DNA of 53,318 bases from a virus (taxonomy: Duplodnaviria; Caudoviricetes): the IMG/VR virus record IMGVR_UViG_3300006803_000024, positions 1 to 53,318 of that record; one strand, given 5' to 3'. The position numbers were made by a program, and so were the translations under genes. This document shows, piece after piece, positions 1-53,318 of the stretch; position 1 is the stretch's first letter, and every line of letters starts with the position of its first letter. The notes beneath the pieces were generated by a model, which made no database searches, was not told the DNA's origin, and worked only from the letters and a program-made list of their open reading frames with translations.

Positions 1-2325
1 AAGGCGGGCAGTGGATACAGCAATATCGTCATGTCGCAAGGCATCTCGTTCAAGGGGCCAGATAGCGACGCGACGAACTGTTTTATCCACGACTGCGCGA
101 GGGGCATGTACCTCGGCGCTGATCGCTGCGGACACTCCAACGTCACGATCCAAGACGTATACACCAATTTCACAACGTGGGGATCAGCAGCAGATGATAT
201 GTTTGCATACGATTTTGTACACATTGGCGTATGGGCGACACCTTCCGACAATACAACAGGCGTGACGGCAACCGACCCTCACTCGTCCACAGGCTCATCC
301 GGCGACCCCTCTGATGGGGCAACTATGTCGAACGTGACTATCGCGGGAGGCTACTCAGACGTAGCGTTTTGGCGGCGTGCTGATTTGCATGATGCGCTTG
401 GTTTCCCTGTACCGACATCATCATCGACTGGTGCTAAGTTCAATGATCCCAACCTTCCGGGTGCGGGTTATCCCGGCAACGGTCAGGACACCTACGCCAA
501 CGTCAAGTTTCTGTACAACCTTAACGTGACGGGCAACATTGGCCAGATGATTGCGGGATGTCGGGATGCCACGGTTTACGGGAACGTAAATTTACGGGCA
601 ACGTTGTTCGGCAGCGGCACGCCGGGGTTCTATATGGATGCCGTCGAAAACCTGAAGATTAGTAAGAACCTCTCCCCTTACCGGAACACCACTTACGAAT
701 TCGATGGTGACACAGCCAATGGTTACGTCGTCACGGATGATACTGTGACGGGCTATGACAACTTCTGGATGGAAGGCGACTTCTACCGAAATGAGTTCGT
801 TGGCCACGAGACCAAGGGCTTTGATCGTCTTGAGGCGCATGAGATCAGAGACGCCTACACCATTAAGGCGGGCAGTTGGTTGCTGGATAATGACATGGGC
901 GGGCCAAGCTCGCCCAACTATCTCGGCGCTGGTGTTGTAGCTAATGCGTTCAGCGTACCGACACCAAGCGTCGGTGTGGAGGGTTCTTATACGCGCACCC
1001 AATGGAATGCCGATGCTCGCTGGTCTGGTACATATAAGACAGGGGTGAGCGCTGGTCTTGTTGGTGGTTTCCTCGTCTCCTTCACGGCAACTACGGGGGC
1101 GGACGGCTCACAGCGCACGGTCTTCGATAGTCAGGGCAACACCTTCGAAGTATCTCGTACTACTTCTGGACGGATTGAGCTGTATCTCAAGAACAGTGCA
1201 GACACGATCCCGATGCTGAAGTTCGTCAGCAAGGATACTTACGCTGAGGGCGTTCGGGTGGACATGGCGTGTGAGTACGACTTCAGCAAAGGTATCGCTC
1301 GCGTCGCGTTCAACGGTGTGATCGACGGTTATGTCCGTGGTTCAGATTGGGACTTGTCCACCATCGACACAGATACGCTTGGTACAGTCAAGACGATGTA
1401 CCTTGGTGGTCAGTATCTCGGCGTAGTTCCCTCACACACACGTCCGTGGATTGGCGAAATCGGACTGTTCGCCTGTCACACCGGTGCCTTGCTGGGGCTG
1501 GATAGTGATGTGGGTATGTCTGCGATATATGCCGCCCCAGGTGGTTATTTCAAAGACCTCGGCACTGCTGGCGCTAACGTGATTGCAGGTGGCATGGATA
1601 TGTTCGTGACGATGGAGGATGTCGTACCGACGCAGCGTCAGGCAGGCGCAGGGACATTCTCCGCGAACAGCGGGTCCGTGGCGCTGACCTTGGCCGGGCC
1701 TCCCCCGGCTACGGTTGAACCAGTTGTGCTCGACGGTACGACGGCGTGGATCGACATGGACGTAGCTCTGGGCGCGTCGGTGCCTTATGTGACGGCGGCG
1801 TTTACGGTGAGCATCCCCGAAGCCGTGCCGAGTGTCGGCTTCGTGCTCAACTCAGGTAACGGCACAGGCGACTGGCACCTGTCACTGTTTGACAGCAACC
1901 AGCGGTGGTTCCTGAAAGCTGAGAATACCGCGGGCTCCTCTATGGGGTCGGTGTACCTGACCGGTTCAGCCATGGCCACGGCTACTGAGCAGAAGTGGCT
2001 TGTTAAGACCCGCGTAGGTTCGCAGCAAATCTGGATCGACGGTGTGCTTGCACTGGATACTGCCCTCAACGGTAATGCACAGAAGTCACCAATCCTGATC
2101 GGTGCAGGCAATATCGCTGGTGGTGCAATGGGTGTGCTGCATGTCTCGAACATGTGGTACTCCATCGAGGACAACACCACAGCGGTCTACTCCGACTTCT
2201 ACGACGGCGGTGGCAACGCGGTGTACTCGGGGACAGTCGCGGGCATGGTCCCACTTGTGGACCTGAAGTCTCTCGCAGACTGGAACGCCAGTACCTACGC
2301 AGTCGGCACGTTCGTGGCGGCATAA
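1..2325 (+). CDS. Tail fibre/tailspike receptor-binding protein, 5'-truncated by the window: beta-helix-like region followed by two LamG/concanavalin-like domains
   Basis: The frame is open from base 1 (KAGSGYSNIV precedes the ATG at 31). The protein is G/T/D/N-rich with beta-helix-like repeats (SNVTI twice). Two LamG-like segments: ...RVAFNGV...MYLGG...GEIG and VVLDGTTAWID...IWIDGV...ILIGAG. It lies just upstream of the terminase genes. Confidence 0.7.
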   Translation, partial: KAGSGYSNIVMSQGISFKGPDSDATNCFIHDCARGMYLGADRCGHSNVTIQDVYTNFTTWGSAADDMFAYDFVHIGVWATPSDNTTGVTATDPHSSTGSSGDPSDGATMSNVTIAGGYSDVAFWRRADLHDALGFPVPTSSSTGAKFNDPNLPGAGYPGNGQDTYANVKFLYNLNVTGNIGQMIAGCRDATVYGNVNLRATLFGSGTPGFYMDAVENLKISKNLSPYRNTTYEFDGDTANGYVVTDDTVTGYDNFWMEGDFYRNEFVGHETKGFDRLEAHEIRDAYTIKAGSWLLDNDMGGPSSPNYLGAGVVANAFSVPTPSVGVEGSYTRTQWNADARWSGTYKTGVSAGLVGGFLVSFTATTGADGSQRTVFDSQGNTFEVSRTTSGRIELYLKNSADTIPMLKFVSKDTYAEGVRVDMACEYDFSKGIARVAFNGVIDGYVRGSDWDLSTIDTDTLGTVKTMYLGGQYLGVVPSHTRPWIGEIGLFACHTGALLGLDSDVGMSAIYAAPGGYFKDLGTAGANVIAGGMDMFVTMEDVVPTQRQAGAGTFSANSGSVALTLAGPPPATVEPVVLDGTTAWIDMDVALGASVPYVTAAFTVSIPEAVPSVGFVLNSGNGTGDWHLSLFDSNQRWFLKAENTAGSSMGSVYLTGSAMATATEQKWLVKTRVGSQQIWIDGVLALDTALNGNAQKSPILIGAGNIAGGAMGVLHVSNMWYSIEDNTTAVYSDFYDGGGNAVYSGTVAGMVPLVDLKSLADWNASTYAVGTFVAA

Positions 2326-2342
2326 GGAGAACGACAGGTGAT

Positions 2343-2371
2343 ACCCCCGCTTAGATTTAGGCGGGGGTTTT
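2343..2371 (+). terminator. Rho-independent terminator
   Basis: ACCCCCGC-TTAGATTTAG-GCGGGGGT followed by TTT, directly after the fibre gene. Confidence 0.75.
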
Positions 2372-2445
2372 AAGTCTAAATCAAGTTCTTTACTTTTTGA
2401 TGCTTCCAATTTATTTAGTAAATTTAAGTTCTTAATACTGGAGAT
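2372..2445 (+). promoter_or_regulatory. AT-rich intergenic region, candidate sigma70-type late promoter
   Basis: TTGATG-N16-TAAATT, then a GGAG RBS before ATG 2453. N4 late genes are transcribed by host RNAP. Confidence 0.35.
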
Positions 2446-2452
2446 TCTTAAA

Positions 2453-3133
2453 ATGCTAACACTTGGAGCTGTGCAAGAAACTCTCCCTGCACAACATCGA
2501 CAAAATATTACTCAGGATATGGTTGATCAGCTCAACTCCTTGTCAAAGGATCCTGAAGAGGCCCGGTATATCCGGGATAATTTTGTGACTTTCTCTCAGG
2601 TTTTGCAAGAAGGTCGTTACAAGGTTGGGGATTATGTCCGTGCTGTGATGTATGTCTCTCACAAGGTCATGGGTAAAACAAACTTGGATGCTTATCGAGC
2701 AACCTTCCCTGATCGCTATGCGTCGATGAAGAATGCCGGGAAAGAAGCCAAGGACATTGCTTCGATTGTGACTGCCTACAACAAAGGGCAGTTGGTCACG
2801 AAGATCATGGAACGTGCGATGGTTCCTACTTGGATTCTGAATCAAGATGTATTCCAGTCTGCCATCAATACTCAGTATGAATTGATGATGGACATTGATG
2901 TTTCACCAAAGGTCCGGAGTGATGCAGCAAACAGCTTGCTGACCCACCTGAAGAAACCAGAAGCCACACACAAGACAGAGCTGAAGATCGACATTGGTCT
3001 GAACGATGGTATGGCTGCCCTTGAGCAGCAGCTCGTTGCTATGAGTCGGAAGCAGCTTGATCTGATTGAACATGATCCCAATGTCTCTGCGAATGACATC
3101 GCAGCATTACCCATGAAGACGGTGAATCCATGA
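2453..3133 (+). CDS. N4 gp69-like protein (putative terminase small subunit)
   Basis: 226 aa; overlaps the TerL start (ATGA); VRSDAANSLLTHLKKPE motif recalled from N4 gp69 homologues; synteny. Confidence 0.75.
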   Translation: MLTLGAVQETLPAQHRQNITQDMVDQLNSLSKDPEEARYIRDNFVTFSQVLQEGRYKVGDYVRAVMYVSHKVMGKTNLDAYRATFPDRYASMKNAGKEAKDIASIVTAYNKGQLVTKIMERAMVPTWILNQDVFQSAINTQYELMMDIDVSPKVRSDAANSLLTHLKKPEATHKTELKIDIGLNDGMAALEQQLVAMSRKQLDLIEHDPNVSANDIAALPMKTVNP

Positions 3134-4755
3134 TCCAAGGTGAAGACTTCGTCCCAGAAAAGACCGTAGATGATTACCTCAACGAGGTAGACTTCATGAT
3201 GCTCAACAGTCACGCTGGGTACATTCCCAGTGAGTTCTCGTTGAAATTCATGAACTTCATCAAGCTGGTCAACGGAGATCAGGGCGAAGACAACAAGACA
3301 CCGGTCATGCACCTTGCTATGTTGGACAAGCTGGCCAGCAAAGAGAAGAAGATCGCCAACCTCTGTGCTCGTGGTACGGCGAAGACCACTCTCTTCATGG
3401 AATACCTGACTCTGTATCTGGCAATGTTTGGAACCCTCCCTAACTTTGGAGTGGTCACTGGGATGTTGTACATCTCGGACTCGATGGACAACGGTGTAAA
3501 GAGTGCTCGGAACTCAATCGAGTTTCGATACAACAACTCTGAATTCCTTCAGGCATGGATCCCCAAAGCAAAGTTCACTGAGAATTATCTGGAATTTGAG
3601 AACAAGCGTGGACACAAACTGGGCGTAAAGATGTTCGGTGCGAAGTCTGGTATCCGGGGTACAAAGATCTTCGGGAAACGTCCTGTGTTGGCAGTGATGG
3701 ATGACTTGGTTTCAGATGCTGACTCCAAATCCCAGACTGCCATGGAAGCAATCAAGGACACAGTTTACTCCGGAGTCCAGTATGCGTTGGATCCAACCCG
3801 GAACAAGATGATCATGAACGGGACACCGTTCAATAAGAACGACATCGTCTATGAAGCAATTGAGTCCGGAGCATGGCATGTCAACGTGTGGCCGATCTGT
3901 GAGAAGTTCCCCTGCTCTCGTGAAGAGTTTCGTGGAGCTTGGGAAGATCGCTTCACCTATGAGTATGTCTTCGAGCAGTACAACTCTGCCAAGAAAGAGG
4001 GAAAGTTGAAGAGCTTCCGTCAAGAACTTATGCTCCGGATTACTTCGGATGAATCTCGTCTGGTTCAAGACTCTGAGATCCTCTGGCGTCCACGAGCACC
4101 CGTGCTCCAGAAGAAGCAGAACTACAACTTCTACATCACCACTGATTTTGCTACGTCGTCGAAGCAGACAGCCGATTACTCGGTACAATCAGTGTGGGCA
4201 TACAATCAATCTGATGAGTGGCACTGGGTTGATGGGGTCTGTGAACGCTGGACCATGGACAAAGCTATTGATCAACTTTTTGAGTTTGTTGACGAATACC
4301 AACCTCAAGGTGTAGGTGTCGAGATCAGTGGACAACAACAAGGATTTATCCAATGGTTAATGAACGAAATGAATTACCGGAACAAATTCTTCAACCTGAC
4401 GAACCAGAAGGGGAAACCTGGTATCCGGCCAACCACAGACAAGCTGGCCCGTTTCAATATGGTTGTCCCATTCTTCAAGGCAGGAAAAGTGTTTTTCCCA
4501 AGTGAGTTGAAAAATACGAAGACACTTGGTATCTTCATAGAACAGATCGCCCTTGCAACCAAGGACGGTATCAAAGGCAAAGATGACTGCATCGACACGA
4601 TTTCCATGTTGCAGTATATGAATCCTTGGACCCCCAGCTCAGATACGATGGACGATGGTGACATTTCATCAGTACGTTCGAACCAAGTTTGGGGTAGTAA
4701 TTTACTCACTCCTGATGATACAGATGAAACGCAATATGGATCCTATGTGGTCTGA
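3130..4755 (+). CDS. terL: Terminase large subunit (N4 gp68-like)
   Basis: Walker A-like ARGTAKTT, Walker B LAVMDD, motif III NGTP, nuclease motifs TTDFA and KDDCID. Confidence 0.95.
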   Translation: MIQGEDFVPEKTVDDYLNEVDFMMLNSHAGYIPSEFSLKFMNFIKLVNGDQGEDNKTPVMHLAMLDKLASKEKKIANLCARGTAKTTLFMEYLTLYLAMFGTLPNFGVVTGMLYISDSMDNGVKSARNSIEFRYNNSEFLQAWIPKAKFTENYLEFENKRGHKLGVKMFGAKSGIRGTKIFGKRPVLAVMDDLVSDADSKSQTAMEAIKDTVYSGVQYALDPTRNKMIMNGTPFNKNDIVYEAIESGAWHVNVWPICEKFPCSREEFRGAWEDRFTYEYVFEQYNSAKKEGKLKSFRQELMLRITSDESRLVQDSEILWRPRAPVLQKKQNYNFYITTDFATSSKQTADYSVQSVWAYNQSDEWHWVDGVCERWTMDKAIDQLFEFVDEYQPQGVGVEISGQQQGFIQWLMNEMNYRNKFFNLTNQKGKPGIRPTTDKLARFNMVVPFFKAGKVFFPSELKNTKTLGIFIEQIALATKDGIKGKDDCIDTISMLQYMNPWTPSSDTMDDGDISSVRSNQVWGSNLLTPDDTDETQYGSYVV

Positions 4756-4778
4756 TTTTCTCGAAAGAGGGTAACACT

Positions 4779-5474
4779 ATGATCCCATTTAATTCCTTCA
4801 GCCAACGTCTGGCTTTCGGTCAACTGAAAAACACATCTGCCGTGGATGAAGATAACCTTGGGGTTATCTGCCCAAAACACTATGGAACTATTTTGTCTTT
4901 GACCAATCAAGGTTTAGTAGATCTGTCAACACGGTTTCCATTGATTAAAGGTCAAGTCGATTTGACATTTGTCTTGAACCAGAACATATACCCACTGACT
5001 CAAGCCAATCTGGGAACATCTCTCACAGATTCTCCGGATGATACATTTCTTGATGACGAGTTTGTGAAGGTGCTGGATCTGTTCGATGCAATCGGAGATC
5101 GACATGTGGTCAATACTAGTGGTCACATTCTGACACCATCATTCAACACTCTTCGTTTTACAGATGCGAAGATTACTGAATTCACAGAGATTGCTTCTCC
5201 AGACCCAGCACGGATTCGCATTCGCTATCAAAAGAAACATCCAACAATTACTTCGACTGGGAATATCAATTTACCCCCGAATCTAGAGACAGCATTGCAA
5301 CTCTTCGTTGCATCGTTGTATATAAGTCATATGGGCGGACCTGACCACTCAGCCAAAGGCGATAGCTATTATGCCGCCTACCTCCGGCACATCGGTGAGG
5401 ATGAAATGAAAGATTTATCGTCCACCTCCGAAGTTGAGGAAAACGATAAGTTTACAAACCGGGGGTTTGTATAA
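4779..5474 (+). CDS. Virion structural/head-tail adaptor protein (N4 gp67-like)
   Basis: 231 aa directly after TerL; C-terminal KFTNRGFV; synteny with N4. Confidence 0.7.
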   Translation: MIPFNSFSQRLAFGQLKNTSAVDEDNLGVICPKHYGTILSLTNQGLVDLSTRFPLIKGQVDLTFVLNQNIYPLTQANLGTSLTDSPDDTFLDDEFVKVLDLFDAIGDRHVVNTSGHILTPSFNTLRFTDAKITEFTEIASPDPARIRIRYQKKHPTITSTGNINLPPNLETALQLFVASLYISHMGGPDHSAKGDSYYAAYLRHIGEDEMKDLSSTSEVEENDKFTNRGFV

Positions 5475-5816
5475 ATGGCTGACTTAAAAGATCCAAACCT
5501 AATCGGGGAAGTATTCAACCAGCGAGCTGCAATTCTGACGTTCATGGGATCGTTGGGTGGTAGCGTGCGAGCTGCTGTTTTGAAGACAACTTGGCGTGAA
5601 GGTCTTCGTGTGGTATTCGTTGGTGGAGCTGTCGCATTTGGCGTCGGTGTACTTGGGCCTGTAATCATGAAACCGTGGATTGGCGAATTACCTGATGAAA
5701 TGGCTGGAGCTTTAGGGACTCTAACAGCCGCCTCCTTTTTTGTTGGTTTGGTGGCAGTAACACTCGTTGAGCGATTCATTTCTGGTCCTACTGATGGAGG
5801 TGGAAATGAGGCATAA
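5475..5816 (+). CDS. Putative holin
   Basis: 113 aa with 2-3 hydrophobic helices; first gene of the lysis cassette. Confidence 0.65.
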   Translation: MADLKDPNLIGEVFNQRAAILTFMGSLGGSVRAAVLKTTWREGLRVVFVGGAVAFGVGVLGPVIMKPWIGELPDEMAGALGTLTAASFFVGLVAVTLVERFISGPTDGGGNEA

Positions 5817-6351
5817 TAACCAAAGTATAAAGGTTTTTCGGGCAGAAAAAACAACCAAGAACCAAGATGACTTCAAGGTTCTGGTAGTTGGTTTAATGAT
5901 TTCAATTATAATTCTTCTCATGATCCCATTCGTAGGTACTACCTATGATAAACAGTTTGCTGAACGTCCGTTTCTAACTGCGACCGTTGAGATCGTGAAG
6001 ACAGATGACTATGAGCTTCCAATGCTTCTGTATGATGCAGATGCGAAGCAGCATGTACAGGCAACATGGATTGCCACTATCCGGGATGCAAAAGACATTC
6101 GTTTGGAGACTCGTCGTGGAAACGGAGATTACATTGTTCGTGAAGACAGTCCTCGTCTTTGGACATGGGAAGCCTTCTTCGACAATGAGTCAGGTGGTGC
6201 TTCTCCTCGTGTTCCAGAACAACCTTTCATGGTTTGTCTGCGTTACACATCTCGGACTGTGGACACCAACACGGTCGATGAGACCCCGGAAGTTTGCAGC
6301 AAGGTTTTCTACCCTAGTGAGGGAACCCCAATCGTAGAGGAAGTCCAATGA
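5806..6351 (+). CDS. Single-pass membrane protein in the lysis cassette (possible antiholin/lysis regulator)
   Basis: ATG 5806 follows GGAGG; one TM helix (VLVVGLMISIIILLMIPFV) then a soluble domain with two Cys; overlaps both holin and endolysin. Confidence 0.55.
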   Translation: MRHNNQSIKVFRAEKTTKNQDDFKVLVVGLMISIIILLMIPFVGTTYDKQFAERPFLTATVEIVKTDDYELPMLLYDADAKQHVQATWIATIRDAKDIRLETRRGNGDYIVREDSPRLWTWEAFFDNESGGASPRVPEQPFMVCLRYTSRTVDTNTVDETPEVCSKVFYPSEGTPIVEEVQ

Positions 6352-7025
6352 CTATTTCCGTTCGTGATTACCAGATCCGGTGCAACTCGCTTGCTCTTCC
6401 TGGTTCAACTGTCCTGAAGGTTGACGGGATGAATGGCCCGAACACCCGTCGGCAGATTGCCATCGTGAAGAATGCGATGCAGGTAGATGACGATGAAGAC
6501 ATCATGGATCCCTCCGGGATCTTTCGTGTTCACTGGCACTGGGCTGCGTCCACGTACACGGTGAACTGGAACGTGGTGAAACACTACAACGGTGTGTTTG
6601 ACAAAGATGGCAACAAGCATGACGGTGGGACACCTCCTCAACAGCAAGCTGTCTACCTCTCCGGCAAGTACGGCGTGAGCCATACCTTCAATGCCAACAC
6701 AGGTGCTGTCGGTCTCTCTGTGGCAGCCATGGCTGAAGCCAAGGTGACAAACTGGGGAACTGGTGTCGTCGATCAGGGGAAGTACCCTCTGACTTGGGAA
6801 GGCATTGATGGGATGCTGAAGGAGACTGTGAAGCTGTGTCGTGAATTCGACATCAAGCCATCTCCGTGGACAACCATCACTCATGCTGAGGTCCAGACCA
6901 ACATCGGGATCAAGCAGAAGAACAAGTGGGACATCCGGGTTCTTCCGGACAATCCGACCAAACTTCTGGGTGAAAAGGAAGCCGGGGACATGCTCCGTGC
7001 TCGAATGATGGAGAAATTCTGGTGA
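6348..7025 (+). CDS. Endolysin: N-acetylmuramoyl-L-alanine amidase-like with an N-terminal peptidoglycan-binding motif
   Basis: LKVDGMNGPNT PG-binding motif; HW..., SHT..AN, THAEV and KWD zinc-amidase-like motifs. Confidence 0.8.
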   Translation: MTISVRDYQIRCNSLALPGSTVLKVDGMNGPNTRRQIAIVKNAMQVDDDEDIMDPSGIFRVHWHWAASTYTVNWNVVKHYNGVFDKDGNKHDGGTPPQQQAVYLSGKYGVSHTFNANTGAVGLSVAAMAEAKVTNWGTGVVDQGKYPLTWEGIDGMLKETVKLCREFDIKPSPWTTITHAEVQTNIGIKQKNKWDIRVLPDNPTKLLGEKEAGDMLRARMMEKFW

Positions 7026-7357
7026 AATACCAACTCCAAATCATCGCTTTGATCGGAGGTCTCGCCCTGATGGGCGGGGCTTTCGTTTATGGGTATCACA
7101 AAGGTTCTCTTGCCGAATTGACAAAAATCGCTGAAAAGACTGCTGAAACCCAAGAAGACTTGTTCGATCTGAATGAGGTGATTCGCAAACAGACTGAGGC
7201 TCTTCGTCAAGCTGAACGTGAACGAGAGGAATTGATTGATGCACTCGAAGAAGAAGCCTCTGTGGCTGCTGGTTCTGATGGTCCCGGTGTTGTCACTACT
7301 GGGGGGATGCAGCGGCTCGAACGTCGGTGGGGTCCGAATCCAAGAACTTCCAACTGA
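7022..7357 (+). CDS. i-spanin (Rz-like)
   Basis: N-terminal TM helix plus coiled coil; follows the endolysin. Confidence 0.75.
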   Translation: MKYQLQIIALIGGLALMGGAFVYGYHKGSLAELTKIAEKTAETQEDLFDLNEVIRKQTEALRQAEREREELIDALEEEASVAAGSDGPGVVTTGGMQRLERRWGPNPRTSN

Positions 7358-7532
7358 CGTAACTGAACCTTGCCCACATCCTTTGGAAGTGATCCAAAGA
7401 GTTCGAGGTCTTTCCGTTGGTTCAGATGAGATCCGTATGGGTCGTCTAGGTGATGCGCTTATAGAGTGTGGCGCTGAGAAACAAATTGCTGTAAACGCAA
7501 ATCAACAACTCATTGAGATCTTTCGAAACTAG
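7239..7532 (+). CDS. o-spanin (Rz1-like lipoprotein), overlapping the i-spanin 3' end in another frame
   Basis: Basic N-terminus KKK, hydrophobic stretch, lipobox LLGG-C, further Cys residues and CPHP. Confidence 0.8.
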   Translation: MHSKKKPLWLLVLMVPVLSLLGGCSGSNVGGVRIQELPTDVTEPCPHPLEVIQRVRGLSVGSDEIRMGRLGDALIECGAEKQIAVNANQQLIEIFRN

Positions 7533-7542
7533 GAGTCGAATC

Positions 7543-9873
7543 GTGAAAAATGAAAACGACATGATCGAGAACGATGTCCAGTCCCCGAAGACTGACAACG
7601 ACTCCACGTCCGAGATTTACAACCCTGCGGACCTGAGCAAACCTCAATCTGAGAAGCTGACCAAGTGGGCGCAAGAGCCTTCGATTGCTGATTTGAAAGG
7701 CGATCTGGAATATGCTCGTCAAGAGAACACCGACCAAAAGGCCAACGTCGAAGGATGGATGGCTCTTCGAAATGCAACCGGTGCTGAGTCTGGAAAAAAG
7801 ACCAAGACTCCAGGTCGTTCTTCTGTTCAGCCAAAGCTGATCCGGAAGCACAATGAGTGGCGTTATCCTGCGTTGAGTGAACCGTTCCTGAACACGGAAC
7901 GTATGTTTAATATCAACCCCCGCACATTTGAAGATAAAGCTGCTGCTGACCAAAACCAGTTGATTATTAATTGGCAGTTCGACACCAAGCTAAATAAGGT
8001 TGATTTCATTGACCGATATGTCCGTAAGACTGTGGATGAGGGGACATGTGTGGTTCGTGTTGGCTGGGAACGGAAGACCGAGAAGGTCAAAGTCCTGAAG
8101 CCTGTTTATGAATACACCATGATGGAAGTGGGTGATGAAGAGGGTATGCAGATGCTGGCTCAGGCAACTGAGATGGCGACATCTGATCCTGAAGCATGGG
8201 AAGCAGATCCTTCAATCCCTGATGAACTTCGGGCTGCCGTTGAGTATGGGCTTGAGGACCAAGAGATGGTTGTCGCCACTCAGATCGACGAAGAGTGGGT
8301 TGAAGAGACCAAGATCACATACAACCAACCTTCTTTGAAGATCGTCGATGTGGCGAACTTTTTCATTGACCCTTCTTGCGAGGGTGAGTGGGAAAATGCC
8401 CAATTTATGGTTCATACCTACGAGTCCACAAAGTCCGAGTTGAAGAAGCGTCGGATTTACAAGAACTTGGAAGAAGTGAACTGGGGTGCAAACCAGATCA
8501 AAGCACAAGTGGGTGATCCAGATCACGAGACAACCACACCCATTCCCGATGGCCGGATGAACTCGGACAAAGCCAAGGTGCTGGTCTATGAATATTGGGG
8601 TCTGTGGGATGTTCACGGTGATGGGGAGATGATCCCGATTGTTGCCACCTTCATTGGTGATACAATGATCCAGCTCACAGAGAATCCATTCCCTGACCGG
8701 AAGCCTCCGTTCGTTGTTGTTCCGTATATGCCTATCCTTGGTTCAATCTGGGGCGAAGCTGATGCTTCTCTTCTGCAAGACAACCAGCGGATCCTTGGTG
8801 CTGTTACTCGTGGTACGATTGACCTGTTGGGTCGCTCTGCAAACGCACAGTCAGGCTATGCTAAGGGCTTTCTGGATCCAGTGAACCGGAAGCGTTTCGT
8901 GAATGGGGAAGACTTCGAGTACAACCCGAACTCAGATCCTCGTGTTGCAATTCAGCAACTACAGTATCCTGAGATCCCGAACTCTGCTCTGACAATGATG
9001 CAGCTCCAGAACGCTGAAGCTGAGGGTCTGAGCGGGGTCAAATCATTCTCAGGTGGTATCACTGGTGAAGCCTATGGCCGAGTCGCTCGTGGTATCTCTG
9101 GTGCGTTGGATGCGGCTGGCCAACGTGAGATGAGTATCCTCCGTCGTCTGGCCGAGGGTATGCGTCTGATTGGCCGTAAGATCATGTCGATGAACGCTTA
9201 TTTCCTGGAAGAGAAAGAGATCATCCGGGTCACGAACAAAGAGTTCGTCGAAATCAAACGCGAAGATCTGTCTGGGAACTTCGATCTGCTGGTGGACATC
9301 TCCACTGCTCAGGTTGACGAACAGAAGTCTCAGGATCTGGGAATGATGCTTCAGACGATTGGTCCAGATATGGATCCCGGTCTCTCGAAGATCATCCTGG
9401 GTCAAATCGCAGATCTGAAGCGTATGCCTGATCTTGCAGAACAGATCCGTGCTTATGAGCCTCAGCCTGATCCGATGCAGGTTCGTATGCAGGAACTTCA
9501 GATCGAGAAGCTGGAAGCAGAGATTGCTCTGGACCGTGCTCGTGCTCTTGAAGCAGAAGCCCGTGCTGAAGGCAAATCTCTTGATACAGAGCTTGAAGTT
9601 ACTGGTTCTAAGCATCAGCGTGATGTTGAGAAGATGGGTGCTCAGGCTCGTGGCAACCGTGATCTAGAAGTCACCAAGGGTCTCCTTAAAGGGGAGACTC
9701 CTGCTGGTATGATTGAGGCTGCTGTCGGTTTCAATAAGTTGGTGGAAGAATCAGATCGTATGCAGGCAAAGCCTGAAGCACCTTTGGGACGACCACCAGT
9801 TGAACAGCCAACGTTGCCAATGGCCCCCCTTGGAACTATTCCCCAACAACAACCTCTTGCTTTACCTCAGTAA
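7543..9873 (+). CDS. Portal protein (N4 gp59-like)
   Basis: AGGAG RBS before GTG 7543; GRSSVQPKLIRK..EWRYPALSEPFL, FFIDPSC, YEYWG motifs; coiled-coil C-terminus. Confidence 0.92.
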   Translation: MKNENDMIENDVQSPKTDNDSTSEIYNPADLSKPQSEKLTKWAQEPSIADLKGDLEYARQENTDQKANVEGWMALRNATGAESGKKTKTPGRSSVQPKLIRKHNEWRYPALSEPFLNTERMFNINPRTFEDKAAADQNQLIINWQFDTKLNKVDFIDRYVRKTVDEGTCVVRVGWERKTEKVKVLKPVYEYTMMEVGDEEGMQMLAQATEMATSDPEAWEADPSIPDELRAAVEYGLEDQEMVVATQIDEEWVEETKITYNQPSLKIVDVANFFIDPSCEGEWENAQFMVHTYESTKSELKKRRIYKNLEEVNWGANQIKAQVGDPDHETTTPIPDGRMNSDKAKVLVYEYWGLWDVHGDGEMIPIVATFIGDTMIQLTENPFPDRKPPFVVVPYMPILGSIWGEADASLLQDNQRILGAVTRGTIDLLGRSANAQSGYAKGFLDPVNRKRFVNGEDFEYNPNSDPRVAIQQLQYPEIPNSALTMMQLQNAEAEGLSGVKSFSGGITGEAYGRVARGISGALDAAGQREMSILRRLAEGMRLIGRKIMSMNAYFLEEKEIIRVTNKEFVEIKREDLSGNFDLLVDISTAQVDEQKSQDLGMMLQTIGPDMDPGLSKIILGQIADLKRMPDLAEQIRAYEPQPDPMQVRMQELQIEKLEAEIALDRARALEAEARAEGKSLDTELEVTGSKHQRDVEKMGAQARGNRDLEVTKGLLKGETPAGMIEAAVGFNKLVEESDRMQAKPEAPLGRPPVEQPTLPMAPLGTIPQQQPLALPQ

Positions 9874-9918
9874 AGTAAGTTACGAACAATTTACTGTAAC
9901 ATATCAACCACAAAGGAT

Positions 9919-10317
9919 GTGGCAATGAACCTATACGACGAAAATGTGCAAGACACCGAGGAAACAGCACACCTCACAATGGAACAGTATCAGGAGTACA
10001 AAGCCTCCTGTGAAGAGCTGCTCCGTCAGGCAAAGGCTGCTGCAAAGCTGTCTGAGAATTCTGAGTTCAAAGAAATCGTTATGGATGCGTATTTTGACCA
10101 AGAGCCAAAGCGGCTTGCTGGTTTGATGGCAACTGGCCGTCTCTCGGACAAGCAGTTCGATGAATGTATTGGTGAGCTTCGTGCCATTGGTTCCCTCCGG
10201 ACATTCCTTCAGGACTTCATCCAGAAGGGCAACATTGCTCAGTCGGAACTGGAAAATCTGGAAGCCGCTTGGAATGAAGCAGTTGAAGCAAATGCTTCGA
10301 TCAAGGGGGGTGAATAA
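9919..10317 (+). CDS. Conserved hypothetical protein between portal and scaffold (N4 gp58-like)
   Basis: 132 aa helical protein; synteny. Confidence 0.65.
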   Translation: MAMNLYDENVQDTEETAHLTMEQYQEYKASCEELLRQAKAAAKLSENSEFKEIVMDAYFDQEPKRLAGLMATGRLSDKQFDECIGELRAIGSLRTFLQDFIQKGNIAQSELENLEAAWNEAVEANASIKGGE

Positions 10318-10319
10318 TC

Positions 10320-11561
10320 ATGGCTGACGAGAACACCACACTCGACATCGACACGATGTCCGATGAAGATTTCATGAAACTCGACCCGTCTCAGATGCAG
10401 GAAGTAATTCCTGCTGACGAGCCAGAAGAGGAGACTCCAGTTGATGAGGACACTGGTTCAGAGGATGATGGTGAAACTGGTGAGACTGATCCGGATGAAG
10501 GAGATCCTTCTGGTTCAGAAGCCCCTGCTCCTGATTCCGATGAAGGTGACAAACCAGCCGATCCTCCTGCTGACCCGGAAGATGAAGGTGCCAATGAAGA
10601 CCCTGAAAAGGGAAAGACATCTCCAGCTCCGGAAGGAAAAGATGAAAAACCAGCAGAACCAGCTCCTGCTGCGAAACCAGAATCGAAAGATGACCAGGCA
10701 AAATCTGGGGATGTGAAACCTGCAAAGGTTGATCCCAAGATTGCTCAGGACTTCTTCGAGAAGGTTTCTGCTCCTTTCAAGGCCGATGGTCGTGACATGC
10801 AAGTCAAGACTCCGGAAGATGCCATCCGTCTGATGCAGATGGGTGTCAACTATTCTCGTCGTATGCAGGAAATGAAACCCCTGCGTGCTCAAGATCAGAT
10901 GCTGAAATCGAACGGTCTGAATGATCCTGAGAAGCTGAACTTCCTGATCGACCTGTCAAAAGGCGACAAGGGGGCAATCAAAAAGCTGCTCCAAGATCAC
11001 AAGATCGACCCTGTTGATATTGACACCACTGCGGAAGATACTCCGTATCAGGCCAAGAATTATCAGGGTGATCCCAAAGATCTGGCCTTTGATGATGCTA
11101 TCAAAGAGACTCTGGCTGCCGAAGGTGGTCGTGAGTTGATTGGTGACATCAACAAGGATTGGGACGAAGTTTCGAAAGAAGCTCTGCGAGATCAACCCAC
11201 CATCTTCCAGAATATCCTTGCACAAAAACATTCAGGGGTTTATTCGAAGATTAAAGCTGAATTAGATTACCAGCGGACGATGGGTTATTTGACCCAAGTT
11301 CCCTTCCTCCAAGCCTACCATCAGGTGGGTGAGGCGATGCAAAAGGCTGGTGTTTTCGACGAACCAAAAGCCCAACCGACTGTTGTCGGCACTGGCACCC
11401 GGAAGGCTGCTCCTAAGCCGAAGACTGAGCAACCCACTCCAAACGTCTCATCGGCAACTCCACCCCGATCCGCTCCAGCAAATGCTGGCGGGCAACACGC
11501 AGAACCGGACTATTCGTCTATGAGTGACGAGGATTTCAAGAAGTTGGCTCCCCCCTCATAA
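10320..11561 (+). CDS. N4 gp57-like protein, probably the capsid scaffolding protein
   Basis: Acidic, Pro-rich disordered N-half; PFKADG..., LMQMG.NY motifs; MSDEDF at both termini; directly upstream of the MCP. Confidence 0.75.
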   Translation: MADENTTLDIDTMSDEDFMKLDPSQMQEVIPADEPEEETPVDEDTGSEDDGETGETDPDEGDPSGSEAPAPDSDEGDKPADPPADPEDEGANEDPEKGKTSPAPEGKDEKPAEPAPAAKPESKDDQAKSGDVKPAKVDPKIAQDFFEKVSAPFKADGRDMQVKTPEDAIRLMQMGVNYSRRMQEMKPLRAQDQMLKSNGLNDPEKLNFLIDLSKGDKGAIKKLLQDHKIDPVDIDTTAEDTPYQAKNYQGDPKDLAFDDAIKETLAAEGGRELIGDINKDWDEVSKEALRDQPTIFQNILAQKHSGVYSKIKAELDYQRTMGYLTQVPFLQAYHQVGEAMQKAGVFDEPKAQPTVVGTGTRKAAPKPKTEQPTPNVSSATPPRSAPANAGGQHAEPDYSSMSDEDFKKLAPPS

Positions 11562-11598
11562 CGAAGAATCCAGTTGAGAAGTTTGAAAAGGAAATAAC

Positions 11599-12789
11599 AT
11601 GGCTCAACTTTACAATGCCCCTCCGGGTACGGCTTCGGACATTGGTCCGCAGTTCAACACTCACTACTGGGATCGTCGTTCTCTGATCGACGCTGCCGAA
11701 CAGATGTTCTTCAGCCCTCTGGCTGACGTTCGCTCGATGCCGATGCACTACGGCAAAGAGCTGAAAGTCTACTACTACGTGCCTCTGCTCGATGACCGCA
11801 ACGTCAACGACCAGGGTCTCGATGCTACCGGTGCCGTCACTGCCTGGGGTAACATCTACGGTTCGTCCAAGGATGTTGGCCTGATCAGTGCTCGTATGCC
11901 GACGCTGACCGAAGAAGGTGGGCGTGTGAACCGCGTTGGTTTCACCCGTCTCGAACGCTCTGGCACGCTGCAAGAGCACGGCTTCTTCACTGAATTCTCG
12001 GACGACATGATGACCTTTGATACGGATTCCGATCTGTATGGTCACATGAGCCGGGAAATGGTGGCTGGTGCCAACGAGATCACTGAAGATCTTCTGCAAA
12101 TCGACCTCCTGTCGAATGCAGGGACTGTGGTCTACACTGGTGTATCGACTCAAGACAGCGAGATCACTGGTGAAGGTGCCAACCCGTCGGTTGTTACCTA
12201 CATGGATCTGAAGAAACTGAGCATCGTCCTCGACGATAACCGGACTCCGAAGAACACCAAGATCATCAAAGGTTCGACCATGCAGGATACGATGACGATT
12301 AATGCGTCGCGTATCATGTACATTGGTTCGGAACTTCAGATCACTGTCGAGAACATGGTTGATGGTCTGGGCAACCCGGCTTTCGTTCCTGTTCGTAAGT
12401 ACGCTGCTGCTTCGACGATCATGAACGGTGAAATCGGTTCCGTGGGTGACTTCCGCGTTATCGTTGTGCCGAACATGATGAACTGGGAAGGTGCTGGTGC
12501 TGTTGCTACCGGTGCGAACCTCGGTTACTCGGACGACGGTGCCAACTACAACATCTTCCCGATGTTGGTTGTTGGTGACGGCTCTTTCGCAACTGTCGGT
12601 CTGCAAGGCTCCGGCAAGAAAGGTGCGAAGCAGAAGTTCAAGATCATCGTCAGGAAGCCCGGTAAGGAAATGGCCACGATTCAGGATCCTTACGGCAAGA
12701 TCGGTTTCAGCTCGATCACGTTCTACCACGGCTTCATCGCCCTGCGTCCGGAACGTCTGGCTGTTGTAAAGACCGTTGCGGCTGAGTAA
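11599..12789 (+). CDS. Major capsid protein (N4 gp56-like)
   Basis: 396 aa; YYYVPLLDDRNVNDQG, PTLTEEGGRVNRVGFTR, DPYG..GFSSI, LRPERLA motifs; strong codon bias. Confidence 0.95.
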   Translation: MAQLYNAPPGTASDIGPQFNTHYWDRRSLIDAAEQMFFSPLADVRSMPMHYGKELKVYYYVPLLDDRNVNDQGLDATGAVTAWGNIYGSSKDVGLISARMPTLTEEGGRVNRVGFTRLERSGTLQEHGFFTEFSDDMMTFDTDSDLYGHMSREMVAGANEITEDLLQIDLLSNAGTVVYTGVSTQDSEITGEGANPSVVTYMDLKKLSIVLDDNRTPKNTKIIKGSTMQDTMTINASRIMYIGSELQITVENMVDGLGNPAFVPVRKYAAASTIMNGEIGSVGDFRVIVVPNMMNWEGAGAVATGANLGYSDDGANYNIFPMLVVGDGSFATVGLQGSGKKGAKQKFKIIVRKPGKEMATIQDPYGKIGFSSITFYHGFIALRPERLAVVKTVAAE

Positions 12790-12797
12790 TCAGCTCT

Positions 12798-12826
12798 AAG
12801 GGGAGGGGGCTAACGCCCCCTTTCTT
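12798..12826 (+). terminator. Rho-independent terminator after the MCP gene
   Basis: AGGGGGC-TAAC-GCCCCCT followed by TTCTT. Confidence 0.7.
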
Positions 12827-12847
12827 ATCCTTTAACCTCTATCTAAT

Positions 12848-13591
12848 ATGGAAGATCATCCAATGAACATCAGTAAACTCGCACCCGCTGAAGCTCTCGA
12901 AGCTGTCACGGCAATGGAAACTGTAGAGCAACTTCGTGAAGCAGCGACCTCAATTAACGTCACATTCTCCGGCAATACCGGTGAAGGTACGCTCCGGAAG
13001 AAGCTCATGGATACCCTGTCTGCCGATCTGAACGAGCTGGACACTGACGACGACGCTCCTGTCGATCTGACTGAACCAGAAGAAGAGACCATCCCTGATC
13101 TGGGCGGCGATAAGTTCGACCCGTCTGAAATCCAATCGACTGCTGGCCCTGCGAAGAAGGGTCCGTCGATGAAGGAAATCCTGGAGATGGATCCGAATGA
13201 GATCACTGATCCTCTGCTCCTGCGTCAAGTGGTTCGTGCCAAGGCACTTCGTCTACGTCGTGTGAAGATCACCAATCTTGACCCTGCTGATTCTCAGCTT
13301 AATGGTGCCATCATCACTGCTGTGAACAAGTTCACCGGCAAGGTTGCCAAGTATGTCCCCTTCAACGAAGAAGAACATCCCAACGGCTACCACATCCCTG
13401 AGATCATCTTGAACCAGTTGAAGAGCCAGAAGTTCCCTCTCCGGAAGGAGATTAAAGGCGGCCAATTCGGCGTCAAGAAGTACAAGACCACAATGATCAA
13501 TAAGTTCTCTATCGTCGAGCTTCCACCGCTTAACGAGAAAGAATTGGCTGAACTGGCTGCTCATCAGCGTGCATCTCACGCTATTGACTGA
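12848..13591 (+). CDS. N4 gp55-like protein
   Basis: LRRVKITNLDP, KYVPF, GYHIP, ELPPL...ELA..Q motifs; synteny. Confidence 0.75.
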   Translation: MEDHPMNISKLAPAEALEAVTAMETVEQLREAATSINVTFSGNTGEGTLRKKLMDTLSADLNELDTDDDAPVDLTEPEEETIPDLGGDKFDPSEIQSTAGPAKKGPSMKEILEMDPNEITDPLLLRQVVRAKALRLRRVKITNLDPADSQLNGAIITAVNKFTGKVAKYVPFNEEEHPNGYHIPEIILNQLKSQKFPLRKEIKGGQFGVKKYKTTMINKFSIVELPPLNEKELAELAAHQRASHAID

Positions 13592-13624
13592 TAACTGAAG
13601 AAGTACAATTTATTGTAAGGACTT

Positions 13625-14632
13625 ATGGCTATGCCCGTAGAAGACACATGTAACGCAGACGCACAGGCTAATAGTCTTTACACTTCTTTGGTTGGAGATC
13701 TGGATCCGATTGACTCTGTAAGTCTCTCGGATCCAGCTTTTAATTTTGAGATTGATGAAGACAGTGACCTATATTCTGATCTCTCTTCAGTCTCACTAAA
13801 AGATTTGACTGAAGTTGAGATTGATGGGAACGGTGTATTCGACCGTTTGATGGCTGCTGTTAACAACCATCTGAATCAACAATTCAAACTAAACCGTATC
13901 ACAGGGGCAGAGTATTCCCGTGTATACTCAGAATCTTTGCTTGGAGTTTTGGGTACTGCTTCTCAATTTGTTCTGAATAAAGACAGACAGAAATGGGAAG
14001 CAGTCTCAGCTCAGTATGCAGCTCAGGCTCTGGAGCTGGAAGGCAAGAAGTCTCTTCTCAACTATGAACAGTTGAAGCTTGAGTACAACAAAAATCTTCT
14101 TGAGACTAAAGTCGTGGGTACTCAATATGCACTCACCAAGATGCAGATTGCGAATGCTGATATAGCCTATTGTCTGACTGCTTCGCAGAAAAAGATGGTC
14201 GATGAGCAGTTCGAGAAAGAACGTAGCCAAACCTTGGATACACGTTCTGATGGATCCTACGTGCAAGGTGTTGTTGGCAGCCAGAAAGCTAATCTCGATA
14301 AAGATGTTGAGACCAAAGCGTATAGCCTGAACAACCTCTTCCCCGCTCAATTGAGTGTTCTCAATGAGCAAGTTGAGAGTGAACGTTCAAAGACACTAGT
14401 TACTCGTCGAGATGGTACTCCTATTACTGGTTCTGTTGGTAAACAGATTGATCTGTATAATCAGCAGATTGATAGTTTCATTAAAGATGCAAAACAGAAA
14501 ACTGCGAAAATGTATCTTGATGGTTGGATTACTTCAAAGACTTTGGACGAAAATCTTGCTTCTCCGAATGAGCTTGATGTCCCTTCAGTAAGTGAAGTGC
14601 TACTGTCTTTGAGAACAGAGAATAATCTTTAA
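13625..14632 (+). CDS. N4 gp54-like structural protein
   Basis: G.GVFD.LM, RITGAEY, GSVGKQIDLY.QQI.SF motifs; synteny. Confidence 0.75.
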   Translation: MAMPVEDTCNADAQANSLYTSLVGDLDPIDSVSLSDPAFNFEIDEDSDLYSDLSSVSLKDLTEVEIDGNGVFDRLMAAVNNHLNQQFKLNRITGAEYSRVYSESLLGVLGTASQFVLNKDRQKWEAVSAQYAAQALELEGKKSLLNYEQLKLEYNKNLLETKVVGTQYALTKMQIANADIAYCLTASQKKMVDEQFEKERSQTLDTRSDGSYVQGVVGSQKANLDKDVETKAYSLNNLFPAQLSVLNEQVESERSKTLVTRRDGTPITGSVGKQIDLYNQQIDSFIKDAKQKTAKMYLDGWITSKTLDENLASPNELDVPSVSEVLLSLRTENNL

Positions 14633-14644
14633 AGGTGTCATCAG

Positions 14645-17380
14645 ATGGGTTTGTTTTCAGGGAGTAACGTGATCAACGTTTCTTCTTCAGTCTATAATCT
14701 GGCTGGAGAAGAACTTGATCGACCGAATTTCTTGAAAACAACTTTGTTTTCAGCAGTCATGAGTCCATACGATCTGTACTTGGGCGAGAAAATTATAGAC
14801 AATTACTTGAAGGGTCCGGGGATCCTGCAACGATCTTTTTTCAATTGGGCTGTAAGAAATGAACTATCAGGTATCCCAACCTACTCTCAAAATATAATTG
14901 AAAATATATCACAGAGTATTGTAGAGCCATACATTCCTATTCCAGCCTCTCCTGCTGGGTTGGTTAACATTGTAATTTCTGCGGAAATTACATTTGGTGA
15001 TTATTCTTTTTGGGCAGAACGTTGGTTGTTCGATAATGCCCCAGAAGAAGTCGCACTAAACTGGTTCGCAGACTACGATCAAACTAATCACCAAATTACC
15101 ATTCAATATGAGAGTGGGGCTACAGTTGTTATCCCTGCTGATTCTTATGACAAGAATGAGAAGTTTGTTGTTGCTCGATACTACCAAGTAGTGCCGACAA
15201 GTGTGGAACCTATACAGGTTGGTACAAAAATCTTAAACATCACACCAGAGCCTTCGAATTCTGGTTTTGTGTTCAGTGCCACAGCAAACATTAATACTGT
15301 TGGCCATTCTCTGGATCAAACTGTTCGAGTGACCAAGGAGTATTCTGATGGAAGTCCGACCACGACTACAAATACTCCAGAGACGAATGTGGAAAGCTTT
15401 ACCACTATTCGAGACACCTACACCAAAACAGAGTACGTCGGTAATACCGGTGGGACTCCAAACAACAATTCGAGCATAGAGACTACTCTTCTGATTTGGG
15501 AAAGAAGGAGGATCTATACTGATCCCACTTTCACTGTTGAAAGTGTTGTTGTTAATGATCTCGGAGGGGGAGATACTGAGACTGTAACTACTTCACGGTC
15601 TGGTGAGTATCTTGAACCAATCTATGATTACCAAGAAAAAACCCAAGAAACCATCTTTGACAAGATTGATGGGGATGGTGGTATTTGGATTTATATGATT
15701 GGTGGGGGAAACACTGTACTCAATGCTTTGGTGGTAGATACTGTTGCTGGGCCATCATACGAGTATTACCCTATTCTCCCCCTCAGAATTAACAATGAGA
15801 GCATCAGAGAACCTGGTTTTGAGGATCTGTATGCTGAAACCAAAAAAGCCTATAAGAAGGCCACAGGAGGTGGTCTTAAAGGGTATAATATTGATAACAT
15901 CCTAGACAAGATTGAAGACAATCCTGACATTGGAGACATTGACTACTCTTATGTTCAGTGGGGGTGTTCTGTTAACATAATTGATCTTTCGAGCAAACGA
16001 TACATTTATCTGTGGCTGAAGAGTTTGATGAATATTCAAAACACCACGTCTGCGGATATTACAGCTTTTGAGGATAGTGTTGTATTATATTCTGATTTTC
16101 AGGCTCAGTTGATTACATGGAGTGCTGCACAAAATAATAGCTTAGATCCGTTGTTTAATACGCCGAGACCCACGTACCCTTTGTACACTTCCCCTAAGAC
16201 AACAACTATTCAATTGAAGAGTGATCATCCCCAACTCGGTGGGTTTGATAACAGATATACGTGGATAAATATTAATGAAACTTTTCACTCTGGTTTGGGA
16301 AAAGCCGGGGCTGTGCTAGATGATATTTGGTTTGATAATGGTTCAACGATTAACTGGAACATCTCTCAAGAGTTCGGAGAGCGAGAAGGATCTTCTTTTC
16401 GGATAATTGATAGAAGTGTCTCAAGTGTAGAGATGTTTAAACAAACAGGAGTAAATTCTTATTCAAAACTGACCATTTGGGGAATGTCTCACGACAACTT
16501 TATTTATCAAGGAAAAGCGGTCACCACTTCATTGTTTGACGGTGTGAACGATACAAGTGAATCTGTATTCCTAATCCCATTACACGCTCCAACAGTAAAA
16601 CTGTTGGGTATCAAAGACTTTACTCAATTGAGTATTTCAAACACATTTATCACTTTTAATTCTTATGAGGTTGTGAAGAAAAAGTGGTATGAGTCCTTTT
16701 TAGGAATGTTGGTCGTTCTTGTTGTAGTAGTAGTGATCTCAGTACTTATTAACCCTGCACTAATGGCAAACGTGTCTGGTCTGTTGGGGTCTAATATTGC
16801 ATTAGGAACAACTCTAGGTTTCACAGGTACAGCAGCCATTGTAGCAGGTGCTGTTACAAACGCTGTGGCTGCTATGATCCTATCTCAAGTGTTGTCTCAA
16901 GTAACTATACAGGTTTTTGGTGAAAAGTGGGGAGCCATTCTTGGTGCTCTGATTGGCTTTGCTTTGAGCTTCGGGATCTCTAACGGATTTTCAAACTTTA
17001 ACCTCAGTACTTTGATGAACCCTCGTACTATTCTTAGTTTTAGCTCTGCGATTGCTAACGGGTACTCTGGCTTTACTCAAGCAGAGACTGCCGAAATCAA
17101 TGAAGAGATGATGGGGAACCAAGAAAGTTATGATAAATCTGTTCAAGATTTGAACACTTTGTTACGGTCTTTGGGTCTTGCAGATGACTTGCTTTTTGAT
17201 CCACTGGGACTTACAGAGAGTGCAAGAGGCAATGAGTATGGTGCAAAATCTAGTTATGTACCTGAATCCCTTGATCAGTTTATATCAAGAACCATGATCA
17301 CTGGTTCGGACATTGTTGATATTACTCTCTCATTGATTACAGACTACACTGAACTACAGCTTACATTGCCTAAAGGTTAG
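14645..17380 (+). CDS. N4 gp53-like tail/virion protein
   Basis: MGLFSG start, VSSSVYNLAG, FLIPLH, VKKKWY followed by hydrophobic helices; synteny. Confidence 0.75.
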   Translation: MGLFSGSNVINVSSSVYNLAGEELDRPNFLKTTLFSAVMSPYDLYLGEKIIDNYLKGPGILQRSFFNWAVRNELSGIPTYSQNIIENISQSIVEPYIPIPASPAGLVNIVISAEITFGDYSFWAERWLFDNAPEEVALNWFADYDQTNHQITIQYESGATVVIPADSYDKNEKFVVARYYQVVPTSVEPIQVGTKILNITPEPSNSGFVFSATANINTVGHSLDQTVRVTKEYSDGSPTTTTNTPETNVESFTTIRDTYTKTEYVGNTGGTPNNNSSIETTLLIWERRRIYTDPTFTVESVVVNDLGGGDTETVTTSRSGEYLEPIYDYQEKTQETIFDKIDGDGGIWIYMIGGGNTVLNALVVDTVAGPSYEYYPILPLRINNESIREPGFEDLYAETKKAYKKATGGGLKGYNIDNILDKIEDNPDIGDIDYSYVQWGCSVNIIDLSSKRYIYLWLKSLMNIQNTTSADITAFEDSVVLYSDFQAQLITWSAAQNNSLDPLFNTPRPTYPLYTSPKTTTIQLKSDHPQLGGFDNRYTWININETFHSGLGKAGAVLDDIWFDNGSTINWNISQEFGEREGSSFRIIDRSVSSVEMFKQTGVNSYSKLTIWGMSHDNFIYQGKAVTTSLFDGVNDTSESVFLIPLHAPTVKLLGIKDFTQLSISNTFITFNSYEVVKKKWYESFLGMLVVLVVVVVISVLINPALMANVSGLLGSNIALGTTLGFTGTAAIVAGAVTNAVAAMILSQVLSQVTIQVFGEKWGAILGALIGFALSFGISNGFSNFNLSTLMNPRTILSFSSAIANGYSGFTQAETAEINEEMMGNQESYDKSVQDLNTLLRSLGLADDLLFDPLGLTESARGNEYGAKSSYVPESLDQFISRTMITGSDIVDITLSLITDYTELQLTLPKG

Positions 17381-17391
17381 GAGAAACAAAT

Positions 17392-17826
17392 ATGGGACTA
17401 TATGCTAATCCGGTTGAAAACCCGCTTATGCCTTCAATGCCGGGGTTGGACACTACTGCAACAAATGCTGCCGTTGCCGGTAATACCAATAACATGGGGA
17501 CTGGTTCTTGGACCTCTTCTCAAAATGGTACAATCTTCAACAGTCAAACTGGTGCTGTACAGAAGCCCGGATTCTTCGGTCAAGGGGGTATGGCTCAAAT
17601 TGGTTTGGGTGCCATCTCTACTCTTGGTTCACTCTGGAACAGTTTCCAGCAGAACAAGATCGCCAAAAAGTCTTTGGCTCTTCAAGAACGGACTTTTGAA
17701 ACCAATCTTGCAAACCAGACAAAGACGTACAATACGGAACTCGAAGACCGGATCCGTACTCGGTATGATACCGAACGTCGTGACCCTTCCGAAGCACAAT
17801 CATACATCGAAAAGAACAAGCTGTAA
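17392..17826 (+). CDS. N4 gp52-like virion (ejection) protein
   Basis: 144 aa; NLANQTKTYNT.LEDR...R, YIEKNKL; synteny. Confidence 0.75.
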   Translation: MGLYANPVENPLMPSMPGLDTTATNAAVAGNTNNMGTGSWTSSQNGTIFNSQTGAVQKPGFFGQGGMAQIGLGAISTLGSLWNSFQQNKIAKKSLALQERTFETNLANQTKTYNTELEDRIRTRYDTERRDPSEAQSYIEKNKL

Positions 17827-17838
17827 GGGATACATATC

Positions 17839-19953
17839 ATGGCTCGCCTCACTATTGAACAAATCAAGGCACCAGATCTTTCGGTGGCTTCTCAGGCAAC
17901 TGCTCGTGCAGGGGAGGCGTTTCGTAAAGGTATGTCTTCTGCATCGGATCTCCTGTCTCAATACCAATCTGGTCTTGAGACACAGGGTGATGCTGAACTG
18001 ACCAACCTGCTGGCTGGTGCAAAGAATGAAGACGAATGGAACTCCATTCTGGCTTCGACTGACTTCAGCAAGATGAACATCTCTGCTGGAATGCGTCAGA
18101 ATATCATGAACCGTCGAGACAATATTCTGGGGTATGAGAACAAGCGTGCTGACACTCGTTTGGTTGATGCCAACACCGGCAACGTCAATGCTACTACTGC
18201 TCGGACACGGAATGCGACCGGCATTGACACGAACCAAGACAATCGAGCTGGTGAGCTGCATGGTGTCACCATGGCTGATCACAATTGGCGTCAAGGTGCT
18301 CGTGCAGAGGATGCTTCTTTGGCAGGGGCTGCTCTTCGTGCTGCTGAGGAAAGTGTGACCAATGGTTATGACCAACCTGGGGTAGGCGGCCCGGTCAGTG
18401 GTCAAAGCTCTGGTGCTGCTGCTGTCACTCCAGGGACCAATACTGGTCCTCGTGCAGATGGTTCAGGTATTTCTGTTCCAAATTCTCGTCCCGCAATTCA
18501 AGCGAACAACGATGATGTCCTCATGTTGGCTCGTACTCTGCAAGCTGAGGCTGGGAACCAAGGTCGTGAAGGCATGTTGGATGTCGGATCTGTCATTGCC
18601 AATCGTGTGGGTGACTCCCGTTATGGTGATGGGACTATCCGTGGTGTTGTCATGCGTCGTGGTCAGTTCTCTGCTTGGAATGGGGAGACTGGACATGCTG
18701 GTGGTGAGCAAGGCCAGAACATGAACTTCCAACCCAATGCAGATGCTATGGCTGCTGCTCAGGCCATCATCTCTGGGAATTATAAAGACCGGACAAATGG
18801 GGCAACCCACTATGTGAACAAGAACATCTCCAACCCTAGTTGGGGGAACAATGTTACATATCAGCGTGGAGATCACTGGTTTGGGCAAGCTGATGGGCCG
18901 GGCAATGGTCAACGTCCTACACCTCCTGCTGGTGGACCTCAGCCTCGTCAACGTGTAACTCAGAACCCGAACCAAGGTGGTCCAGCTCAACAGGCTTATC
19001 TAGGTGCTCTGGCAAACTCTCAGTATCAATCGACTGCTGATGTTTTAGCTGCGTACCAGAACCAGTACGACTACAATGAGACTGGTCAAGCTGCCATCAC
19101 TCTTGCTGACAACAAGTTGGCTGAAGAAGCACTGGCCCAACAGATGCTGGATATTGCAGCAACGAACGTTGATCCCACTGAGGCAGTGGTTCAGTTCCGG
19201 AATGAGAACCCCGGTGCAACTGCTGTCGAACGTCTTCAGTTTGAGGCTGATGTTCTGGAAGCCACAGGTGATGGTGGTGCTCTGAGTGCTGCTCGTCTCC
19301 AGATCGGTACGACTGGTGCTTCTCCCAATGACATTGGCATTGCTGATGCAGCACTGGCTGACATCTCTGAGCGTCAACAACGAGACCGATTCCAAGTGGC
19401 TCAGAATGGTGCTGGTGAATTCACTTCTGATCCTGCCGGGATGATGACATCTGCTCTGAAAGGTCTGGGGATTTCGACCACACCTTCGGATGTGGAGTCT
19501 GCCATCAACTCTCTGGCAGAATCTCAAGGGATTACCCGTGCTGAAGCTGCATATTCCTATGCTCGTGCTGCTGAAGAAGAAACTCGTCTGGGACGTGCTC
19601 TCTCCATCGGTGGTGACAACCTGAGCAACTGGGGTGCTGAACGTTTTGCCCAAGAGCACTTCAAAGGGGAGAATGCTGCAATAGCTCGTGCTGCTTTGGC
19701 TGATGACCGTCGAGTTGCTGAACGCATCCAGACTGCCACAAGCAATCTTGGACGGATTGAACGGAAGATCCAGAAGCTCCGTCAACAAGGTGAGACAGTT
19801 CCTGTTGACTTGGTTTCTCAACGTGATGAGGCACGTCGTGCTGTTGAAGGTTTCTATGAGCAATATGGGAACCGTGGACAGACTGATACCCCTCCTCCAG
19901 CCGGTGGTGCGAACCCCGGAGCACGGATTGAGCAATCTCTCCGTGACGGCTAA
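17839..19953 (+). CDS. Internal virion protein (gp51 position) with an SleB/Hydrolase_2-type cell wall hydrolase domain
   Basis: LARTLQAEAGNQG..GM..VGSVIANRV, GQFSAWN, GATHY, HWFG motifs. Confidence 0.8.
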   Translation: MARLTIEQIKAPDLSVASQATARAGEAFRKGMSSASDLLSQYQSGLETQGDAELTNLLAGAKNEDEWNSILASTDFSKMNISAGMRQNIMNRRDNILGYENKRADTRLVDANTGNVNATTARTRNATGIDTNQDNRAGELHGVTMADHNWRQGARAEDASLAGAALRAAEESVTNGYDQPGVGGPVSGQSSGAAAVTPGTNTGPRADGSGISVPNSRPAIQANNDDVLMLARTLQAEAGNQGREGMLDVGSVIANRVGDSRYGDGTIRGVVMRRGQFSAWNGETGHAGGEQGQNMNFQPNADAMAAAQAIISGNYKDRTNGATHYVNKNISNPSWGNNVTYQRGDHWFGQADGPGNGQRPTPPAGGPQPRQRVTQNPNQGGPAQQAYLGALANSQYQSTADVLAAYQNQYDYNETGQAAITLADNKLAEEALAQQMLDIAATNVDPTEAVVQFRNENPGATAVERLQFEADVLEATGDGGALSAARLQIGTTGASPNDIGIADAALADISERQQRDRFQVAQNGAGEFTSDPAGMMTSALKGLGISTTPSDVESAINSLAESQGITRAEAAYSYARAAEEETRLGRALSIGGDNLSNWGAERFAQEHFKGENAAIARAALADDRRVAERIQTATSNLGRIERKIQKLRQQGETVPVDLVSQRDEARRAVEGFYEQYGNRGQTDTPPPAGGANPGARIEQSLRDG

Positions 19954-19962
19954 GACAACTTT

Positions 19963-19990
19963 CAGGACTGGTATTTCGGTGCCAGTCCTG
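19963..19990 (+). other. UUCG-capped RNA hairpin upstream of the vRNAP gene
   Basis: CAGGACTGGTAT-TTCG-GTGCCAGTCCTG; no U tract follows. Confidence 0.6.
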
Positions 19991-20024
19991 TAAAGAAGGG
20001 GAAACCAGATCAAGGATCCCATAA

Positions 20025-23000
20025 ATGGCCAACGAATACACTCCCGTTTTTGATCAAGAAATGGCCCGCAAGATGGTTGTGGCCGCAAACGAGGGGAATG
20101 AGCTGGCAAACACTGAGTTTGCACAAGACATTCAGACTGCTCCTTACGGATACCTCGTCAATAAGTACGGACAGGAAGTAGCTGACAATCGTCGGCTTTA
20201 TACCCAAGAACGTGCAGCCGTTGCACAGATCGAGAACGCTGATCGAAGCAATGCACAGGTTGTGGGAGACACTGGTCTCGCTGTTGCTTCTGGTCTCGTC
20301 AACGCTGTTGGTTCTCTTGGTTCGCTGACATTGGCTGCTGCTGGTGAAACTGACCAATACTTCGACGAAGAGAATGATGGATTCTCCCGTGCAGGTGTTT
20401 GGGCCTCTGAGAAGACACAGCAAGCAACTCAGTGGATCAAGAGCTTCCAGTCTGATGAGCTTCAGGATCGTCAGGGTCTGTCTGGTGTTGAGCGTCAACT
20501 GGATGCTCAAGATAACCTCGATCAATTCAACCGTGAAACCAACAATGGTGAGGATGCTTCCTTCATCGACGATTTGACATGGGTTGGTCGTGGTACTTTG
20601 AATAACCTTGGTCGGGTTGGATCTAATGCTGCTATCGCAGGTGATGTGATTGCTGAGGGTCTTGGTTCATTGGGACCAAGTGCCAAACTGGCTTCGGTCG
20701 CTTCGGGCCTTGTGACACGCACTGCAACGTACAACGCTGCAAAGATCGCAAATGCCATTGCTCCCACACAGGGAACGAAGTTCCTTGCTATGGGTGCTGA
20801 GGGTGTGAACCGTGCTGCAATCGCTTCTGCTGTTGGTGTTTCTGAGGCTGCTGGAGTCTATTCTCAGACTGTCAACGAAGTTCTGGGGATGAAGCATGGC
20901 GAGCTGATGGAGACATCTGAGGAATACGCCACGATGGTTGGTCAGGGTGTGGATCCTGATGATGCTAAGACAACTCTGGCTGCCAATGCCGGTATCGACG
21001 CTTTCAAGACATCTTTCCCGATGGCTGCCAGCTTGGGTATCATCGCTGGTAGATTTGAAGCCATGCCAATAAAATCCTTCCGTGGTTCAGGTTTCATCGG
21101 TGGACTGCGTCAAGTTGGTGCTCAAACTCTAGAAGAAGGTGGTCAGGGTGCCTCTGGCCAACTGGCAACGAACCTTGCCATTCGTGACACAGGTGTGGAT
21201 CCCAACCGTACTCCCGGAGAGGGTGTAGATGAGGCTCTGGCGACTGGTATGATCGCCGGTACAGGTATGGCTGGTGTACTCGCAGCTCCTTCTGCTCTCG
21301 GAGAAGCTCCTCGTAAAATCACTGAAACCACAAAAGCTGTTGTTAACTCACCTGCTATAAAAGGTGCAGTATCGGCTGTTGGCAGTGCTGTCACTGCTGG
21401 TGGGAGTGCTCTGGATGCTGCTGCTAAAAACCTTGAGAACAGCCCTCAAGCAATGGCAGCACTGAGAGGTGTTCGTGCTGCTGGAGCAAAAGTCACTGAA
21501 AAAGTAACTCCTGTTGCAGATGCTGTGGTTAATCAAGCAAAGGATTTCAACACTCGTCCTGATCGAGATGCTCAGTCAAAAACACTCGCAGCATTAAGTG
21601 AGATTACTGAGCTGTCTGTGGTAGAGTTGACTACAAAGATTGATGGGAACCAGTCAGATAAAGAGCTTAATCTTGAGTTGGCTCGCAAATCTGCTGTTCA
21701 ATCTATTGCACGCAACGAGGCTTCCGGTTCAGTTCCTTCAACATTCTCCAACACAACGACTGGTAACACTACACTGGCTCGTGTCGGTGGGATCATCTCC
21801 AAGCTGAGTGAGAAGGGTGTTCGCATCAACAAGATGAGCGATAGCGACGTTCTCTATGCCGCATCTGAGATACAAAACCTTCGCAGTTCGATTACAAACC
21901 TTCCCACTGCAATGCGGGCCAAGGTCAAGGACATCATTGCTTCTGAAGATTTCAAGAACATCCAGAAGCGTGTCACACGTATTGATCTGATGAAGACACA
22001 GGATGAAACCAAAGCAGTGACTGATGACATGGTCACAGAGACCAAACTGGTTGCTGCTGTGAACCCTGCCAACATCAATCCGGTGGTTGCTGGGAAGATT
22101 CTGGAACAGAATGATCGTACTGATGTGACTCCACAGGACATCCAGAACCTGAAGACTGCCAAGCGTATCGGTGAGGCAATCACTTCTCGTTCTGAAGCCT
22201 ATGTCGAGGCACAGAAGAAGGAAGTGGTCGAGCTGTCTGTGAAGCCTGAGTATCGTGAGGGCAAGAAGCAGACCAAGCCGGTCGATCTGGTCGAGGCAAT
22301 CTCTCGCAATATCTTCCTTGGTTCAGGAGACACTCGTGCTCCGTCTGTGGGGCAGTTCGCTTCTCAAATCATGCAAGGTGCTCAGAACCCAGATGGGACT
22401 GTCGAGATCGACGGTATCCCAACTGATGTGAATGCTGTCACAGATCACTTCACGAACTTTGCACAGCATATGATCAACAAGGTCGATGCTCTCAACCGGT
22501 CGTTTGCAAACCGTGATGCCAATGGCAACGGTACTGCTGAGTCGTTTGACAACCTTGGCCCTAACCGGAAGATCCGTCCGGGGCGTACTGAGAATGGTGC
22601 TGTGCAAGGCAAGGCTGTCACCTATCAAGGTGCTTCTCCTGGTGGTATCCGCTTTGCTGATGAGATGTATGCTGACGCAGTGGCTGCTGTGGAGGTCTAC
22701 AATGCTCTGGTTGAAGCCTTCCCTGAGCGTTTCCCTGCTGGAGTGCTTAGTGTCCCAGATTTCGCTCCAAATGCGACACAAAGTCCTTTGAGTGACACAA
22801 GTGATCCACAAACTGATGTGGCTGAAGTCGAGACCGAAGCGGCCCCAACGGCTGTCGAAGAGGTTTCTGCGCCAGCAGAAACCGATGAGCAGGACGCAGA
22901 GGTCACTCCTCCTACTCTTGCCGAGATGATGGCTGCTGAAACTCGCACCAAAGATGACTTCAGTGCAATGAGCTATGAGGATCTGATCGAGTCTGCAAAC

Positions 23001-26000
23001 CGTTGGTTTGTGGAAGAAGAAGGTATGGGTCTGGAAGCAATGCCAGAAGCTCGTCAGACTGTGATCAAAGAGTACACTGACTCGATCATTGCCTACTTCA
23101 ATCTGCCTACAAACTTGGTCACTGGTATCACTTGGCTCCGTACTCCGGATGCTGGTCACATGGGTCAAGCCATGTGGGGTGAGCGTCTGATTGCAATGCG
23201 TGCCGGGGCTGTTCGTTCTCTCCTTGGCCCCAATGATACTGAGGGTTTCCGCACTGCTGAACACACAGTCTTCCATGAGCTGATGCACATCATTGATGCG
23301 TATGCCTCGAACGATGTCACTCGCCCTGTATCTCACAGCTCCAAGCTGTTTGATACGATCACAGGTGAAGAGGGTGCCATCTACAAAGAGGTGGTTGCTG
23401 CTGTCGATTCTGATCCAGAGATGAAGACACACTTCGACTATGCTCTGTCGTACAACAACATCGACACACTGGATGCCTTGGCCTCTGAGATCTTTGCTGA
23501 GATTGGTGCACTCTATCTGAGGAACACTGATCTGGCTCGTGAAAAATTCCCTGAAGGAGTGAAATATGTCGAAAACATCATCGAACAAGCAGGAGGCACA
23601 ATCGTCGGTGAAGCCACCGATGGAAGTGCCACACAAGAGTCCAGTGGTGAAGAAAACGTTTCCACCAAAACGTCCGTGGCAGACAAAACCTTTGACAACG
23701 TCAGTCCCCAGTTCAACGAATCCTTCCTGAAACGGAAGGGTGAGTTCTCCTACGCTGATGGTGATGGGATCCTGGCCATGGTTGAAGCTCAACCAGGGAC
23801 TAAAAATTATGTCGAGTTTGTCCGTCTGTACAAAGACCGGGTCATCGCTGAAGCCAACAATCGTCTGGCCACACTGAAGGTGAACAAGTCCAAGAAGGAC
23901 GAGCTGCCTATCAAGGACCGGATCATTGCTGGTGACGAAGAGGTGGGCCTCTACCGTCGGAACAAGAACACGATCGCTGTTGACCGTACCACAGGTGAAT
24001 ACGATCCAGATCTCCTGTCGATCGCTGCTGTTGCAGTTCTCGATTGGCTCACTGGTGCTCGCTCTCAGAACATCAAGAACCTGGATGAGACCCTGGAAGA
24101 CATGAACCTGACCTATGACATGGTCACAGATGATCAGATCAACACGATCATGAATGGGATCAACCCTCGTGATGCTGCTGAGACCCTGGCCAAGGACATC
24201 GTCCGTATGTGGGGTCTCCGTATCAATCCGGCTGCTCCTATGGTTGATGCCCGTGGTGCTGCTGAAGGTATGGCTAAAGAGCTGCTGGAAGCTCTCCTCA
24301 CAGTGAGTGAGCAAGAAGTGGCTGCCAACCGTCAGGCTCTGATCGGTCGTAAGATCGTTCCGTATGTGGACCCAGAGAATGCTGAGGCACAGCGTCAAGA
24401 GATGATTGCCAAAGCAGAAGCTGATGAGATTGATCCAAACACAGTGATCTTCAAAGTGAAGCCTGTTGATCAGATCATCTTCGATACGTCTGTCATGCGT
24501 GAATTCCAGCAAGCCATTGGTTTGACTGGACAAGAAGCGTCTAAGAAGATGCTGGCTCCTGAGCTGGATACCATGCCTTCGATCGGTGCTCCTGCACGGT
24601 CGATCGACAACACCCAGTCTCGTGGTGATGTGAAGCTCTCTCGTCGTGAGAAGAAGACGCTTGAGCGTATGCAGAACCAAGGTCATGGACTGAACGTTGA
24701 GTTCTCTGGGATGGTCGATGTGGTTGGTCAGGAAGTTCTGGCCAAGTTCCTCGGTGAGAAGGACTTCAGCGAATTGAGTGATCGTCATCCAGTGCGTGCG
24801 TCGATCGCTGGTAAGAACCTGTCGATCGAGCGTGACTTCCAAGAAGCCATGAGTGTGATCAATGGTGTGAAGAATGCTGGGTTCACCGTGAATGGTGGAC
24901 TGCCACAGGTATTCTACCGTGTGGGCATCTCTCGTGTTGGTCGTCACCAGTTCAAAGGGATCAACCCTCAGAACAACAAGATCCTTCGTGCTCTTGTGAC
25001 ACCAACTAAGTCTTTGTTGAACATGGATAAAAAGCGTCACAAGGATGCTTTCTGGCTGACAGTTGCTCAGGCTGCTGACATCTCTGGTTTCAACAAAGTG
25101 GAAAACCAACATCACAAGTATCTGTTGGAGAATATCCAACGTGAATTCTACGCCAAGTATGGCGAAGCTGTTGAAATGATTGGTGAACATCTGGAAGGTA
25201 GAGATCTCGATGGTGCTGCTCTGGTGGAAGCCATGGGTGGAACCGGTGAGATGCAGCAATTGGCTGCTGTCTTTGCCGTGGCTCAACTGGAGAAGGCTCT
25301 TCTGGATGGTACACAAGGTGCTTTCGAGACCACTCTCTCTTTCGAGCTGGATGGTAAGACCGATGGTCCCGGCAACATGATGGCTAACTTCGGACAGGGT
25401 ATCCTGACCGAACAGGACTTCATGAACTTCAAGCGTGTTGGTTTCTTCCTCGGAACCAAGAACATGACTCTGAACAAGTTCTTCGGAAATGGCACTGAGC
25501 GTGACCTCTATGAGGTGACATCGCTCAAGGGTCAGATGGCTCTGCACAATGCAATCTCGAATGGGAAATTCTCTGACAAGGCCAAGTTCCATGCCATTGC
25601 AAATCTGGCTTCTGCCTTTGGTGATCTGAAGATCGAGAATGGGCAGTTTGTCCTCACTCGTAATGCCTCGAAGAACCCGATGACCAAGACGGTCTACGGC
25701 TCTTCTGAGCGTGGTATCGGTGTGGGTCTGGCTCAGGACATGATGCTCAAGATGTACCAAGCCCTGATCGACAATCCTGATGGGATCGTGGATTACCCCG
25801 GTGGCAAGGAAGGCTTTGAAGCTGATTTCTCTACGGCTTTCGGGATGAAGTTCCCCACAGGCCGTAACTGGAAGAAGGACTATCTGGGCCAGAATGAAGT
25901 GGACAACTTCACGAAGGCTGTGACCCAGACTCTGGGCAAGGTTCTCTCTGACACTGCCAAGGAAGTCATCGGTGATGAGATCACGAAGGTGAATGACACC

Positions 26001-29000
26001 TTGGTTCTGATGACTGCTTTCCAGACAGAATTCCTGACTGCGAAGTTCCGGGAACTGCTGGATGCCAAGGTTGCAGAGCGTGTCGCTGATGGTTCGATCA
26101 AGGTGAATGAGCGGACAGGTGTTCCTGATCGTTCATCCCTGACACAGGCTGACTATGATGCTGTGGTGGCTCAGATCCGTGCGTACAGCCCGACGTATGC
26201 CAACGGTATGCAGACGCTCGACATCGGCTCTCTGGGTGCCACAAACAGCGGTATCCGTCTGTCTGAGTCCATGACTGGCACTTTCCAGGCTCCATCGACG
26301 ATGGTGTCTCCTGAGCTGGCCGGAGTGAAAGTCATCCCGTACATCACACAGGGTCGTGGTGATGCCATGATGATGAACTGGATCTACGGTGGGGAGACTG
26401 CTCCGGAGAATACCCTTCAGGTGTTTGATGGTATCGACATGCCTATCGACAAGATCTTTGAATACGCTCAACAGATCAACTCTGCTGTTCTCCAGAACTG
26501 GGAAGCAGATGTGATCGGTGACATCGTGAATGATGTGACAGGCTTCCTTGAGAAGACTACCAATGATGGGGATCTACTACTGAATGCTTGGACTCGTGCA
26601 TTTGAGAGTGCTCAGAAGAAAAAGACCACAGCAACTGCAAAGACTCCTCAAGCGCTGATCGGTGATGTGAACGAGATGCAGCGTCGGAACCAAGCTCGTA
26701 AGGCTGTCTTCAAGCGAATTGGAGTCTCTGTCGATCACATGGGTGGTTCGGACACAGCCTTCACACAAGGGCCGGATGGTCGTGATTACACACTGGGTGA
26801 GATCAACGACATGATCCGTAAGGAATTGGGGGAACGTGCTCTTCAGAACCAGAACGATCAGACTGTGGACCCTGATGGGTCCATCGACGGTGAATTCACT
26901 GAGATCAATCTGGATGCTTTCCAGATCGAAGATCAACGTGCTCCTGTTGAAGGTGAGTTCTCCAAGCTGGTGGTCACTGATGCTGCAACAGTTATGGACA
27001 GTCTGCTCCGTGAAACTCGGAACAAGCCTGTGGCTGCTGCTGTTCGGATCCTCCAGAAGGCAAACCTCCAGACTCGTATCGTCATTGGTTCTCCTGAAGA
27101 GGTGAGCCAGTGGTACTCGGACAACATCGGTGAGATGGACGGTGGCCTGAAGCAGGACAAGAAGGGTATTTATGACCCGGTGAACGATGTCATGCTGATC
27201 ACTGACAACAACCATGAGACCATGGTTCATGAGCTGATCCATGCTGCGACGTTCAAGATCGTTGAAGCGTTCTACAATGGAGATCAAACCCACAAGGATA
27301 CGATTGGTCGTCTGGAAGTGCTGAACCAAGAATTCCTCGACATGGACTTCAGCAATGCACCTCAGTCGGTGCAGGACAGTGCCAACAGTGCAAAGTCTCA
27401 GATCCTATCTCTTCAAGTAGAAGACACAGCTTTCTCGAAGGCTGCTGCTCTGAATGAGATGATGGCATGGACCCTCAGCAATGAAGGTCTGATGAAGGAA
27501 CTGGGTCAGAAGCAGACAAGCCTGATGGCTCGCATGACCAAGGTTCTGAAGGCTCTCATGCAGCGTCTGCTGGGTGGGGTGAAGTCAGATATGCTGTCTA
27601 ACATCCAATTCAACACCGAGTTGTTGATCATTCCATCGGAGACTCTGGCTCTGCCAGCTCCTGTGGAAGACACGCTAGATGAGCTGACACCCGGTGCTCA
27701 GAAGATGACGAACTTCTGGATCGACTTGGCCGAGCAACGTCTTGATGAAGCTGTGAAATCCACTGGTCGTGTGTCCGAAAAAGTGACACAAATTTCGGAC
27801 TACCGGAAGAACGCACAGAGTGCGATTGATACTCTGACCTTCGGTGGGTTCACTCTCTCTGCATACCAGCGTGAGACGTTCAAAGCGATCCACATGGTTC
27901 TGGCCATGGAGATGCGTCTGAACCCTCAGAGTGCTGCTGCGTTGAACGATATGTTCAAGCATGTGACAGACAACCTGACACCTGCTATGTTCGGCCCCAC
28001 AAATGAACAGGACCGTTATTCTGCGGTCATGGAAATCTTCGGAGAAACCAAAAATGATGAAGGTGTATCAGATGCAATTGCTGTTCTTCTGGCTCTCAGC
28101 CAAACGTCCCGTGGTTTCCGTGCTGCAATTGATCAGCTTTCTGTGCCGGAATCCATCCAAGGCATCAGCAATGATTCTGTCAATGACTTCCTCAGTTCAC
28201 TGACAGGGATGCTGCTGAACAAGGCAATCGGTTCGATTGACCTGAATGGACAGTCTGTCTCTGAAACTCTGGACCAACTGTCAGAGTCGATCCTTCTGGA
28301 AGCCTCAGAGAAAGAGTTCCGGATCCTCAGTGGTTTGATGAATAACATCAACAAAGCTGATGACTGGGGCAAAGGTGCTTTCAAGAAGTTGGCAGGTTTC
28401 ACTGAAGCAGTGAACGATGAGCTGCGTGCATCAAACCGCTCTCAGCTCACCAAACTGACCTTCGGTGCAGTCACGGCTGCCACTGCTTTCATGGATCAGG
28501 AGCGTGCTGACATTCAGGCTCAGGCTCTGAAGCGTGTGACACACATGGGGACCAATCTGGACTTTGCTGTGTTTGCTCGTGAGTTCGTTGCAGAGGTCAT
28601 CGGTACGGATCAAACCAATGCCAAGATCACTTCGATGCTGGATGAGGTGACATTCAATGCTTCGGCTGTTCGTCAGAACTACCGGGAAGATCTGCCGGTG
28701 ATGTTCCAGAACGAATTCGAGAACCACCCTGATGCAGCCCAATGGCGTGCAGCTCACAAGGTATTGGGGAAGACTGATTTTGCTATGGTCTATGACCAAG
28801 ATCGTCCCAACACATCCTTCGAATACTTCAAGGATGAGAACCTGATCGACGATGAGATCTTGGTTCATGAGGCTGCAATCCGTGCAAACTTCAGTGCTCC
28901 GATTGCCAATGTCATTCTGGAGAAGAGCCAACAACTGGCTGACTTCATGAATGGCAAAGGTCCGGGACACCAACTGTGGCGGAATGCTCATGCAATCAAC

Positions 29001-31010
29001 ACTCTGGCTGGTGAGTTCAAGCCTCCGATGACTGAGGAGATTGATCGTCTGGTTTCCTTCTATGCCATGAAGGGATCGGATCCTCAGATGCGTCAAGAGA
29101 TTGCTCGCATGTATGAGAATGATCCTGTGGCAATGCAGAACCTCGCTGTCTACATGAGAGCATTGAACAAGGAAGAAGACTCAAAAGTCGTTTCAGAAGA
29201 AGCACTTATGAATGGTTTCAAAGGTTATGTCCCAGATCTGGGTCAGCCGGGAACCAAGATGATCATCGCCAAAGACGAAGACAAACGCGACCTTGAGAAG
29301 AAAGGGTACAAGCGTGTTGCTGATGCTTGGGCTGATGATGGGTTTTCTTCTGTGAACCGTGGGTACTACATCACTTCGACCAAACAGACTGGCACCTACT
29401 CCCAGGGGGTGATGCAGATTATTCAGGACACATACCGGGGTGTGGATGCCACATCTGGTCTAAGTGTGAGCGGGATGACCTCTGGGGTTATCACGGGGGC
29501 TGCTGTGGTCTCTGTGACCAACTGGCTCAACAGCCTGACATCTGGTCTGGCTGACAACAAGGAAGCCTTCCTGCCTGTCTACTCGACGGATGGGGTGCTT
29601 CACTATGAGCGGTTCATCAACCCTGATCTTCTGGAGAAATACACAGCTCCGAAGAACAACCTCGCTCTGATGCTGGGTGCTTGGGCTGGTCGTCAGGTGG
29701 AAGAGAAGATTGCTCAGAAGTACAATGCTGCTCTGATCGACCAACTGAAAACCACATATGATGAGCGTGATGAGGGGGATGACAATCAGTTCATCAACCT
29801 GCCAGAGATGGCCAAAGCTCAGAAACTGTGGGATGAAGCCACTGTCGCTGAACGTCGGAACATGAAAAAGCCGGACCCTGTCTATGTGGAAAGCTGGAAG
29901 GTGATTTCACCTCAGACCAAGCGTTACATCGAAGAAGTGTTTGGCAAAGATACGTTCATGGTTCGCAAGGACCAGATGAACATCGCTCTAGGTTACCGTG
30001 ATCCATCGGTCATTGATCTGTGGACTGGGAACACTCGTGTACCTGATGGGATGCGTGAGGGCGTACAGGCGATCACTGGACTGGTAATGGGTGATGCAGC
30101 CATGAAGAACCTTGCCTTCGCTGAGAAGGGTGTTCAGGGGCTGGTATCCACTGCCAAGGATCTGATCGTGGTTCGTTCTCTGGTGGTTCCATACATGAAC
30201 ACCCAAGCAAACGTGGTACAGCTCTCCACTCGTGGTGTTCCTTTGAAGGAACAACTGAAGGGGTACAAGAACAAGTTGGCTGAGATTGAGAAGTTCAACC
30301 TCAACTCGAAAGAGCTAATGCGTCTGGATACTCGGATCCAATTGGCTGGAGCGGATACGAACAAGATCCGTATCCTTCAGAGCCAGAAGCAGGTGATCAT
30401 GGGTGAGAACGCTCGTATGAGTGTTGCCCCTCTGATCAAAGCTGGTGCCTACAAGAACATCTCTGAGGGACTCTCGGATATGGATGTGGAAATCACTGGT
30501 GGTCGTCTGGGGGATTGGGTTGAGAAGAAGATCGACAGCATTCCAAATGCTGGTGTCCGGACCATCGCTAAGTATGGGATCCTCTCGAAGGACACTGCCA
30601 TCTACAAGGGAGCCAATAAGGCTGTGCAGTATGGGGATTTCCTTGCAAAGGCGATCTACTACGATCACCTGATGTCAAAAGGTCTGAGCCACGATGATGC
30701 AATGAAATTGGTGAACGAAGAGTTCGTGAACTTCTCTGTTTTGCCGGGTCGTACTCGTCAGTATCTCGAAGGAGTTGGAGCAACTTGGTTCCTCGCATTC
30801 AAGATCCGGATCATGAAGATTGCCATGAACCAGATCCGTGAGAACCCAGCTCGCTCTCTGATCTTGGGTGCAACGATTGCTGATTACGGTTCACCACAGG
30901 CTGACAACCTTGCATCGGTCATTGTTGATGAGCGGATCGGCTATCCCCTGGGATGGGACATGCTGTTCAACTCACCAGGATTGAACCCATGGGTGAATTT
31001 GACTGAATAA
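20025..31010 (+). CDS. Virion-encapsidated RNA polymerase (N4 gp50-like vRNAP)
   Basis: 3661 aa; motif A FELDGKTDG, motif B RNASKNPMTKTVYG, motif C VFDG; no Cys seen on reading, a known trait of N4 vRNAP. Confidence 0.97.
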   Translation: MANEYTPVFDQEMARKMVVAANEGNELANTEFAQDIQTAPYGYLVNKYGQEVADNRRLYTQERAAVAQIENADRSNAQVVGDTGLAVASGLVNAVGSLGSLTLAAAGETDQYFDEENDGFSRAGVWASEKTQQATQWIKSFQSDELQDRQGLSGVERQLDAQDNLDQFNRETNNGEDASFIDDLTWVGRGTLNNLGRVGSNAAIAGDVIAEGLGSLGPSAKLASVASGLVTRTATYNAAKIANAIAPTQGTKFLAMGAEGVNRAAIASAVGVSEAAGVYSQTVNEVLGMKHGELMETSEEYATMVGQGVDPDDAKTTLAANAGIDAFKTSFPMAASLGIIAGRFEAMPIKSFRGSGFIGGLRQVGAQTLEEGGQGASGQLATNLAIRDTGVDPNRTPGEGVDEALATGMIAGTGMAGVLAAPSALGEAPRKITETTKAVVNSPAIKGAVSAVGSAVTAGGSALDAAAKNLENSPQAMAALRGVRAAGAKVTEKVTPVADAVVNQAKDFNTRPDRDAQSKTLAALSEITELSVVELTTKIDGNQSDKELNLELARKSAVQSIARNEASGSVPSTFSNTTTGNTTLARVGGIISKLSEKGVRINKMSDSDVLYAASEIQNLRSSITNLPTAMRAKVKDIIASEDFKNIQKRVTRIDLMKTQDETKAVTDDMVTETKLVAAVNPANINPVVAGKILEQNDRTDVTPQDIQNLKTAKRIGEAITSRSEAYVEAQKKEVVELSVKPEYREGKKQTKPVDLVEAISRNIFLGSGDTRAPSVGQFASQIMQGAQNPDGTVEIDGIPTDVNAVTDHFTNFAQHMINKVDALNRSFANRDANGNGTAESFDNLGPNRKIRPGRTENGAVQGKAVTYQGASPGGIRFADEMYADAVAAVEVYNALVEAFPERFPAGVLSVPDFAPNATQSPLSDTSDPQTDVAEVETEAAPTAVEEVSAPAETDEQDAEVTPPTLAEMMAAETRTKDDFSAMSYEDLIESANRWFVEEEGMGLEAMPEARQTVIKEYTDSIIAYFNLPTNLVTGITWLRTPDAGHMGQAMWGERLIAMRAGAVRSLLGPNDTEGFRTAEHTVFHELMHIIDAYASNDVTRPVSHSSKLFDTITGEEGAIYKEVVAAVDSDPEMKTHFDYALSYNNIDTLDALASEIFAEIGALYLRNTDLAREKFPEGVKYVENIIEQAGGTIVGEATDGSATQESSGEENVSTKTSVADKTFDNVSPQFNESFLKRKGEFSYADGDGILAMVEAQPGTKNYVEFVRLYKDRVIAEANNRLATLKVNKSKKDELPIKDRIIAGDEEVGLYRRNKNTIAVDRTTGEYDPDLLSIAAVAVLDWLTGARSQNIKNLDETLEDMNLTYDMVTDDQINTIMNGINPRDAAETLAKDIVRMWGLRINPAAPMVDARGAAEGMAKELLEALLTVSEQEVAANRQALIGRKIVPYVDPENAEAQRQEMIAKAEADEIDPNTVIFKVKPVDQIIFDTSVMREFQQAIGLTGQEASKKMLAPELDTMPSIGAPARSIDNTQSRGDVKLSRREKKTLERMQNQGHGLNVEFSGMVDVVGQEVLAKFLGEKDFSELSDRHPVRASIAGKNLSIERDFQEAMSVINGVKNAGFTVNGGLPQVFYRVGISRVGRHQFKGINPQNNKILRALVTPTKSLLNMDKKRHKDAFWLTVAQAADISGFNKVENQHHKYLLENIQREFYAKYGEAVEMIGEHLEGRDLDGAALVEAMGGTGEMQQLAAVFAVAQLEKALLDGTQGAFETTLSFELDGKTDGPGNMMANFGQGILTEQDFMNFKRVGFFLGTKNMTLNKFFGNGTERDLYEVTSLKGQMALHNAISNGKFSDKAKFHAIANLASAFGDLKIENGQFVLTRNASKNPMTKTVYGSSERGIGVGLAQDMMLKMYQALIDNPDGIVDYPGGKEGFEADFSTAFGMKFPTGRNWKKDYLGQNEVDNFTKAVTQTLGKVLSDTAKEVIGDEITKVNDTLVLMTAFQTEFLTAKFRELLDAKVAERVADGSIKVNERTGVPDRSSLTQADYDAVVAQIRAYSPTYANGMQTLDIGSLGATNSGIRLSESMTGTFQAPSTMVSPELAGVKVIPYITQGRGDAMMMNWIYGGETAPENTLQVFDGIDMPIDKIFEYAQQINSAVLQNWEADVIGDIVNDVTGFLEKTTNDGDLLLNAWTRAFESAQKKKTTATAKTPQALIGDVNEMQRRNQARKAVFKRIGVSVDHMGGSDTAFTQGPDGRDYTLGEINDMIRKELGERALQNQNDQTVDPDGSIDGEFTEINLDAFQIEDQRAPVEGEFSKLVVTDAATVMDSLLRETRNKPVAAAVRILQKANLQTRIVIGSPEEVSQWYSDNIGEMDGGLKQDKKGIYDPVNDVMLITDNNHETMVHELIHAATFKIVEAFYNGDQTHKDTIGRLEVLNQEFLDMDFSNAPQSVQDSANSAKSQILSLQVEDTAFSKAAALNEMMAWTLSNEGLMKELGQKQTSLMARMTKVLKALMQRLLGGVKSDMLSNIQFNTELLIIPSETLALPAPVEDTLDELTPGAQKMTNFWIDLAEQRLDEAVKSTGRVSEKVTQISDYRKNAQSAIDTLTFGGFTLSAYQRETFKAIHMVLAMEMRLNPQSAAALNDMFKHVTDNLTPAMFGPTNEQDRYSAVMEIFGETKNDEGVSDAIAVLLALSQTSRGFRAAIDQLSVPESIQGISNDSVNDFLSSLTGMLLNKAIGSIDLNGQSVSETLDQLSESILLEASEKEFRILSGLMNNINKADDWGKGAFKKLAGFTEAVNDELRASNRSQLTKLTFGAVTAATAFMDQERADIQAQALKRVTHMGTNLDFAVFAREFVAEVIGTDQTNAKITSMLDEVTFNASAVRQNYREDLPVMFQNEFENHPDAAQWRAAHKVLGKTDFAMVYDQDRPNTSFEYFKDENLIDDEILVHEAAIRANFSAPIANVILEKSQQLADFMNGKGPGHQLWRNAHAINTLAGEFKPPMTEEIDRLVSFYAMKGSDPQMRQEIARMYENDPVAMQNLAVYMRALNKEEDSKVVSEEALMNGFKGYVPDLGQPGTKMIIAKDEDKRDLEKKGYKRVADAWADDGFSSVNRGYYITSTKQTGTYSQGVMQIIQDTYRGVDATSGLSVSGMTSGVITGAAVVSVTNWLNSLTSGLADNKEAFLPVYSTDGVLHYERFINPDLLEKYTAPKNNLALMLGAWAGRQVEEKIAQKYNAALIDQLKTTYDERDEGDDNQFINLPEMAKAQKLWDEATVAERRNMKKPDPVYVESWKVISPQTKRYIEEVFGKDTFMVRKDQMNIALGYRDPSVIDLWTGNTRVPDGMREGVQAITGLVMGDAAMKNLAFAEKGVQGLVSTAKDLIVVRSLVVPYMNTQANVVQLSTRGVPLKEQLKGYKNKLAEIEKFNLNSKELMRLDTRIQLAGADTNKIRILQSQKQVIMGENARMSVAPLIKAGAYKNISEGLSDMDVEITGGRLGDWVEKKIDSIPNAGVRTIAKYGILSKDTAIYKGANKAVQYGDFLAKAIYYDHLMSKGLSHDDAMKLVNEEFVNFSVLPGRTRQYLEGVGATWFLAFKIRIMKIAMNQIRENPARSLILGATIADYGSPQADNLASVIVDERIGYPLGWDMLFNSPGLNPWVNLTE

Positions 31011-31046
31011 AAAAAGACCCCTCCGGAGCTGTCCGGAGGGGTCTTG
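31008..31046. terminator. Bidirectional terminator between the convergent late and middle blocks
   Basis: AAAAAAAGACCCCTCCGGA-GCTG-TCCGGAGGGGTCTT. Confidence 0.85.
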
Positions 31047-31052
31047 ATTGTG

Positions 31053-31235
31053 TCAGTCTGGAGCGTCTTTCTCGAAGTCCTTGGTGATGAACCATACTCC
31101 CCACAACCCCGTGAAAATCATGAGAAGAGGCATCAGTACAGCAAGGATTGCTCCGAGAATTATGCCCGCTACCATTATGGTGACTGACAACAAACCAAAG
31201 AGAAGGGTTAGGCCGATGGCCTTCCACCTACTCAT
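31053..31235 (-). CDS. Small membrane protein (60 aa)
   Basis: Two hydrophobic helices; ATGA overlap with the upstream gene. Confidence 0.6.
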   Translation of the reverse strand: MSRWKAIGLTLLFGLLSVTIMVAGIILGAILAVLMPLLMIFTGLWGVWFITKDFEKDAPD

Positions 31236-32104
31236 TGATCAAAGATAGACGACTTCTTCACCTTGGAGGCTGGAGCGTCTTCAACTTCTTCGGGGGAATC
31301 ACTCTCGGAGGATTCTGGTTCCTCGTCCCCGAAAAGGTTTTTTGACGAGGACTTCCCGGTTTCGGTCTTGGTATCGGCTTTGTCAACCGGTGCTTCTTCT
31401 TCTGCTGGTTCAGCATCTCCTGCGCCATCGCCAGCATCGCTGTCTTTACCAGATACGTCCACATCTTCTGCTGGCTCCTTAGGTTTGTTCTTGGAACCGG
31501 GTTGGCGACCACCACGACGTGTCTTCGGTTTCGCCTTGGCTTCGCCCATTAGAACTTCAGCCGAGATGTTGCCATCGTCATCGGAAGTCAGATCGACACC
31601 AGTGACACCGGTCAGCCCAAGTGTTGCCACGAAGGTTTCGAGTGCTTTCTGGATTTCGTCTTCATCGAGAAGGATACGCATGGCGTTCCCCTTTCTTGGT
31701 TCAATTTCAGTTATCGTCACGAGGACGTGTTCTTCGGTGGTGTGTCCACCAAAACCAAAAGAGACATCGTCGAGGAACTTCCAATTATCGTCTTCGATGA
31801 TCCCAGCTTCTTGCAGGGTATCGGAGAAGAATTTGTCCACAATGGAACAGACGTTCGCTATGTCGTACTCTCTCTTGGTCTTGGTAAACACTTGATACCT
31901 AAGACGGATTCTCCCCAGTGGGGGAATCTTGGCATCACGCAACAGTCTTTTACCGTGGTCATGGAACCTGTGTTTCAAGGCTGTCAGACTCCGGTAATGG
32001 AGATTGCGATAGACGTTGAGGTTGAGAGCAGTCACCTTCTTGCTTGAGGTACGAAACCTCATTGGCAATTTCAGTTGGTACTCTCGTTGGGTCGGTAGAG
32101 TCAT
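31232..32104 (-). CDS. RusA-like Holliday junction resolvase fused in frame to an acidic N4 gp46-like region
   Basis: D..N....VDKFFSD.L..AGIIEDDN RusA catalytic pattern; GGAG RBS; an internal AAGGGG-N6-ATG at 31681. Confidence 0.75.
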   Translation of the reverse strand: MTLPTQREYQLKLPMRFRTSSKKVTALNLNVYRNLHYRSLTALKHRFHDHGKRLLRDAKIPPLGRIRLRYQVFTKTKREYDIANVCSIVDKFFSDTLQEAGIIEDDNWKFLDDVSFGFGGHTTEEHVLVTITEIEPRKGNAMRILLDEDEIQKALETFVATLGLTGVTGVDLTSDDDGNISAEVLMGEAKAKPKTRRGGRQPGSKNKPKEPAEDVDVSGKDSDAGDGAGDAEPAEEEAPVDKADTKTETGKSSSKNLFGDEEPESSESDSPEEVEDAPASKVKKSSIFDQ

Positions 32105-32129
32105 CGCAATCTCCTACGTTTGACGGTGA

Positions 32130-32948
32130 TTAGTCGTCAAACAGCGAGGTCTTGGCTTTCGCCTTTTCCCCACCACCGGATCCGCCTTTGAAGGACTTGC
32201 CTTCAGCGGAACCTTTGCCAGTGGACTTGTCGTAGGTCTGGCCTTTGTTGCGTTCCAGCCACTTCTCAGCGTAGTTCGACTGAGACTCGTCCATCTTGTC
32301 GATGGCCTTCTGGAGATCACCAGCGTCCAGAACATCATCAAAGTTCCCACCAAGTCCACGGATGAACTCTGCAACGTCGCTGATCGTGACCAGCTTGTCT
32401 GCGGGGAAGAACTTGATGATCTCGTTCTGATCACGAGTTTCACCAGTCGGCTCGTACTTGCCGGTGTTCTGATCCAGAGCGGTCTTGTCCACCGTCTGAC
32501 GCTGGAGAGCGATCTGAATCTTCTCACCGTGCAGCTCCGAGAAGCAGTCAACTGCCTGTGGCAGTTCTTTCTTCGCGTCGAAGTCGTACAGCTTCACTGT
32601 CAATTCTTCGACATCCATCGCGCCCATCTCTTTCGAGCAGACGAGCATACAGAGCGAATTGATCTGGTTGAAGCCAGGAAGGTTCTTGTCTTCACCGGTC
32701 TTCTTGTCCTTGTACGTCACGTCGCCGTTCCGGTTGGACACCCAGATTTGCTGGCGGACTTCACGTCCGTTGACATCCAGCAAAAGGTTGACACTGCGTG
32801 CTTCGGAAGCCGAGGCTTTGCCGATGTACGCAGTTTTGATGGTGGCGGTATAGATGTCAGTATCCAACGCGCCTCCGCCACCGAGGAAGTCGTCTTCGAC
32901 TTTATCAGGTGCGGCTTTTTTTCCTGCGAAAATGTTGCTCATTAGCAT
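32130..32948 (-). CDS. ssb: Single-stranded DNA-binding protein (N4 gp45-like)
   Basis: NLPGF, YEPTGETRDQNEIIKFF motifs; C-terminal SLFDD; synteny. Confidence 0.85.
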   Translation of the reverse strand: MLMSNIFAGKKAAPDKVEDDFLGGGGALDTDIYTATIKTAYIGKASASEARSVNLLLDVNGREVRQQIWVSNRNGDVTYKDKKTGEDKNLPGFNQINSLCMLVCSKEMGAMDVEELTVKLYDFDAKKELPQAVDCFSELHGEKIQIALQRQTVDKTALDQNTGKYEPTGETRDQNEIIKFFPADKLVTISDVAEFIRGLGGNFDDVLDAGDLQKAIDKMDESQSNYAEKWLERNKGQTYDKSTGKGSAEGKSFKGGSGGGEKAKAKTSLFDD

Positions 32949-32993
32949 GTCTCTTTCATTTCAGGGTTTCAATTCTGGTTTGTTTTTCGGCGT

Positions 32994-33728
32994 TCATTCC
33001 GCGTAGTATTCAACCAGTCGGTCGATCACGAGCTGTGCGTCGTTCTCGATGAATGTCTCGTCATCAGAGAACAAACCGAAGGGAGAGCGTAGCCTGTCTC
33101 CCACTGTGGCTCGTGTAGTCCGGGTCTGGAACACATGCTTATAGCCCATGTCCTGGTCCCGTTCGGAGATCGTCAGCAGTTTGCCTGGTTGAGCATCCTT
33201 GTTGATCTCCTTGATCGTAGCCTTCTTGGCTCCAATCACAGTCGTGAAGTAAGCCTCAAGACCGTTCTTCTTCAACGCACCTTTGACAGGCACGGTGTAA
33301 GAAAATTTGCCAGTGTTCTCATCGAGTTGAGCGTCGATGTGACCCAGCATGATTGTGTAGCCAGGAAACTTGGCCACATATTCATACATGAGAGTCTTGA
33401 AGAACTGACCGTATGCACCCCACTGCTGCATGGTATTGGCTGAACCAATGACATGAACAGACTCGAAGCGATCCATCATGAAGCTGATGGTATCGACAAC
33501 GATGGTATGGAACCGTCCAGGGTTGTCGATGACTTGCTGGTAGAGATCAAAGATCTCTTCAGGGTCGTCAATCGTCACCCGCTTGAACTTGTTCTTGAAG
33601 GGTAGCGGTTTGCCACCCTCACAGTTGATGTAGAGAACACCCTCACCACCACGGAGGTTCCGGAGACAGGATGATTTACCTGCCCCAGACTCTCCTGCGA
33701 TGAGGATCGACTTTGGATTTTCGGACAT
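32994..33728 (-). CDS. AAA ATPase (N4 gp44-like, Sak4-type)
   Basis: Walker A GESGAGKS, Walker B IVVDT, GLEAYFTTV, RSPFGLF. Confidence 0.88.
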   Translation of the reverse strand: MSENPKSILIAGESGAGKSSCLRNLRGGEGVLYINCEGGKPLPFKNKFKRVTIDDPEEIFDLYQQVIDNPGRFHTIVVDTISFMMDRFESVHVIGSANTMQQWGAYGQFFKTLMYEYVAKFPGYTIMLGHIDAQLDENTGKFSYTVPVKGALKKNGLEAYFTTVIGAKKATIKEINKDAQPGKLLTISERDQDMGYKHVFQTRTTRATVGDRLRSPFGLFSDDETFIENDAQLVIDRLVEYYAE

Positions 33729-33743
33729 TGCTGTCTCCTTGGT

Positions 33744-35939
33744 TTAGGTCATCTTTGCAGCGACCGATTTCAGAATAGTCAACTCGACCTCGTCCTTTTT
33801 CAGGGGACTTGGCGACTGCTCATTGAGCGTGTTGACCTTGCCTTTGATCACATCGTAGCTGGCCCCTGCATCCTTCAGCATCATTGCAAAATTGAGCAGG
33901 TTGTTGTTTCTATTCCCAACTTCCATGTTGTTCAAGAACCAACGTTCGAGGTGATCCAAACGTCCCAGATCAGCTACCTGTGCGGTGTACTCACTGTTCT
34001 GTTTGGTTTTCGGAATGAACGGCAACACGTTGACGAGGTTCGGGCCTTTGTGAACAAAGACTTGCGAATTCTCATGTGTCATCCATTTCTTGGACCGCTG
34101 GTTTGCGGACCCATCTGACTTGAATGGCAGCCAAAGAAGGAAGCTATCCACGAAGTCCCGATAGTCTGCTTTGTCCAGCTTCAGATTATAGTTTGCTGGC
34201 ATGATCAGACGGAACCGGTGCTCTTCGTCAGTGTGACGTTTGGTTGTTGCGGTCGTGAACGTGTAGTCCTTCATCAGCTCATGGAGAGCCTCAAGACGGA
34301 TGCCGTAGCTCAGGATCTTTCCATCCTTATCACGCTCATGACCATCAATATCCACCACAAGACAATTGAAACCTTCGATGACATTGTCTTCCGACCGGTG
34401 CTCTTTGTCGAAGTGGTGGTTACACCAATGCATCCCCGGTGCAGCCAACAGCTTTGGAAGGCTGTCGAATGGTTTCTGCATTGGAGAATAGTCGGAAGCG
34501 AAGTGATCAGAGAAGCTGAAGCTGATCTTGTTCAGATCGGTCTCCTCTAGGGTTGAACCAGTGAAGAAATCAACTCCGCTGATCACGTTCTTCTTGATGA
34601 CAACGTGGTTGCCCACGCCCCATGCCATTGCGAGATCCATAATCTCCCGACGAGGTGTCGTGGAGGATGGATAATATGGCAGATCTTCAACCAGATCAGC
34701 ATGGGTCAAGGTCACGCCTGACTCAGCGATATACTTCGCCAGACGAACGAAATTCCGTTCCCTCTTGAGAAGGGTCTGGAACGATGCTCCACTTTCTTCA
34801 GCAACCTTGAATGCCTGCCGGAGGTTCTTCTTGGTGATGTCCGAGGACTCGTCCAAGAAGGCATAGATTCCAGCGAGCTTGAGGGCTTTGAAGTACCGGT
34901 GAGACAGTTCAGCCTTCCGGACAACCTCGTGCTCAGGCAGAGAGTTGGCTACCGTTTCACAGTAGAGACGATAGGAGATCAGTTCGACACCAACCTCCTT
35001 TGGCACGTCGATCTTCAGATTGAAGAAACGAGTGTCAGCGAACTTGGCCAGTTTTTGCTTCCAGTTTAGGAGAGCCTGTGACCGGTTCTTGGACACCAAC
35101 CCGTTGTAAACATCTTCAGGGTTGATGGTGGGAGAGAAAGTTTCAGGCTTCCCCATCCCGAAGAAACACCTCCGAGCGTACCCAGTCTCAAGGAAGGAAT
35201 AGAACTCCTCCTCAGTCTTGGATCCGTCGAAGAGTTTCGACGTGGTTCCGAACATGAGCATGTTGGCAGGGGTTGCCCCGACCAAATCAATACCCCGCTC
35301 GTTGTCCGTGGTGTTCTTCACCAGTTTGGTTTTGATCCGGCCTAAGTCGTATAGCTCAAGGAGGATGTTGATCACCTCCGTGTTGCCTATGATATTGGAA
35401 CCGATCTCATCCATTTGGAAATTGATTGAACCAGCACGAGCAAGGAGCAGCTTGTAACGTAGCTGCTTCACCGCTGGGCCAGTACCGGAGTCAAAGATGA
35501 AAGGAGCATGCCCCTGACGCTTAAAATCAGCCTCCAGGAGCTTCTTCTCATCATCTTCGCTTCCGGACTTTGCAGCAGCAATGTCTACAGCCAGATCATA
35601 GATCGAGGCTTCGGCAATTGCAGGAAAGACATGACCCGTGAAGATCTGCCGAAAGTCAGAAATGACATCTTCCATCAAGGACACAGAGTGACCTTTACCA
35701 AAGCCTGACGTTGCCAGAGCAATGGAATAGATATTGATTGGGATGTTCCCACGTTCCGGGCTGACAATCGTCGCTCGCATGGAGCTTGGAATCAGACTCA
35801 GAAAGTAGGCAACTTCAGCCTGGAAGAAGTCACGGTTGACGTTTCCTGTGCGGTGGCACAACAGATCAACCAGCTCCGACATGGCCGGGTGATGAGATTC
35901 TTTCTCAATCACACTGAGGTCATAGAGTGGTTTTGACAC
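33744..35939 (-). CDS. DNA primase (N4 gp43-like)
   Basis: SGFGKG P-loop, DEIG, VVDID, TTKRH...RFRL, and C-terminal PriCT-like GNRNN. Confidence 0.88.
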   Translation of the reverse strand: MSKPLYDLSVIEKESHHPAMSELVDLLCHRTGNVNRDFFQAEVAYFLSLIPSSMRATIVSPERGNIPINIYSIALATSGFGKGHSVSLMEDVISDFRQIFTGHVFPAIAEASIYDLAVDIAAAKSGSEDDEKKLLEADFKRQGHAPFIFDSGTGPAVKQLRYKLLLARAGSINFQMDEIGSNIIGNTEVINILLELYDLGRIKTKLVKNTTDNERGIDLVGATPANMLMFGTTSKLFDGSKTEEEFYSFLETGYARRCFFGMGKPETFSPTINPEDVYNGLVSKNRSQALLNWKQKLAKFADTRFFNLKIDVPKEVGVELISYRLYCETVANSLPEHEVVRKAELSHRYFKALKLAGIYAFLDESSDITKKNLRQAFKVAEESGASFQTLLKRERNFVRLAKYIAESGVTLTHADLVEDLPYYPSSTTPRREIMDLAMAWGVGNHVVIKKNVISGVDFFTGSTLEETDLNKISFSFSDHFASDYSPMQKPFDSLPKLLAAPGMHWCNHHFDKEHRSEDNVIEGFNCLVVDIDGHERDKDGKILSYGIRLEALHELMKDYTFTTATTKRHTDEEHRFRLIMPANYNLKLDKADYRDFVDSFLLWLPFKSDGSANQRSKKWMTHENSQVFVHKGPNLVNVLPFIPKTKQNSEYTAQVADLGRLDHLERWFLNNMEVGNRNNNLLNFAMMLKDAGASYDVIKGKVNTLNEQSPSPLKKDEVELTILKSVAAKMT

Positions 35940-35950
35940 GGGGTGTCTCC

Positions 35951-36949
35951 TTATGTTCGACTTCCATCGTCGTGGAAGTAGTTTTTGCGTTGTTCACAAA
36001 CCGAAAAAGCAGGACAGTATGGACATGCCTTGACTTCACCAGGGACGGTGACGACTGCGCCTTTGCCTTTGTCCTTGAGCCAAAGCTGTGCATCAGCTTC
36101 ATTGTCAAAGTTCTTCTGGCATTTACCACCGGCCTTGGCCGTTGATTCGTTGGCGTAGTATTTGTACTGAGGCTCGGACTGCCACAGTTCTTTGTCAGTG
36201 CATTGCACCATCTTCTCTTGGCTCAGACCAGCATTCTGAATGATGTGGTCGATCTTGCCATTGACCCAATCCTCTGTCTCTTTCAGGGACAGCAGAGCGA
36301 ACTCCTTGTGGGGTGTCCGGATCTGAGGGTATTTGGGATCAGCGGTGCGATACTTGACCCAGTCTGTGAAGATGAATTGAATCCGCATCACATCATCTCG
36401 GATCAGGTCCGGCATGATCCAGCGATACATGGAACCCTGGAGAATGTAGTCTTCGTCTTTGTTCCCAGAAGTCCAAGCAAATGTGCTGGTGGATTTGAAA
36501 TCCCGATAGGCTTGGCCGATCAGAAAGTCGAGCTGACCGGTGATGACCAGATCCCGGAATTGCTTGTAGCCACGGATCTCCAGATAGATAGGGATCTCGT
36601 CGTCTTTCAGCTTCTTGGGATCCGGATTGATCCGGATTTTGTCGATGACCTTCTGAGGGTAGTGCAGCTTACGCATGGCCAACTGCCAGTTACCTTCGGT
36701 CCAGGCACGCTCGATCGAGTCATGGAGACCATGACCCATACGGGAAGCGATGATGTCTGAGAGATCCATCTCTTCCATGGTTTGATCAACCTTACGCTTG
36801 AGAATGAGCTGACGAGTCGGCTTCATCAAGGTGGTCACAGAGATCAATTCCCCTGGAGGAGCTTCAGCAGCTCCAGATTTGTAACCGTCTTGCAGCAGCC
36901 AAACGGCCAAGGGCAAGTCGATCTTGTGATTATTGGTTATTTTAACCAT
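35951..36949 (-). CDS. PD-(D/E)XK exonuclease (N4 gp42-like)
   Basis: SRMG..LH, ITGQLD, RDFKST, Y.LQGS.Y, C-terminal CPYC....VC; GGAG RBS before ATG 36949. Confidence 0.8.
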   Translation of the reverse strand: MVKITNNHKIDLPLAVWLLQDGYKSGAAEAPPGELISVTTLMKPTRQLILKRKVDQTMEEMDLSDIIASRMGHGLHDSIERAWTEGNWQLAMRKLHYPQKVIDKIRINPDPKKLKDDEIPIYLEIRGYKQFRDLVITGQLDFLIGQAYRDFKSTSTFAWTSGNKDEDYILQGSMYRWIMPDLIRDDVMRIQFIFTDWVKYRTADPKYPQIRTPHKEFALLSLKETEDWVNGKIDHIIQNAGLSQEKMVQCTDKELWQSEPQYKYYANESTAKAGGKCQKNFDNEADAQLWLKDKGKGAVVTVPGEVKACPYCPAFSVCEQRKNYFHDDGSRT

Positions 36950-37688
36950 TGAGTTTCTCCAGGTGTTTGCCGATTGCTTTTTGGACATCGGCTATGGTTG
37001 CATTTGCAGGGATGGTCATCTCTTCCTTCCAGTTGGGATAGAAGATCGACAGCTCCCCAGACATCTTGATGTGCTCATTTTGGATGGCAGGATCTTCTTG
37101 CCAACTCACGGCTTTCACCATGTGTTTGTTTGTGTAAAGCAAGACTTCCATGTCATCTCTGATGAGCATGTATCCAGCGTCATGGATCTGAGCACACGGT
37201 TTGATGTCCAAACGATGTGGTCCTTTTCGGACAGTAGAAAGGAACTCAGAACCGGCACGAGAATTCAACATGCAGTATGATTGTCCAAGGGCATTACCTG
37301 CTGTACGGCCCTCAGCGGCTGCCTCATACGGTGTCTTGCTGGTTCCCAGCACAACCTGCTTCAGCAGGGGAGTCCGCAATCTGAGACCAAAAGCAAGGGT
37401 GACGTAGCCATCCTTACAGGCTTGTTCCAATTTATCTGCAACCCACTTGTCAGAGACGTGGTACAGATTGTGATAGCTGGCTTCGATTGACTTAGCCAAC
37501 TGCGAGGTGAAGCCACAGTTTGCCATCAGAGTCACATACGTCCCCTGATAGGTGAGAGCAAAGGTGGGAGCCTTCGACTCTTGTCTCCAGTGGGGGTAGA
37601 GCTTCTTGATGGAGTTGACACGAGCGACGTTGTGTTCGCTCGCGTCTACTGTGGAGACAGACTCGACTACTCCATTCAGTTTAAGCAT
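36942..37688 (-). CDS. Family A DNA polymerase, C-terminal fragment (motifs B and C)
   Basis: RQESKAPTFALTYQG (motif B), EGRTAGNALGQS, QIHDA (motif C). Confidence 0.9.
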   Translation of the reverse strand: MLKLNGVVESVSTVDASEHNVARVNSIKKLYPHWRQESKAPTFALTYQGTYVTLMANCGFTSQLAKSIEASYHNLYHVSDKWVADKLEQACKDGYVTLAFGLRLRTPLLKQVVLGTSKTPYEAAAEGRTAGNALGQSYCMLNSRAGSEFLSTVRKGPHRLDIKPCAQIHDAGYMLIRDDMEVLLYTNKHMVKAVSWQEDPAIQNEHIKMSGELSIFYPNWKEEMTIPANATIADVQKAIGKHLEKLNG

Positions 37689-37884
37689 CGCCTACTACAG
37701 CAGCTTTAACAGCCCACATGCTGAAGTCTTCCAGTTTGGTCAGTGCTACAGAACGACGACGACCGTTGGGAATATTGTCGATGATATATTGCTCCATATC
37801 AACGACAGCATTTTTAATACCATCAACAGTTTGGTTGTTGCTTGGATTAAATTTGGGATCGGTTACACTCATTGGTTCACTCAT
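37681..37884 (-). CDS. Small helical-hairpin protein resembling the Acb2/Tad1 nucleotide-sponge family
   Basis: 67 aa; GRRRSVALTKLEDFSMWAVKA; translationally coupled to both polymerase fragments. Confidence 0.55.
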   Translation of the reverse strand: MSEPMSVTDPKFNPSNNQTVDGIKNAVVDMEQYIIDNIPNGRRRSVALTKLEDFSMWAVKAAVVGDA

Positions 37885-39956
37885 TTGTTGAGTTGGGCAA
37901 ACAGCTCATGTCCGAGCAGTTTTTGACCCTGATATTCTATCTCCTCATTGCTGTGGAAATAGATCTGTTTCCCATCGACGATTGCCTTGTAGGCAGTAGC
38001 TCCATCAGGGAGCATCTCAATGTCTGGCATGTGCTCTTTGAAGTAAGCCAATGCACGAAGACAGTGTCCGTCGAACCCATCAGAATACACCTTGATCTTC
38101 TCTGGATCCTTGGTGGTCACTGCTGAAATTTTGTCCTCCAACGAATCGAAGTCCAAACCCACAAACAGCCATCCGGGAGGTGCCTCAAAACACTCTTTGA
38201 TGAGCTTGGCAAGTCTTTGTTTGACCTTTGTGGAACCAGCAGAAGGGATGTTCTGTAGGTTGGGGTTGTTACTGGAAAGCCTACCAGATGCAGTGCCACC
38301 CAGCCGGAAGTTTCCGAACAGGTAATGCCATCCATCGTTACCCTTAACGGCTTTAAGGAATGCCGGAAGAAACGTAGAGAGGATGATTGCACTGGCTTTG
38401 AACTCGATCAGGATCTCCAGAAACCGAATCACTTCGGGATCTTTGGTGTGGTTGATCAGCTTCTCAAGCGTCTCAGCTCCCGTTGCAGGTTGCTTGGTGT
38501 CCGTGTAGTCGAGGACTGGGAGACCCAGGAAATCCTCGGAATACAGGAAGCGTTGGAGCTGTTTAGAGCTGCCAGGATTGAACTTGACAACGGTGTCTTT
38601 TGTAGAACCAAGATCTGCCTTGGTGATCTGCTTGGTTTTGAGTTTGGCATTCTTCTCTATCACCTTTTCGTCTTTGAGTGTGTCTATATAGGACCAGACG
38701 ATTTGCAGATTGTTCATCCGTGCTAAGTTTCCATCCGACTCTTTGTTGAGCTGCTTGTCCAAGGCTTTAACCTTGGCCATGTTCAGGGGCATCCCTGTGA
38801 GCTGCATCTGAATGATGTCGATCACTGCTGGACGGAAAAGCGTCTGGTATGGTTCATCCTGAAGATCGGCAAGCATGATCGGCAAGTTTTTCTTGTAGAC
38901 GTACCATGTGGAAAGTCCGTCGATCAGGTTGTACCGGAGCAAATCCGGAAGAGCGATCAGCCTGATGTCATGGATGTCTTCCTGAGCATAGTTCCCAGCA
39001 AACTCCTGAGCCTGTGTCTTGAGACCCAGCTCATTTCCTGCACAGGAATTGGTGGCCAGATAAGTGATGATCTGTGTGCAGTCCCAATCTTTCAGCATCA
39101 CTTCCAGACCTTCAAGGAGACCCTTTTGATCTAGGATGTGATCCATAAACAGTTGATAAACAAGGACATACACGTCGTAACAGATGTTGTGGTAGATCAT
39201 CTTCCGCTTGAAATTGTAGAAGAAATCTCTGAGCAGTTGACGAATAACAGGGTTCTCAACACGACCAGATTTCTGACCCTCCTTCCCGATGGACGTAGAG
39301 TCCACTGCGAAAGCAATGCCCTCGTGTTCATTCCAACAGAAGGTGATCGTGCCAATCCCAGCATCGTAATGCTTCAGGTCAAAGCCTTCGATGTCACATG
39401 TGAGATCACAATCCATCTCCAGTAGTTTGTTCAACCACTTGGCAATACCAGTTGGCCCCACAGGGTAATCAGCGAACTTGATGATGTTCGATCCCACCAC
39501 AGTGGAGTTACCTCTGGCCCATCGTTTGGTGGACTCCAGAGCCATCCCGATCTTTGCCTTCATCTTGTCAGGGTCATAGAAGACCCGGCCATAGTTGGGG
39601 CAGTAGGTGATCGTGAAGTCTGTATCATACTCTGATATGAAGAAGTCCCCAATGGTGGCATCGGTCTTGGCCTTCTTGGACAGGATCTTGAAGTAGTCCG
39701 GCTGTGTAACGACAAGCATCTCAATGCCTGCTGCCTTGAGGTTGGGCAACAGGTCATCGAGATACTCTTTCATGTCGGCAGCCGAGTTCTTCTTCTTGGT
39801 TCCATCCATGAAGAGGTCAGCGATCATGACACTCTCACCCAGAGCCAGAAGGTGAGGCTGGTAGTAATGCTTCTGCACCTCCGCTGTCTGGATACGTGGA
39901 ACCAGGATACAGATCCTGGGATCCTTTGCAGAGTTGCCGATGATCTCATATTTCAT
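37881..39956 (-). CDS. Family A DNA polymerase, N-terminal fragment (3'-5' exonuclease, thumb, motif A)
   Basis: ExoI CDIEG, ExoII HNICYD, ExoIII YNLID, SGRLSSNNPNLQNIP, motif A GLDFDSLE; AGGA RBS before ATG 39956. Confidence 0.92.
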   Translation of the reverse strand: MKYEIIGNSAKDPRICILVPRIQTAEVQKHYYQPHLLALGESVMIADLFMDGTKKKNSAADMKEYLDDLLPNLKAAGIEMLVVTQPDYFKILSKKAKTDATIGDFFISEYDTDFTITYCPNYGRVFYDPDKMKAKIGMALESTKRWARGNSTVVGSNIIKFADYPVGPTGIAKWLNKLLEMDCDLTCDIEGFDLKHYDAGIGTITFCWNEHEGIAFAVDSTSIGKEGQKSGRVENPVIRQLLRDFFYNFKRKMIYHNICYDVYVLVYQLFMDHILDQKGLLEGLEVMLKDWDCTQIITYLATNSCAGNELGLKTQAQEFAGNYAQEDIHDIRLIALPDLLRYNLIDGLSTWYVYKKNLPIMLADLQDEPYQTLFRPAVIDIIQMQLTGMPLNMAKVKALDKQLNKESDGNLARMNNLQIVWSYIDTLKDEKVIEKNAKLKTKQITKADLGSTKDTVVKFNPGSSKQLQRFLYSEDFLGLPVLDYTDTKQPATGAETLEKLINHTKDPEVIRFLEILIEFKASAIILSTFLPAFLKAVKGNDGWHYLFGNFRLGGTASGRLSSNNPNLQNIPSAGSTKVKQRLAKLIKECFEAPPGWLFVGLDFDSLEDKISAVTTKDPEKIKVYSDGFDGHCLRALAYFKEHMPDIEMLPDGATAYKAIVDGKQIYFHSNEEIEYQGQKLLGHELFAQLNK

Positions 39957-40037
39957 TTTCAACTTCCTACTTATTTTGTGACCATCTCTTACCAAAGAGA
40001 TATAACTACAGTTCAGCTTCACATGGTTTTAGCACAT

Positions 40038-40108
40038 GAGTCGTAGGCGGGAATCGAACCCGCGTTCTACCAAGTCTCGGTCAACGAAAGGGAATCGAAC
40101 CCCTACTC
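40038..40108 (-). ncRNA. tRNA-like element with two tandem T-psi-C arms (not a complete tRNA)
   Basis: On the - strand, AGGGG-TTCGATT-CCCTT and GCGGG-TTCGATT-CCCGC lie in the helicase-polymerase intergenic space. Confidence 0.5.
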
Positions 40109-40120
40109 CGGTTTAGGCAT

Positions 40121-41389
40121 CTATGAAAAATACCTATCTGGAAGCTCTCCTCTGATGAAGAGGCGAGAACGTGGACGGGACAGTGCGACGTACTGGAGAC
40201 GTGCTGTCTGTTCCTTGTTAGTGGACTTACCGATGTCGGCGAGGTCAACGATGACGGAGTCATAGGTAGACCCCTGAGCCTTGTGCGTGGTGGATGCACT
40301 GACCGAACGGAGATCAGGATACCCGTTCTTGATCTTGAAGAAACGTTCCCAACTCTTTGATTGAGAGTAGAAACGTAGGACAGCTTCACGATCATTGTGG
40401 TCTGCGAAGGCCGTTACCGAATAGGTAACACCCGAATTCACATCTTCCACATCCATCATGATCATCCGGATCTCTTCGCCACTGACGAGAGATTTATCCA
40501 AGAAATCATCGGTGATCCGAACAACCCGGACAACTTGGTCCGTGTACAGTCGTTCTTTCCCCAGCAATTCAGCCGACGAGTTGTTCGAAAGAATTTCACC
40601 AACCTCATACGGCTCAGTGTAGGACCGGAGCTGTCGAATGAAGCTGTTGTACTGTATCACACGAGCATTTGTGTAAGAGAGTACACGCTTGCTGGCGTTC
40701 TCGATGAGGAACTCACGTTCCAGAATACCTTTGAGAGTGGTGCCATCGACAAAGTCAATCACACCGGGGACTTCTTTGATCCGGGTGAACTTGCCAGTCA
40801 GAACAGTCTGCTTGGCCTGCTCACAGAGATCCATGAGAGCTTGTTGATCCTTATTCCGAACTGGGACAGTCAGATTTCCAGTATCCATCTTCTGAGAATA
40901 GATCGGAGAGATGTGTTCTTTGACAGGAGCCAACTGGTTTTTATCCCCTACGAACAACACCTTACAGGTCGAGTCGATACCTTTGTTGATGTATTTGAAG
41001 AGATCACTGTTCACCATCGAACACTCATCAACAATGATGAGAGTCCCACTGTGGACAACCCACCGTGGGGTAGGCACGATTTTGACTGTGCCTGTGGAGA
41101 AATTTTCAGAGACTCGGAGGTTCATGTACGAATAGATCGTACCAATCTCTCCAGCTCTGTGAGTCATTGCGTCACTGAGGACGGCTGCTGCCTTGTTGGT
41201 TGTTGCTGTGATGGCAATGCTGTGCATCGTTTTGGTGGTCTGATGCTTCAGGATCCCATCAGCGATCTGGGAAATCAGAAAGGTTTTCCCCGTACCTGCA
41301 CCACCGGATACGTCCATGAATTGATCGGGTCCGTTGATGAACTGGATGACTTTCATGAACACGGCTTGTTGGTCTTTATTAAGTGCCAT
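40121..41389 (-). CDS. Dda/RecD-like SF1B DNA helicase
   Basis: GGAGTGKT, IIVDECSM, VGDKNQLAPV, TTHKAQGST, YVALSR. Confidence 0.93.
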   Translation of the reverse strand: MALNKDQQAVFMKVIQFINGPDQFMDVSGGAGTGKTFLISQIADGILKHQTTKTMHSIAITATTNKAAAVLSDAMTHRAGEIGTIYSYMNLRVSENFSTGTVKIVPTPRWVVHSGTLIIVDECSMVNSDLFKYINKGIDSTCKVLFVGDKNQLAPVKEHISPIYSQKMDTGNLTVPVRNKDQQALMDLCEQAKQTVLTGKFTRIKEVPGVIDFVDGTTLKGILEREFLIENASKRVLSYTNARVIQYNSFIRQLRSYTEPYEVGEILSNNSSAELLGKERLYTDQVVRVVRITDDFLDKSLVSGEEIRMIMMDVEDVNSGVTYSVTAFADHNDREAVLRFYSQSKSWERFFKIKNGYPDLRSVSASTTHKAQGSTYDSVIVDLADIGKSTNKEQTARLQYVALSRPRSRLFIRGELPDRYFS

Positions 41390-41481
41390 GTCTTTGATTT
41401 CCTTATTGAAGTAGACCCCCCGGCTTCTAACCGGGGAGTCCATCCCTGCCCGCAGGCTTCATTACCAAGCGTGGGAAACGC

Positions 41482-43860
41482 TTATCCGCATTTAGAGTGA
41501 CCACAGTCAGCACAGACTGGGCAGCCACCGGAGAGGTTGACGTTGAATCCTTTGCAGCTTGGACACTGCATCGGTTTTCCAACGGGAGTTGGGAAGTTCT
41601 CAGCAGCAGTCTCATCATAAACCTCGTCAACGATTTTGAGGTCTTTCAGATGCTGTTCCAATGTGGAACCAAGAAGGGCGATGAATGATGGAAGGTATTT
41701 GCCATCGACCCAGGCTCCGCCATTGGGATCCATAATGGATTTGAGATCTTCGATCACGAAGCTGATGTCCCCACCACGACGGAACACCGAACTCATCATC
41801 CGAGTCAAGGCCACAGTCCACTGGAAGTGGCTCATGTCTTGAGTGTTGATGAAGATTTCGAATGGGATGGTGTGTCCATCTTGATCGTAGTGGTTGTTGA
41901 TCGTGACGTAGAAATTGCTTTCCTGCCACTTCAGCTTGTAGGTCTGTCCAAAGAGAGACTTGTTCCGGACAATGGCAGTGTTTGTTGCCACTGGTTCAGG
42001 AGCCTCAGCCTTTTCAGGGGCTTCTTTCTTTGGTTCAGACTCGACGGACAGGACGGATCCAGTCACGTCATTCGGACGGTAGGTGGTGCAACCTTTGCAG
42101 CCCATCTGGTATGCCGACAGGTACACTTGCTCGAAGTCTTCAAACGAAATGTCTTCCGGACAGTTGATGGTCTTGGAGATTGATGAGTCCACCCACTTCT
42201 GAACTGCTGCCTGCATGACAAGGTGGTCATGGGGCTTCAGAGTCTGAGCTGTGACGAGATGTTCGGGATTGGGTTCTTTGTCCCAGCCCTTGTTCTCACG
42301 CCATTCGTTGTACAGGCCAACACCGTAGTCGTAGATGACTTCTTCACGCTTCGACCCATCCTTCTCCAACACCTTGCGGGTGTAGCTTGGAGCGAAGATA
42401 GGTTCGACACCTGAGCTGACGTTGCCAGCGTACAGAGAGATCGTTCCAGTCGGAGCGATGGAAGTCAGAAGAGCGTTCCGGATCCCGTGATCCAACACAC
42501 CCTGACGGATGTCGTCAGGCATGTCGATCATGAAACCAGAGTTGATGAAGCTCTCCCGTTGGGCCTTGGTCTTTGTCACCGGGCATGGGCCGAGAAGTTT
42601 GGCCAGCTCGATAGACCGACGGTATGCTTTCAGGGTGATGAGCTTCATCACACGTTCAGCGATCTCTGCTGCTTCAGGAGAACCGTACTTGATGTTCATC
42701 ATGAAGAGCATGTCGGCCAGACCAGTAATCCCAATGCCCATACGACGTTTGGCTTTCGCTTCGGCCTTCTGTTCAGGGATCGGGAAGTTGCTGATGTCAA
42801 TGATTGAGTCCAGCATATCGACTGCTTGCTCGGTCAAGAACTCCAGCTTCTTGGTGTCCACACCATTCGTATTTTCGAAAGGATCTGTCACAACCTGGGT
42901 CAGGTTGATCGAACCAAGAAGACATGCACCATAGGGTGGTAGAGGTTGCTCACCACAGGGGTTCGTGGCCGAGATTTCTTCCACGTACCAGAGGTTGTTT
43001 TTCTTGTTGATGCGGTCGATGAACAACACACCGGGTTCGGCATAGTTGTAGGTCGATTCCATCATCAATTTCCAGAGATCACGGGCCTTGACTGTCTTGT
43101 AGACGTAGACTGTGCGTCCATCATATTCCCGTGGTTTAACACCGGTTCCCGGATCCACTTCGTGGACCAGATCCCAGCTCTGGTTGTTCTGCACTGCGTG
43201 CATGAACTTGTCAGTGGCCAAGACCGAGACGTTGAACATGCGAAGACGATTGGAATCACGCTTTGCAGTGATGAAGTCTTCCACATCCGGGTGATCACAC
43301 CGCATGGTTGCCATCATGGCTCCACGACGGCTGCCAGCACTCATCACAGTGCGACACATGGCGTCCCAGACATCCATGAAAGTTAGAGGACCACTGGCAT
43401 CAGCGTCCACCCCTTTGACGGGGCTGTCCTTGGGCCGGAGAGGGCTGAAGTCATAGCCGATGCCACCGCCTTGCTGCATGGTCAAGGCTGCTTCCTTGAG
43501 CATGTCAAAGATTCCCCCCATTGAGTCAGGGATGGTTCCCATCACGTAGCAGTTGAAGAGAGTGACATTGCGTCCAGAACCAGCACCGGCTGTGATACGA
43601 CCGGCAGGCAGGAAGCCAAAGTTGTTGAGAGCTTTGCGGAATTTCTCAAGACGATAGGCTTGAAGAACCTCAAGTTCGCCTTCTTCAAGTTTCACTCCGT
43701 TGAGTTGGAGTGGTGAGAAGGCACACGCTGAGGCAATCCGGTTCCAGGTGTCTTGGACATTGCTGTCATCCTGGATGTCTGGATTGGGTGTGATCAGACG
43801 GTATTTGGCGTTCCAAATCTGCTCACAGATGGGTTGAGGGAAGGGGTTGTTTGATGACAT
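41482..43860 (-). CDS. nrdJ: Class II (adenosylcobalamin-dependent) ribonucleotide reductase with TSCPD and Zn-ribbon domains
   Basis: PAGRI, LFNCYV, GGGIGYDFS.LRP, TNPCGEQPL, CLLGSINL, IAPTGT, PFEIFIN, CPSC...CADCGHSKCG. Confidence 0.95.
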   Translation of the reverse strand: MSSNNPFPQPICEQIWNAKYRLITPNPDIQDDSNVQDTWNRIASACAFSPLQLNGVKLEEGELEVLQAYRLEKFRKALNNFGFLPAGRITAGAGSGRNVTLFNCYVMGTIPDSMGGIFDMLKEAALTMQQGGGIGYDFSPLRPKDSPVKGVDADASGPLTFMDVWDAMCRTVMSAGSRRGAMMATMRCDHPDVEDFITAKRDSNRLRMFNVSVLATDKFMHAVQNNQSWDLVHEVDPGTGVKPREYDGRTVYVYKTVKARDLWKLMMESTYNYAEPGVLFIDRINKKNNLWYVEEISATNPCGEQPLPPYGACLLGSINLTQVVTDPFENTNGVDTKKLEFLTEQAVDMLDSIIDISNFPIPEQKAEAKAKRRMGIGITGLADMLFMMNIKYGSPEAAEIAERVMKLITLKAYRRSIELAKLLGPCPVTKTKAQRESFINSGFMIDMPDDIRQGVLDHGIRNALLTSIAPTGTISLYAGNVSSGVEPIFAPSYTRKVLEKDGSKREEVIYDYGVGLYNEWRENKGWDKEPNPEHLVTAQTLKPHDHLVMQAAVQKWVDSSISKTINCPEDISFEDFEQVYLSAYQMGCKGCTTYRPNDVTGSVLSVESEPKKEAPEKAEAPEPVATNTAIVRNKSLFGQTYKLKWQESNFYVTINNHYDQDGHTIPFEIFINTQDMSHFQWTVALTRMMSSVFRRGGDISFVIEDLKSIMDPNGGAWVDGKYLPSFIALLGSTLEQHLKDLKIVDEVYDETAAENFPTPVGKPMQCPSCKGFNVNLSGGCPVCADCGHSKCG

Positions 43861-43956
43861 GGCTGTCAGTCTCCTTGATTTAGATCAATTTTGTGGGGTA
43901 GTTTAGGGATACGTTGTTAAGCACGACAGTCACTATCAATCCAGAGGAAAAATCGC

Positions 43957-44160
43957 ATGACCTCCATTAACAAACTTACCATTAAACAAGTCGCTGAAAT
44001 CAAAGCAAGAATTCTTGCTGGAGAGTATCAGCATGTTTTGGCTGCTGAGTACGAATTGAATCAGGGACGGATCAATGAGATCGCCAAAGGGAAGCGGTTC
44101 GCATATGTACCACCTGCCAAATCGTACAAGAAAGGTTCGGGTTCACGCCCTAAGCCTTGA
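43957..44160 (+). CDS. Small HTH DNA-binding protein, opposite in orientation to its neighbours
   Basis: AGAGG RBS; KLT..QV.EIK...GEYQ..LA.EY.LNQ..I..I..GK HTH pattern. Confidence 0.65.
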   Translation: MTSINKLTIKQVAEIKARILAGEYQHVLAAEYELNQGRINEIAKGKRFAYVPPAKSYKKGSGSRPKP

Positions 44161-44217
44161 AAAAAGAAAAGCCTCCACCGATCCCGTAGGAGGAAAAATC
44201 AGCGGAGGCTTTGTTTG
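44160..44217. terminator. Probable bidirectional terminator
   Basis: AAAAGCCTCC...GGAGGCTTTGTTT with A and T tracts on both sides, between convergent genes. Confidence 0.6.
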
Positions 44218-44244
44218 TCAGAAAACTAAGCATGTTTTTTCCTT

Positions 44245-44748
44245 TCACGGGAGGATGGATGTGATGGCCTTGTCCATCTCATCAAGGGACATTGACCCGA
44301 AGTTGAAGACAGGGATGCAGTAATGATCAGCCATGCGTAGAGCTTGACCTGTACCACCGACGGCCTTGCCTCCGGGAGTCCAGCAGACAATGAAGTCTGT
44401 CGGAGTTTTGAGATCAAGTCCCAGCACCTGATAGGCATTACGGGCCATGAAGTCTCGACCGGTACAACCAAGGTTGACCCAGTTTGGATGAAACTTGCTT
44501 GTGAGAAGGCGAGCTTCCTTGGTAGAACCAAAAAGAAGAGACTCGTTCCTGTTGAATACACGGTAGGGTAGATAGATTTCCATCTTCCCATTCTTGTTGA
44601 CGCAGCCAAGCTCAAAAGCTGTGTCTGCACCCGGTGCTCCACCAGATCGTAGAGTGTGACCCCAAGACGCCATGTAGCGTCCGAGTGAGGTCATCTTGTC
44701 CTTAATATCTGGAGGAGTCTCTCTTGAACCGATTCCAGTGTAAATCAT
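44245..44748 (-). CDS. SLOG/DprA-like Rossmann-fold protein
   Basis: YTGIGSRETP, LRSGGAPGAD, RNAYQVLG, VCWT, GGTGQA. Confidence 0.8.
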   Translation of the reverse strand: MIYTGIGSRETPPDIKDKMTSLGRYMASWGHTLRSGGAPGADTAFELGCVNKNGKMEIYLPYRVFNRNESLLFGSTKEARLLTSKFHPNWVNLGCTGRDFMARNAYQVLGLDLKTPTDFIVCWTPGGKAVGGTGQALRMADHYCIPVFNFGSMSLDEMDKAITSILP

Positions 44749-44981
44749 GTCAGATAATGCTTCTCGCCACAGGGAATGACTTCCCCTTTGTTGATGGAAC
44801 GCCAATAGAATTTCTCACGACGAGCATTATTACGCTCATGTTCGTTGAGAATATCAGCACTATACTCAGCACGAGTGTCTGTGCTTTCGGACTGGAGAAT
44901 GACCTCACTACCATACTGATTCAGGTAGCAGACAAGGAAGTTTTCTCCCAACCAGATAGCATCATTCCGACGACCACTCAT
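44745..44981 (-). CDS. Hypothetical protein (78 aa)
   Basis: ATGA overlaps at both ends. Confidence 0.55.
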   Translation of the reverse strand: MSGRRNDAIWLGENFLVCYLNQYGSEVILQSESTDTRAEYSADILNEHERNNARREKFYWRSINKGEVIPCGEKHYLT

Positions 44982-45154
44982 GAGAGTATCGGTTGGTAAG
45001 GACGACCACGGAAGATGGCCTTGTACCGAAGAGCTTCTTGGTTTTTCAACCACTTACGATATTCTTCTGTGTCCCTCGCAGTGGTTTGTTTGGCCAAATT
45101 AACGGCCAGATTCAGCACTGGATAGCACACGGTACAGAGTAGAGTTTTTCGCAT
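44978..45154 (-). CDS. Hypothetical 58-aa protein not in the ORF track (MRKTLLCTVCYPVLN...QPILS)
   Basis: AGGAG RBS 7 nt upstream; its stop overlaps the next ATG (ATGA); it overlaps the HNH 3' end. Confidence 0.5.
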   Translation of the reverse strand: MRKTLLCTVCYPVLNLAVNLAKQTTARDTEEYRKWLKNQEALRYKAIFRGRPYQPILS

Positions 45155-45497
45155 TGGCTTTCTCCTGATTGCGAGCGTCTCTTCGACGCTGGTTCTCTTT
45201 GTGTGTCACCATCTCAAGATGATCTGGGTTCACACACATACGGTTATTACACAGATGGTCTATCTGCTTTTTTCCCGGCACGAAACCATTCTTGTTCACG
45301 AATGAGACAATGTGAACGGCGACTGTCTGGCCATTTAGCGACATGCGGGGGTATCCTCCCCCTCTTCCGGTGCCTGAATCGGACCCCTGCCAGATGTGAC
45401 AGGGATCCCGTCGACCATTCAGTCTGAAGCCAAGATACCGGATCACGACGTTGTCCATGATCTTCTCATGGATGTCTGTTCTCCGGCACATGATCAC
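45099..45497 (-). CDS. HNH endonuclease
   Basis: CHIWQG, GYP, VH..SF, IDHLCNNRMCVNPDHLE.VT..EN. Confidence 0.88.
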   Translation of the reverse strand: MIMCRRTDIHEKIMDNVVIRYLGFRLNGRRDPCHIWQGSDSGTGRGGGYPRMSLNGQTVAVHIVSFVNKNGFVPGKKQIDHLCNNRMCVNPDHLEMVTHKENQRRRDARNQEKANAKNSTLYRVLSSAESGR

Positions 45498-46066
45498 AAC
45501 CGCTCAGTTACGAGACGACGACCCTTGAAGACCCCTTTGGGGTTGCGGTTCTTGGTCTCGGTTTCCAACACAACGTAGATGTTGTTGCTGTCAGAGATCA
45601 GCATGTCACCGACCTGCACATCGACGCCCGGAGGGACTTTGTAATGGCAGGAATAGTTGTTTTCCGTGGCCTTCACCCGGAAGGTGTCCGGGATGTCCTC
45701 TTCGAGTTGATAAAGCTTGAAGGTTTTGATCTCACCACTGTCCAGTTCGAGGATTATGTCCCCGTTGGAGGTGGTGTTCATGTAGACGCCAGCTTGAGGA
45801 GCGCCTTTGGTGGTGCGGTAACGACGAGGCATGATGTAGTTCCATTCTGTGTTGATGGGTTTGCCGTCCCAGGCTGTGAAGTCTGATACATGACGGTGAT
45901 ACGAATTGGCTTCACGATAGTTCTTGTAATGCCAAGGGGTGATTCTGTAATAGTCTTCACGACGAGCGTAGACGGCATACAGCTCTTCGGCCTCACTGAT
46001 GTGAAGGACGATCATCGGGGTCCGGCCCCGGTTGAGACGCACTATATCTCCAACTCTATGGGTCAT
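45494..46066 (-). CDS. Hypothetical protein
   Basis: GGAG RBS before ATG 46066; N-terminal VGDIVRL SH3/KOW-like motif. Confidence 0.6.
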   Translation of the reverse strand: MTHRVGDIVRLNRGRTPMIVLHISEAEELYAVYARREDYYRITPWHYKNYREANSYHRHVSDFTAWDGKPINTEWNYIMPRRYRTTKGAPQAGVYMNTTSNGDIILELDSGEIKTFKLYQLEEDIPDTFRVKATENNYSCHYKVPPGVDVQVGDMLISDSNNIYVVLETETKNRNPKGVFKGRRLVTERL

Positions 46067-46067
46067 C

Positions 46068-46235
46068 TTAGATGACTCCAAAGAAGAGCATCAGTCCACG
46101 GATTGTTCCAACAGGACCAACAAATATGTCAGCCATGAGCCATCCGATATTACTGTTGCTTGCATCATGGATTACAGCAGTGAGCCACATGGCAAACACA
46201 AAAAGAGCGAATACGAGTATAGTGAGTTCTTTCAT
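46068..46235 (-). CDS. Small membrane protein (55 aa)
   Basis: AGGAG RBS; two hydrophobic segments; PVG.IRG motif. Confidence 0.6.
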   Translation of the reverse strand: MKELTILVFALFVFAMWLTAVIHDASNSNIGWLMADIFVGPVGTIRGLMLFFGVI

Positions 46236-46312
46236 CTTAATTCTCCTACGAAGGTTAAATTTTCCCCAGATTTTGCTTGCACACATTAGAACAAATAGAG
46301 AACGGGGTATTT

Positions 46313-46449
46313 AGTCTGGCCCCCTGCCTTGTCAGTCATCGGATTACTTTTTCGCTTATGTCCATGGAGCGACTAGCTGTCTTATACCGAGGGTGAGGGG
46401 TTGGAGCATGGACTAATCCGTTGCTGCCAAACTGGTTTCCGAAGAAACC
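46313..46449 (-). ncRNA. Candidate structured RNA domain: UUCG hairpin plus a long nested hairpin
   Basis: GGTTTC-TTCG-GAAACC, then nested stems AGTTTGGC/GCCAGACT, CGGATTA/TAATCCG and GTCCATG/CATGGAC. Confidence 0.5.
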
Positions 46450-46450
46450 A

Positions 46451-46488
46451 AAAAAGAAAAACCCTACCGGATCTCTCCGATAGGGTTT
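46451..46488 (-). terminator. Rho-independent terminator
   Basis: AAACCCTATCGGA-GAGA-TCCGGTAGGGTTTTTCTTTTTT. Confidence 0.8.
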
Positions 46489-46675
46489 GGTCAGCTCCAG
46501 CAACTGTCAGAATCACGGATTAGCATCCGCTCCTTAACAGCGACTGGTCACTGTGATCAGGTATCCCAGTGCCAGCAAGTTCGCACTAATGACAGTTTTG
46601 AGGCTGTCCTCTAGCCGCCTTCCACTGCTCCATGCAGGGCGCGAAAAACCGACTGGTCACTGAGAATGTGGAAGG
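46489..46675 (-). ncRNA. Candidate ~200-nt small RNA with a 13-nt direct repeat
   Basis: No long ORF; bounded by a promoter and a terminator; multiple hairpins; CAGTGACCAGTCG occurs twice (46650-46662 and 46541-46553). Confidence 0.55.
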
Positions 46676-46676
46676 T

Positions 46677-46705
46677 GACTTAGATCAAGAGGGATCTTCT
46701 GTCAA
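46677..46705 (-). promoter_or_regulatory. sigma70-type promoter
   Basis: Perfect TTGACA, 17-nt spacer, TAAGTC; directly downstream of a terminator. Confidence 0.6.
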
Positions 46706-46716
46706 CTTAAAAACCA

Positions 46717-46743
46717 AGAAAAAGCCGGGGAAAGACCCCGGCT
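46717..46743 (-). terminator. Rho-independent terminator
   Basis: AGCCGGGG-TCTTT-CCCCGGCT followed by TTTTCTT. Confidence 0.8.
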
Positions 46744-46755
46744 GATTCCCTCTTG

Positions 46756-46866
46756 TCATTCCGCTGTGAACCAGCGTTCGTACAGGGCTTTGACCCAAGT
46801 CGGTTGAGGAAGAACGTTCCATCCGACGATGAGTCCTGCCCCGAAGAACAGGATTGCTTCGATCAT
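46756..46866 (-). CDS. 36-aa membrane peptide not in the ORF track (MIEAILFFGAGLIVGWNVLPQPTWVKALYERWFTAE)
   Basis: ATGA overlap with the upstream phosphoesterase stop; AAGG upstream; ends just before a terminator. Confidence 0.65.
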   Translation of the reverse strand: MIEAILFFGAGLIVGWNVLPQPTWVKALYERWFTAE

Positions 46867-48023
46867 AGGAATACCTTTCGTGGTTTGTCCTGAAGGAGTA
46901 GAGGCTTCAAGTTTACCTTTTTGCGGTCCACTTCGCCATCCTCTTTGTGCAGAGTGACTGCACAGATCCCTCCACGGGTGAAGAGACCCTTCATTTGCGC
47001 CCAGTTGTTGGGTTTGGCCAAGGTCCGGAAGTGCTCTGCATCAGCCCCTACGAGCTGTTTTTGCTTGTCGTGGTGGACGTGAGCTGTCCAGATGAACCGC
47101 CAATACTTGGCCTTGGCCCATGCGTCTGGGAACTGGTCTGAGAAGACATCCTTGAGGCTTTCCCATTTGCATTTGTCCCCGTGGTGAGGGAACACAGCAC
47201 ACTTGCCCCAGGGAATCACACGGAAGTTGTCATCACTGACAACCACATTCACACGAGGATCGTCTTTGAAATGGGCATCCAGAGCCACCATGACACCGAT
47301 ATAAGCTGTTTCGTCATGGTTCCCCCGGAGAAGGTGGACTTCGACTTCCTGATGCTTCTGGAGGAGTAGACCGATGGTATAACGCATGATGTTCATGGCA
47401 TTGATCGTGTTGTCGAGATGGTTTTCCCGAATCACATCACATTCGTTGCCAGAAGCAGGAGTCAATCCTTTGTGATCATTGGCGTCCAAGAGGTCGCCCA
47501 TGTCCAGTAGGACTGCTTTGTGAGCCAGAGGAAGATTGTGCATCAAGCGGGTGATTGCTGCATACACTGCGTCGAGGTACTTGGGATCCCCGTATTGTCC
47601 GCCAACGTGAAGATCACACAGGGGGATGAAGTTGCAGAGGTCTTTGGGTAGCTCATAGGTGGGAGGAGGCGTAGGAGCGGCTCGTGGAGCCTGTGTGAGA
47701 GCGTCAATGAGGGTCTGTGCTACATCGACTGGTTCTTCTTCTTCTGGTTTGATCTGGTAGCGTACAGAGTTCCGTACAATCGTACCATCAGAGAGGGTTT
47801 CCTGAACGATTCGCCAACCACCAGTGACAACCCTTCCACCCAGACCAGTTGCGTCCATTGCTGATTGAAGTCCGGGATCTGCCTCCTCGTAGACTAGAGC
47901 AGCTCTGATTGACTCGGTGATTGTGGAACGATGAACCCCGGCAATTTCGGCTACTTTGGAGAAGTTCTCGTCATGCTCACGCCACAGTTTGAGACGTTCC
48001 GCTTGAATCGGAGTAATGGGCAT
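46863..48023 (-). CDS. Calcineurin-like metallophosphoesterase with an N-terminal HTH
   Basis: DLHVG, MGDLLD, RGNHD, HHGD, AHVHH motifs; N-terminal SKVAEIAGVHRSTI HTH. Confidence 0.85.
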   Translation of the reverse strand: MPITPIQAERLKLWREHDENFSKVAEIAGVHRSTITESIRAALVYEEADPGLQSAMDATGLGGRVVTGGWRIVQETLSDGTIVRNSVRYQIKPEEEEPVDVAQTLIDALTQAPRAAPTPPPTYELPKDLCNFIPLCDLHVGGQYGDPKYLDAVYAAITRLMHNLPLAHKAVLLDMGDLLDANDHKGLTPASGNECDVIRENHLDNTINAMNIMRYTIGLLLQKHQEVEVHLLRGNHDETAYIGVMVALDAHFKDDPRVNVVVSDDNFRVIPWGKCAVFPHHGDKCKWESLKDVFSDQFPDAWAKAKYWRFIWTAHVHHDKQKQLVGADAEHFRTLAKPNNWAQMKGLFTRGGICAVTLHKEDGEVDRKKVNLKPLLLQDKPRKVFL

Positions 48024-48071
48024 ATGGCCATCCTTACTTTTATTATAGAAAGATGTGGACAACCATTGGGT

Positions 48072-48125
48072 GAAACATACCGTGGTAAGAGACTCACACT
48101 AGGTGTGACTACCACGGTATGTTTC
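48072..48125. repeat. Perfect 16-bp inverted repeat enclosing a second 6-bp hairpin
   Basis: GAAACATACCGTGGTA ... TCACAC-TAG-GTGTGA ... TACCACGGTATGTTTC. Confidence 0.85.
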
Positions 48126-48137
48126 TGCTTTCAAAGC

Positions 48138-50297
48138 TTAAAACCACCGTCCCTCGATAGTAATGGAAACAGTAACTATGGATGCTGAAGTCTCATTAGA
48201 ATATCGGAAAGCAGTTATGTTTAGTAGATCGGTAATGGTCACGCCTGATGCAGATACAGTGACTGCTCGTGTATCATCTGCGTTGTTTGATACATAAGGT
48301 GTCATAGCAACAGAAAGAGGGAATGATACAAATGGTAGAGGAAATGTAAAATCCAGCGGAGTAGTTTTATAAGGGTCCGTTACAGTGCCATCCCCCAAAG
48401 CATTGCTTGCACCAAGAGAGAATGTAGCAACAAGTTTCATACGACCATCATTGTATTTTGTCCAATATCCGGTTGTATTGCTGGTTCCTCCTTTGGAGTG
48501 AACATCAGGCAAATACTGAATACCTCTCAAATGAGAGTCAACAATAGTACCTGCACCTTCTGTCTCAAACTCAAGAAACTCAGTGTTAGAGGGTCTGTCT
48601 GGACTACCCACAAAAGGTCCAACAATCAAACCAGAAAAGTCTGTATCTGGTTCCGTGGCTATGGCTACGATTCTCGTATCACCAGCAGTCATCAAAGCAT
48701 TAGAAACTATATGATGGAAACTGTAGAATCGAACATCTGTGAAGTCAAAGAAGCAATTCGTGAAAGAGGAGCTGTAAGCACAGTCTTTTTCAATAACTAT
48801 TTGACGAGACCAGCTATGCATATTGTTACATTGTACAGATCCAAAAGACCCAACAATAAGACCAATATCTTGACCACTTGAAATGTTTACACCATCTATC
48901 ATTGCATCAGCGGTATAGATACCAACACCGAAGTTCTGCATAGAACCTCCAATGGTGATTTGACCTGAGATAGTGTCACTCAAAGTAATCCCAGTAACTA
49001 CTGCAAATTCAAGTGTTGAAGGGGTGTCTTGATATTCAGTGCTGTTACGACGAAGAGTTACAGTTTCTGAGATTGGATTGTTTTTTGCATAGTCAGCAAA
49101 CCCTGTAATTGTAACAGAAACGCCTGCATCAACTTTAGGGAAACTCAAACGAGTACATATTTTTGTTGGAGCAACTGGAGACACCCACTCACCAGAAACA
49201 ACCTCACTGCCTGTAAGAGCAAGAGGAATATTGGTTCCAGTAGTTGGTGTGTGTTTTAAGACAATACCATTACCCAGAAAAGGTTTTTCAAGATTCCGGT
49301 AAGTGCTTGAACTATGGTAAACATTGTTCAAAAACTGAAGAAAAACATTTTTGGTTTTATAGGGGTATGTACTGCCAACTCGGTTTTTATCGCCAAAAGA
49401 GGTGAGATCACCAAAGCATTTGAAACCAATGTGGTAAACATTTCCTTCTACTCGGGAATGAGCAGTGTTTTCCCAAAAACGCCCACCAGTGGCATAGTTA
49501 CAGTCAATGAAAAAAGACTTCTCAAATGTGATCGAACGAATACGAAGATCTTGTGCTTCAGAGCCAACGTCTGCGTTCAAACGATCAGCGATAACAAAAG
49601 CGTATCCGGGCATACCAGCAGCAATACTGGTCCAAGTACCGTTTGGATCACAAGAGATGTACCCATTACGAAGACTAAGACCGTAAAACCAACCTGCACC
49701 CAAGCCATTTACTCGACCAATAATAATTGGTGAGGAAATCAACATATTCTCCCCAAGGCAATCAATGGCGGGAGAAATTCCTGCATTGATTACCTCATTA
49801 GAGGTAATCGTTGAACCACTGAAATTTGCAGAAAATCTCAAAGCAGATTTGAAAGCTTCAGTCATATCCGTAACAAGAGGCGTGGTATTATCCATGTAAT
49901 GTTGAGGACTGATAGCCATATCGGGTCCAACTTTAGGAAGCCAATTTGGGATGTCAGTAATACCTGTACTGCCTGTTGATTTATAGAAGTACAGAACAGT
50001 CTCTTTATAAGAGACCCCCATCACATAATCATTTGGAAGAGTATCGAATACTCCGTTGGCATTGTCAGTGACAAATTGAGCACGATTGGGATACACATTA
50101 CTATTTAAAAGACTCTGAACAGAATCTGATAATGTTTGAGCTGAATTAGCAGCGACTTGAGCTGAAGCCGCAGCATTTTCTGCTGCAACTCTGTTAGATT
50201 CATCATTGATAATGATATAGGAAGTAGGATCACCTACATTCACATCAAAATTTGTATCAGTATCTGTTGATACGGTGATGGTAAAGTTATCCAGCAT
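48138..50297 (-). CDS. Second tail fibre/tailspike-like protein
   Basis: AAENAAASAQ.AA stalk, DMTEAFKSAL pectin-lyase-type entry, beta-helix-like core, C-terminal GYWTKYNDG...FTFPLPFVS..GRW fibre-tip domain; AT-rich. Confidence 0.7.
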   Translation of the reverse strand: MLDNFTITVSTDTDTNFDVNVGDPTSYIIINDESNRVAAENAAASAQVAANSAQTLSDSVQSLLNSNVYPNRAQFVTDNANGVFDTLPNDYVMGVSYKETVLYFYKSTGSTGITDIPNWLPKVGPDMAISPQHYMDNTTPLVTDMTEAFKSALRFSANFSGSTITSNEVINAGISPAIDCLGENMLISSPIIIGRVNGLGAGWFYGLSLRNGYISCDPNGTWTSIAAGMPGYAFVIADRLNADVGSEAQDLRIRSITFEKSFFIDCNYATGGRFWENTAHSRVEGNVYHIGFKCFGDLTSFGDKNRVGSTYPYKTKNVFLQFLNNVYHSSSTYRNLEKPFLGNGIVLKHTPTTGTNIPLALTGSEVVSGEWVSPVAPTKICTRLSFPKVDAGVSVTITGFADYAKNNPISETVTLRRNSTEYQDTPSTLEFAVVTGITLSDTISGQITIGGSMQNFGVGIYTADAMIDGVNISSGQDIGLIVGSFGSVQCNNMHSWSRQIVIEKDCAYSSSFTNCFFDFTDVRFYSFHHIVSNALMTAGDTRIVAIATEPDTDFSGLIVGPFVGSPDRPSNTEFLEFETEGAGTIVDSHLRGIQYLPDVHSKGGTSNTTGYWTKYNDGRMKLVATFSLGASNALGDGTVTDPYKTTPLDFTFPLPFVSFPLSVAMTPYVSNNADDTRAVTVSASGVTITDLLNITAFRYSNETSASIVTVSITIEGRWF

Positions 50298-50715
50298 GGT
50301 TAGTCACATCCTCTTGTACAACAATTTTGAAGGTATTTGTTGATCTTACACCTTCCCCAGGGACAGTGAATTCTACATCACAATCATAGCTTCTTGGAGA
50401 CCACCCCTGTGTATCTGCACTAAGCGCAGACAATGTAAACAGGTTTAGAGGACTTCCTGGTTTTGTGACTGTAAATGCCTGTGTAAGAGTTCCACACCAT
50501 CTCATTTCTGATTCGATTGTCCAATTTGTAATGTCTACAAGGATTGCAGCATTGTAGGTATCAAGTGCATTTTGTACATCAACTGTAGATACAGGATCTG
50601 CGGCCATGGTGGTAGCGAGGTCATTTGCGGCTTGGATAGCCCCTGAAGTCTCTACGTTGGTTACATAGAGATTTATAGAGAAATCATCACCTTGTTTAGT
50701 AGTGACAGTGCCCAT
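50287..50715 (-). CDS. BppU-like tail/baseplate adaptor protein
   Basis: KQGDDF, DITNWTIESEMR, YDCDVEF, STNTF.I.V..DVT motifs; overlaps the fibre start. Confidence 0.6.
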   Translation of the reverse strand: MGTVTTKQGDDFSINLYVTNVETSGAIQAANDLATTMAADPVSTVDVQNALDTYNAAILVDITNWTIESEMRWCGTLTQAFTVTKPGSPLNLFTLSALSADTQGWSPRSYDCDVEFTVPGEGVRSTNTFKIVVQEDVTNHAG

Positions 50716-50757
50716 GTTACAATACACCTTTTGTTGCGTTTGGTCGGTCTTAGCATG

Positions 50758-50790
50758 AAAAAAGAGACGGGGGAATACCCCCCGTCTCTC
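50758..50790 (-). terminator. Rho-independent terminator after thyX
   Basis: GAGACGGGGG-GTATT-CCCCCGTCTC followed by TTTTTT. Confidence 0.85.
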
Positions 50791-50795
50791 TGTTG

Positions 50796-52208
50796 TCAAC
50801 CGTAAAGGTCGAACAATGCTTGCACTTGAGCGTTCTCGCTCTTGGACATGCCTTGCACTTCTCCACCTGTGATCAAAGACTCGATCATCAAAGGTGTGAG
50901 TTTCACCGACTCACGCTCACGCATGTACGCGGCGTAAACCAATGGGAAGAAGTGTTCCACTGCCTCGCCGATCAGACGAGCGTAGACACGAATTTCCCAT
51001 TGAGCATGATCATCGTCCCGCAGATACAGGAATTTGATCAGGTTGCTGATGTCCATTTTCCAGACACATTCGGTGTATGTGTTCAGAGGCAGGACGATCC
51101 GGGCCGTCTCACGAGAGACATCCCGACGCAGGAGTTCCTCGTAATGATCGAAGGAATCGTTGGACGAGCGTTCGATCAGCTTGCGTGCTTCCAGTGCATC
51201 TTCCACAGGAAGAGGTTCACCAGACATCTGCTTGTTGATCAGCCCCTGATACATGATCTTCTCGATCTCAGGGACATAGAACAGACGAACCATCTCCGAG
51301 TACCGGCCTGAGTATTCGTTCAGGTTGGCTGTCCGATGGCGAACCAACTGACGCATGACGAAGATGGGGAGACGCATGTGGAACCGGATCTCACCCATCT
51401 CCAGAGGAGACGTATGATGATTCCGAACCAGATAGTTGATCAGGCCAGCATCGTTGTTCACTTTCTTGGTTCCACGACCGTAGGACATACGGGCCGACTC
51501 AGCGATCTCCACGTCAGATCCCATGACTTCTTTCACTTCAAAGAAACCATGGTCAAGGACTTGGATAGCGTTGGCCGGTTTGTCTGTCCATTCCAGACGC
51601 TCACCAAGTTCAGGTGCTTCTTCCGCAGGAAGAGATGCTTTGTAGATCTCGGCATCAATCTTGGAATTTGCTGGGTGATAGTAGTTCACGTCATACCCTT
51701 GGTGGTGAAGAATTTCCTGAAGAGTGCGAACAACATCAATGAGTTTCCCTTCAGGGCCGTTGTTGTCGATGAACATGTCAGCATGTTCACGAGTCATCTC
51801 CATGGATTCCGGCCCCTCAAGAGGAAGTCGGTTGCAAGCATCAACCCAGATCACATGATCGAAGACTTTCTTCTCCATGCAGGCTTGCCATTCCCGGACA
51901 CGACGCATACCGACGTACATGTCGTTCCCTTCCTGGATCATCTCTGAACCAGTGCGAGAAGCATCCGGAGTGTTGTATGCCTCGATCAGATCACCCCAGG
52001 TAGACCGGAAGTTCACACGATCTTCGAACATTGCCTCATAGGAGTCGTAGCGTTCCTTGCCCCACATGGGCCAGATTGCCTTACGACCGACGAAATCCGA
52101 CGAAGATGAGAACTTGAGTCCCATCTTGTCGGCAATCATTTCGGCCACGGTGTCTTTGCCATGCCTCCCATGACCAATGATAAGTAACTTGGGTTTCTGC
52201 TTATCCAT
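50796..52208 (-). CDS. thyX: Fusion of a dNMP-kinase-like P-loop domain and flavin-dependent thymidylate synthase
   Basis: N-terminal IIGHGRHGKDTVA, GMR..RE, FIDNNG; C-terminal ARMSY, HTSPLE, RQLVRHRTANLNEYSGRY, AR..LP, LRDDDHAQWEIR. Confidence 0.9.
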   Translation of the reverse strand: MDKQKPKLLIIGHGRHGKDTVAEMIADKMGLKFSSSSDFVGRKAIWPMWGKERYDSYEAMFEDRVNFRSTWGDLIEAYNTPDASRTGSEMIQEGNDMYVGMRRVREWQACMEKKVFDHVIWVDACNRLPLEGPESMEMTREHADMFIDNNGPEGKLIDVVRTLQEILHHQGYDVNYYHPANSKIDAEIYKASLPAEEAPELGERLEWTDKPANAIQVLDHGFFEVKEVMGSDVEIAESARMSYGRGTKKVNNDAGLINYLVRNHHTSPLEMGEIRFHMRLPIFVMRQLVRHRTANLNEYSGRYSEMVRLFYVPEIEKIMYQGLINKQMSGEPLPVEDALEARKLIERSSNDSFDHYEELLRRDVSRETARIVLPLNTYTECVWKMDISNLIKFLYLRDDDHAQWEIRVYARLIGEAVEHFFPLVYAAYMRERESVKLTPLMIESLITGGEVQGMSKSENAQVQALFDLYG

Positions 52209-52671
52209 GGATGTTTCCGTTCAGAGCGATACGAAGAGTGTTCATCGTGTCTTCGATTTCAGTGGTGAGCTGTTTGTTTTGCTCAGACAACTCAGAGATG
52301 GCGATCTCAGCTTGCTGAAGCAGAGCGTTTTTCCGACCAACTGCTTGGACGAGATCTACTTTCTCGTCTTGGTATCTCAGCAGAGTTTCGATCGAGCTAT
52401 TGCTGATCAGTGCTGTCATCTGAGCGATGATCAGGATTACCTCTTTCTGCTCAACGATATGGTCACGAGCACGAGCATGACGCTCTTTCTCACGATCCAA
52501 CAGATCTTGCAGAGCAATCTGGGAACGAGCGATGTCATCACCAGTGAAGCCCATGAGGTCGATACGCTTGCCCTGCTTGTGTGCAGCAGCAACCTGACGA
52601 CGGACTTCTTTCATGCGAACACGAGGGTCCACATCAACGACGGTCATGGATTTGGTTTGAGTCTTGGACAT
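52201..52671 (-). CDS. Hypothetical coiled-coil protein
   Basis: GAGGAG RBS before ATG 52671; heptad-rich. Confidence 0.65.
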   Translation of the reverse strand: MSKTQTKSMTVVDVDPRVRMKEVRRQVAAAHKQGKRIDLMGFTGDDIARSQIALQDLLDREKERHARARDHIVEQKEVILIIAQMTALISNSSIETLLRYQDEKVDLVQAVGRKNALLQQAEIAISELSEQNKQLTTEIEDTMNTLRIALNGNIHG

Positions 52672-52789
52672 TTTGGTCTCCTCGGAGGGTTTGAAAATTA
52701 GGTAATTGTGCAAGCTCTTGGTATGACAAAGGTCCAGTTATGCCATTCGGCCATGTTACATTTACCCAGTAACCCTCACCGGACTTCAT
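52634..52789 (-). CDS. Possible small hypothetical protein (start uncertain)
   Basis: Open frame filling the gap between dcd and the coiled-coil gene. Confidence 0.3.
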   Translation of the reverse strand: MKSGEGYWVNVTWPNGITGPLSYQELAQLPNFQTLRGDQNVQDSNQIHDRR

Positions 52790-52868
52790 TATCCGGAAAG
52801 GGATTTGGTACAGATACAGCCAGCGAGTTGCTTCAACCGTATCAGAGAGGAACAGGAATCTCAGCGTG

Positions 52869-53318
52869 TTATGCGAGAGCTGTCTGGGGTTTATCGGCAG
52901 CGTTCTGGTACTTGCCGTCGCCATAGTCACCATCCTCCTCTAGACGACCATACAGCACCTGTGCGATGCCCTGACCGGGAAGGATCTCCATGTTCTCGTG
53001 GCCATGGTAGACCAGTTCGAGAGTCAATTTCCCATTCCATCCCGGCTCGATCACCGTGTTGAACACGCTCAGTCCTTGACGCGCCCAAGTGGACTTGTCC
53101 TTGACTGTTCCCACAAGATTGTGGGGTGTTTGGAAACGTTCAATGGTCGAAGCCAAAACGAAATGTCCCATGAAGGTCTCTTCTTCACCTGTTTCCGGGT
53201 CAAGTACGACCGTCCGAGCACCATAGGCGTCATTCACGAACTTGACTGACTGCTTGATGCGGATGTCATATCCGGCCTCTGCAAGGCCGTATGACGTTCC
53301 CTCGTAGCGAATCTTCTC
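52869..53318 (-). CDS. dcd: dCTP deaminase/dUTPase family protein, 5'-truncated by the window
   Basis: Frame is open to the window end (…SYGLAEAGYDIRI); LASTIERF, DKSTWARQG, IEPGWNG.LTLEL, IAQV, YGDGKYQ. Confidence 0.88.
   Translation of the reverse strand, partial: EKIRYEGTSYGLAEAGYDIRIKQSVKFVNDAYGARTVVLDPETGEEETFMGHFVLASTIERFQTPHNLVGTVKDKSTWARQGLSVFNTVIEPGWNGKLTLELVYHGHENMEILPGQGIAQVLYGRLEEDGDYGDGKYQNAADKPQTALA

What the first reader, a model, noticed from the sequence alone, without database searches (positions are those of the whole stretch)
46489..46705. Stand-alone non-coding transcription unit with an exact 13-nt direct repeat: candidate novel phage sRNA
Seen on the - strand, in order: upstream terminator, TTGACA-N17-TAAGTC promoter, ~200 nt with no ORF longer than ~15 codons found by eye, strong terminator. 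Inside are CCTTCCAC/GTGGAAGG arms enclosing the first CAGTGACCAGTCG, hairpins GACAG/CTGTC and AGTGC/GCACT, a second CAGTGACCAGTCG 109 nt later, and the hairpin CGGAT-GCTA-ATCCG. Dedicated promoter and terminator in a compact genome imply function. Inference: a two-site decoy or sponge RNA (antitoxin mimic, protein titration or antisense seed). An 11-codon ORF (AAGGAG-CGG-ATG, MLIRDSDSCWS) ending at the terminator is an alternative reading.
Basis: partly seen in the sequence, partly recalled or inferred. Interest (0 to 1): 0.75.

Follow-up and report, generated by a model that had tools for sequence, protein, structure and literature searches.

The report
Modular hairpin RNA in N4-like phage
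A short gene-free stretch of an uncultured N4-like phage encodes a folded RNA built from two copies of one stem-loop module plus a terminator, a new but small RNA family whose job is still unknown.

Summary
On the minus strand, the two strongest terminator-like hairpins in the 20 kb scanned (33400-53318) bracket about 230 nt with no supported ORF. An exact 13-mer occurs twice.

The 13-mers are not free "seed" sites. Each is the 5' strand of the basal helix of a stem-loop module: D1 at 46661-46567 and D3 at 46552-46492. A covariance model built from D3 alone finds D1, and finds three such modules in a related contig.

D3 is conserved in four lineages (24 pairs, 97.9% of cells paired, 8 pairs with compensatory changes). 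Its terminator T2 is also conserved (13 pairs, 100% paired, 5 compensatory). Invariant G-U pairs make the fold specific to the gene-sense strand, which fits an RNA.

No Rfam family matches. The 11-codon ORF is not conserved.

The phage belongs to the N4-like roseophage group. In relatives the element lies just upstream of rIIA, which this record lacks. Closer and more distant relatives lack the element, so it is accessory.

The TTGACA promoter has a poor -10 and is missing from three relative lineages (retained in one near-identical population variant). No expression data exist.

Best reading: a new structured phage non-coding RNA, probably acting through its repeated bulged-A helices. The function is inferred, not shown.

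The parts
46723..46743 (-). T1: intrinsic-terminator-like hairpin plus T tract, closing the exonuclease and 36-aa ORF unit
   Evidence: 8 pairs, 7 G-C, loop 5, tail TTTTCTTGGT. The same hairpin follows the 36-aa ORF in L002, L014 and L024.
46677..46705 (-). Putative host-type promoter: TTGACA (46705-46700), 17-nt spacer, TAAGTC (46682-46677)
   Evidence: Read directly. Not called by the promoter scan. The -10 matches TATAAT at 2 of 6 positions. Retained in the X12 population variant. Absent from L002, L014 and L024.
46567..46661 (-). Module D1. The basal helix pairs the first 13-mer (46662-46650) with CTTGCTGGCACTG (46579-46567), leaving one bulged A. The 71-nt apical part is lineage-specific.
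   Evidence: MFE fold. The model built from D3 alone matches this stretch end to end at 26 bits, E 1.8e-4. L024 module 1 has CCAA/TTGG where the window has CCAG/CTGG.
46554..46566 (-). Single-stranded linker (ATACCTGATCACA) between the modules
   Evidence: Unpaired in the MFE and centroid folds. GGATACC follows the module in L024 too.
46492..46552 (-). Module D3: a conserved 61-nt irregular hairpin. The second 13-mer forms its 5' base, it has a 4-nt loop, and it contains the CGGAT-GCTA-ATCCG hairpin.
   Evidence: Alignment A4 of 6 distinct sequences from 4 lineages: 24 pairs, 97.9% of cells paired, 8 pairs with changes on both sides. 0 of 500 shuffles reached the observed paired fraction or covariation score, and 2 of 500 reached the count of 8 such pairs. 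Slid controls gave 30-44% paired. Earlier alignment A2 gave 20 pairs, 100% paired, 6 with changes on both sides.
46448..46490 (-). T2: intrinsic terminator (13-bp stem, loop GAGA) plus tract TTTTTCTTTTTTGG
   Evidence: Across 3 lineages: 13 pairs, 100% paired, 5 pairs with changes on both sides; 0 of 500 shuffles.
46491..46526 (-). 11-codon ORF MLIRDSDSCWS (rejected as a gene)
   Evidence: ATG in 2 of 6 aligned rows; no third-position bias (7/5/6). The X12 variant changes the ATG to ATT (46524 C>A on the plus strand).

Best explanation
The stretch is a gene for a structured non-coding RNA of about 215 nt. It sits as an accessory cassette between two strong terminators in an N4-like (Schitoviridae, roseophage-group) phage.

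The RNA is modular:
- a short CU-rich 5' end;
- stem-loop module D1;
- a 13-nt linker;
- stem-loop module D3;
- then, 4 nt further on, the terminator T2.

D1 and D3 are paralogues. They share one basal helix (5' CAGUGACCAGUCG paired with 3' UUGCUGG-CACUG or UUGCUGG-AGCUG) with an invariant bulged A. That shared helix is why an exact 13-mer appears twice.

Shown here:
- the fold of D3 and T2 is maintained by compensatory substitutions;
- the fold is strand-specific;
- the module is repeated two or three times per locus;
- the element is dispensable and shuffled among close relatives;
- it matches no known RNA family.

Inferred:
- In this phage it is transcribed on its own, from the TTGACA promoter by host RNA polymerase, and ends at T2.
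- It acts in trans as a stable RNA. Its repeated, sequence-conserved bulged-A helices and conserved D3 apex would be docking sites for a protein, so it would work as a decoy or sponge, or possibly as a processing substrate. Base-pairing through a free seed looks less likely.
For: Structure:
- D3 has 24 pairs, 97.9% of cells paired, and 8 pairs changed on both sides. One 4-bp helix has four different Watson-Crick versions: CTGT/ACAG, ATTC/GAAT, TCTC/GAGA, TGTT/AACA. 0 of 500 shuffles reached the observed paired fraction or covariation score. Slid registers gave 30-44% paired.
- T2 has 13 pairs, 100% paired, 5 changed on both sides.
- Four G-U pairs are invariant in D3. They would be A-C mismatches on the other strand, so the fold belongs to the gene-sense strand.
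- The MFE z-score is -5.25.

Paralogy:
- The model made from D3 alone hits window D1 (E 1.8e-4) and L024 modules 1 and 2 (E 3.3e-4 and 1.8e-4). It hits nothing in the other 24 loci searched and gives no credible match in 5 whole related phage records: 4 had none and 1 had weak matches only (best E 0.057, 16 bits).

Non-coding:
-.

Not an attenuator:
- The 3' strand of D3 stays the same while the T2 stems differ between lineages. No covarying antiterminator pairing is therefore available.

Independent of rIIA:
- Relatives have the element directly upstream of rIIA. This record has no rIIA match yet keeps D1, D3 and T2.

Transcription unit:
- T1 and T2 are the two best terminator-like sites on this strand in the 20 kb scanned (33400-53318).
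- A perfect -35 lies 17 nt downstream of the T1 stem and is kept in a population variant.

Precedent:
- Small non-coding RNAs from an intergenic hotspot were reported in the N4-like phage LUZ7 (PMC9163698, passages read).
Against: - No expression evidence of any kind. All 16 listed runs are DNA.
- The -10 is poor, and the promoter is missing from L002, L014 and L024. The 'own promoter' may be a recent, lineage-specific acquisition, or not a promoter at all.
- Covariation rests on only 4 lineages (6 distinct sequences). The tool warns that related sequences can beat shuffles without any structure.
- No partner protein or target is known. The protein-docking mechanism is pure inference from the repetition and the bulged A.
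- GGA motifs are only mildly enriched: 8 observed against 3.8 +/- 1.7 expected, with 36 of 2000 shuffles reaching 8.
- G-T wobbles also form in single-stranded DNA hairpins, so strand specificity alone does not prove an RNA.
- One population variant (X12) lacks or replaces 83 nt of D1. D1 may therefore not be needed.
Confidence: 0.45

Rival explanations
1. A cis-acting transcript-boundary element rather than a free RNA. The hairpins and T2 would form the structured 3' end of upstream messages, or the leader of downstream ones. They would serve as an RNase III or processing site, or as a barrier to exonucleases.
For: - In cultured roseophages, the structured non-coding stretch before rIIA starts right after the stop codon of the upstream gene, with no terminator between. 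It ends in a strong terminator 20-40 nt before the rIIA ribosome-binding site.
- L002, L014 and L024 have no TTGACA promoter.
- D3 is a helix of about 22 bp, roughly two turns. That this is the size RNase III favours is recalled, not tested.
Against: - In the window and its close relatives, a strong terminator (T1) separates the element from the upstream genes.
- The element persists where rIIA is gone.
- The apical sequence of D3 is conserved far beyond what a stability hairpin needs.
- Two or three repeated modules are not needed for a 3' end.
Confidence: 0.25
2. Selfish or neutral palindromic repeats (MITE-like units with 13-bp terminal inverted repeats), or recombination linkers that shuffle cassettes. 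They would have no RNA function of their own.
For: - The modules look like inverted-repeat units of 61-95 bp, in tandem, inside a hypervariable region.
- Small ORFs and the element itself come and go in that region: L010 lacks the element; the X12 variant lacks both the 36-aa and the 72-aa ORFs.
- Cassette borders carry a conserved tail, TTTTCTTTTTTGG.
Against: - There are only 2 modules in the 53-kb record, both at this locus.
- The repeat pattern occurs in no prokaryote genome scanned, and elsewhere in IMG/VR only in the L024 contig.
- Each hairpin keeps its own pairing through compensatory changes and invariant G-U pairs. Transposase-bound DNA ends would not require that.
Confidence: 0.1
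3. A transcription attenuator or riboswitch-like leader. The promoter, structured leader and terminator would control the genes downstream (rIIA in relatives, the 72-aa ORF here). The two 13-mers would give alternative pairings.
For: - The order promoter, 200-nt structured RNA, terminator, then genes on the same strand is the classical anatomy.
- The 3' strand of D1 can pair with the second 13-mer instead (-15.9 kcal/mol for the 39-nt segment).
- L024, L002 and L014 carry a short ORF with a strong ribosome-binding site inside the leader.
Against: - No pairing competes with the T2 stem. T2 changes sequence between lineages while the neighbouring D3 strand does not.
- About 165 nt lie between the T2 tract and the next start codon here.
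- The short-ORF peptides share only the residues MKR.
- No Rfam riboswitch or leader matches.
Confidence: 0.08
4. A DNA-level element. Strand-specific single-stranded DNA hairpins would serve as promoters for the phage polymerases (as in N4 and LUZ7) or as priming or origin signals.
For: - N4-like phages use DNA hairpin promoters. LUZ7 middle promoters are GC-rich hairpins with stems of at least 6 bp and loops of 3-4 nt (PMC9163698, passages).
- The apical hairpin of D3 is 6 bp with a 4-nt loop and has a conserved sequence.
Against: - A terminator begins about 25 nt after any start site such a hairpin would direct.
- Compensatory changes extend over 24 pairs with bulges, far beyond a 6-bp promoter hairpin.
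- The element is absent from close relatives (L010, L012) and from all cultured roseophage loci searched. It therefore cannot be an essential origin or a general promoter.
Confidence: 0.07
5. One or more very small proteins, for example MLIRDSDSCWS or the peptides ending in CWH or CWS that are open in L024.
For: - The frame ..LIR[DN]S..CW.. is open in all 6 aligned D3 rows.
- In L024, modules 1 and 2 are open from GTG to TGA in the same frame (read).
- AAGGAG lies before the ATG in the window.
Against: - A start codon is present in 2 of 6 rows, and L014 has no start at all. The X12 variant has ATT.
- Variable columns fall 7/5/6 by codon position.
- The spacing between the ribosome-binding site and the ATG is only 3 nt.
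- Residues change exactly where stems covary.
- Window D1 is not open in that frame.
- No PHROG family matches.
Confidence: 0.05

Closest known systems
Putative sRNA1-3 from the orf69-orf70 intergenic hotspot of the N4-like Pseudomonas phage LUZ7 (PMC9163698; passages read)
   Same: Both are in an N4-like phage. Both are short (under 250 nt) non-coding transcripts from one intergenic spot, end at terminators, and have unknown function.
   Different: LUZ7's RNAs were seen as transcripts and ours was not. No sequence or structural relation was tested or is expected. The genomic position differs. Nothing in the passages read describes a repeated module.
Morons and the promoter-terminator mobile cassettes of T4-type phages (PeSL).
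   Same: A self-contained unit bounded by a terminator and a promoter, sitting between conserved genes in a hyperplastic region, present or absent among close relatives.
   Different: Those cassettes carry protein genes. Here the cargo is a structured RNA. The conserved border is the terminator tail (TTTTCTTTTTTGG), not an early promoter.
Multi-hairpin protein-sponge RNAs such as CsrB or RsmZ, and bulged-A coat-protein operators (recalled)
   Same: A sequence-conserved hairpin unit is repeated within one small RNA that ends in a terminator. An invariant bulged A in a helix is a classic protein-recognition feature.
   Different: GGA motifs are only mildly enriched and are not placed in loops. 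No Rfam match to any such family. No partner protein is known.
Structured non-coding cassettes upstream of rIIA in cultured N4-like roseophages (DSS3phi2, EE36phi1, AX, V13, DFL12phi1). These were found here and are not annotated in the records.
   Same: They occupy the same genomic position. Each has a closing stem beginning UCUCAG, then a GGAUA-like linker, then a strong terminator. The DSS3phi2-type consensus fold has 50 pairs, 14 of them with changes on both sides, in 4 phages. L014 and L024 combine a V13-type module with D3.
   Different: The D-module model finds nothing in them. Homology of the window's D1 to the DSS3phi2-type stem is a resemblance seen by eye only.

Membership tests
Any Rfam 15 family | Covariance-model score at or near the family's gathering threshold | tested here: not met
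   The best matches over 45500-47500 score 12-22 bits against thresholds of 45-68. There was no match at E<=1 in 9 related loci. In 8 further loci, only terminator-like chance matches far below threshold appeared.
Intrinsic (Rho-independent) terminator (T1, T2) | G+C-rich stem-loop followed directly by a U tract on the transcribed strand, with the stem kept by compensatory change | tested here: met
   (the two top-ranked sites). T2 has 13 pairs, 100% paired, 5 with changes on both sides. Actual termination was not measured.
Sigma-70-type promoter | -35 and -10 hexamers at 16-18 nt spacing, with A2 and T6 in the -10 | tested here: inconclusive
   The -35 matches 6 of 6 and the spacer is 17 nt. 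The -10 TAAGTC matches 2 of 6 and lacks T6, and the scan did not list it. A resemblance of TCTAAGTC to an alphaproteobacterial -10 consensus is recalled only. Absent from L002, L014 and L024.
Trans-acting base-pairing sRNA | A conserved single-stranded seed complementary to target mRNAs | tested here: not met
   The conserved parts are base-paired. The duplex energies of the 5' end, the linker and the D3 loop against the whole record (-19.5 to -22.6 kcal/mol) are no better than those of shuffled seeds (-17.9 to -23.9). The host genome is unknown, so host targets were not tested.
Riboswitch or transcription attenuator | A terminator stem that competes with an alternative (antiterminator) pairing, conserved across homologues | tested here: not met
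   The T2 stems differ between lineages while the adjacent D3 strand is constant. No Rfam leader or riboswitch matches.
Small protein-coding gene | Conserved start codon and frame, with substitutions biased to third codon positions | tested here: not met
   ATG in 2 of 6 rows; variable columns 7/5/6 by codon position; no PHROG family for 6 candidate ORFs.
MITE-like or REP-like dispersed palindromic repeat | Many dispersed copies in a genome | tested here: not met
   There are 2 modules in the record, both at this locus. The pattern gave 0 matches in genome contigs and occurs elsewhere only in the L024 contig in viral contigs.
Type I toxin-antitoxin pair (small membrane peptide plus RNA) | The RNA is complementary to the toxin mRNA, and the two co-occur | tested here: not met
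   No complementarity above the shuffled controls. The X12 variant keeps D3 but lacks both the 36-aa and the 72-aa ORFs.

The most novel reading that the evidence does not exclude
The repeated bulged-A helix is a docking site, and the RNA is a phage-made decoy. It would titrate or misdirect a host RNA-binding or nuclease component, such as a defence nuclease or RNase. It would be carried as a shufflable RNA 'moron' in the same accessory hotspot as the anti-exclusion genes rIIA and rIIB. Module number (1-3) and apical parts would then evolve fast under an arms race. On this reading, the different structured cassettes at this position in cultured roseophages, and the tRNA-like RNA in L026 and L027, would be alternative cargoes of one RNA-based counter-defence locus.
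Probability: 0.12. Interest if true: 0.8.

Novelty: new member of a known kind. Interest (0 to 1): 0.5.

Why it matters
Very few non-coding RNAs of lytic phages are defined, and I found none described for N4-like roseophages, which are abundant in marine and estuarine waters. Two literature searches found nothing on the subject; a third search returned only unrelated hits.

This locus gives a compact RNA motif supported by covariation. It has a clear modular logic: one basal helix, exchangeable tops, and one to three copies.

It also points to a wider and so far unannotated pattern. The gap before rIIA in this phage group regularly holds structured RNA cassettes that end in a strong terminator. 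Several of those phages are in culture (DSS3phi2, V13, DFL12phi1, AX), so the question of what these RNAs do can be tested directly.

If the RNA proves to be a protein decoy, it would add an RNA-based accessory function to a phage family known mainly for its unusual polymerases.

Tried and rejected
Searches that found nothing or were unavailable:
- blastn (distant mode) of 46300-46900 against 50,697 phage records: no match.
- Motif scans of IMG/VR returned only contigs already known (the L002 and L024 contigs).
- Two pattern scans of 185,579 species genomes returned nothing.
- 'No RNA holder listed' among 16 sequencing runs, so expression is untested.
- Laying contigs of 4 DNA runs gave population variants but cannot show transcripts. 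Parts without cover are not evidence.

Ideas tested and dropped:
- Antisense targets inside the phage record: none better than shuffled seeds.
- CsrA-type sponge: GGA enrichment is mild, there is no Rfam match, and CsrA being uncommon in alphaproteobacteria is recalled only.
- Complementarity of CGGATTAG (46425-46418) to the D3 loop: it occurs in the window only and is not conserved in L002, so it was dropped.
- First-reader arms CCTTCCAC/GTGGAAGG: real, but they compete with the D1 basal helix, which is the conserved one.
- Essential origin or general promoter: rejected, because L010, L011, L012 and the cultured phages lack the module.

Alignment and counting slips:
- My first pair count included a mis-registered outer helix, which scored 30% paired. 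It was corrected.
- The second fold_alignment was cut badly for one row, and I draw nothing from it beyond the shared hairpin.
- The global alignment A5 was uninformative in the modular middle part.

Literature:
- The search returned only unrelated hits.
- Supplements of PMC9163698 could not be seen. They may list the LUZ7 sRNA coordinates.
Full report
**What the sequence shows**

Read on the minus strand, the region runs in this order:
- the end of a 399-aa exonuclease gene (46863-48062; phrog_704);
- an overlapping 36-aa membrane-peptide ORF (46756-46866; phrog_20849);
- a G+C-rich terminator-like hairpin, T1 (46743-46723);
- TTGACA (46705-46700), 17 nt, then TAAGTC (46682-46677);
- about 190 nt without a supported ORF;
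- a 13-bp terminator hairpin, T2 (46488-46459), with a T tract.

After T2 come about 165 nt and then a 72-aa ORF (46286-46068), a 195-aa ORF and an HNH endonuclease gene.

The 13-mer CAGTGACCAGTCG occurs exactly twice in the whole 53-kb record, at 46662-46650 and 46553-46541. A repeat that long arose in 1 of 2000 shuffles of the 225-nt stretch.

T1 and T2 are the two top-ranked terminator-like sites on this strand in the 20 kb scanned (33400-53318). The RNA folds far better than shuffles: -95 kcal/mol, z = -5.25, 0 of 200 shuffles as good.

The -10 hexamer is poor (2 of 6) and the scan does not list the site as a promoter. There are also 24-, 44- and 55-codon ORFs with GTG or TTG starts, none with a PHROG family.

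**What genome this is**

The window is a whole IMG/VR virus record estimated to be 72% complete.
- It encodes a 3661-aa virion RNA polymerase (phrog_2206, E = 0).
- Its major capsid protein is 62-64% identical to those of N4-like roseophages such as Sulfitobacter phage phiCB2047-B and Roseobacter phage RD-1410W1-01 (Schitoviridae, Rhodovirinae).
- The minus-strand arm holds replication and nucleotide-metabolism genes: ribonucleotide reductase, thymidylate synthase and a DprA-like protein.

**Relatives of the element**

Using the exonuclease as bait I obtained 1 IMG/VR locus and 11 metagenome loci. Using rIIA as bait I obtained 15 IMG/VR loci.
- Of the 12 exonuclease-baited loci, 2 (L004 and L009) are cut off at or just after the end of the exonuclease gene and cannot be judged.
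- The 3' part of the element is present in 7 of the 10 that can be judged: L002/L013 (one contig), L005-L008 and L014.
- It is also present in the rIIA-baited L024.
- It is absent from L010, L011 and L012, whose exonucleases are 79%, 63% and 72% identical to the window's.
- That gives four lineages with the element: the window, L024, L014 and the L002 group.

In L002 and L024 (and, judging by L014's identical downstream sequence, in L014) the gene after T2 is rIIA. The window record has no rIIA match, yet it keeps the element.

Contigs of four DNA runs add population variants:
- X12 keeps the promoter region, D3 and T2. It lacks or replaces 46567-46649, and it lacks both small ORFs.
- X10 covers 46449-46662 with 32 differences.
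- Several variants join a terminator tail directly to 46306, as in L010.

The region is therefore a cassette-shuffling hotspot and the element is dispensable.

**The conserved fold**

The conserved core is a 61-nt irregular hairpin, D3 (46552-46492), directly followed by T2.
- In the 6-sequence alignment A4, my structure has 24 pairs, 97.9% of cells paired and 8 pairs with changes on both sides.
- 0 of 500 column shuffles reach the observed paired fraction or covariation score, and 2 of 500 reach the count of 8 pairs.
- The same structure slid by 1-3 columns gives 30-44% paired and at most 1 such pair.
- One four-pair helix exists in four fully different Watson-Crick versions.
- RNAalifold found the same helix independently.
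- T2 has 13 pairs, all paired, with 5 changed on both sides among three lineages. The L002 group carries a different terminator at the same place.

Four G-U pairs are invariant, so the fold is good only on the gene-sense strand.

Caveat: there are only four lineages, and relatedness can inflate such counts.

**What the 13-mer repeat is**

The minimum-free-energy fold pairs the first 13-mer with CTTGCTGGCACTG (46579-46567). It pairs the second with TTGCTGGAGCTG (46503-46492). In each case one A is left bulged.

L024 has three units with the same two strands, and the pairs covary: CCAA/TTGG in its units 1 and 2, CCAG/CTGG in unit 3.

A covariance model built only from D3 matches, end to end with the apical part treated as an insertion:
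- window 46661-46567 (26 bits, E 1.8e-4);
- L024 units 1 and 2 (25 and 26 bits).

It matches nothing else in 27 sources totalling 148 kb. In 5 whole related phage records, 4 have no match and 1 has weak matches only, the best at E 0.057 and 16 bits.

The exact repeat is thus the 5' strand of the basal helix of two paralogous stem-loop modules, not a pair of free binding sites. The apical part of D1 (71 nt here, 42 nt in L024) is not conserved. The apex of D3 (UAAGGRR-CGGRU-NYUA-AUCCGY-RA-UUCUG) is nearly invariant.

**Coding?**

The 11-codon ORF has its ATG in 2 of 6 aligned rows (GTC or ATC in the others), and L014 offers no start codon. The X12 variant reads ATT. Variable columns fall 7/5/6 on codon positions 1/2/3.

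A frame ending in Cys-Trp is open in all D3 rows and in L024 units 1 and 2. This follows from the conserved strand UUGYUGG. Window D1 is not open in that frame. I reject coding, with a small residual doubt.

**Known families**

There is no Rfam match near threshold in the window or in 17 related loci. The motif is absent from the representative prokaryote genomes scanned by pattern.

**How it may work**

An attenuator is unlikely. T2 changes sequence between lineages while the adjacent D3 strand does not, so there is no conserved competing pairing.

A base-pairing regulator is unsupported. The conserved parts are paired, and no site in the phage record binds the unpaired parts better than shuffled seeds do. 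Host targets are untestable without a host.

An essential DNA element is excluded by its absence from close relatives.

What remains is a stable structured RNA whose repeated, sequence-conserved helix with an invariant bulged A, together with its conserved D3 apex, look like recognition surfaces. Two readings fit:
- It is a free RNA made from its own promoter, acting as a protein decoy or sponge. This is my best reading, at about 0.45.
- It is a cis-acting processing or stability structure at a transcript boundary, at about 0.25.

The missing promoter in relatives, and the 3'-UTR-like position of the analogous cassettes in cultured phages, favour the second.

**Wider pattern (beyond the finding)**

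In all 7 cultured roseophages inspected, a strong terminator lies either 20-40 nt before the rIIA ribosome-binding site or before a small ORF that precedes rIIA. The phages are phiCB2047-B, R7L, RPP1, V13, DSS3phi2, RD-1410W1-01 and AX. In most of them, 70-290 nt of unannotated non-coding sequence precedes it.
- A DSS3phi2-type cassette, present in DSS3phi2, EE36phi1, AX and L030, has a consensus fold of 50 pairs, 14 of them with changes on both sides.
- A V13-type cassette occurs in V13, DFL12phi1, AX and L032, and is fused to D3 in L014 and L024.
- L026 and L027 have a tRNA-like sequence there that neither ARAGORN nor Rfam calls.

The only related report I found is of putative small RNAs in the N4-like phage LUZ7 (PMC9163698, passages read). 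Searches for roseophage or Schitoviridae small RNAs found nothing relevant.

**Verdict**

This is a real, conserved, previously undescribed structured RNA element: a new member of the class of phage non-coding RNAs. It is narrowly distributed, accessory, and of unknown function. Its expression and its promoter are unproven.

Noticed in passing
L016 190-460 (-), L017-L022 about 1150-1500, L028-L037 about 600-900: Cultured N4-like roseophages carry unannotated structured non-coding cassettes ending in a strong terminator just upstream of rIIA. There are two types: a DSS3phi2 type (50-pair consensus fold, 14 pairs with changes on both sides in 4 phages) and a V13 type. Phage AX has both in tandem.
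   Followed up: partly
L026 and L027, about 700-880 (upstream of rIIA): A tRNA-like sequence of about 175 nt with a 7-bp acceptor-like stem, a canonical T arm (GGTTCGAATCC) and a 3' CCA. Neither ARAGORN nor Rfam calls it.
   Followed up: partly
window, whole record; compare L002 3630-7142: The record has no match to rIIA, although relatives have rIIA-rIIB between the element and the homologue of the 195-aa ORF. L010 also goes from the exonuclease straight to that homologue. The record is only 72% complete, so relocation cannot be excluded.
   Followed up: partly
window 46448-46460 and 46711-46722; L024, L025, L033, L035, L021: Terminator tails share a near-fixed sequence, TTTTCTTTTTTGG(T), across several uncultured relatives. 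That is more than a plain U tract needs. It may be a recombination linker or a polymerase signal at cassette borders.
   Followed up: no
window 46756-46866 and 46068-46286 (-): The 36-aa and 72-aa membrane-peptide ORFs (phrog_20849, phrog_7319) are each replaced by 15-30 nt in the X12 population variant. They are indel cassettes.
   Followed up: no
L002 about 3338-3367, L014 about 604-678, L024 518-595: Short ORFs with a strong AAGGAG-type ribosome-binding site, all starting MKR, encode otherwise unrelated peptides of 9, 24 and 25 residues. In L024 the ORF runs exactly through hairpin module 2.
   Followed up: partly
L024 593-616: An extra 7-bp hairpin (GAGGATA/TATCCTC) whose loop CCTAA resembles the loop of D3 (CCTA followed by AT).
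   Followed up: no
window 40040-40126 (-): A tRNA-Gly (CCC) gene lies between replication genes.
   Followed up: no
window 45099-45497 (-): A free-standing HNH endonuclease gene (phrog_1872). Sulfitobacter phage phiCB2047-B has no such gene annotated in the corresponding stretch downstream of its 195-aa homologue.
   Followed up: no
L016 300-400 (-) (phiCB2047-B, upstream of rIIA): A 9-nt direct repeat, CTGCTGAAG, occurs twice 34 nt apart inside the non-coding stretch before the terminator.
   Followed up: no
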